DNA of 47,739 nt, taken from NCBI GenBank assembly GCA_003427395.1, contig BFEA01000030.1, positions 2,639,299 through 2,687,037 on the forward strand, written 5' to 3'. This stretch comes from Chara braunii. Its lineage: Eukaryota; Plantae; Charophyceae. Made by a program: the position numbers and the translations under genes. The notes under the pieces were generated by a model, which was not told where the DNA came from, did not search any database, and was given only the letters and a program-made list of their open reading frames with translations. This document shows, piece by piece, positions 1-47,739 of this stretch. Positions within the stretch are counted from its first letter, which is position 1, and each line of letters begins with the position of its first letter.

Positions 1-30
<30 letters not shown>
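1..30. repeat. (CA)n microsatellite
   Basis: Perfect CA run at window start. Confidence 0.95.
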
Positions 31-33
<3 letters not shown>

Positions 34-1509
34 CGTTCTCTCTGCCGCGTGAAAACACGGGCTAACGAAGCGGTGACAGCGGCGGTGGCGGCGCCTGGTC
101 GTCGGTCGCGGCTGAGTAGGACGCGACGTTCGGGCTGGAGCACGTTGATTCTTTCTACGAAGCGCCTACCCTGCCAGGCACCATAGCTGTGTGAGAGCTA
201 TGGCGACAGTGCCCTGGCGTAGCCGAAGCCCTTGAGTGGGTTAGGGAGTGCCATTGCACTCTTACGCCAATGGAGCTCCACATCTGACTTTCATACATCC
301 CTCATACCTAATTGAACCTAGACACCAGAAGAGCCGTTCTCTCCTTAGGCCTTCTGCTGAAAAGGGGGGGGTACGTTCTTACCATCCAAAGGTCGTGTAC
401 TGTACTTCCATGACACGCCATGTCGACTGTTGCGATCACTAGGAAAAGCAAGGAAGGCGGAGCGGCGCATCTGGACGCAGTGGGAGAGCGTGCGGCTGCG
501 GTGGCAGCGGTTCGGCATGCCCAAGGGCTTCAGCAAGTCTCGTTGGACCTTTCTACAACACAAGACAGTCAGAGAGGAGGGAGCAAAGCGCCCTGCGCCA
601 CGGTACGAGCAGGAATGGCGCTGTGAGATATTCAATATGTTCTAGCCTAGTAATTTGTATGTCTTCTTCGGCACATCTTGGCACAGTTTAGGTTAGTTTC
701 GGTGATTTAGCTGGGTTACATATTAGGTTGCTTTTAGACTCGACATATCTTGAGCGAGCGCCAAGTATGCGGATAGTCAATCCGGTACACTTAGCGCCAC
801 GGCAGATCTAAGTCTACTGTGCAAATTTCCTGTCGTGTCTCTTTGAGCGGTACGTGTGCTTCTTGTGGTTGTTGAGACGGTTGGCAATAGTCTCAGCGTG
901 AGTGGTTGGATTGAGATTTCTTGTTGTGAGTCATTTCGCGTGTTGTTTTCACTGCCCTTCTTTTGATGTGGCTCTTGGTACTCGATTCTTGCTCTGCTTG
1001 CAGTGCTCGTTAGGTCTTTGGTTCTGAGCATTCGGCACTTGCTCGGCTAGTAGAAGGATCCGTAGGCCCCTTTCTGTAGGTTTCTTATGGCATTGCGGGA
1101 GGAATTGTGCTGGTTCCGTTGACGTTTTAGATGTGCTTGACTCGAGATTTGTGCCTGCTATGCCGGGCTGTATCGAACACAGTTGTAATTCAGAGACTCT
1201 CGTAGTTTTTTTTTTTTTTTTTTTTCCCAAANAAAGGCCCTTGCGATATCCCTCTATCCTGGCGGTGGTAAGAGAACCGTCAGAATTGAGGGCTTACCTG
1301 TCGGGCTGCTCCATCTATTGGTGGGGAGCGGCACCTACTGGAAACCGGGTCCACTGTCCCATTGATACATCGTTTCGTACAGATATTTGGTTTTTGTACT
1401 GTTCTAGGTTCTTGAGACTGGGTACTTGTATTTCTATATTAGGAAGGGCTTGACTTTCTGTCTACCGGGACACATGACCGAAGTTTAACTCCTGAAAGTG
1501 GTAGCTCTT

Positions 1510-1875
1510 CAAGCGCAGGAAACAGTGATGCAGGGTCACCCATGCCTTGAGTGGCGTGGGGTTCTACGCTCGACCAGTGGCCATCCTGGGAACTCATGCT
1601 TATATCTTCACCACTCACGTATTATCGGTAGAATTTGGGGAATCAACAAGATGAAGGAACTAGACTGCAGGTGGGTATGCAAAACCCTGAAGACCACTGG
1701 GCGCCGCCATCAGCGGGAGTGGGAGACTCACTAGTGGCGGTGGGAACGTTTCCCAGGCGCGAGCAGGAATAGTGACATAGGGTCACCCATGCCTTGAGTG
1801 GTGTGGGGAGTGTTCTACGCTTGACCCTGTGCCATTCGGGAAAATCTGGTTTATACCTTCCTCGTTCGTATATTC
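1510..1875. repeat. Imperfect direct repeat of ~120 bp, offset ~248 bp
   Basis: gggtcacccatgccttgagtgg...gttctacgct occurs at ~1532 and ~1780, with similar flanks. Confidence 0.75.
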
Positions 1876-2170
1876 TGTGGTCGCGGTTATCCACCTCTTC
1901 TTCTCTTTGAATTCTCTGGAGCCCCCTCCCACTCTCTATATGTGGCCGATCTCCTGGCCGTTTTAAATCGTCCATTTTCCATCATTAATATTTATGTGCC
2001 CGGTTTCAGTGCTTCGATCTAAGAATGGATGGAACTTTAGAGTTGTTGTGCACCTAATAATTTAGCAATTTCTTGGAAGTAATTTTAGGGTTATCTTGTT
2101 AACTTCGTGCGAATCCCTCCTGCATTCTTGAGATTTGCAGTTCATAGCTTATAGTTCTGTTGCCAATAGT

Positions 2171-2225
2171 ATGCTCGTATCAGCACCCCTACTACCCGCT
2201 CGGGTTGTTTAAGAAAAAAAAAAGC
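2171..2225 (+). mobile_element. Very short retroposed 3' fragment with A-tail and TSD
   Basis: tctgttgccaatagt is duplicated at 2156-2170 and 2226-2240 around ~55 bp ending in an A-rich tail. Confidence 0.65.
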
Positions 2226-2474
2226 TCTGTTGCCAATAGTGTTTCGAGTTTAGAAACATGCCTGCGCCTCCCCGAGTAGTAATGATATTGTACTGATATA
2301 GATTTGCCTGGTAATTTTTGTTTTTTTTTTGGAGATTCCTCCAAGGGACACTGGACCCGGTTTCCAGGAGCCTAAGCTGAGTAATGACCGCAGCAAGTTC
2401 GCACCGGGTTGATATGTAGGGGTGTGTTCGGGGCCCCGGTGGTCTCATTTGGAATAAAAAGTACTATGTTTCTC

Positions 2475-2509
<35 letters not shown>

Positions 2510-2845
2510 ATTCTCTCTCAGCACCAAGGAACTCTCTTTTTGCCCTTTTTCCTCCCTTACCTTCCCCCTCCCACTGGATGTTTTAGTGATTTTTTTTTTT
2601 TTTTTTCGCTGGATGTATTTTACACAGCAGAAAAGATGAAAAAAAAAAAAAAAAAAAGCGGATGAATCGCCTTTTTTGGAACCTTTTGGAAAAACACGTC
2701 CAGATTCAGGCACCAAATCCAATCCTCTCTGCTGGTGGGACCTGGGCCCACCCGCTCACCATAACCTTCACCAAGACCTGCCTTGTCCCATGTCCCAACG
2801 GCAAGCTCTCGCACCACCGCTGTGGTGCCAACCTACCCCGTGGGC

Positions 2846-3007
2846 CAAGTCCCACTAGTAGCAGCGTTGAGCAACCTCAAAGCCTGAATCTGGACGTGTT
2901 TGTGGAGACGTGCAGTTCAGGAAACTCGACACCATTTCTGCACATGTCTGCTAAAGCGTCCAGATTCAGGCGTTGAGGTAGCTCAATGCTGCTACTAGTG
3001 GGACTTG
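2846..3007. mobile_element. Palindromic MITE, family A
   Basis: Long TIRs caagtcccactagtagcagc...gctgctactagtgggacttg, with internal inverted gcctgaatctggacg/cgtccagattcaggc. ccccgtgggc lies on both flanks. A half copy sits at ~2690-2742. Confidence 0.8.
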
Positions 3008-3102
3008 CCCCCCGTGGGCTGGGGAGAGATCCGCGGGTCTGTTGGTGTTCCCCCTAAACTATACATAGACTACTTAGTGAGAGGATGAGATATAGATGCT
3101 TA

Positions 3103-4114
3103 GGGTCTCTTTAGACGCTCCTAAAAGTTCATGTTTTTAGGATTGTGTCTTTGGTTGCACGCAATCCTAAATCCAATTTTGAGATCGAGAAAGTGAAAAC
3201 GGCGTTAGGACGAGTCCTAAAAGATTTAGGATTCCCCAGCCAAAATCGTCCTAAATTTTCCAGTAGCCCCCGACCTACTGAAAAATTTAGGATTCCCGCG
3301 CTTCACGGAGTTGTGGCGTCGCGCGCACCACACCGTCGTCTCGGAAGTGCTGTTGTAGAACAGGGCCGTCCGTCCAGGGGTCGGACATTGGAGGTATTCG
3401 GTGGGCCGACGGGGCCAACGGCCACGAACGGTAGCCGTTGGCGGGGTGGTGCACTGCCGTGGGGGGGGTGGGCGCCGGGGACCGAGGGTAGCCGGGCTTC
3501 CGTAGTCGACCATTGCCTTGCTAGTGCGAAGCGGAGGAGGAGGACGACGTGCGCCGGTGGTCGACGCTGGTGGAAGACAACACGCTAGCCCGACGTCAGG
3601 ATGCGCACGCTCGCGGATGATGGTGGAAGACAGCCCAACCGCAGGAGGACAAGCTGCGCCGCCGCCCCACATGCGCCCGGTGCTCACCACTCGCGCACAC
3701 TCCACACTGTCCACAGATGAATACCCACGGCGGAAGGTTCGCCAGCGCCGTCTTTCGTACGTCTTTCGCGTCGCTTGCCAGTCCTACGCCAGCCAGAACG
3801 AACCCCCGCCCACCCGTCCGGGAAATGTCGAATTTGAATTTTCGAAGTCCACGATATGCGCGCTTCCCACCGAAGACACATACACGCGGACGGCCTACCG
3901 CGCTGTGTACCACGGACACCACCCACGAGTGGACGGACGTCGACGACGCGGCTGCGTATAGGCATATGAAAAGAGGCCGCGGGACAACTTTTAGGACGAG
4001 TCCTAAAAGACGATTTTTAGGATTGCGTGGAACCACTCGGCACGAAATCCTAATAAACCCTTAGGACTCGTCCTAAAAAATTTAGGATTCTTTTAGGAGT
4101 GTCTAACGAGACCC
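3103..4114. mobile_element. Non-autonomous PIF/Harbinger (Tourist-like) DNA transposon
   Basis: TIRs gggtctctttagacgctcctaaaag / cttttaggagtgtctaacgagaccc; TTA on both flanks (3100-3102, 4115-4117); subterminal tttagga/tcctaaa repeats; no transposase ORF. The right end is duplicated at ~4121-4166. Confidence 0.8.
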
Positions 4115-4619
4115 TTACTTCCTGAAAAAATTAGGATTCTTTTAGGAGTGTCTAACCAGACCCTTACTACCAAAAAAAAAAAAAAAAAAAAAAAGACTAA
4201 CGGGGGCAGACAAATAAAAAAATGAGAAACAAAAAGAACTACTTGGTTATTGGATTCAGAAGTAGGAGGACGAATGTAGACCTCCGCAATATGGTGTCAG
4301 AGGTTCGCTGCGTTTTAGCAGAGTATAATGAATTCTGGTTCAATGTTCGATGACTGAGGTGGTGTTAGCTTTAAATTTGAATTTCTGCTTGGTGGCGGGT
4401 AGATAGAGTGTAGATAGGGAGTGTAGTTTCATGGGATGGTTTCAGTTTTGCTGCGGTGGGGTTAAGCCTGGCCGGAGAGTCTGGCTCATCCCTGTGGCTG
4501 CGGCTACTCATGTGAGGGATGCTGGGCCCGTTTCCCAGCTTATATAATAAAAATGGAACCTTCTCTTTAAAAAAAAAGAAAAGAAAAAAAAAAGAAAAAA
4601 AAAGAAAAGAAAAAGAAAA

Positions 4620-5567
4620 GACACTATAGCACAACCAAGAGGGGACGTGGGGCTGGGCCTGCTGGACCCGAGACAACAGAATATGGCACTGCTGGAAAGA
4701 TGGCCAATCAAGGCTATGTTTGAAAAGGAGGACAAAATATGGATTAAATTAGCTGAGTACATACTGGGGACAGAATGGGAATTAGATAATCACACTACAG
4801 TGTGGCTTTGTCTGTTGTTACCGTCATATGCGAACAGACGTCCAAAGTCGCAGACTTGGAGGTCTGTCTTCCTAGATACAGAAGAGTGTACGACCTACAG
4901 AACAGATCCTGTTCAAGTTCAGTCGTCGCAGACTTGGACGTCTATTCTCACAGCGTGGCGAAAAACTAGACCATCAGAACACTTTCCCCCCCGCTCGAAA
5001 GGCCAAGTGCTAAATGAGCTTTTGTTTGAAAATGCTGCAATCTTGCAACAAGACAGTACACCCTTCTCAGCGGCCCAGACACAGGGCAGCTTTGGTAGAC
5101 CCTGGATCAAGAAAGGCATTTTAACGATTAAGGATATTTGGGACGAACAGTCCCAGGACTGGGTTACACAGCAGAGATTAAGGCTACATCTCCCAAGGCT
5201 ACACAGCGTTAGGATTCACGTGGCGGCCCTGAAGGCAGCGATCCCAGAGACCTGGAAAACACTGCTGACAGGAGAAGCGCTTCCGTATGGGAATTCATGG
5301 GTAAGAGCACCAACGGCGGAGGAAAATTTTTGGAGGATCTTAGGCCCAGGTCTTCAGCAAGGCACGAGTATCCAGGAATGGAAACCAGCAGCAAGTTCGA
5401 CAACAGAGCAGAAGCTTTGCAGACCACTAACTTTGATAGAAGAGAGAACGGAGTAACCAAGGGGGGGCATGAGACCATTGGAGCTATGCCAAGGGTGGAA
5501 GGCATAACCATCTTGTTCAACGTAGCTGATGCCGGGGTTGTTTTTTTTTTTTTTTTTTTTTTTGGGG

Positions 5568-5617
<50 letters not shown>

Positions 5618-6692
5618 AGATGCTGAACAGAGACTTAGAAGACGTGAGGGTTTGGCTTACCAAAGACAGTAGAGGGGTGGAGCAATGTATGGGGGGAGTT
5701 TCAGCTGCCCAGTACAAAGTAGAGCCATTTAGTTATGGGTGGAAGCTGAAGAGTCAGCAAACAGAGTTGCTTCCACTAGTACAATACTCAACAAGTGTTG
5801 GCAGAGGAATACAGAGATCCAGAGTAGCGGAATCCCCAACAGTGGTTGCTTGCAGAAGATGGGACGAGTACTGCCCGAGCCTGATGAAACCGCGAGACTT
5901 GCATTGTTTGTGGGCTCAATTCAAGTTGAAGAAGATGACAAGCCAGAAGACTGCCGCCCTGCTGTGGTTGCAATCCCTTCAAGTAGTGGCCTCAGCCACA
6001 TGGTTAACTACCAAAGGTCTGAACATCGATCAAACTTGTTCACGTTGCAAGTGGGCTTGGGAAACGACAGCACACCTTCGGATTCACTGCCCGGTTTCAA
6101 TAAGACTGGCAGTGGTGGCGGCGTCATTGGCAGGCCATCACGGCAGATATTACGCCACAAGTACTGGAATGGACAGACACTTGGATCCTGACTGGGACAG
6201 ACTCGGGCCAGAAACTATACTCCAGAGGGTGGGGGTACGTAGCTCAAACATGCAGAGGAGTACTGATGGGGGTAATTTGGCGGATCAGGAATGCTGCCCT
6301 CTTCCAGGGCGACCACTGGTCATTCCCCCACACCCTGTCGGTAGTGAAGGCTCAGATAAGGAAAGTCGTCAGAGCCGACTGGCATTCTAAGAACAAAGTT
6401 TGGTTCATGAACACTTGGGCACTGGCAAATCGCCTGACAAAAGTTTCGACTGACACAGAACTGGTGACAGGACCTTGGCTGAGCTCTTGAGCTGGATCCG
6501 GATACAGCGTTACAGATCGGAAGTGAGGTACAGAATAAAGCAAGCTTGGAAATGATAGTTCATAGTAGGATAGGAGAGGAAGCATTGTATTCAGGGGCCG
6601 AGATTAGGCCTCTGTAAGCGAAGTGGTATATGGCATTTCAGGCTGAAGGAGTGGAAAGTTTTCAGCTATGATTAGTTCAGCCACCGTTTATC
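4620..6692 (+). mobile_element. 5'-truncated L1/Tx1-like LINE (ORF2 C-terminal part and 3'UTR); tail displaced to 10282-10331
   Basis: ORFs 4647-5456, 5620-6390 and 6266-6490 give GLGLLDP...LLFEN...CSRC..ETTAHLRIHCP (zf-RVT-like)..IWRIRN. It is interrupted by a T-rich insert at ~5455-5615 and by the minus-strand LINE. Confidence 0.85.
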
Positions 6693-6706
6693 TGTGCTTC
6701 AAGGCT

Positions 6707-9700
6707 TTTTTTTTTTTTTTTTTTTTTTTTTTTGTCTCAACTGCCTTTTGATTGATCTCTTAATCTCTACGTCAGCAAAAGGCTTACCCTCGAACCTAGA
6801 CCTGTTTCTGTCTGCCCAGATAACGGAGCAGATAACAGCTCTTGCCACCTGGGCCACATATGCCCAGCCCCTTTTCCCTGTCTCTTCCTCCTTCACAAAT
6901 CCCCGTAAGACCCATTTCTCATCCCACTCCATCTCTTGGGCCCCCATCAGGGTCCAGTGTTCAGCCCACCACCTCCACACCCTCTTCAAGGCCGGGCATT
7001 CCCACCAGAGATGTCTGGTGGATTCAAAATGGCCAGGTACAACGAGTGCAGCCCATGTCAACTGGGGTTCCCCTCCCATTCAACCAAACTGCAGACGGGG
7101 TAACTAGCAGCGATAGTAACCACAGGATAGTAGCTTGCTTCCTGTCCGGTAATTCCAAAAGGGTACTCCATAGTTTCGTAAAGTCCTCCGCTTTAGATCC
7201 CATATCTTCCGAAAGCACCGTCCCCCACCTGCTGATAGCAACATCTACCGGAGATCTTGACTTGCAGTCTGCCAACTTGTAGGACTCTTTCACTGTCATG
7301 TCCAACAGGTCACGCTTGTTGCCATCCCACTTCCAGGCGCAGGGGTCAATTCGAAGGAGCTTCAGCGGAACCTGTCCTATCCAGGTCACAGACTCCAGCT
7401 CCCCTGTTCTGTCAACAGTTTCTCTTACCCTGATCTGTCGGGGATTCTCCCATTGTCTAATCACTGCTTCATCGATCAACTGCAGAACCCCTGTCTGCCT
7501 GTTCACCTTCCAGATTTGGACCTCTCTAAAACCACACTGCGTCAGCCCCTGAAGCTTCCAAACCACTCCTTCTTCACTGGCCTCTTGGACAGGCAGGTAC
7601 CAGGTTCCCACCGGGTCAAGGCCTTTTGGTCCCAGGAGATACGCCCAATGATCCGGAATACCCTTTAAAACAGCTCTCCAATGCTCTTCTGTCCTTCTAA
7701 GACCCTGGAGTTTGGGACGAATTTCCTCAAAGGGTCTCCAGCTTCCCAGCACTGCTGACCATAGGTCTGCAACCTTCGAAATCCCCCTCCTGATCTATGC
7801 GCTACCGAAGGCTGCTGATTCTGTACCTGCCGAAAACTGGGAACCCTCCTCATCCACGATCCACGGGTTTTCAAAGAGGCATTGCTGTAGAATTTCCTCA
7901 GTTGTCTGTGGGGGTGACCTCTCCTCTGGGGGCAGTTTCACCCAGGCCCTTCGGACTGCTTCCCAGAACTCCGAAGAAAGCCTCTTCTTCGTAAAGGAGT
8001 TCACAAAGAAACAGACCCACACATCTTCCCTTCTAGATAGGCGCCATTCCCTCATAAGAATTTTCTCAGCTAACCAAATTCAATCTTCCTCCACATTGGA
8101 TTGCGCTACTTTTGCCAACCACCACCTTAGCTGGGCCTGGTTCCTCCTCTGCGGGTCCAAAATGCCCAGGCCACCATTCTGTTTAGAGACCGTGACTAAC
8201 TCCCATGCTACCTTTGTCAAGAACCCCTCCTCCTTCTTTGCTCTGGGCTTCCTGAGAAATTTCGCCGCCAATCTTCTAATACTTGTTAGCGTTGGGCCCG
8301 TGATCTCTCTTACCATACCAACGAACCAGATAAGAGAGAATAGCGCCACATTAATGACCATAGCTCTCCCAAATAAGGATAGGTGTCCCGCTATCCCCCA
8401 ACCTCCAAGTCGTGCTTCCACCCGTTGGTGGATCAGCGAACCCTGAATCGCCCCCATCTTCTGTGTGCTCACTAGGACGCCCAGAAAGCGTACTCCTTTG
8501 ATTGGATGCACTCGCTGCATACCCCATTCCACCTGCAAGTTACATCCCTCTGGTAGCAAGTACGTTGACTTATTCCAGTTCATTGTTGCTTCTGACAACT
8601 GTGAGTACTCCATTAAAATTTCTTTGATAGCCCCCAACGAGGCAGCGGAGTTCTCCGACACTATGAAAAGATCATCAGCTAACGCTTTCGTTCGGCACTC
8701 CTTGTCAACTGTGACTTGTAACCCTCGGATGTCCGGATGCTTGCGGATTCTGTTGAGAGGTATCTCCAACTGCACCACAAACAGCAGCGAGGCCAAAGGG
8801 CACCCCTGCCTTAGCGATCTTGTTAATGGGAACCAACGGGACAGGTGGCCATTTATCTGAACTGTAGAGGTCGCACAAGTATACATAGCAATCACCCAGC
8901 GGCAGAACCCCTGTCCGAACCCCATCTTATGCAAGATTGTGAGAACAAAGGACCAACCAACCCGGTCATAGGCTTTCTCCATGTCCAGCAGCAGAACGGC
9001 CATGTCCAGATTCTCCTCCCGTATTTCCTGAATACATTCGATTGCAGTCACAATATTAGCAAAGATGGATCTGCCTTGAACAAAGGCCCCTTGATCTCTG
9101 CGCACTAGCTCCGGTAGAACCTTTCCCAACCTTATCGCAAGTGATTTAGCTAATATCTTATAACTGACATTCAAAACTGAGATCGGCTGGTAATTCCGGA
9201 CATTGGCTTTACCCCTTTCTTAAACATTGCAGAGATGACACCATGCGTCATACATTCACCTAAGTTACCTTCCTCTAACACCCCGTTAAAGACCTCAATT
9301 AACGCTGGCCCCACTGCATCCCAACAAGATCGGTAAAATTCAAGGGTCAACCCATCCCTCCCTGGGCATTTCCCTGGTGCCATCTCTCTCAAGGTCTGCT
9401 GGAGCTCCTCGCTTGTGAGAGGCCTATCCAAGGCTAATCTCTGTGGTGCTGTCAAGCCAACTGTAGTATCCTGCCACATGTCAATTTCCTCTGAGAGGTC
9501 CGAATCCAAGGTATCTTCTTCCCTTCTTGTAGTCAAGATATCAGTGTAGTAGACTCTGTCTGGCATACTCCAGAATCCTTAACGGATCAGTAGCGGGTGA
9601 GGCTGATTGGTCAAATGGGTGGTCTAATTGAACAACCTGATGGACGGAGGAGCTTGGTAGCAATCTCCTAAAAGTATCCTTGGTGAGTCTGTCCTGTACT

Positions 9701-10267
9701 ATGATCCCGTCACCCTCAACCTCTCCTCCCACCTTTCCTGTTTCTCCAATTGTAACTTGGCCCATTCAGCCAACCTCTTCTCCCTCTCTACCACCATACC
9801 AACTCTGAAGTTGGATGCTCCTCAAGCCTCCTCTCAGCCTCCTCTACTGCCCTCCGACAATGCTCCTCTTCTTGATTACGGTCTTGGGCCAAAATCCTGG
9901 AACAGACATGCAATACCCCTGATATAATGGCCACCCCCCCATCAAACCAATCCGCTACGGACGAAAAGTCCCCTTTCGCTAACTGCCAGGCTTCCATCTG
10001 ATCAGCAATCCGATGCTTAATCCCCGGCACTTCCAAGTTTTGCGCATTTAATTTGAAGTAACCCCTTCCTCTTTCCATAACCTGGCTGATCACGAGGTCT
10101 GCAACCACCTGTTTATGGTCAGACATCGGGTGTTGCATCTGTTTAACTTGAGTCACGGAGCAGCAGGCCAGAAGAATGATTAATGTCAGACACTTGTTCT
10201 GAAAGACGACTGAGACATTAATCATTCATCTATCCCTTCAACCACCCGTTTCTGGTCAGACATCGGG
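6707..10267 (-). mobile_element. 5'-truncated L1/Tx1-like LINE nested in the 3'UTR of the plus-strand LINE
   Basis: Poly(T) at 6707-6733 is the minus-strand poly(A). A 14-bp TSD tgtgcttcaaggct lies at 6693-6706 and 10268-10281. Confidence 0.9.
6734..10135 (-). pseudogene. LINE ORF2 (end of APE endonuclease, reverse transcriptase, zf-RVT), disrupted
   Basis: Motifs HPMSDH and YFKLN; PGKCPGRDGL; YKILAK..QGAFVQGRSI..DMEKAYDRV..LRQGCPL..ALADDL; CTRC...ESTRHLWWECP. Broken by stops and frameshifts over ORFs 9788-10225, 9541-9765, 9171-9566, 8080-9174, 7795-8055, 7024-7752 and 6699-7079. Confidence 0.93.
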
Positions 10268-11174
10268 TGTGCTTCAAGGCTATTTTGAGCTCTTTTTTCC
10301 CTTAAAAAAAAAAAGAAAAAAGAAAAAAAAACAGAAGTGGCGGGGGCGCACCTCCCCGCAGCTTTCGGATACGGAGCAGCAGGCCAGACCACGCATGCTA
10401 ATAATAACAATAATAATAATAAAACAAAAAAGAAAAAAGAAAAAAAGAAAGACTCCGCATGCTCCGATGGTGCTATACATGTCCTCCTGCTATTACGGTC
10501 AGGCCCGACGGGTAAGCCTATTGGCACGCCAGACAGATAGTATAGGACGACAAGAATAGAAGATGCATCTGGCCTCATTTACGGCCGATACGATAAATGA
10601 ATGTGACCGCAATTGCCTCCACGTTGTTCAGAAAAGCAGTCAAAAAGAGTCCCATCTACGCCGCCACGCTCCACCACTCCACAAAGAAACAAAACAAAAC
10701 AAAAGACAAAAATTATTATGGCTCTGTATCTTTCCGTGTTGTAGCTGGAAGATCCATTCTGATTTTGCACATTTGGGTCAGTAGTCCAGCCAGGCCCCTT
10801 TCTGTTTTTTTGTTTTTTTTTCCATGCCAAATGAGAGACAAACAGAGGCCCGGGAATACACCTCGACAATACAACCCGGTACATCAGACGTGCTCGGGCC
10901 ATTACCCAGCTGTGGGCTTCTGGAAACCGGGTCCAGTGTCCCTCCTCTAAAGTACTCCAAAAAAATCAAGAAAAAAAGGATGAAAGGCATCTACTAAACA
11001 GATTATCTAATCTCTTCTTCCGAGCCAGGCCCTTATGTTGTTGTTGTTGTTGTTGTTGTTGTTTTTCTTTTTCTTTTTTTCCGTTTTTTTGGCAGCCGGG
11101 CACGCGCCCAATTTGAAAACGACAAAAGAAGAGCGTGCTTATCTTTCTGCCTTCGAACTGAAGATACTGCTCGC

Positions 11175-11346
11175 CAGGGAAAAGGTCCCACTAGCAACAA
11201 GGATCGGATTGAATGCCCGAATCTGGATATGTTTTAGGCAAAGATGCAGAAAAGCCATTCAATTTCGAATTCCTGCACCTGTGCACAAACACATCCAGAT
11301 TCGGGCATTCGATCCGATCCTCTTTGCTAGTGGGACCACGCCCCAG
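11175..11346. mobile_element. MITE family A copy (degenerate)
   Basis: caggg..ggtcccactagc ... gctagtgggaccacgcccc, with internal gaatctgga/tccagattc, as at 2846 and 12269. Confidence 0.7.
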
Positions 11347-12268
11347 GAGCAGTAGCAAAGCGGATTGGATTAACGGCCGAATCCGGACGCGTTTGTCCAT
11401 TGGTGCAGAAAATCAGAAAATCCAGATGAATGGGATTGATCAAATGTTATGCATCTACACGTAAAAGACGTCTAGATTCGTACGCCCCAGTTAACGCACA
11501 CTTTGGCTTTCTTTTTTTGTCTGATTTTACATCCTGTGAAAGGCTGGGGCCCTGGCTGGTGGTTAGAGGACCAGATCAAGATCGCCCCCACCCCTTATTN
11601 NNNNNNNNNNNNNNNNNNNNNNNNNNNNNNNNCCCCTCCTCTTGCCTTTTGCCCTCCACCCGTTGACACCCCCCCCCCCAAAAAGAAAAAAAGAGAGAGC
11701 CGTCAGGGTCCACGCTTTGTAGTGTATGATTACGATCCTTTGGAGGGGTCTCACCTGATTGAAAAACCGAATTGTGAATGAGAGTTAGGAGCCGAATTTA
11801 GGCTTGAATAGGAGTCTGGCACAGAGGGGCAGGGAGGTTAGGAGGGTGGAGAAAGCTCTGGTAGGGGGAGACCCTGCACCCACTTTGTCTGCTTGTGTTG
11901 ATTGTTTAGTTGTGGGTTGTAGGTGGTGTCTATGTGGTTTGCGACGAGTGGGGGGGCTAGCTCTGGGATTTTAAAGGAAATTTGTAAGACAGCGGGATGC
12001 TGGTCTCGGACCCCAGCACAGGATTGATTAGTATAGGCCGAAGGATGGGAATTGATATAGCTTTCTCCTCGGTCACCTTTTTTCTGAGCTACAAGTTGGA
12101 GTTTTGAGAAGTAGTATTTTTTGGGGAGGCTTTGGGACGCTGGACCCGGTTTTCAGCATGGTGACTTGTTTCTTCCGGGTTGAATTGTGAGGTCCCCGGC
12201 CTCGTCCACTGTTTTTGAAATAAAGTGACAACTTCTCAAAAAAAAAAAAAAAAAAAAAAAACTGGGTC

Positions 12269-12439
12269 CAGGGCCGTGGTCCCATCAGCAACGAATGTCG
12301 GATTGAAGGTCTGAATCTGGACGGGTTTGAGGACAGGTGCAGGAAATGGAGATCGACTGCTTTTCTGTATCTCGGCATTAAACGTGGCCAGATTCAGGAT
12401 TTCTATCTTATCCCCTTTGCTAGTGGGACCACGGCCCTG
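12269..12439. mobile_element. MITE family A copy with hAT-like CAGGG ends
   Basis: 16-bp perfect TIR cagggccgtggtccca / tgggaccacggccctg. Flanks aactgggt and aactgtat may be a degraded 8-bp TSD. Confidence 0.75.
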
Positions 12440-15400
12440 GAACTGTATGAAATGGCTGGGACCACTACCCAGCTTTGGCTAGCAAAAGTAATAATTTGCC
12501 CACAATAATGACCTTGCTCCTGAAGCCAAAAAAGGACAAATAAATTGAAAGAATAAAAGGGGGAACCTCTAGTACTTTCTTACTTCTTGGGATGGAATCG
12601 CAGCCAGATGCAGACAGGTAGGGCCATAAATGCCCTCAGATACCCTAAGAGATGGTGCTAGTGAGAGTATGCCCTAAGAGAGTGTACTGGAAGTGATAGA
12701 AATGGAAACCACCTTTGCCCAAGCGCAAATCTTGGGGCAAGCTCAAAAGGAAGCACAAAGCCGAGACCTTGCTTATGCCATGTGGGTTTACGCAACAACA
12801 ACAGCAACAGGCTATGCAGATGCAAATGCTGGCAGGGGTGGACACAACAGCCAGTGCTGAGGCCCCCAGCAGGCCGACATCTTCCTTCCCATTTTAGTAT
12901 AAGAGGGGGAGAGCTGGGATGACGTGGAAGACGAGTGCAGGCGGAACGTGACCACCAACTTGAAGGGGATATCACATTGGACACACTAGATACGGAGGAC
13001 GTCCCCCACATCCGAACCTACAGTACACAATCGCAAGAAGGGGATAAGGAGCTTGAACAACACACGCACACAGGAACGAGCAAACAAGATAAAAAGAGAA
13101 GGGAGAGAGCGGAACGGAGGTCCGCGATATCCAACACAAGGGTCAAAAAGCAGCGGAAAGAAATGATAGACTGGGTCAGGCTATCAGATTTAACTCTCAA
13201 TCAAGTAGGCTGCAAGTGCTAGGTGGCCACGCATATACAGCGCCCGTTCAGGGTGAAGAGGCACAAAAGCCAATCTCTTTCTATCCTGATACTCAAGGTC
13301 TTATGAACAGAAGGGACGCTGTGACGCCCAACCTCACGCCCAGTGCGACTTCTTGTTTTCGGAGTGTTAGTGGGCCTGGAAGCGCGAAGAGGGGTGTGCC
13401 AAGGATTTTTGGAAAGTGGGGGCGGAGTTCCAGGTCAGAACTGGAATCTCCTGTGTCAAGTTTCAGGGGTAGAAGTGCAATTGGTTCCTCTAGCTCAGAG
13501 TTCGGGTGGGCGCCGTTCCCACGGCCGGGACCGGGGAAGAGTCGGGTGCACGGACGGGGTGTTGTGGGTGTCGCTGTGGGAATGCTCGTACCTCTGTCGT
13601 CCGACGCAGAACTCAGAGTCAGAGTCTGATGAGGAGGATGAGCTGGGTTCTCGTCGTTCTCTCTGGGGAGGTGTCTGACGCGTGGCCTCCGTCGGTTCGC
13701 ACTCGTTGGGCTGTTGGCACTCTGGGCACGGAGGCCGGGGCCCAGGGGGTAACTAGCAGTCGGTGATACGGGAGGACGATGTAATGGGGAGGGAAATTGG
13801 TCGTGATAGCGACGAAGCCTGGGGTGATAAAGTATTGCTGGTGTCTACTGTCGGGATACTCGGGAATTCGGGAGTCCCGGTTGATTGCCAACTCGAAATC
13901 GCCCCTACACAGTCGCTCGCGTTCGGTTTGGCAGGGGTAATCAAGGTTCGCAAGTTTTGTTGTCGTCTGATCTGTTGCTGTCGGACTTGTTGTCTCGGAT
14001 CTGTTCCCTTTCCCAATATGTCCTATACTCGGGATCTCTCAGACTTTCACGGTCGGTGATCCAAAAAGGAGTTTCGACCGCCATATCCGGATCAACGAGA
14101 TTCACTCACCCACATCGTTCCTACATGGCGGGATCGTAACCAGCCCCTGCATGCGTGCGTGTAGATAGCGAATCCGTTGACGGATTGCTGTCTTCCCCAC
14201 GCGTACGCATTGGCCAACTAGTTAAGTCCTAAGCTACGCATCCTGATGGCGGAATAATCTATTGGCGCTTGGTCCGATTGGGCATGCAACCCCATTCCCA
14301 TAACAACCCCTCCCTGGTTATACCCGTATGCATCAGAGGAAAGAGGGCATCAAACATTCGAAGAACAGATATATATTCCCAGCAATTCACGTAATTCTTA
14401 CTTGAACACAAGTGATTGGGGTAATGGTGAGCGCACCAACCCGATCTGCGAGAATTCTGACTCATAAATCGATACACGCGCTGTGATGCCGAAATGCCGA
14501 AAAAACGACGAAGTTAAAACCACACTAGTCTACTGATCACAACAAAATGAAAAAGCAAAGACAAATTGCGAGAAAGGATGCGAGATCGTTCGTCACCATA
14601 CATACATACATGCATTCCAACAAAGAGATCTGAGAAGATTCACACTGGAAATCCGAAAAATGCCGCAACAAAATTGGCCAACGTTGGAATCAAAATTTAT
14701 ATAGGAAGGAGGGAGGAAAGGACACGGTTCCACCATATCCCTCGTCTCTCTCTCTCTTTCTCTCTCGATGCGGGCAATCCGTCGTCACGCATCCCAAACA
14801 CCTCACAGACTCGTCACCCTGCTTAGCCTGAGCGTGCAAACCAGGTTCGCCCATGTGCCACAGTCCCTCGCGGCCACGCATCAACCCCGCACACTCAGCA
14901 CCAGCTCGTCATATCGCCCAACTCTCTACTCACCGTCTTTCTGCTCGTTAGCCGATCCTCTCGACCGCGCTAACTCCCAAGTAGATTAGAGAGGAAATTA
15001 ATCGTGCTTGCAGAATTTATAGCTTGCTAATCAGCGCGCGATAGTCGGGATTGCAAGAGGAACATGAAAGAAGAGAGAAGGGAGTGCCTACGAGTGCATG
15101 ACTGGGCCGCGGCGTGGGGGACGTAGCCTCACTCCACGCTTCGATCCAACCATGCAACGATCCGGCCAATAAGATAGGAGGTGGAGTACGCATGCAGTGA
15201 CGCGGGAAGAGAATTTCAAGAACGGGGAAGATTACGGTTACACCTGCGTAGCGGGGAAGGAACAAGAAGAGATTACAGTTGAGATTAAAATTTAGGCACG
15301 GCGGGAACAGAGTGCAGGTCTCTGTGCAGCAGAGCGCGCGTGCAAGTAAGAGGCGATGTGCAGTTATGGGCAAAAATTCCAGCGTACCCAATTTCCTACT

Positions 15401-16185
15401 GTAATTAAAGTCCTAATTACGAAAAGAAATTTCGAAAGCCCACATGGGCTCATTCCAAATTCAAAAATTCCGAAGAATTACCTGCGCGATTATTGCGCCA
15501 AAACGACGGACGCTGTCGTAGCAAACACCCTTACAAGGGTATTTGCCGTTCTTTTTAAACGTCGCACTGGGTGCGTTCTTGATCAACGAAATGCGCTGAT
15601 GAGGTAAAACCCGTCATGACGATTACGTCGGCAACCTCGCGCTTGGCAAGACTCCGAGTCAAATATGACCGAAGTAGAGAGTATGTGGGCCACGCATTAT
15701 TGCGTTGCACTGTGAGGGGCCGTTGGTCATCGACAATACTAGGTTGGTGAAATGGCGTCAAAGCCCTAGGGCCCGGTTACTCTCCCCTCTGTAATTTTTA
15801 TTATTATTTATATTTTCTTTTATTTTATAAAGACTAGATTTACTTCACAACTAGTTCGGCCTCCTGCAGGAGGCGTCATGAACAGGGTAAAAACCTTACC
15901 TTGAGCACACACGGGAAGTTTATGTTGGATGACGGGTCGAGAGGCGCGGCGTTGAGGGAAAGTCGAAAGTTTGACGAAAAATATGTCAAGCGCCCGATGA
16001 CCAAGATACCAAGTAGCTACGATCCTAGGCGCGGACGACGTCTCGGCGTTTTTTGACGGCCAGGAGGTTGGCCGGTAGGCCAAGGCGAAGGCTGTGCAGG
16101 TAGGACCCATTACGGTCCTACAACTATTCATATGCAGGGTCGCGCCTACCTAACTCAGGCTTAGGCTTTGCCCTATTGGTTACGG

Positions 16186-19100
16186 TGTCGTCCCCCCCCC
16201 TCCCCTCGATGCTCCCTGTCTCTACTGGTCCTACGGGAATGCCAGCCGTCCGGAGGTCGATCGTGCGGCCCCGAGAAGGCCCTCGTCGGCTGCCAACCCT
16301 ACCCTTTGCCCGGTGGTCCCCGCGGACACCTCCTCCTCCTTCTTGCACCCCCCCCTTTTTCTTGCCTCTCACAGCCTTTGCTTCAGACAAGCGCCCCTAC
16401 GAAGACTTCAGGCGGAAGTTCAGGTGCGACCAGCATGGCAGCTATTGCCGAGCATGTCGTTCTCTTGCCAACCGATACGCGCGTGAGCACGGCCCATGCT
16501 GGAGCCTTAGAGCAAATTTTCGAAAGCCGAGCCCTACCATGACCGTACCAGAAAGGGGATACCGAGAGAGGTCGATGAGAACGAGAACACGGGCGAGACC
16601 CTTGCTACGAGAACTCCGTCGCTTCGAGCTCGAATGCGAGCCCGAGGCCGGAAAGCGGAGGGACACAAGTCCACAAAATCGACTGCTCAATGGTGCCCAA
16701 CTCGAAATCGATCCCGAACCAGGAGGGACAAGTGCTTGTCTCGGCCGTTTTCTAAGGCGAGTCCCAAACCTCGTGAGTTTACGAGGGCTCGTAGACAGTT
16801 TCTTCAAGCTCAATTGACAACCCTGGATCCGTGAGCGCGGGCACACAATATGGCAGAGCTCACAGGCAAGCACAGTCACAGCAATCCCGTAGACAATCCC
16901 AAGCCCGAACGTAGCGGATTCGCTAGAGCTTCGGCTCAAGATGTGCGGTTCCCTCCTTCGTGAGGATAATTCTGTGCTCGAGCGCATCCAGTTCGCAATG
17001 GCTCATACAAAGGGCACACAGTACCATCCAGCACGAGGACTCTGCCGAACCCGCAAAATGTCTCTAGAACTCAGACGCGAGCTACCCAGCTTCGGTGAGC
17101 ACCAAGGAGATACCGAACCCGAATACGACAGGTTTTCAGGAGTTCGGTCGCGAGTCACCCAGTTTCGTCAAGCACTGAGACAATCCAGTCCGCGAGAGGT
17201 CAGAAAATGAGTCGCACTGTTTTGCAAGCAAAAGATCGTTCCCACCAGTTAGCGAGACCTCAGACGCGGGTCATCCGCGTTAGCAAGCGCAAAGGCCTTT
17301 CTTCGTACTTGAATAAGCTCGCAAGAGCTTCCGACACAAGTCACTCTGTATTCGTCAAGCACAGAGACCCTCTCGTACCCACAAAAGTTAGTAAGAGCCC
17401 GGACACAAGTCACACCCCTTCGTCAAGCATCAAGGAATCCCGGTACCCGAATAAGTTCACAAGATTTCAGACAAGAGTCACTCCTTTTCGTCAAACAAAA
17501 AGACATTCCCGCACTCGAATAAATTCATAAGAGCCCGGCACGAGCTGCTCAGATCCGAATACAAAAAAACTCACGAGAACTCGGACGCCGGTCGCATGGT
17601 TTTGTCCTTCGTAAGGACAATTCCGTACTCGATCACATTCCTTTCGCGATAGCTCAGGCCCTAGCCCCACAGCCCGGTCCAGCGCAAAGACTTTCTCGGA
17701 CCCGCCCCAAATCTCAAGAGCTCTGAAGTGAGCTGCCCAGTTTCGTTGAGCACAAGTTCCGCCAAGCATAGGTTCGCGAGAGCTCAGAAACGACTCACAC
17801 AGGTTCGCAAGCAAAAGAACGAGTCACACCGCATTGCAAGCGAAAGAGCGAGTCCCACCATCTAGCCAAGCAAAGGAACTAGTCACACCATCTCGGCAAG
17901 CAAAGGAACGAGTTACACTGTTTCGCAAGCAGAAGAACAAGTCACGCCGTCTCGACATGCACAAGAACGAGTCACACTGTCTTGGCAAGCAAAACGATGA
18001 GCTACATTGTCTCGGCAAGCAAAAGGACGAGCTACACCGTATCGCAAGCAAAGGAGCGAGTCACGCCGTCTGGACATGCAAAAGAACCGGTCTCGCCGTC
18101 TCGGAAAGCAGAAGGGCAGAGTTGCGCCGTATCGACGAGCACTAAGACATTCTTGTACTTGAATAAGCTCGCTAGAGCTCGGACACGAGCCACACAATCC
18201 CTTCACGGTCAGAGGCGATCTTGAGCCTGTAAGGACGGATACGAGCCCGTGGCCGAGCTCTTAGGCAGACCTTGCCTTGTAAGGTGACGCCACAAATCTT
18301 TTTTTGTTCTGGATGAAAAAGGCGGGCTCGAAGCCGCAAGCTCTCAAAGCCCGAACCAAGGCCGCCCACATACCAACCGAACGAGTTCTCGCCTCGGCCG
18401 ACACACCCGTCTCCCCCTGTGATTACCTCGTCACTTCTTCTCCCTCCCCCATCTCTTCCTCTCTCCCTCTCGGCGCAACTGGAGACGAAGCTCGAATCGG
18501 TCGCTAATCCTTCCCCTGCGTTCCCCCGTCCTCTCCCTCTCACCCCCTCTATCTCCTCCTTTCTCTCTCTCTCTCTCTCTCGACGGCTAGTGGTTTATAG
18601 TCGGAGCGAGGGCGGAACGCCGCTCCCTTGTTCTCTTCCCGCCCGCCCCTTGTGCCCTCGCGCACGTCCTTTCTCTTTCAGTGTCCGACCCTTCTCCACG
18701 TGCAGTCGAGGGCGGAGACTCAGGCTACGACCTCGTGCTCCCTATCTCTCTCTNTCTCTCTCNNNGNNNNNNNCNNNTCNNNGNGCNNTNNNNNANNNNN
18801 NNCNNNNTNNNNNNNNNNNCNNCNCNCNNCTCNNCNCNCNNNGCNCNCNNCNNNNTCNNNNCNNNGCNNNNNNNCTNNGNNNNNNNCANNNGTNNNNNNA
18901 NNGNNANNNNCCNNNNNNNNGNGCNNNANNNNCTNNNNCNNGNGCNNNNNNCNCNNGNNNNTNNTCNCNCGCNCCCCCCCNNTTNTCNCNCCCCNNNTNN
19001 TTNNNNNNNTTTTNNNNNNNNCNNCCNNNNCNNNNNNCCCCNTCTTNTCCTTCGGCTCTCACTTCTCCTTTCCCGCCGACTTTTTTGCCAAATTTTCATC

Positions 19101-21124
19101 TTTGTGGCCATCCTGCTTCAATCTCCCGCCCACCTTTTCGGTTCTCTTTCCCTCTTTTTGAGGTTAGACTCCGCGGCTTNGTGATCTCACCTTCCTCTTC
19201 CTTGCCCAATCATCGCGATTCCTCCGCCGNCTGAGGATCCATCTCGGCCCTCGCACCTTNTTTCTTTCCATTTTTACCCGCCTCGTAGTGCTCTCCCGCC
19301 GCCGAACCCCGCNCNTTCGTCTCNCCTCTATTCNTGCTTGCTTTAATGCGTCCTCCTGTCCTTGGTGTCGCCGAAACCCGACTCTTCTCCGTTCGCCTTC
19401 CTATCTCTTCCTCCCGTTTGACAGCACCCTCCCACCCCAGGTGCTCGCGAATCCCAGGACCACCCATTGGCCCTTCTTCCCAGCTTCCATCCGCCGTAGA
19501 GTGTCTGGACTTGGCTAGGTACCTGGGCTTTTGCGCTTAGTACATCCTTTCTAATCTTCACGACGGTTTTCAAGAACCGCCTTTTGGTGACCTCTTTTGA
19601 CGACGATTGCTCTTCCCTGTCCGACTTTTCCCCTGTCTCTCTAGTTAGCGGCAGTCTTGCCCGAATTCGAACCCCTCACCCCTTCTTCGGTCTGATTCAC
19701 CGGCGCGGCCTTCTCGATTTCCGGACATTCCCGGTCTTCAGTCACTCGGGTATGTCGGCCGGTTAATACCCGGCCTACGTAGGCTACGTCGCGTGATTGC
19801 TTAAGAGTAGGCGGCCGAGCCCGAAACTTTCACCAATACTTCAGTTTCCCGCCTGGTCGGCACCATCACTCCCTCGATCCTGTTACTCTCTCCCTTCCTC
19901 CAATCCCGCTTCCCACTCCTTTCGTCGACGGATCTATGGGTCCTGCCCCCCCCCCCCCCGGAGTTGGCTGGTCTTTCCTGCCTAACAGTTTCCCCGCGCG
20001 GCCTGCCCCTCTTAAAAACGTTTTTGATCATGTCGGCTGGCGGAATCTTTTGCCACGGTGTCCGACAGATTGCCGCAAGCAAGCGGTTTATATCTTAGCC
20101 TTGTCCCGATGCCGGCGGCTGTCTTTGGATGAGGTCGTGCGCGCACTCTAAAAGGTCATCACCCCGTACCCCGGCTCAGCCCCAACCCCCCCCTTTTCCG
20201 CAAGTTGCCCACCTGCAGCGCAAAAACCCATCTTATTGACGCCGCCGGGATCTGCTCGCCCCTTCCTTTCCCCGGTGGCAACCGGAGGTCACAATCCTGC
20301 AGCTGATCCTGCCTCAGACCCTCCTTCTCAGGGCCGTACGGCCTTCCTCAAGAAAGCAACTGTCGCGCCGTTTGTCCCAATGCCAAGCCATCGTCTTGAT
20401 GCCATCTAGTTTCAAGGCTGGCCATGACCTGCCCGGGACCCATGCCACCCGGAGATCATACTTCCACGTGCACCTCCCTCATATCCCCTCGCAACCGTCG
20501 TTCATAGTCAATGTTTGGCCCGGAACTGACTCCCCCGTTTCATGGTCCTCCATGTCTCCGGCCGAAGTTCAACCATCCTTTCTTGCCTCTTGGGAATGGC
20601 CCCGGAGAAAAACTCGTTTCTTCTGCCCGCACAACCCCGCTTTTGGGGCTGAGCGTCGTCGGCTTCTACTAGCGAATTGCATACGTATATATGGTCCCCA
20701 GAGGACTCGTCCGCGGCCATCGCTTGCTCTTGCCCTGTGCAGCCTCCATTCGAACGTCACGACTTGCTGCAGAGCCCCAAAAGTCGGGTCGAGCGGGACC
20801 AGAGTAATTCGACGGTCGCCCGTGGTCAATCCGGAGCCTCCACAGGCCCGCCCCAAAGTCTGACAGCTATCCCCGAATCCTCGTCCATGGCGTCAAACTC
20901 TTGATTTCTGGGGATCCGCGCCAGCCAGCTTGCGACCATGGTACGTACTGCTATTCCTGCTCATTGAAGGCTTAGTACGAAGAACCGGATGCTCAAGGGC
21001 ATCCATAAACATCATATCCAAATGCATGCATACATCAAAACCACGCAAAATCAGAAAAAAAGACAAACATATGTTTCTTATTTATAGGAGAACAAGCCCT
21101 CGGCTGGTAGGCAGCCGCCCGACA
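16186..21124 (-). repeat. 3' LTR (~4.9 kb)
   Basis: Collinear with 36653-42072 and a few percent divergent by eye. Similarity stops after ...gcagccgcccgaca. Confidence 0.93.
17790..18135. repeat. ~30-bp tandem repeat in the LTR, ~11 copies (also at ~38310-38655)
   Basis: Consensus near ggcaagcaaaaggacgagctacaccgtatc. More degenerate units lie at ~17140-17520. Confidence 0.85.
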
Positions 21125-21148
21125 ACCAGCCCACACCCCACTTCTCGC
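21125..21148 (-). promoter_or_regulatory. Putative polypurine tract
   Basis: Minus strand reads gcgagaagtggggtgtgggctggt immediately before the TG of the 3' LTR. It is G-rich but imperfect. Confidence 0.5.
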
Positions 21149-21456
21149 CGTCCCCGGCGAGATCTCTCTCAGGGTGCTTTTTGTTATACCCAACCTTCGA
21201 ATTGTCTTTCCCGTTTCTTCCCATTTTAATCCTGTTGCCTCTAGACGCCATCTATGGCCCATGGTACATCCTTACCCTATGACCCCGGTCTACGGCATAT
21301 TACTCTCTTGGAATTTTGACCCGTTTCTCTAACTATGGTACATTCTTGTCCTCTAACTATGGTACATTCTTACCCTCTATCCTTGGTACTGTTTTCCCTT
21401 TCGACACCTTCCCCCTTATCGGCACATGGCACACCCTTCTCTCCTCCTAAGCGACA

Positions 21457-23070
21457 CTATCCCCGTCTTCGTCTCCTCATCCTCTTCTCACGCCTTTCTC
21501 TCTTCCGCTTTCTCTCTCCTCTCTCACGTTTGAGTCTCAAAGCTCTTCTCGATGCATTTCTTCTTTCTTCCAATCTCCGTTTTTCCAACCGGTCGGCATT
21601 CTCGTCATCTTCTCTCGACCGTTTCTTCTTTCTAGGGGTCTTTCGTGGGGCAGGTTTCCGAACCTTATATCCTTTCCTCGGTGGTCGAGAAGAAGCTCCT
21701 TGTCTGGAGGTCTCCCCTTTCTCGTGGGTTACGGTCACCTCTTTGTTAATAGCCTTTTTCCCTTTCTGCTTCGGCTTCTTCCCAAGGGTCCCTCTTGATC
21801 GGAAGATCTTGAGACAAACCCCCGCGATAGGGTCCCGTAGCCTACTCCCATCTAATTCCGCGAGCATGTAAGCCCCGCCATCCAATCTCTTTAGGACCTT
21901 ATAAGGTCCCATCCAACGATTTGCTAGCTTACGGCTCCAGGTTTTTTCCAGTGATGAATCGTACATTAGCACTAGGTCGTCCACCCCTATCGGCGCCTTT
22001 CTGACCCGCAGATTTTTGTCCCACCTATCTTTCCCTTTCACCCTCTCTCTCTCGATGTTCTCACTGGCCGCGGTCACCCTGGTATCCAAATTCTCTGCTA
22101 TTTGCTGTATCCGTGCTTCCAACAGTTCATCCCTAGACATGTTGGTTTTCCACGAGACACTCGTCCAAGTGTCAATGTGGAATTCGACGGGTAAGGGACA
22201 ATGTATGCCGAACCAAAGAGTGTATGGAGGGTACCCTGTACTGGACTTGACCGTGATATTATCGACCCAAACCGCGTACCGCAAGTACCTTAGCCACTGC
22301 TCCGCGCGCCCTTTGCACAATTTTGCTAGAGCATCCACAAGCGTTTGGTGCCCCCTTTCTACCGGTGCATTGCTTTGGGGGTGATAAGCGGTCGTATAGG
22401 CCGCCCCGATTCCTGCCTTTTCTAATAATATCTTGACCTTCTGGCTCAAGAATTCCCCCCCGCTATCCATGACTATTTTTTCGACACACCCATACCGTGC
22501 GATGTACTCAAGGAGAAAATCGCTTACCTCCTCTGCCGTCTTCTTCTTAATGGCTTTCGCTTCTACGAACCCGGTGAGGTCATCCCGGGCGTTGATTATA
22601 TACCGAAGTCCACCGACCCCTCTTGGCATGGTTACCAAGTCTACGTGGACCTTCTCACCCAGAACCGTGGGAAGCGATGGAACTAAGGGTTCTTTGTACC
22701 GGACTGTCGCCCTCTTCTGGCAGGCTTCGCACGTCGAACAGTACTTTTCTACTTCCGTATATTGTCCGTCCCACCAATAAAGCCTACGGACCTTATCGGA
22801 AGTACCCTTTACCCCCCTATGGCCTCCAACGACCCCGTTGTGGAGTTCCTCTATGACAACCCTTCTCTCCTCCGGATCGCATAGTACCCTCATGGGTATC
22901 GCAAACTTGGTGGGTCTCTTGAAGAGATGGCCTCTTCGTAGGCAGTAGCCCAACACCTCTCGTTGGATTCTATCGGTCCCTGTATCTCTACCGGCTAAGT
23001 ACAGTCCTATGTCTCCGTATTTCCCGTCGTAGAGATTAGCGAGAAAAGTTCTTGGGCCCCCTTCTTCCCC
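21457..23070 (-). pseudogene. pol: Integrase domain of pol
   Basis: H..GGH..CSTCEAC zinc motif, VHVDLV / IVMDSGGEF / PQSNAPVERGH DDE core and WMGPYKV GPY/F motif, then a basic tail with no chromodomain. It is in frame with RT-RH across a TGA at 23071. Confidence 0.95.
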
Positions 23071-24870
23071 TCAGCTGTTCCCCGCTATTTGTGCCCTATT
23101 AACGGCGACTTTCATTATCTCCTCTTTAACCATTGTCACTTCTTCCTCCTTAAGCCTAGGTAGGTCCTCCTCACGAATGGGAAGCCGGGACAATCCGTCC
23201 GCGACCTGGTTCTTGGTCCCTGATATCCTTTCGACCCTATAGTCGTAAAGCCTAATGTGTATCATCCATCGGGCGATGGCCGGATCGATCAGCGAGAAAT
23301 CCTTTTGAAGGACCGCCGCTATTGCAGTTTGGTCTACCCTCAGGAGAAATCGTCGCCCGTATAAGTAATGTCCGAAGGCCTTTAGACAGTGCAACACCCC
23401 TAACACCTCCTTTTTGAATTGGCTATAATTTCTCTCGGCGGGGTTCAATATCCGGCTCTCGAATCGCAACGGTCTCTGTTTCCCCTCTCCGTCCTTTTGA
23501 GACAAAAGGCCCCCCACCGAGTGAGGTCCCGCGTCCGTGGATACTATAAGCGGGCGACTCTCTTCGTCTTCGAAGAACGGAACTCCTAGGATCTCTCCAC
23601 CTTCGCGGAACTCCCCCTTCAAAGCTTCCATGGCCTCGTCCTGTGCTCCCCCCCAAACCCATCCTTCCGATTTCCTAAGGAGTCTTCTAAGGGGTTCCGC
23701 TTTCTCTCCATAGGCTTTTATGAAGATTCTCCAGTAGCCCACAACCCCCAGAAACTGCCGAACTTCCGTTATGGACTTGAGCGGTGACGGCCAGGTCATC
23801 AATTTTACTAATTTTTCGGGGTCGGGCCTTCGCCCATCCTTATCGCAAATGAACCCCAGTATCTTGATGGAGGACACGCCCCAATGACTCTTAGTTCCGC
23901 TTACCGTGAGGTTGGCATCATCTAACTTTTCAAGGACGTTTCTGACATCACTCATGCGGTCGGCCACAAATTTTCTCACCCCTGGGAAGACCTCCGTCTC
24001 ATCTCGTTCGACCGACCCTTTTATCGGGAAGTCATCCAGGAAGACCTCCACCTTCTCTGGTATGAACTTCTTGAGGACCGCGATCATGGCCCTGTGGAAC
24101 ACTGCCACTTCGTTAGTCCATCCCATGGGCACCACCATCATTTGGACCAGCCCTAGAGGCGTATGCATGGCGGTCATATGCCTATCGCGATAGTCTAAGG
24201 GGATTTCATCATACCCCGAGTAGAGATCACAGATCGAGTATATCGAACGACCTGCCGACCGTTCCGCGAGTAGGTCTGCCTCCGGTATCGACCCCACGTC
24301 CCTTATAGTGACCGCGTTGGTCCTTTGGAGGTTTTGTATCCATCTTAGTTTGTTGCTGCCCCCTTTTCTCAAAAAGAACCACTAATTGGAGTAAGCACTC
24401 TCACAAGGCTTTGCGACGAATGTTCTGATCTTCTCCTTGATAAAAGCCACTATCTCCTCCTTCTCCTTTTGAGCGTACTTCCACTGGGGCCTATCCTTCC
24501 AAGGTACGTGTGGGACGGTGTGTATCCGGGCCGGCTTAGCGTACCTCGGGTCGATCCTTCCTCTCTCCGAGTCATCAAAGGCAATGGCTTTATCGCAGCC
24601 CCTTTAGGTCATGGTTATGAATCCCTTCTCTTCCTCCGTGAGATTCCCATCCCCTATATCCATCTTGGCCAACCTATCGGCCGTTATCCTTTGCCCTTCA
24701 GTCTCTTTCCTTTTCCGGATGATATCGACTATCTCCTCCTCCGATATTGTAGCTTCCCCCGTTCTATCCCGGCTGACCGCGGCGGGTTTTACTTTCTCCG
24801 CCACGGTTTTGTGCTTCTTAACTCCGCCGGTTAGGGGGATACCTCCACAAAAGATATACTTACGCATCCA
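23071..24870 (-). pseudogene. pol: Reverse transcriptase and RNase H of pol
   Basis: DLYSGY, PMGWTN, VFLDDFPIKG, VRQFLGVVGYWR, IVSTDAG, ERNYSQ..E, NQVADGLSR. There are stops and a frameshift upstream of 24372. Confidence 0.96.
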
Positions 24871-24965
24871 CCGAATTCCTCCTCCTCGTCCGCCTTCTCG
24901 TACCCCATACCGTTAATAACAATTCTATCCCCTACATCCTCGACCTCCAATTGATCTCCCTTGGG

Positions 24966-25696
24966 TCACCTATCCGTCAATGGCACCTCCTCCAGACGGA
25001 CTCGGCACACCCTCGACTGACTCCCCTTGCGTTTAGCAATGCTGGTCCGGTTACGCTCATCTTGCGCGTCTACGGTCTTTAGGACCACTCGGATTCCATC
25101 CGGACTTTGGATCGAGAGAGTCTGACTTCCATCTGGTAAATCAACCGTGGTAGCGTGAACCGCGCTCAGCCAGGTCCTTCCGAGGATCAACTCGGAGAAG
25201 CACTCCTTTACCGAAAAGATTGGGACCGTGGCCTCTACGCCAGAGACCTCAATCACGGGGCTTTGACACATCCCTTCCGCCGGTTGCAGCTTGTTATTGA
25301 CCACTACCATTGACATTGATACCCTTCGATCTATCTCCAAGTCCAGCTCCCGCGCGATGGAGTCCCTACAAACCGTAGACTCGGACCCGTTGTCTACTAG
25401 AGCTCTCATCTTCTTCCCACTTACCACTGCCAGGAGCTGGCCGCTACCTAACACATAGAATTTCTTGGTCTCTTCTCCCAAGAAGAAGTTGGAAGGTAGT
25501 TCCTCCATGGTAATGCGGGAGGCCTGTACTTCTTCCTTGGCTGGACCTTCCACCGGCACAGTGGGTCCTCCTGCGAGCGGGACTCTTACCTTCCTCGTGA
25601 TGCTTTGGAGCTCTTCCTTGGCGCTTTTGCTCGCGGCTAGATATTCCAAAAGTGTTCACTGCATAGGCTGCATCAGGGTTCTTCTAAGGGGGGCTA
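24966..25696 (-). pseudogene. Gag-protease linker and aspartic protease
   Basis: ALVDNGSES active-site motif and ELILGRTWL. Confidence 0.9.
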
Positions 25697-25704
25697 CCGT
25701 GTCT

Positions 25705-26718
25705 CTATGTGACACCCGCGGCCTAGGCCGCGGGCATTTCGGCCGCTGCGGCCGAGATTCTCGGCCGCGGCTGCGGCCAATGCGGCCCAGTCTGCGGCCC
25801 GGTTTTTCAATATTTTTTTTCTCCTCCTAAAAATACGTAAAAAAAAAAACAAAAATATGGGGGTGTAGGGCTTGAAAAACCCTACACTCCTATATTCATT
25901 TTTTTGGAATCCGACTTTGTTTAAAATTTTAAAAAAATCAAAAACTAAAATCGATAAAAAAAATAAAATAAAAATAAAAATAAAGAAAAGCAGGAATTTT
26001 TTTTTGCCATTTTTTATCATGAGATATATGGTCCCTGAGTACACCTGTATTTTTTTTTGAATTGGATTTTTGTTTTTTGCAGGGAAATAAGGTGTTTTAA
26101 AAAAATAAAGATTCAAAATTAAAAAAGAAGAAAAAGAAAAAAATGTTTGATTGATTGATTGATTGATTGATTGAGTGAGTGTTATTGTGTGTGTGTGTGT
26201 GTGTTGTGTGTGTGTGTGTGTGNNNNNNNNNNNNNNNNNNNNNNNNNNNNNNNNNNNNNNNNNNNNNNNNNNNNNNNNNNNNNNNNNNNNNNNNNNNNNN
26301 NNNNNNNNNNNNNNNNNNNNNNNNNNNNNNNNNNNNNNNNNNNNNNNNNNNNNNNNNNNNNNNNNNNNNNNNNNNNNNNNNNNNNNNNNNNNNNNNNNNN
26401 NNNNNNNNNNNNNNNNNNNNNNNNNNNNNNNNNNNNNNNNNNNNNNNNNNNNNNNNNNNNNNNNNNNNNNNNNNNNNNNNNNNNNNNNNNNNNNNNNNNN
26501 NNNNNNNNNNNNNNNNNNNNNNNNNNNNNNNNNNNNNNNNNNNNNNNNNNNNNNNNNNNNNNNNNNNNNNNNNNNNNNNNNNNNNNNNNNNNNNNNNNNN
26601 NNNNNNNNNNNNNNNNNNNNNNNNNNNNNNNNNNNNNNNNNNNNNNNNNNNNNNNNNNNNNNNNNNNNNNNNNNNNNNNNNNNNNNNNNNNNAAAAAAAA
26701 AAAATCAATCGATCAATT

Positions 26719-26749
<31 letters not shown>

Positions 26750-26750
26750 T

Positions 26751-26781
<31 letters not shown>

Positions 26782-27103
26782 TAATCAATCAATCAATCGA
26801 TCAATCAAAAAAAAAAAATCAATCCATCAATCAATCAAATTTGTCTTTTCTAATTTTTTTTTTTTTTTAACATATCAAAAATCACCCCCCCCGAAATTTT
26901 TGATTTTTTTTTTTTTTTGCCGTAGGCCTGCAGCGGTCGACGTGCGCAGGCCAACCGCGCGCGCAGATGTCGAGGGCGCGCGCCCGCCTGCGCGTGGCAC
27001 AGCCGCGCGCGGACTCGGCCGAGCGACCTCGGCCGCGGGCCTGCGGCCTAGGATCCTGGCCGCGGACTCCGATCCTGCGGCCGCGGCCTAGGGTTTCACG
27101 TAG
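25705..27103. mobile_element. Non-autonomous TIR DNA transposon with 8-bp TSD, inserted in gag
   Basis: TSD ccgtgtct at 25697-25704 and 27104-27111. TIRs ctatgtgacaccc / gggtttcacgtag match 11/13. Subtermini are rich in gcggcc, and the AT-rich core has (TG)n and (TCAA)n around an N-gap. Removing it restores LDEIDTVAPLRRTLMQ. Confidence 0.9.
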
Positions 27104-29531
27104 CCGTGTCTATCTCATCTAGGGTGCATTTCATTTCGAACTTTTTGAGCCCCCTTTTCTTAGGCGATTTGGGTGATGTGGGCTCTTCCTTCTTCTCCTC
27201 TACTGCTTTGGCATTGGCCATTGGTTGGTCGTTGTCACCGTTCCTTACCCCCGTACCCTCCGTCACGCTTTCTTGACTCTCGGACGTCTTGGCCCCGACC
27301 TGCGTTCTCACCCTTAGGCAAGGCCTCTCTTCCTCGGGCTGGGTCTCTATGAACTTGATGCTTGACACCTGGGGTTCCCTAATGGACACCCCCCCGGATG
27401 ACTCCGTCATTTGGATATGGGATGTGTTGGAGGAGCTCCCCATTTCTGGTTTCTTCCCCAGCCTAGCCTCCTGGAGGGCCATCCTCTTGTCCACGTTTAC
27501 CTTCATTGATGGGTAAAAGGAGACCACCTCTCCGCTATCTCCCCACACAACCCACTTGTTGTCATTCAGCTTGACCACCCCCAACCTTAAAGCCTCCGTG
27601 AGATAAGGGCAGTCCCTTTTGATGTGATTTTCTTCATTGCAGTAGACACACCCGCTCCGAGCTTGCAGGTTGTTGGGACGCGGACCCCCTTGCGTCGTCG
27701 CTGCTGTAGGCGCAGGAGGAGCCGGTGGCGGTGGCGCTGGTGGTGGTGGCGCCCTAACCTCAGCCCGTGGCCCATAAGTCCTTGCTTGAGGGGTGTCTCC
27801 CCACCTTCCATCGCAAGCATCCTTCCAATGGGAATTCCCCCAATCGGAACCACGATTCCCCCCTATCTCCCGGTAGTTCCTCCTGCCTCCTTGGCCACTT
27901 GATTCGTTCCTCCATCTGGTAGGCCGTTTGCCCCACCGGGGACCAGGTGGACCCGAGGGCGGTCTATCGCTCCCTCTTGGACCATCGTTCCGCGTGCCCC
28001 GCATGTTGCGGAGTGCCATGTCCAAGGTCTCGTTCATGTACTCCCTCACATCCACTCCTCCCTCTGTGAAAACTACCTCGGCGACTTTCTCGAAATTGGT
28101 AGAATCCCTCGGGGCCTTTTCAAGGACCTCTTTCCTCTTTTCCTCGGGTAGGTGCAGCATGAACATTACGCACCTATCCACTTCAGACAACATCCCCAGG
28201 CTTGGGACAGGCCACCAAGCTCTCCCGTTCCCCCCTTGTAATTCAACGCAAACCCTCCACGGTAGGGATCAGATCATCACAGGCGAAAGTCCGCTGAAGG
28301 TCCTCCACCGCCCATCTGCGGGGTAGATAGCCCGGATTGCTGGGGTCTAACTCGGGGTCCGAGGCTGGATGAAATAGTCAATCCACTCCCTTTCGGAGAA
28401 TCTCTTCCGGTAAGCATAGCTTTCTCATTTCTCTACGAATTCCGTTATGTCACTTCCGTCGAAAAAAAGTGCCTCCAGACCCAGGTTGACGTCGTAGTAG
28501 GGAACTCGTCTGTCGTCGTATCGACGAAAATAGGGTCCTTCCATTGGCCCATCGATCGTCGGGTCGTATGGCTTGTACCACGAGGGATCCGACTCCTGTA
28601 CCCGTGCCTGGGGTCTTGGCGGCCCCCAGGGGTCTTCCCCGTAGCGGCCCCGCTCATTCGGCCAATCCGTCTCCCACCGAGCGTGGTCCTGCCCCCTAAA
28701 GCCTCTCCAGGCTTCCACCCCCTGACTTTTGCCCGTTATCTCGCCGGAAGCCCACGCACCATCTGATTCTCTTTCGACACACCTTCGTGGCCTACTACTA
28801 CCAGCCTCCGCTGGCCTCTCGTCCCTAAGGTCCCCTCTACTCGGTCCTCCTTCTTCCCTCCTGGGTGGTCTGTACCCTACCCTATCTCTTGGAAACTCTA
28901 GAGCCTCTCCCATCCTTGCGTCCGGTAAATCCGCCCACCGAGACTCCATAGGAAGGCCCCTCGAGCCTTCAACCGCCCTTTCTCTCGCCGGCATTCGCAT
29001 TTCCGTGGCAACTCTTTGTCCTACTAAAGCCTGCCTCTCACCCGTGACGGCCTCCGAGATCCTTTCGACCCATCTCCGTGGCCTGCCGCCGGCCTCTGCC
29101 GACCTCCCTTCTCTTAAGTCCCTCCTGTCCTGACACTCCTCTTCCTCCCTCCTAAGTGGTCGATACCCCTGTCTATCTCTAGGAAATTCCCGCGCTTCCT
29201 CTATCCTTGCTTCCGCGTCCATTAGGTCCGCCCACCGGGATTCCACCGGAACGCCTCTTGCGGCTTCGGTGACCCCTTCGTTTACCGGCACCCGCGGCCC
29301 TAGATCCCTGTGCACTTGCACTTCCGTGCCAGCTCTTTGCCCCTCCAAGGCCTGTCTTTCTCCCGAAGCCATTTCCGGACCCCCCTCGGCCATATCTAGC
29401 GTTTCTGTTCCTTCCGTCATTTCTTCCACCACCCTACTTAGCCTAGCTCCCAACTCGGGGCTCTTCACTAACCCCCTTCTTTCGGCGGTTTCCGGCGGAC
29501 TAGAGAGACCAACCTCTACTTCACTCTCCAT
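27104..29531 (-). pseudogene. gag: gag (disrupted)
   Basis: LFFDGSDITEFVEK capsid-like start and zinc knuckle CVYCNEENHIKRDC. Stops and a frameshift lie at ~28195-28425. The long N-terminal extension contains a ~100-aa duplication. Confidence 0.88.
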
Positions 29532-29550
29532 GCAACCCTATTGGCAATTT

Positions 29551-30441
29551 TTAGTCACTTCCCTCAGTGCCCTCACTATCGTCTGCGTTATCTCCCGGCT
29601 CGTCCCCCTCACTATTGCCCGTGCTATCTTCCGAGTCCTCTTCCTCCTCCGATCCCCCCTTCTCTTCACTAGAATCCTCGTTAGCACTCCCTTCTTCCGA
29701 TTCCTCGCTGGTCACAGTCCACCAAGAATCTCTCAGTTTTTTCTCCTCGCTAGCGGCCAATGCAAGATTCGCGATCTCTAGGTCCGAGATGCCCCTAATC
29801 CCTTCTTGCGCACACCTCCTAATCAAATCCCTGTCCACATCACCTGCTTGTCCGGAGAACAGGGGCTTGATGACCTCCCCTACGCTCGCCCACCACTCGA
29901 AGTCGGTGTCCTCTCTCGATTCCCAGCACTGGGTGAATAATTCGTGCCCCCCTTCTTCTCCTAAAGGAAATTTCTTTATTACCTGCCCCGTAAGTCGAAC
30001 CTTCCTTACAGTCGCGTCGTCGACGTAGAGCAGGTAAGCCCAGGTTGAAATTTCCCAAGTTCTCCCGTGGGCGGCCCTCGGAACTTCTGATCTCTTTCCG
30101 TATTCCACTCTATCGACTACGCGCCCCTCGCCGCCTCTTAACCTCCTCACTCGGTCCAGGGCCTCGCGGGCAATGCCCAGAGGGTCCTTTCCTTCTGCTA
30201 ATTCAGTCGCAAAGATTAATCGGTTATCGGGGGACAAAAAAATCTTTGCTTTCCTAGTGCAGTTGTCCCCCTCAGATGCCACTGAGAACCTGACCACTGT
30301 CTCTTGCCCGTAGATTTCGAAGAACTCAGTAGTCACCACTCCTTCCCCTCTAACCCTAGGGAGGGTTACTCCATACTTCTCTCCCGTCTTCCAACCCCTA
30401 TCAAAGGTACCGTAAGGGTCCCCCCTGTCGTATCTAATCAT
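29551..30441 (-). CDS. Accessory ORF G, 296 aa, family II, acidic tail, intact
   Basis: Open ATG-to-TAA frame. It aligns with ORF F (TGEKYGVTLPRVR/TGEVVSVTLPRAR; VRFSVASEG/IRFAVSREG; KIFLSPD/RIFLSKE). Confidence 0.75.
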   Translation of the reverse strand: MIRYDRGDPYGTFDRGWKTGEKYGVTLPRVRGEGVVTTEFFEIYGQETVVRFSVASEGDNCTRKAKIFLSPDNRLIFATELAEGKDPLGIAREALDRVRRLRGGEGRVVDRVEYGKRSEVPRAAHGRTWEISTWAYLLYVDDATVRKVRLTGQVIKKFPLGEEGGHELFTQCWESREDTDFEWWASVGEVIKPLFSGQAGDVDRDLIRRCAQEGIRGISDLEIANLALAASEEKKLRDSWWTVTSEESEEGSANEDSSEEKGGSEEEEDSEDSTGNSEGDEPGDNADDSEGTEGSD

Positions 30442-30448
30442 AGGAGCC

Positions 30449-30925
30449 TCACCTCACGCCTTCCAACCTTGCGGCGGCCTCGACCAACGAGTCCTCGCAC
30501 TTAGCACGACCGGTCTCTTCGTCCCCTCGCAGAGTTTGGCGCAAAGCCTCCTCGTACTCTCCCGTTCTATCCCAAAATCGGGTCTCCACAAGGTATGTCC
30601 TAAACGTCAGCGGCGTTCCTAGATACCTAGATTCCTCCTCGAATCTTCTTTCTACTTCCAACAAAGGCTCCCTCCAAGCCCTCGAGAAACTTATGCCACC
30701 CGCGTCTCTAATGTGGACTGAAAAGGTAGCTAGCGTGGTCCAGCTCCTTCTTTTCTACAAGGCCAGCCGTCGGACCTCCACTAGAAATTCCGTCTCGGCG
30801 CGGACCACTCGGTCCTCCCCCAATTCCGGGTTAAGCTCCACACTCCCCTCGACCCTAACTTCGCTACCGTCCTCGTAGGTCTCCAATTCCCAACGAATCC
30901 TATTGGAGACGAACGAAGCTCTCAT
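30449..30925 (-). pseudogene. Accessory ORF H2, ~158 aa, one internal stop
   Basis: ATG at 30925 (MRASFVSNRIRWELETYEDG...) is in frame with ORF 30449-30664. It ends 7 nt before the ATG of ORF G. Confidence 0.55.
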
Positions 30926-30929
30926 CCCC

Positions 30930-31117
30930 TCACCTCGCGAGAAGATCTATCGTTACCTCGTCGAGGATAGCGATGGCCCTGTCTCAAGTAGCTTGATCCT
31001 AGCTAAGGACCCAGGCCTAGCCCTCCTTTCTTCCTCCCAGCACAGAGCGAGGATCCGGTGAACTTCTTCTCTTACTCTCCCCAATCCCTCAAGCTGCTCA
31101 AGGTCTGGCTCGGTCAT
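30930..31117 (-). pseudogene. Small accessory ORF H1, ~62 aa, one frameshift
   Basis: MTEPDLEQLEGLGRVREEVHRILALCWEEE.../DRAIAILDEVTIDLLAR*. It overlaps the stop of ORF F and ends 4 nt before H2. Confidence 0.4.
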
Positions 31118-31856
31118 CACCTAACTTCCGTCGTCGACACACAATTGCTATCCAAATCAAATCTGAGGGGTCCAATCCCGATAGCTCCCCCTCGCAGATC
31201 TTACCCAAGTACCTCCACGATATCGTAGACTCCCTAGCTTGTCGACCCCACCCTTCGAAGGCGTAACCCAGGTCCTCTAGAGTCAACCAATCGTCTCTAT
31301 AGGGATCCCGAAAACACCAGGCCAACAAAGTATGGAGGTCCGACCCTGTGAACCGAAACTGGCTCAGGATGGAAATCCTTCTCTCTACCGCCCTCTTAAC
31401 AGCCTCTGAGGGGTAGATTCTTTCAAAAATGAAACAGGGAACTCCCACCGGCTCACTGGAAGCGAACCGCGGTATCTCTTCCCAACCCTCGTAGGTCACT
31501 CGATATTCCTCGTCGCACCGTTCGCGAGGTCTTAACTTCTTTACTAATTCTCCTAGTCGGCCTCTCACGACTCGAGCGTCCCAGAGAGGGTCCTACCTAG
31601 TCCGTAAGCTACGTGCTATCTCAACAAGGCCTTCCTTCGAAAGGAATATTCGGGGGTCTCCAACTATGACCCTCCCCTCGCGACTCACCGCAAATCGTAT
31701 GAAAGCCTTACCGCGCCGGATCTCCCCTTCTTCTCGCAGGTGAGTCCTAGTTGGCTCAGTCAATCTGGCCCTAGGCAGAGTGACACTGACAACCTCCCCG
31801 GTATCCTCTACGGGTTTTATGGACGCCCAGAGAGTTATCGGTATCCCCTTTATCAT
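31098..31856 (-). pseudogene. Accessory ORF F, ~252 aa, family II, one internal stop
   Basis: ORFs 31593-31856 and 31098-31568 are in one frame. Its ATG overlaps the stop of ORF E as ATGA at 31853-31856. Confidence 0.7.
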
Positions 31857-32953
31857 CTGCCCTCGAAACCCCGTCGGTTAGCCACCTGCTCTTCTCCGAA
31901 GAGGCGGGCGTACGGAACGTCTGTGATGAGCGATCGGAGTCCCTCAAACTCTCTCAGCCTCCCGAATATTGCGGACAACTCACTTGTCGGGGGAATCCCC
32001 GCGTCCACGCACCGAGTATAAAGCCAGAACAAACCCCTAGCCCGCACCCCGGATTCTTGAGCCGCTCTAAGCACTGCTACTACACTCTCTTATGGGTCTC
32101 TTAGGAACAAATTGGCCACGAACTGGGGTAGGTTAGCGTGGAGGACCCCAGATGGGCGAGGGACCTCTCCAGGCTCGGCGAAGGATACTAGTGACCACGA
32201 CTCAAAAGTTTCTTCTTCGTAGTCAACCAACACAAGGTTGTTCGCCAATAGCCTCGCAGATTCCCGGTACTCAAAATGTGTCAGTCGCCCGGTCACCAAA
32301 CCCCTCCAAACTTCGGTCCACCCCTCTTCGTTGAGAAAAATTGTAGCCCGAATCTCCAGGAAACGACCGAGGTCGGGTGGGCCTCCTCTTTCCACACCTT
32401 CCTTCCAAGTGAGTCTTCGAGCTCGAACCCAGACGTAGGCCCCTTCTCTGANNNNNNNNNNNNNNNNNNNNNNNNNNNNNNNNNNNNNNNNNNNNNNNNN
32501 NNNNNNNNNNNNNNNNNNNNNNNNNNNNNNNNNNNNNNNNNNNNNNNNNNNNNNNNNNNNNNNNNNNNNNNNNNNNNNNNNNNNNNNNNNNNNNNNNNNN
32601 NNNNNNNNNNNNNNNNNNNNNNNNNNNNNNNNNNNNNNNNNNNNNNNNNNNNNNNNNNNNNNNNNNNNNNNNNNNNNNNNNNNNNNNNNNNNNNNNNNNN
32701 NNNNNNNNNNNNNNNNNNNNNNNNNNNNNNNNNNNNNNNNNNNNNNNNNNNNNNNNNNNNNNNNNNNNNNNNNNNNNNNNNNNNNNNNNNNNNNNNNNNN
32801 NNNNNNNNNNNNNNNNNNNNNNNNNNCCACGCTCATCCAATAAGGGGTCACTCGAGGGTCTCCCGGAATCAAGACTTTACTCGCGTCACTGGCCTCTATC
32901 GATTCCACCGCTCCGTTCTCGTTGAGCACGAACCCGCTGTCTTGAAAACCCAC
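31853..32953 (-). pseudogene. Accessory ORF E, family II, with N-gap and one internal stop
   Basis: LEIRATIFLNEEGWTEVWRGLVTG ... GLFWLYTRCVDAGIPP. ORFs 32090-32953 and 31853-32074 are in frame. Confidence 0.65.
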
Positions 32954-33591
32954 TGATGGTATCTCTCCGGTGAAAGAGTGAAGGGTTTTTCTAGAGACCC
33001 CAATCTCCTAAAAACGCCCTAAAGCTTCCTGCGTGGAGGGACACCCCGATCGATGCAGTGTGTGTACAGTGTCCACAGGCCCTGGAAGGGTAACCCAGAC
33101 TCCTGCCCCTTTTCTAGAAGCTTTACTATCTTTCCTTTGTCAGTCCCTTCAAACAGGAAAGACGGCACTCTCACCGTTAACGGATAGCAAACCCTTGGAA
33201 GCTCTTTCTCTCCCGCGAACCTTTCCTTCTCTATAGCCACAAACGCAAATCGCTCCCGAACCCTATTTATCCATTCTTCTCTTATCTCCCTCGCTTCTCG
33301 TAACAACCTATCCAACCCACCCCCTTGTCCCAGGACCAGGGGCACAATGATCTTCGCCCAAGCCTCGGGGGCTACGAAGATAACAGCGGTCACCTTGAGA
33401 CACCTCTCACCCCCTCGGCCCTCTACCTCTTTTGACTCTATCCACACGAACTCTCTGCTCACGGTGGCCTTACCTCCTTCTATCCTTTCCTAGTCGGGAA
33501 CCTCCCTGTTACTAGGGATCAATCTAAGGGTCTCACCTCCTTCCATGGATGACTCGACAAAGCGTCCCTATTTTCCGTCGTGGAACACCAT
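32896..33591 (-). pseudogene. Accessory ORF D, ~231 aa, family II, three internal TAG stops
   Basis: ATG at 33591 (MVFHDG...), 4 nt after the stop of ORF C. LKVTAVIFVAPEAWAKIIVPLVLG ... GLWTLYTHCIDRGVPP. Confidence 0.65.
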
Positions 33592-33595
33592 TCAT

Positions 33596-34339
33596 TTAAA
33601 ACATTGTCTGAGGTACCCCGAAGATCCTCTGGTAGCCGTAATCTCGCGCACCCTCGCGATCCCGAGTTGACTCTCTAAAGATCCCCGCGTGAATCCTACA
33701 GACCTTGATCCCGTATGGTACCGGGTTATCCACGCAATAGGTATAGTACCAATGAAGCGACCTAACGGAGAGTTTCCACCCTCTCTCTCGCACTATGGAC
33801 CGCACAACCCTCTCGTACCGCTCCTCCTTCCCGCTCACGCTTCGAAAAACGAACGACGGGAAAATGGCTCTGATGCACCCTGTGGCGCGAGGGTACTCCT
33901 CGTCTCGTGCGCAGGTCACCCTTACCTCAACAGGTGGGCATTGTCTAAGGGGTTCCGCCTAAAAAATCTGCCTCAAAATCGGACCCGCTCGTGCCTCCCA
34001 ATGATCCGCACGATACCAACCCAGGACCAAGTGAGTGATGTAATCGACCCAGGCCTCCTTACTCAAATAGACAGTCCCTTCCGCACGGATCACTGTTCGC
34101 TTGGGTCTCTTCCCGTTCTGGGGCCTCTTTCGGGACCACCTATCCCCTTCCCAGGTTCCTACCGCGAAACGAGCCCAAAGAAAAACCCCTCGTTCGATCT
34201 CTAACCCCCTCTCGCGCCCGGTTAGATACCTCTCGGTGCGATGGTCTAAAGGGACGCTAAAACACTCCCTGTCTTTGCTTAAATCTGCTTTCTCGATCAG
34301 AACCCCTTCTTCTTCAGTACCCTCTATAATCATAACCAT
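33596..34339 (-). pseudogene. Accessory ORF C, ~247 aa, family II, one internal stop
   Basis: ORFs 33959-34339 and 33596-33919 are in frame. VIRAEGTVYLSKEAWVDYITHLVLG ... SLHWYYTYCVDNPVP. Confidence 0.7.
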
Positions 34340-34697
34340 CCTCTTGGACTATCTCTTCTATGATTTGAACTAGCGCTCTCCACCCGTCCAATCCGTCTAG
34401 GAAGGTTTCCGGAATAGTAGGGACAGGCCTACCCCCTCGTGAATACGTCCTACACCCCAACGAGTAGAAGTAGTTAATCTTGTAAGCCCCCAACAGTTGT
34501 CTCTCGAGCTGTGCGTGACCGACCGCTTCCTCCCAGCTATCCAAATATCCTGCCTCTCTATCAACACCCTCTTCCACGTACAAGGCTATGTCGAAGTGGC
34601 CGGTCCACCAGTAGAAGGTATAGCACCACATGTCTATCCCGCCTCGATCACCTACACTAATTCTTGCAGGTTCAAACTCCAAAGGCCTCAAGCTCAT
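34314..34697 (-). CDS. Accessory ORF B, ~127 aa, family I, intact
   Basis: MSLRPLEFEPARISV..DMWCYTFYWWTGHFDIALYVEEG..YFYSLG.RTYSRGGRP. Its ATG overlaps the stop of ORF A as ATGA at 34694-34697. Confidence 0.72.
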   Translation of the reverse strand: MSLRPLEFEPARISVGDRGGIDMWCYTFYWWTGHFDIALYVEEGVDREAGYLDSWEEAVGHAQLERQLLGAYKINYFYSLGCRTYSRGGRPVPTIPETFLDGLDGWRALVQIIEEIVQEDGYDYRGY

Positions 34698-35053
34698 GGA
34701 TTCGCCGCTTTCACCACTCGCTCCACAATCCCTACTAGCACTTTCCATTCATCCGACCCATCGAGATAAGCGTCCGGAATTACCGGCGCCGGGCGACCAC
34801 CTCTGGGGTAGGTTCGGTATCCTAGAGAGTAAAAATACTTGTACCCATAACCTCTCAATTCCTCCCTCGAACCGCGGGAGTGGCCTATCGCCTCTTCCCA
34901 CCCACGAAGGAAATCCTCTCCTTGGTTTTGCCCCTCCTCTACATAGATACCCACATCAAAGTCACCGGTCCATAGTCGAAAAGAGTAACACCACACATCA
35001 ACACTTTCGTACGTACACACGCTAATCCACTCCGGAACGGCTTCTTAGCTCAT
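34694..35053 (-). pseudogene. Accessory ORF A, ~119 aa, family I, stop at codon 3
   Basis: MS*EAVPEWISV..DVWCYSFRLWTGDFDVGIYVEEG..YFYSLG.RTYPRGGRP, an end-to-end paralogue of ORF B. Confidence 0.7.
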
Positions 35054-35557
35054 GCAATATAATAAAAGGAAGATTCTCCAAGTTTCTATTTCCTTTTGGC
35101 CACTCGAGAGACCATCTCTATCCCGCAAGGAGAAGAAGCCTGTGAGCTCAGAGGGATCAAATGGACCAGAGAAGGAACGCCGTCTCACTCGGCTACTTTC
35201 CTGTCCTCCCCCGCTGAGAGACTCCTCCCCACTCCCGGCCAAGAGACTAGCCGCGAACACAGGTTATCCCCGAGGAAGGGTGGCAACCCCCTCCCCGGAG
35301 TCGGACCGAAGTCACACACCCGGGTCCTATGTCCCCCACTGAACCGACCTCTAGTCCTAAGTTAGCTTATCCGGTACCACGCCTCTACTCGCCCCACCTC
35401 AAAGCGGAATTACCTGGGTCCCAGGACAGGATCCACCTATTTATCAGAAATCACTAGCCTATCTACTCCCTCCCCATTCTCCTCATCGTGAACTCTTCGC
35501 ACTTCGTTCCCTTCTTCCTTTTCCGCCACCCGCTGCCTCTTTTATCTCTTGGAATCA

Positions 35558-35650
35558 CTGGAATTTCAAATCGGGAAAACAGAAAAAGTGCGGTGGGAAA
35601 AGTGGAGCCTTAGGAAGAGTCTCTCAGGTCGAGTTGACAAGCATACGTAC
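35558..35650 (-). other. Putative spliceosomal intron (93 nt)
   Basis: Minus strand AAG|GTACGT ... ctttttctgttttccc..TTCCAG|. Confidence 0.55.
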
Positions 35651-35659
35651 CTTGTATCT

Positions 35660-35983
35660 TCAATATTCGTTGTCATAATCCCAGTAGTCCCCCAGATCCG
35701 AGTCCGAGAAATCGGCTAGACACCGGTCTACCCAGGATTCGGCCTCCGATCCCTCATCCAAGGGCCCCCAAGTACCCCCTTCTTCTCTAATGCCCTCGCT
35801 AATAAGGGTAGGTGCGTCTCTCTCTCCCCCTCGCCCTGGTACCCGTAACACCACTCTCCTCTCCCCCAAGTCCCGAACCGGTCCCGTTTGAGAGTCCTGC
35901 TCCCTTGCGGGAGTTGGTACCGTCGTCAGCCCTCGCGGGTCGAGAACCGAAGCCCCTAATCCCTCTCTAGGACCCCCTCTCAT
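35660..35983 (-). CDS. Accessory ORF 0b, 107 aa, acidic C-terminus
   Basis: ATG at 35983 overlaps the stop of ORF 0a as ATGA. GASVLDPRG resembles GALSIWDPRG in ORF 0a. Confidence 0.5.
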   Translation of the reverse strand: MRGGPREGLGASVLDPRGLTTVPTPAREQDSQTGPVRDLGERRVVLRVPGRGGERDAPTLISEGIREEGGTWGPLDEGSEAESWVDRCLADFSDSDLGDYWDYDNEY

Positions 35984-36198
35984 GCGGGACTTTGGGTAGG
36001 TGCGCTCCACAACCTGTGTGGATCAAGAATATTTGGCGACCCTCTCGGGTCCCAAATAGATAGCGCCCCCGGACCCTCTCGGCCCCTTCTCTCTTCTCTC
36101 CCCCTCTCCCTCTCTCTCTCTTCCTCGTGAGCAGACCCCCTCACACTATTTTCCCGGACTGTTCTTCTTCCCGCCCTTTCGTTGTTCTTCACCCTCAT
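35980..36198 (-). CDS. Accessory ORF 0a, 72 aa, Arg/Glu-rich
   Basis: First ATG after the intron acceptor at 36217. Its stop is coupled to ORF 0b. Confidence 0.4.
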   Translation of the reverse strand: MRVKNNERAGRRTVRENSVRGSAHEEERERERGREERRGREGPGALSIWDPRGSPNILDPHRLWSAPTQSPA

Positions 36199-36216
36199 TG
36201 AGCCCCCTCAGGCAAA

Positions 36217-36290
36217 CTGTGCACCCCCTTAATTTTTAAATTTTAAGAAATAAACAAGCGTGAAAACCAAGCACACAAAAAAAGACTGAC
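36217..36290 (-). other. Putative spliceosomal intron (74 nt) in the 5' leader
   Basis: Minus strand CAG|GTCAGT ... T-rich body ... GCACAG|, an AT-rich island within GC-rich sequence. Confidence 0.6.
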
Positions 36291-36630
36291 CTGTTTTATC
36301 CTTCGAAGGCCGAAAGTGGGAGCCGAGATCGCGAGCGGGCCGGGGCGGACCTGCAAAAGCCAAGGAGACGAGCCCAACACCCAAAGCCCCTCGCACCCGA
36401 CAAGCCCAACAACACCCCCCCCCCCAATAAAACCCTCGCCGATGCCGCTTGAGAAGAACCGTGATCACCGCGTAGAACCCGATGAAGACTACCCTGAAGC
36501 CGTGTGCCGAAGGACTCGATGCCGAAAAAAATTGCAGAATACCCTAGACTCTCCGTACCGCTACTTGTCACGCTGGTCCTCCCGTTACACCGGGTCCTTT
36601 GAATCGGCCGCGGCCACGGGAGAAATGCTC

Positions 36631-36649
36631 ATCCCCAGCAACGGCGCCA
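36631..36649 (-). promoter_or_regulatory. Primer binding site for tRNA-Asp
   Basis: Minus strand TGGCGCCGTTGCTGGGGAT, 3 nt from the LTR end. It complements the plant tRNA-Asp(GUC) 3' end (..ATCCCCGGCAACGGCGCCA, recalled) with one mismatch. Confidence 0.88.
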
Positions 36650-36652
36650 CTT

Positions 36653-36708
<56 letters not shown>

Positions 36709-39700
36709 CCCCCCCTCCCACGCTCCCTGTCTCGTAGGACCATCCGGGAATGCCAGCCGTCCGGAGGTCGATCGTGCGGCCCCGAGAAGGCCCTCGTCGG
36801 CTGCCAGGTCCCTACCCTTTGCCCGGTGGTCCCCGCGGACACCTCCTCCTCCTTCTTGCACCCCCCCCTTTTTCTTGCCTCTCACAGCCTGTGCTTCAGA
36901 CAAGCGTCCCTACGAAGACTTCAGGCGAAAGTTCAGGCGCGACCAGGATGGCAGCTATTGCCGAGCATGCCGTTCTCTTGCCGACCGATACACGTGTGAG
37001 CACGACCCATGTCGGAGCCTTAGAGCGATTTTTCGAAATCCGAGCCCTACCATGACCGTACCAGAAAGGGGATACTAAGAGAGGTCTATGAGAACGAGAA
37101 CACGAACGAGACCCTTGCTACGAGAACTCCGTCGCACCGAGCTCGGATGCGAGCCCGAGGCCGGAAAGCGGAGGGACACAAGTCCACAAAATCGACTGCT
37201 CAGTGGTGCCCAACTCGAAATCGATCCCGAACCAGGAGGGACAAGTGCTTGTCTCGACCGTTTTTTAAGGCGAGTCCCAAACCCCGTGAGTTTACGAGGG
37301 CTCGTAGACAGTTTCTTCAAGATCAATTGACAGACTTGGATCCGTGAGCGCGGGCACACGATGTGGCAGAGCTCACAGGCAAGCACAATCACAACAATCC
37401 CGTAGACAATCCCAAGCCCGAACGCAGCGGATTCGCTAGAGCTTCGGCACAAGATGTGCGGTTCCCTCCTTCGTGAGGATAATTCCGTGCTCGAGCGCAT
37501 TCAGTTCGCAATGGATCAGACAAAGAGCACACAGTACCATCCAGCACGATGACTCTCTCGAACCCACAAAATGTCTCGAGAACTCAAACGCGAGCTACCC
37601 AGCTTCGTCGAGCACCAAGGAGATACCGGACCCGAATACGACAGGTTTTCAGGAGTTCGGTCACGAGTCACCCAGTTCCGTCAAGCACTGAGACAATCCA
37701 GTCCGCGAGAGGTCAGAAAACGAGTCGCACTCTTTCGCAAGCAAAATATCGTTCTCACCAGTTAGCGAGACCTCAAACGCGGGTCATCCGCGTTAGCAAG
37801 CGCAAAGGCCTTTCTTCGTACTTGAATAAGCTCGCAAGAGCTTCCGACACAAGTCACTCCGTATTCGTCAAGCATAGAGACCCTCTTGTACCCACAGAAA
37901 TTAGTTAGAGCCCGGACATGAGTCACACCCCTTCGTCAAGCATCAAGGCATCCAAGTACCCGAATAAGTTCACAAGATTTCAGACAAGAGTCACTAATTT
38001 TTGTCAAACAAAAAGACATTCCCGCACTCGAATAAATTCATAAGAGCCCGGCACGAGCTGCTCAGATCCGAAGAAAAAAAAACTCGCGAGAACTCGGACG
38101 CCGGTCGCATGGTTTTGTCCTTCGTAAGGACAATTCCGTACTCGATCGCATTCCTTTCGCGATAGCTCAGGCCCTAGCCCCACAGCCCGGTCCAGCGCAA
38201 AGACTTTCTCGGACCCGCCCTAGATCTCACTGCAAGAGCTCTGAAGCAAGCTGCCCAGTTTCGTTGAGCACAAGTTCCGCCAAGCATACATTCGCGAGAG
38301 CTCAGAAACGAGTCACACAGGTTCGCAAGCAAAAGAACGAGTCACACCGCATTGCAAGCGAAAGAGCGAGTCCCACCGTCTAGCCAAGCAAAGGAACTAG
38401 TCACACCGTCTCGGTAAGCAAAGGAACGAGCTACATTGTTTCGCAAGCAGAAGAACGAGTCACGCTGTCTCGACATGCAAAAGAACGAGTCACACTGTCT
38501 CGGCAAGCAAAAGGACGAGCTACATTGTCTCGACAAGCAAAAGGACGAGCTACACCGTATCGCAAGCAAAGGAGCGAGTCACGCCGTCTGGACATGCAAA
38601 AGAATGGGTCTCGCCGTCTCGGAAAGCAGAAGGGCATATTCGCGCCGTATCGACGAGCACTAAGACATTCTTGTACTCGAATAAGCTCGCTAGAGCTCGG
38701 ACACGAGCCACACAATCCCTTCACGGTCAGAGGCGATCTCGAGCCTGTAGGGACGGATACGAGGCCGTGGCCGAGCTCTTAGGCAGGCCTTGCCTTGTAA
38801 GGTGACGCCGCAAATCTTTTTTTGTTCTGGATGAAAAAGGCGGGCTCGAAGCCGCAAGCTCTCAAAGACCGAACCAATCTCCCCCTGTGATTACCTCGTC
38901 ACTTCTTCTCCCTCCCCATCTCTTCCTCTCTCCCTCTCGGCGTGGTTGGAGACGAAGCTCGAATCGGTCGCTAATCCTTCCCCTGCGTTCCCCTGTCCTC
39001 TCCCTCTCGCCCCCTCTATCTCCTCCTTTCTCTCTCTCTCTCTCTCTCGACGGCTAGCGGTTTATAGTCGGAGCGAGGGCGGAACGCCGCTCCCTTGTTC
39101 TCTCCCCCCCCCCCCCTTGTGCCCTCGCGCACGTCCTTTCTCTTTCAGTGTCCGGCCCTTCTCCACGTGCAGTCGAGGGCAGAGACTCAGGCTACGACCT
39201 CGTGCTCCCTATCTCTCTCTCTCTCTCTCTCAGCGGCTAACGCTTCTCCGTGCGCTGTTGGAAACGAAGCCCAGTTTCGTTGCCAACTCCACTCACCTCT
39301 TCCCGCTCGGCGCCCTCCTCCGTCTCAGCCCGGCGCCGGACCTCTGCGTTCGTCACAAGTGTACGTAAAGGGAAAGTCCCCTTCGACGGGCGCAACAGCC
39401 TCTTCCTCGAGCGCCGACCGCCCGAGCATCTTCTCACGCGCCCCCCCCCTTTTCTCACCCCCTCTTCTTTATATAGTTTTTCAGCGCTCCTCCCGATCCT
39501 GTCGCCCCCTCTTCTCCTTCGGCTCTCACTTCTCCTTTCCCGCCGACTTTTTTGCCAAATTTTCATCTTTGTGGCCATCCTGCTTCAATCTCCCGCCCAC
39601 CTTTTCGGTNCGCGCACGTCCTTTCTCTTTCAGTGTCCGACCCTTCTCCACGTGCAGTCGAGGGCGGAGACTCAGGCTACGACCTCGTGCTCCCTATCTC

Positions 39701-42072
39701 TCTCTTTCTCTCTCAGCGGCTAACGCTTCTCCGTGCGCTGTTGGAAACGAAGCCCAGTTTCGTTGCCAACTCCACTCACCTCTCCCCGCTCGGCGCCCTC
39801 CTCCGTCTCAGCCCGGCGCCGGACCTCTGCGTTCGTCACAAGCGTACGTAAAGGGAAAGTCCCCTTCGACGGGCGCAACAGCCTCTTCCTCGAGCGCCGA
39901 CCGCCCGAGCATCTTATCACGCGCCCCCCCCCTTTTCTCACCCCCCTCTTCTTTATATAGTTTTTCAGCGCTCCTCCCGATCCTGTCGCCCCCTTCTTTT
40001 CCTTCGGCTCTCACTTCTCCTTTCCCGCCGACTTTTTTGCCAAATTTTCATCTTTGTGGCCATCCTGCTTCAATCTCCCGCCCACCTTTTCGGTTCTCTT
40101 TCCCTCTTTTTGAGGTTAGACTCCGCGGCTTNGTGATCTCACCTTCCTCTTCCTTGCCCAATCATCGCGATTCCTCCGCCGNCTGAGGATCCATCTCGGC
40201 CCTCGCACCTTNTTTCTTTCCATTTTTACCCGCCTCGTAGTGCTCTCCCGCCGCCGAACCCCGCNCNTTCGTCTCNCCTCTATTCNTGCTTGCTTTAATG
40301 CGTCCTCCTGTCCTTGGTGTCGCCGAAACCCGACTCTTCTCCGTTCGCCTTCCTATCTCTTCCTCCCGTTTGACAGCACCCTCCCACCCCAGGTGCTCGC
40401 GAATCCCAGGACCGCCCATTGGCCCTTCTTCCCAGCTTCCATCCGCCGTAGAGTGTCTGGACTTGGCCAGGTACCTGGGCTTTTGCGCTTAGTACATCCT
40501 TTCTGATCTTCACGACGGTTTTCAAGAACCGCCTTTTGGTGACCTCTTTTGATGACGGTTGCTCTTCCCTGTCCGACTTTTCCCCTGTCTCTCTAGTTAG
40601 CGGCAGTCTCGCCCGAATTCGAACCCCTCACCCCTTCTTCGGTCTGATTCACCTGCGCGGCCTTCTCGGCTTCCGGACATTCCCGGTCTTCAGTCAGTCG
40701 GGTATGTCGGCCGGTTAACACCCGGCCTACGTAGGCTACTTCGCGTGATTGCTTAAGAGTAGGCGGCCGAGCCCGAAACTTTTACCAATACTTCAGTTTC
40801 CCGCCTGATCGGCACCATCACTCCCTCGATGCTTTTACTCTCTCCCTTCCTCCAATCCCGCTTCCCACTCCTTTCGTCGACGGATCTATGGGTCCTGCCC
40901 CCCCCCCCCGAGTTGGCTGGTCTTTCCTGCCTAACAGTTTCCCCGCGCGGCCTGCCCCTCTTAAAAACGTTTTTGATCATGTCGGCTGGTGGAATCTTTT
41001 GCCACGGTGTCCGGCAGATGGCCGCAAGCGAGCGGTTTAGATCTTAGCCTTGTCCCAATGCCGGCGCCTGTCTTTGGATGAGGTCGTGCGCACGCTCTCA
41101 AAGGTCATCGCCCCGTGCCCCGGCTCAGCCCCAACCCCCCCCTTTTCCGCAAGTTGCCCACCTGCAGCGCAAAACCCCATCTCATCGATGCCGCCAGGAT
41201 CTGCTCGCCCCTTCCTTTCCCCAGTGGCAACCGGAGGTCACAATCCTGCAGCTGATCCTCCCTCTGACCCTCCTTCTCAGACGCGCACGACCTTCCTCAA
41301 GAAAGCAACTGTCGCGTCATTTGTCCCAATGCCAAGCCATCGTCTTGATGCCATCTAGTTTCAAGGCTGGCCATGACCTGCCCGGGACCCACGCCACCCG
41401 GAGATCATACTTCCACGTGCACCTCCCTCATATCCCCTCGCAACCGTCGTTCACAGTCAATGTTTGGCCCGGAACTGACTCCCCCATTGCATGGTCCTCC
41501 ATGTCTCCGGCCGAAGTTCAATCATCCTTTCTTGCCTCTTGGGAATGGCCCCGGAGAAAAACTCGTTTCTTCTGCCCGCACGACCTCGCTTTTGGGGCTG
41601 AGCGTCGGTGGCTTCTACTAGCGAATTGCATACGTATATGTGGTCCCCAGGGGACTCGTCCGCGGCCATCGGTTGCTCTTGCCCTGTGCAGCCTCCATTC
41701 GAACGTCACGACTTGCTGCAGAGCCCCAAAAGTCGGGTCGAGCGGGACCTGAGTAATTCGACGGGCGCCCGTGGTCAATCCGGAGCCTCCACAGGCCCGC
41801 CCCAAAGTCTGACAGCTACCCCCGAATCCTCGTGTATGGCGTCAAACCCTTGACTTCTGAGGATCCGCGCCAGCCAGCTTGCGACCATGGTACGTACTGC
41901 TATTCCTGCTCATCGAAGCGTTAGTACGAAGAACCGGATGCTCGAGGGCATCCATAAACATCATATCCAAATGCATGCATACATCAAAACCACGCAAAAT
42001 CAGAAAAAAGGGAAACATATGTTTCTTATTTCAAAGAGAACAAGCCCTCGGCTGGTAGGCAGCCGCCCGACA
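36653..42072 (-). repeat. 5' LTR (~5.4 kb, including a probable ~485-bp assembly duplication)
   Basis: Direct repeat of 16186-21124, reading TG...CA on the minus strand, next to the PBS. Confidence 0.93.
39467..39476 (-). promoter_or_regulatory. Candidate LTR TATA box (duplicated at 39951-39960)
   Basis: Minus strand CTATATAAAG, followed downstream by (GA)n tracts. The matching site in the 3' LTR is masked by Ns. Confidence 0.5.
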
Positions 42073-45000
42073 ACGGTACTGGACCTGCAACCGACGGGTC
42101 TGGGGTTCGAGGCCAGCGAGCGATTAAGGAGCGAAGGAGCACTACCGACGGCGACAGAGGGGTCGAAGGTCTTAAGGGACCATTCCCCTTGGTTTTGTCG
42201 AATGGGCCCAAGCCAGGGTTCGACTGGCGAGACTAAGAGGACGCCGCCAGATCCTCGTCCTCTTCAAGCCTCTGCTCTTATTTTGTTGATTTATTTTTAT
42301 TTTTATTGATTTATTTTTATTTTTCTTAAGGTCCCGGCTGTTGACCGGGCTGGAAACCGGCTCTGGGACCGACGACGAAGGAGTACCGCGAGGGAGGATG
42401 AAAAGAACTTCGAAAGAAAATTAAAGAATGCTTGAAATTGCTGATCGTGGGGCGGAAGGAGGCAAGTTGTGCACCCTCACCTGAACGAGGGCGGACGGCA
42501 ACTCTGTCGCCACCTTTGTTGTCCTTGAACAAAGGGATGAGCGTTAGTAAATGCAGCCGTGACCAGCATTACAATAGGGAGTTAACCCCGCAGGTGGTCG
42601 ACACGGCAGTCGAGGACCATGAGCGTGCGCCTCTTTCGGCGGGCCCGTTCGGGTTCCTCCGGCATTGCGGTGGGGAGCGATTGAAACCCCCCACGAGTGG
42701 CCGTCTCGACAGTAGATGACGTTGAGCACGAGCCTCTTGTTAGGCAAGCCGTAGGGGGTTTGCGTATCCGGGATGCTGGCAAAAATCCCCTATCCTGGCC
42801 GTCTTGATACACGGACTATGGGGTTTGACGTGCATGTGAGCCAGCGGGTGCTTAGCCCACCAAACGGAGGAAGCCCGAGTAACCAAATTCCCCCTGCAGC
42901 CTGCAGGCGCATCGTCTTCCAGCCACGATCTGCTGAGGATGGGTTTTAATGTGAGCACGCCCATTGTGGCCCAAAGGATGGTGAGCTATGACTGGGCAGG
43001 GGATAGCCAGGCGGCACCCTGCCAAGGGCTCGCAGCAAGATTGACATACAGGCCGTACTCACACCGGGACTTTTCTGGATGTATTTGACTGCAATTACAA
43101 ACGGAGCTTGGCCTAGAAGGTCCTAGTGTGAGTATGCCCTGTGTGAAATGCAGAGCCACGGAGTAGCAAGTTTTCCCCCAGCAGGCCATTTGTTGGACAC
43201 TGGTAAAGGGACAAGAAGTTAATGGAACCAGCCAGCAGCTGGTTCCGCTCGTAGTGGCCCACAACAGAACTCACGTGCAAGACGTTCGTCCAACTTTGGT
43301 ATAGGGGCGAAGGACTATTGAGCCTGCTGGTAGCCGGTTCCCTTTGAAGTTGCCCTCAGAGTGGCTGGAACAGTCGGGCTGCGCTGTGTCTTCGCTGCGC
43401 TAAGTATTAGCGGTACAAAAAACAAAAAAAAAGAGGCATCGGGAAGATCCAGGAAGGAGATGAGAGAGAAGAGAAGAAAAAGGGTAGGTAAGGAGGGCGA
43501 CAGAGGGAGGAATAAGATTGATAAGAGAAGTGGGCGATAAAGCAGCGGCGAAGGCGAGTGAGGGGAGAGATAGAGAAGGCAAAGGGAGGTGCGTGAACCC
43601 GGTCGGAATTAGCACTGGACACGGGATAGAGGTGGAAAATGGGTATGGCGGTAGGGAAGGAAGCATAACTTACCCGTTTTCTGACGGACAAAGCCAAGAA
43701 GAAGGTGAGAACTAAGGTTTTGGGAGAGGGCGAACCCGAATCTGCAGTAGGATTAGGCAAAGAAGTAGTATAGGAGGAGTTAGAAGAGGAGGAGTGTGCG
43801 CGGAGGAGACGAGGAGGAAAGAAAAGAGGAAAAAGCGAGAGTAAAAGTGATGTATCTCGGTCATTCCTCGACCATTTTAGATGATTTAAGAGGCGAAGTG
43901 GGGGTTTTCGGGTGCTGCGAGCTAAGAGGTGCTGTTGGTTTTTGCTATGGGAGACTGGTTTGGCCGGTATGGATAACGGGAACTCCGCGAAAGGTAAGTT
44001 CCCCTCGGTAGGAAGTGCTGGTTTCCCGTCGTTTCCGGGGTAGGAACGGGTAAGAAAAAGTTTGAGGGCAAGGATTGGGAATGTTGCGACCCCGAATTTG
44101 TGTTTAGATTGGGCAGGAGAATTACTCGCCAGTATCAGGCCTGTAGACGCTTGTTGGGCCATGGTTATTGGGAACTGAGCGAACCTGGTCAGAAGCCTGG
44201 CCAAGTGCATCAAAAAAAAAAAAAAAAAAAAAACTGAAGGAGAAGACTTACCTATCTCGGGCAGTTTCGTACAGGGGAAGTTCAGATGTCTTATACTTGT
44301 TCTGAACCCATGACGAGGACGGATTTGAGGTGCAAGGATGAGGCTTTGGGATTGGTCATGTTCATCTTCAAGGTCGATACTTGCCTTGCTCATCTCAACC
44401 CGACACTGCCTTCTCATCTTGATCGCAGACGCCGGGCTCTGATCCTTCATGGGGATGATCAACTCAAAGCCTCCCCTATGATTTATGACCTTCGCACTAT
44501 TAGTAGTCTACTGCACTTCCGGAGGCCACAACCGTCATACACGTTCTCATCACATTGCTGATAACGCAGACAGATTGAACCTGGGGTAGGCCCTGAGCCA
44601 GGTACATGAATATATGCATCCACACACACACGTACACAGAGAGAGAAAAGAAAGAGAGAGAGAGAGTAGAGAAGCGGAGGAGCTGCTGCAGTTGGCCCCA
44701 AAGTACTGGTGCTGTTTCCTTTCCAAGGCTGCTGAGACTACTGTTCATATCCAGATTGGAAGACACAGCTATGGTGCGGCTTTGATCCCTTGCCGGAGTG
44801 CAGCTGCGCTATTCTGGGCGAGGTCATCTTCTTCTTCGAAACCCAGCCATGGCTGGGGCTGGGAAGAAACGTTGAAGACTGCACAGCTGCTGTTTCACAG
44901 CTTTGCATAAGAGCTTCGACAGGACTGTGTTGTTGGGTTTGGGCACTGCCACTTTCCACTTGGCAGCCATATCTGCAGTTCCTCCACATGAGGAACTCCA

Positions 45001-45751
45001 TCTGCATCAAAGTATTGGGTCTGTTGTCTCCTTCTTCATCAGGGCTTCCAGCACTGTATGGCCATGCGGGTGCTGAGTTGGCGTTGTTATTATTAAAGAT
45101 GCTGGTTCAGATTGGCACGTGGTAATGGCTGTGGGGTTACTGCTGCTACACACCCATAGCCTGGGATCTGAGGTGGCGAGGAGGAAGAAGAAGACTCCTG
45201 TATATTTCTTTGAACACTGGGTTCTGGCTGTTCGGGGCTGTCATGAATGCGGTTGTGATTCTTGGGACAAGTATCTGAATTGATTGGAGGAGGGCGAGGC
45301 ATTGCAGAATTGAAATTCGTTTGTCAATTCTCTATGTGTTTTGAGCTTCCACTGAGCATATCTTCTCTCCGGTTTTTGTGTGGATTTGCCTCCTTCGAGT
45401 CTACTCTGCAGTTGCAAGCGCGTATGGGAAAGTGTGATTTCGTTGTGGATTAAAGTTCAATCCGGTACATAACACTTGACCTGTAGTTTACTTGGAGGCT
45501 GCTTGACCACCGACTTACCGTTGCCCAAGGGCGACATGCCTCGAATACGACTGGGACAAGCCTTTAAACTACTTTAGCTGTTGGGATGTTGCAACATTTC
45601 CTTCTCACCACTTGTGCCACTGCTGAAGCCAAGTGTATTACCGTGACCTCAAGTTTGGCAACTACCGCAATACAGTGGGGACTGCCAAAGCAGTGCATTC
45701 CGGCAATGTTGCACGTCTCCTTGGCAGGTAGTTACTATGGCGAGAAAGGTT

Positions 45752-46702
45752 GGAGTCTTACCTGTTGGGCTGTGAACTGCTCACACAGGCGAATGGGCAG
45801 CAACAGTCAGCAGCGAACTGAGACTTACTTATTGGGATGTGAACTGCTCACACAGGCGAAAAGGCAGCAACAGTCAGCAGCGAACTGAGACTTACTTATT
45901 GGGCTGTGAGCTGCTCACACAGTCGGAGGGGCAGCAACAGTCAGCAGCAAACTGAGTCTTACCTGTTGGGCTGTGAGCTGCTCACACAGGCGAAAGGGCA
46001 GCAACAGTCAGCAGCAAACTGAGTCTTACCTGTTGGACTGTGTATTACTCACACGGTCGAAGGGAGCAGCGACGGTCCAGCAGCGGACTGTTGACTTACC
46101 TGTTGACTGTGCATTTGCTCGCACAGTCTGAGGAAGTGTCCTGAGGCCAGCAGCGGACTGTTGACTTACNNNNNNNNNNNNNNNNNNNNNNNNNNNNNNN
46201 NNNNNNNNNNNNNNNNNNNNNNNNNNNNNNNNNNNNNNNNNNNNNNNNNNNNNNNNNNNNNNNNNNNNNNNNNNNNNNNNNNNNNNNNNNNNNNNNNNNN
46301 NNNNNNNNNNNNNNNNNNNNNNNNNNNNNNNNNNNNNNNNNNNNNNNNNNNNNNNNNNNNNNNNNNNNNNNNNNNNNNNNNNNNNNNNNNNNNNNNNNNN
46401 NNNNNNNNNNNNNNTGTTGACTGTGCATTTGCTCGCACAGTCTGAGGAAGTGTCCTGAGGCCAGCAGCGGACTGTTGACTTACCTGTTGATTGTGCATTT
46501 GCTCGCACAGTCCGAGGAAGTAGCTTGAGAACAGTAGCGGCGTACTGAAGACTCAACTCATGAGTGGTGCGCTGCACATCCGATAGGAGGGAAGGCTGCA
46601 ACAAACCAGCGGTGGACGGGAGACTTACCTGTCGGACTGTGCGTTATTCACACAATCGAAGGAAAGCTGCAGCAGGCCAGCAACCGACAGTCAACTTACC
46701 TG
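45752..46702. repeat. Minisatellite with 67-70-bp unit
   Basis: cttac(c/t) recurs at 45757, 45824, 45891, 45958, 46025, 46095, 46165, ~46478, 46624 and 46695. There is an N-gap inside. Confidence 0.92.
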
Positions 46703-46705
46703 GTG

Positions 46706-47047
46706 GACCTCCAGCCCCATTTCAATGTCTTAAGCAAACAGCAAAGCGACCGGATCAGTCTAGAGGACCTCATCTTCAGCCCCATTTCAATGTCTTAGGC
46801 AATCAGCAAAGCGAACGGATCAGTCTGGAGGACCTCATCTCCAGCCCCATTTCAATGTCTTAAGCAAACGGCAAAGCGACCGGATCAGTCTGGAGGACCT
46901 GATATCCAGCCCCATTTCAATGTCTTAAGCAAACGGCAAAGCGACCGGATCAGCCTTGAGGACCTCATCTCCAGCCCCATTTCAATGTCTTAGGCAAACA
47001 GCAAAGCGACCAGATCAGTCTGAAGGACCTCATCTCCAGCCCCATTC
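46706..47047 (+). repeat. Tandem array, 65-bp unit, 5+ copies
   Basis: cagccccatt at 46712, 46777, 46842, 46907, 46972 and 47037. Confidence 0.95.
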
Positions 47048-47621
47048 AGATCATCGCGTGCAAACATCGTGATTTTTACCACAGACAGATGAATTGACAT
47101 GCATAGTAAATTACCATTTCTGGTTTAGTTGAAGTCCTGAAAAAGAAAACAAGCATATACACAAGTCCAAGTCAGACAGATCAAACACCAGATTTGTATA
47201 AATAGAGGTTTATTGGGATAGCTAAAGGTATCGTGTCGGCCTACCTCTGAGTTCCCTGCCTCCAGAGTCCCGCCTGGGCTCCGGCAGAGCTCCCGTAATC
47301 GGTGGGTCAACTTCCCACAAAGGCCTTGATGCAGTCCTACGGGTTGCACTCCCGCCTGCCGCCTTCCTCTCCGAACACAGACTAGACTTGAGAGGAAGAA
47401 GGAAAGAAGAAGAGAGATTAGACGTTCGAGGTACGAGAAGGGGCCAACTCAACTCACACGAGAGGGCCTTGGTGCCTTCAGATCCTGAGGGCCCCGCAAT
47501 GGCGGCCAAAACGCAGCGTTAAAAGAAACGTGTCGCAGTCGCCATATCGAGCTCCAGCTTACAAAAATCCAACAGTCCGTTGATGTCCACGCGGCACGTG
47601 CCACTTCCTTAGATTGTACAA

Positions 47622-47739
47622 CTGATCCAATCGCTTTGCTGATTGCCTAAGACATTGAAATGGGGCTGGAGATGAGGTCCTCCTGACCGATCCGGTCGCT
47701 TTGCTGCTTGCGTAAGACATTGAAATGGGGCTGGAGATG
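47622..47739 (-). repeat. Inverted copies of the 65-bp unit, running off the window
   Basis: taagacattgaaatggggctggagatg is the reverse complement of the unit at 46706-47047. Confidence 0.92.

Follow-up and report, generated by a model that had tools for sequence, protein, structure and literature searches.

Nine extra genes ahead of gag in a decayed giant Ty3/Gypsy element of Chara braunii, possibly read by leaky scanning

How would a retrotransposon express a row of extra genes packed end to end ahead of gag? The question is raised by a minus-strand element in 47,739 nucleotides of the charophyte alga Chara braunii (contig BFEA01000030.1, positions 2,639,299 to 2,687,037), the stretch analysed here and called the window, to which all coordinates refer. 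An earlier note on this DNA had described about eleven accessory ORFs tiling almost the whole interval from the primer-binding site to gag, and had proposed translational coupling at their ATGA junctions. The element is a Ty3/Gypsy LTR retrotransposon of 25.9 kb, present here as a decayed copy, with the following parts:

36653..42072, minus strand: 5' LTR, TG...CA ends
36632..36649, minus strand: primer-binding site, separated from the LTR by 3 nt, its 18 nt beginning with TGG
35054..36631, minus strand: leader, including two doubtful ORFs (0a, 0b)
27096..29531, minus strand: gag, with a zinc knuckle, broken in the present copy
21457..25700, minus strand: pol, with protease, RT, RNase H and integrase in Ty3/Gypsy order
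16186..21124, minus strand: 3' LTR, placed by self-BLAST to the 5' LTR and inspection of its ends

Self-BLAST gives the LTR pair as 92.6% and 96.3% alike (5' versus 3'), and CCGT beside both outer LTR ends forms a 4-bp target-site duplication. The 5' LTR carries a 484-nt internal tandem duplication with two TATA boxes (39959, 39475), and the primer-binding site is presumably of the tRNA-Asp type. Membership of Ty3/Gypsy follows from the domain order GAG-PR-RT-RH-INT, and the best solved-structure match of the RT is Ty3 itself (E 9e-40). Placement within that group is less straightforward. The integrase ORF has no chromodomain match that would point to Chromovirus. The additional archaeal-type RNase H of Tat elements (Ogre, Retand, TatI-III) was not seen in the PR, RT and IN ORFs, scanned outside the broken stretch 24966-24381, or in the P0004 Pfam list; both hold RT-type RNase H only. 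Athila elements agree with the Chara element in its presumed tRNA-Asp primer type, but have a 5-bp target duplication, an extra ORF on the 3' side and PF03078; here the duplication is 4 bp, the extra ORFs lie 5' of gag and PF03078 is unmatched. Phygy elements share a 4-bp NCGN duplication, matched by CCGT (one insertion only), but at 7.7-10 kb, tRNA-Trp primed and without extra ORFs they differ from a 25.9-kb element with nine.

The ORFs ahead of gag, in transcriptional order, are:

36198-35980, minus strand: ORF 0a, doubtful, without frame bias
35983-35624, minus strand: ORF 0b, doubtful
34694..35053, minus strand: ORF A, 119 aa, a paralog of B without AUG depletion, one stop that other copies lack
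34314..34697, minus strand: ORF B, an intact orphan of 127 aa sharing ~50% identity with A
33596..34339, minus strand: ORF C, a ~240-aa family member of 247 aa with one stop, the sole start in strong context
32896..33591, minus strand: ORF D, a ~240-aa family member of 231 aa, its three stops all missing from the other copies seen
31853..32953, minus strand: ORF E, ~245 aa, one stop, crosses an N gap, ~240-aa family
31098..31856, minus strand: ORF F, a ~240-aa family member of 252 aa with one stop, nearest to G
30930..31117, minus strand: ORF H1, a singleton of ~62 aa with one frameshift, weakest among the nine
30449..30925, minus strand: ORF H2, 158 aa, one stop, singleton
29551..30441, minus strand: ORF G, an intact ~240-aa family member of 296 aa with an acidic tail

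Nine same-strand ORFs, A to G, thus occupy 35053-29551 directly before gag. Reading them requires eight stop read-throughs and one frameshift in ~1,720 codons. Tiling scores 4.0 and 3.1 events per kb at two switch costs, where dinucleotide shuffles score 9.0 and 8.3; none of 100 shuffles was as low at either cost. Antisense controls were matched more often (42 and 24 of 100 shuffles for E-G, 7 and 1 for A-D). For A to G, then, the claim of nearly complete tiling stands, but it fails for the leader, which is at chance level as a whole (68 and 48 of 100 shuffles as low) and has no long ORF in the ~430 nt ahead of 0a or in the 570 nt from 0b to A. The ATGA letters shared by 0a and 0b (35983-35980) are present in the sequence. 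Because the tiling of this pair is borderline (2 of 100 shuffles at one switch cost, 22 at the other) and 0a lacks frame bias, the count comes to nine ORFs rather than about eleven; the single contig piece covering 0a/0b among those listed carries 10 gap letters per 29 mismatches.

The spacing of the nine had been described accurately at eight of nine junctions, all within 26 nt: ATGA at A/B (34697-34694) and E/F (31856-31853), overlaps of 26 nt at B/C and 20 nt at F/H1, and gaps of 4 nt at C/D, 4 nt at H1/H2 (conditional on bridging the one H1 frameshift), 7 nt at H2/G and 19 nt at G/gag. The reported D/E overlap has no defined start, as E, whose start is placed near 32953, lacks an ATG in the present copy at the N-terminus that homology defines. 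A 375-N assembly gap (32452-32826), unmentioned in the earlier note and spanned by contigs with ~15 letters, also cuts through ORF E.

What these ORFs encode is less varied than their number suggests. Sequence comparison identifies C, D, E, F and G as diverged paralogs within a single orphan protein family of ~240 aa, A and B as a second paralog pair, and H1 and H2 as two singletons. Pairwise p values are 1e-16 for D-E, 7e-14 for C-E, 9e-10 for F-G and 8e-6 for C-F; a CDE profile scores F at 15.3 bits (shuffled maximum 2.7), and an FG profile scores C at 15.2 (shuffled 4.1) and D at 12.2 (4.4). Comparisons gave no link of H1, H2 or A/B to the C-G family. The "large accessory proteome" proposed earlier is mostly a tandem paralog array.

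Homologs were sought widely. ORF B had no match among 1.84 billion representatives, and the matches to ORF G and to the C-G profiles (2, 2 and 6) were Chara braunii gene models alone, the two profile searches having scored the best ~8,000 candidates. The accessory ORFs had no significant match in Pfam, PHROGs or PDB sequence searches, viral contigs none to B or the RT, and Rfam none; the ESM Atlas returned nothing usable for G and only hypothetical clusters (0.79-0.80) for B. AlphaFold models are poor (pLDDT 43 for G, 37 for B), which makes the fold searches made with them uninformative (none at E<=0.001; best Z 5.5, rmsd 3.4 over 65 residues). The N-terminal beta-alpha motif may resemble PC4/Whirly, a likeness that does not appear among the fold matches listed. 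The proteins appear soluble and charged. Conceivably, as a guess, they act against host silencing or in particle function.

Contig pieces and gene models support placing these ORFs in a Ty3/Gypsy family of many copies, as opposed to a one-off insertion. Three Chara gene models join G to gag-pol of this family, seven other protein copies of G are found at 75-81%, and an open copy of H2 (80% identity) lies inside gene model CBR_g31555. Five of the eight premature stops are absent from other copies. Purifying selection acts on G and on the A/B pair. ORF G has a dN/dS of 0.13 against a second copy, L001 (one pair), comparable to 0.15 for gag, and A/B combine a dN of 0.44 with saturated synonymous sites. 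Between other paralogs, dN/dS for C/E and F/G is near saturation with wide intervals (0-0.76), and for D/E it is undefined. The G/gag gap of 19 nt is retained in L001, itself a broken copy, and contig pieces 13-16% diverged span A/B and H2/G ungapped. In the present copy all ORFs except B and G are broken, as is gag-pol, and the 28 top differences within ORFs fall 14/7/7 by codon position, as expected for changes private to a dead copy.

A clue to expression is the scarcity of AUG from B to G. There ATG is the most depleted of the 64 trinucleotides (17 versus 51.1 expected, ratio 0.33; the next lowest is 0.70). Antisense CAT is not depleted (35 versus 27.4), nor is ATG elsewhere (gag 41 versus 31, pol 62 versus 60, LTR 66 versus 63), and normal frequency resumes at the gag start. 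With proteins and codon usage held fixed, out-of-frame ATGs number 7 against 31.1+-4.2 expected (p<=0.0005); the same null gives 43 against 49.2 in gag-pol (p=0.10). Internal Met is likewise rare, at 5/1597 in B-G versus 46/1960 in gag-pol (Fisher p=9e-8), and NAT stands before a G base 5 times versus 45 for NAC (p=3e-6; gag-pol p=1.0). Taken singly, C, E, F, H2 and G are depleted at p<=0.012 and D at 0.06, with B and H1 not individually significant. CpG retention does not explain the loss, since CpG o/e is 0.91 in both B-G and pol. The G cores of seven gene models, related copies and not independent, hold Met at 2/1539 versus 99/4523 elsewhere in the same models; the L001 copy of G has no Met at all and 7 out-of-frame ATGs against 9.6 expected (p=0.18).

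The 11 out-of-frame ATGs that remain open uORFs averaging 5.7 codons versus ~17 (p=0.001; median test p=0.046, and p=0.17 for gag-pol). ORF A is not depleted (8 versus 5.6 expected), and of its eight out-of-frame ATGs seven open uORFs of 1-19 codons and one lies in the B frame. B to G are cleared of internal AUGs as ORFs upstream of the polyprotein are in RTBV, and A is not. The leader is AUG-poor (9 versus 14.5). A ribosome shunt of the RTBV/CaMV kind would call for a short uORF ahead of a large, stable leader hairpin; of three leader segments folded, all outside the LTR, one is less stable than 30 mononucleotide shuffles and two are ~2 SD more stable. By the general -3/+4 rule, whose consensus is not specific to Chara, the nine AUG starts (A-G and gag) comprise four weak, four moderate and one strong. 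Seven of the eight accessory starts are weak or moderate, C being the strong one, and six of the eight have A at +4 whether or not they overlap a stop.

Depletion in three frames along whole ORFs points to scanning through them. A polycistronic RNA likely carries the accessory ORFs. This decayed giant copy bears nine extra genes, seven of them tandem duplicates of two orphans, and it is somewhat more probable than not that B to G and probably gag were translated by leaky scanning on a shared RNA. The fuller version, in which nine genes of new protein families, born of tandem duplication, are read together with gag from a single RNA that is leakily scanned across ~5 kb, is offered more tentatively. 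Since A is not depleted, scanning from the cap all the way through A is improbable, and the model has to include a separate entry step: 43S subunits would come in at the A/B boundary or close to it, through splicing, a shunt, reinitiation after A's short uORFs or restart at the A/B AUGA. A fraction would initiate at each weak start while the remainder scan on, and the very short uORFs at leftover out-of-frame AUGs would permit reinitiation. The array probably grew by tandem duplication, each new gene being purged of AUGs so that those downstream stay translatable. The strong start of C counts against leaky scanning, as it should capture most scanning subunits.

That start, together with the normal AUG content of A, calls for entry points, which nested subgenomic mRNAs would supply. 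Here leader donors spliced in alternative ways, or scattered internal transcription starts, would yield many overlapping RNAs, each serving its first one to three ORFs and with gag on its own spliced mRNA, and AUG depletion would reflect short-range leaky scanning on each. Splice-like donors at 36290, 35650 and 35413, a good acceptor near 36350, the need for large quantities of Gag and the precedents of splicing in Ogre (PMC6317226) and CaMV (PMC5902531) favour this arrangement. Acceptors speak weakly against it: a strict scan of A-G finds three sites, none immediately ahead of an ATG start, and the best YAG before a start has at most 10/15 pyrimidines and is lacking for G, by a splice model not trained on Chara. 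This possibility is considered rather unlikely.

Another possibility, close to what the earlier note had in mind, is that ribosomes terminate and reinitiate at every junction in turn, either in a TURBS-like way or assisted by a TAV-like protein that the element encodes. The eight tight junctions, with AUGA at A/B and E/F, invite it, as does their persistence at G/gag, A/B and H2/G in the diverged copies, and an A/B restart could serve as the entry to B. Stop-restart coupling is nevertheless a poor fit: AUGA occurs at only two of nine junctions, and loss of AUG over entire ORFs in all frames is not predicted. TGGGA is the calicivirus reinitiation motif; it occurs within 100 nt upstream of 0/9 starts. 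A TAV homolog was not matched in Pfam or PDB sequence searches, the structure models being poor, and tight packing is also expected from genome-size pressure after duplication. This explanation is improbable.

Least of all is to be said for duplicated, largely dispensable cargo or a reading artefact with AUG scarcity as an accident of composition, which the broken state of every ORF save B and G, the failure of the searches made to find homologs outside Chara and the non-significant out-of-frame depletion in L001 might suggest, but which is very hard to credit given the tiling unmatched in 100 shuffles, selection on G like that on gag and on A/B, the five stops missing elsewhere, depletion limited to a single triplet, strand and region, and a gag-pol that is also broken.

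Several known systems share part of this picture. Ogre and TatII (non-chromoviruses) and Tekay (a chromovirus) are, like the Chara element, large, with ~5-kb LTRs and same-strand extra coding between PBS and gag; the consulted part of PMC6317226 gives frequencies of such eORF-5'F of 21% in Ogre, 23% in TatII and 33% in Tekay, at sizes up to 24.1 kb. The Chara element differs from them in its nine contiguous ORFs over 5.5 kb, five-member paralog array and three-frame AUG depletion, in extra ORFs without a Pfam match and in showing no extra RNase H. Plant LTR retrotransposons have one to a few extra ORFs, mostly 3' of pol, in the portions seen of PMC7264820 and PMC11728184. RTBV and badnaviruses share the layout of B to G, with closely joined, AUG-cleared accessory ORFs ahead of the core polyprotein, starts that are mostly suboptimal, and short uORFs that are tolerated (PMC5902531, in part). 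RTBV has two such ORFs over ~900 nt, whereas Chara has eight over ~5 kb in an integrase-bearing LTR element, and leaky scanning is experimentally shown in the former and deduced from sequence in the latter. With the N gap discounted, the scanning distance here would be ~5.1 kb with seven AUG starts ahead of gag, against 900 nt in RTBV. Bicistronic genes of green algae resemble the cassette in weak ORF1 contexts and AUG under-representation before ORF2, with leaky scanning in vivo (PMC11892635, in part), but are chlorophyte host genes with a pair of ORFs each, where the Chara cassette puts nine in a mobile element. The literature searched yielded no LTR retrotransposon combining polycistronic additional ORFs with leaky scanning and no description of this family, though the Chara genome paper or its supplements may cover it.

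A conserved, paralog-expanded cassette of nine genes alters the view of how complex retrotransposons get, and it supplies at least two orphan protein families under selection. Its layout parallels that of badnaviruses and tungroviruses in an integrating relative. If the scanning model is true, a charophyte alga harbours a complex retroelement lineage with pararetrovirus-style expression and a virus-like gene accordion, scanned over about five times the distance reported for RTBV. The AUG-cleared 5 kb makes a sharp, testable prediction of how far leaky scanning can reach in the green lineage, and the cassette is a natural template for expressing multiple genes off one RNA. Gene predictors label pieces of the accessory ORFs as host genes, and nine CBR_g models of the Chara annotation are such pieces.

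The accessory cassette (minus strand, 35053-29551) lies within a giant Ty3/Gypsy element, and its nine genes, ORFs A, B, C, D, E, F, H1, H2 and G, form a real and conserved array in this algal family. Self-comparison placed the LTRs as follows:

42072-36653, minus strand, 5' LTR
21124-16186, minus strand, 3' LTR

The pair aligns in two blocks of 92.6% and 96.3% identity (K2P 0.051 and 0.036; CpG sites account for roughly half of the transitions), both outer ends are bordered by CCGT, and an 18-nt PBS begins 3 nt past the 5' LTR. Pfam domains follow the Ty3/Gypsy order of zinc knuckle (a match below the Pfam cut-off), protease, RT, RNase H and integrase, and Ty3 was the top match for the RT among solved structures. 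No chromodomain was found in the integrase ORF, and no extra RNase H in the PR, RT and IN ORFs. The element has Ty3/Gypsy features, and it mixes a TSD like that of the Phygy clade with a putatively Athila-like PBS. Its length is 25.9 kb, counting a nested insert of about 1.3 kb and two N gaps. The insert (25790-27090), between gag and the protease region, is A+T-rich; it contains an ATCA microsatellite and a 470-N gap, has repeats rich in G+C at its ends, and looks like a nested non-autonomous element. The 5' LTR carries a 484-nt tandem duplication (39126-40094, 97.7%), so that a TATA box is present twice; the counterpart stretch of the 3' LTR is full of Ns.

The earlier note had described about 11 ORFs tiling almost the whole interval from PBS to gag. 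We count nine, of which H1 is the weakest. In a minimum-cost tiling test, A-D and E-G required 4.0 and 3.1 events per kb versus 9.0 and 8.3 in shuffles (pol, 1.4), and no shuffle of 100 was as low at either switch cost. The leader does no better than chance, and the doubtful ORFs 0a-0b within it reach 2/100 and 22/100 at the two switch costs. The antisense of A-D is also partly open (7/100 and 1/100), and openness opposite coding DNA is common. Codon odds trained on gag-pol rank the proposed frame first in every segment, by a slight margin for 0a and F. All told, the cassette ORFs are in all likelihood real. Eight junctions from A to gag, and the 0a/0b overlap, agree with those first read; for D/E no position can be assigned, since E lacks an N-terminal ATG. 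DNA contigs cross a 375-N gap (32452-32826) in about 15 letters, and the length of the gap is therefore probably an assembly placeholder.

All-against-all alignment with shuffles linked A with B (about 50%), and D-E, C-E, F-G, C-D and C-F (p 1e-16 to 8e-6). In reciprocal profile searches between CDE and FG, F, C and D score higher than any shuffle, but G and the tested part of E do not, and a tree with long branches separates CDE from FG with strong support. Neither alignment nor profile tests tied H1, H2 or A/B to the C-G family. Most of the accessory genes very probably make up a tandem paralog array. Sequence, profile and structure searches gave their proteins no known family, non-Chara homolog or reliable fold. 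An env-like nature for the group was rejected, a 19-residue hydropathy peak above 1 occurring in D alone (1.92).

Protein matches to the accessory ORFs comprise nine distinct hits, all Chara braunii gene models, which makes this alga the likely host. DNA contigs came from four runs of one sample, possibly the source of the window itself; each run gave 4,759-5,534 contigs over 29300-36640, mostly less than 95% alike, filling 29 of 30 bins (the empty one is the N gap). Among the 40 of 902 differences listed, the A stop and the D stop at 33021 are altered in essentially all covering depth, and at the H1 frameshift roughly half of the depth shows a one-base length difference. Gene model P0003 matches D 1-107 at 78% with both N-terminal D stops open, and P0002 matches H2 at 80% with its stop open. 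The expectation that premature stops would vanish in other copies is therefore borne out for five of eight, the C, E and F stops lying outside the comparison. Among the contig pieces listed, 14 of 32 are gap-free at 12-20% divergence, partly one copy recurring in different runs; some cross A/B, some H2/G. Several diverged pieces end alignment exactly at 30441 (the G start), 31853 (E/F) and 34698 (A/B), a hint that subfamilies differ in gene order or content.

G occurs at 75-81% identity in seven gene models; in P0004, P0008 and P0009 the predictor fuses it to RT, IN, gag or PR sequences 85-91% identical to the element's own. Purifying selection, predicted for every ORF as dN/dS below 1, was seen for G, at 0.13 against the second DNA copy, L001 (bootstrap 0.08-0.20), with mismatches of 33/36/104 by codon position. 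The gag N-terminus gave 0.15, and L001 retains the 19-nt G/gag gap. Between A and B, dN is 0.44 and synonymous sites are saturated. Two tiny uORFs in G, of 2 and 5 codons (window 30374 and 29840; L001 26 and 569), are both kept in L001 despite synonymous divergence of about 1. The gag N-terminal region holds a roughly 200-nt internal duplication (28771-29267, 70% alike), also present in P0003.

Across B-G, no trinucleotide falls as far below expectation as ATG (17 vs 51.1), a shortage confined to the sense strand and gone from the gag start onward. When proteins and codon usage are held constant, there are 7 out-of-frame ATGs against 31.1 expected (p<=0.0005), three of them being the next ORF's start. 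Internal Met is likewise scarce (5/1597 codons vs 46/1960 in gag-pol; 2/1539 in G cores of other copies). Since CpG decay would create ATGs, they were probably rarer still in the living element. Eleven out-of-frame ATGs persist in A-G, and the uORFs that they open are very short. By the general -3/+4 rule, the nine start contexts are four weak, four moderate and one strong. An A occupies +4 at 6/8 accessory AUG starts versus 32/102 gag-pol ATGs (binomial p about 0.014), so weak context may account for the ATGA motif as much as coupling does.

Internal AUGs are ignored by translating ribosomes, so their depletion along the full length of ORFs argues for scanning subunits that traverse the ORFs of B-G. 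On these sequence patterns we lean slightly toward leaky scanning as the main route. Against it stand A, which is not ATG-depleted (8 vs 5.6 expected), the strong start context at C, and a distance about fivefold that reported for the caulimovirid RTBV. In G of L001, out-of-frame ATG depletion is not significant (7 vs 9.6, p=0.18). It is quite possible that splicing or a shunt supplies several entry points, each followed by leaky scanning, a model that shades into one of nested subgenomic or spliced mRNAs with short-range leaky scanning on each; splice-like donors in the leader favor the latter. The pattern of AUG depletion agrees with that described for RTBV and badnaviruses (PMC5902531) and for green-algal bicistrons, where reinitiation can account for part of the depletion near stops (PMC11892635).

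In a plant survey, elements reach 24.1 kb, and a minority of those of the Ogre, TatII and Tekay groups carry extra ORFs on the 5' side (PMC6317226); several reviews describe extra ORFs as few and of unknown function (PMC7264820, PMC11728184, PMC13547354, PMC5408684). The layout had no earlier report in the literature searched, which was largely open-access, the Chara genome paper being outside its scope.

Elsewhere, the window holds LINE-type fragments within 5530-9219 (zf-RVT, plus strand, 5530-6387; RT, minus strand, 8083-9219). Units of 67 nt and 65 nt form tandem arrays at 45753-47739, the 65-nt array recurring inverted at the window end, and related short hairpin-like, MITE-like repeats of about 150-180 nt lie at 2700-3017, 11174-11359 and 12267-12452.
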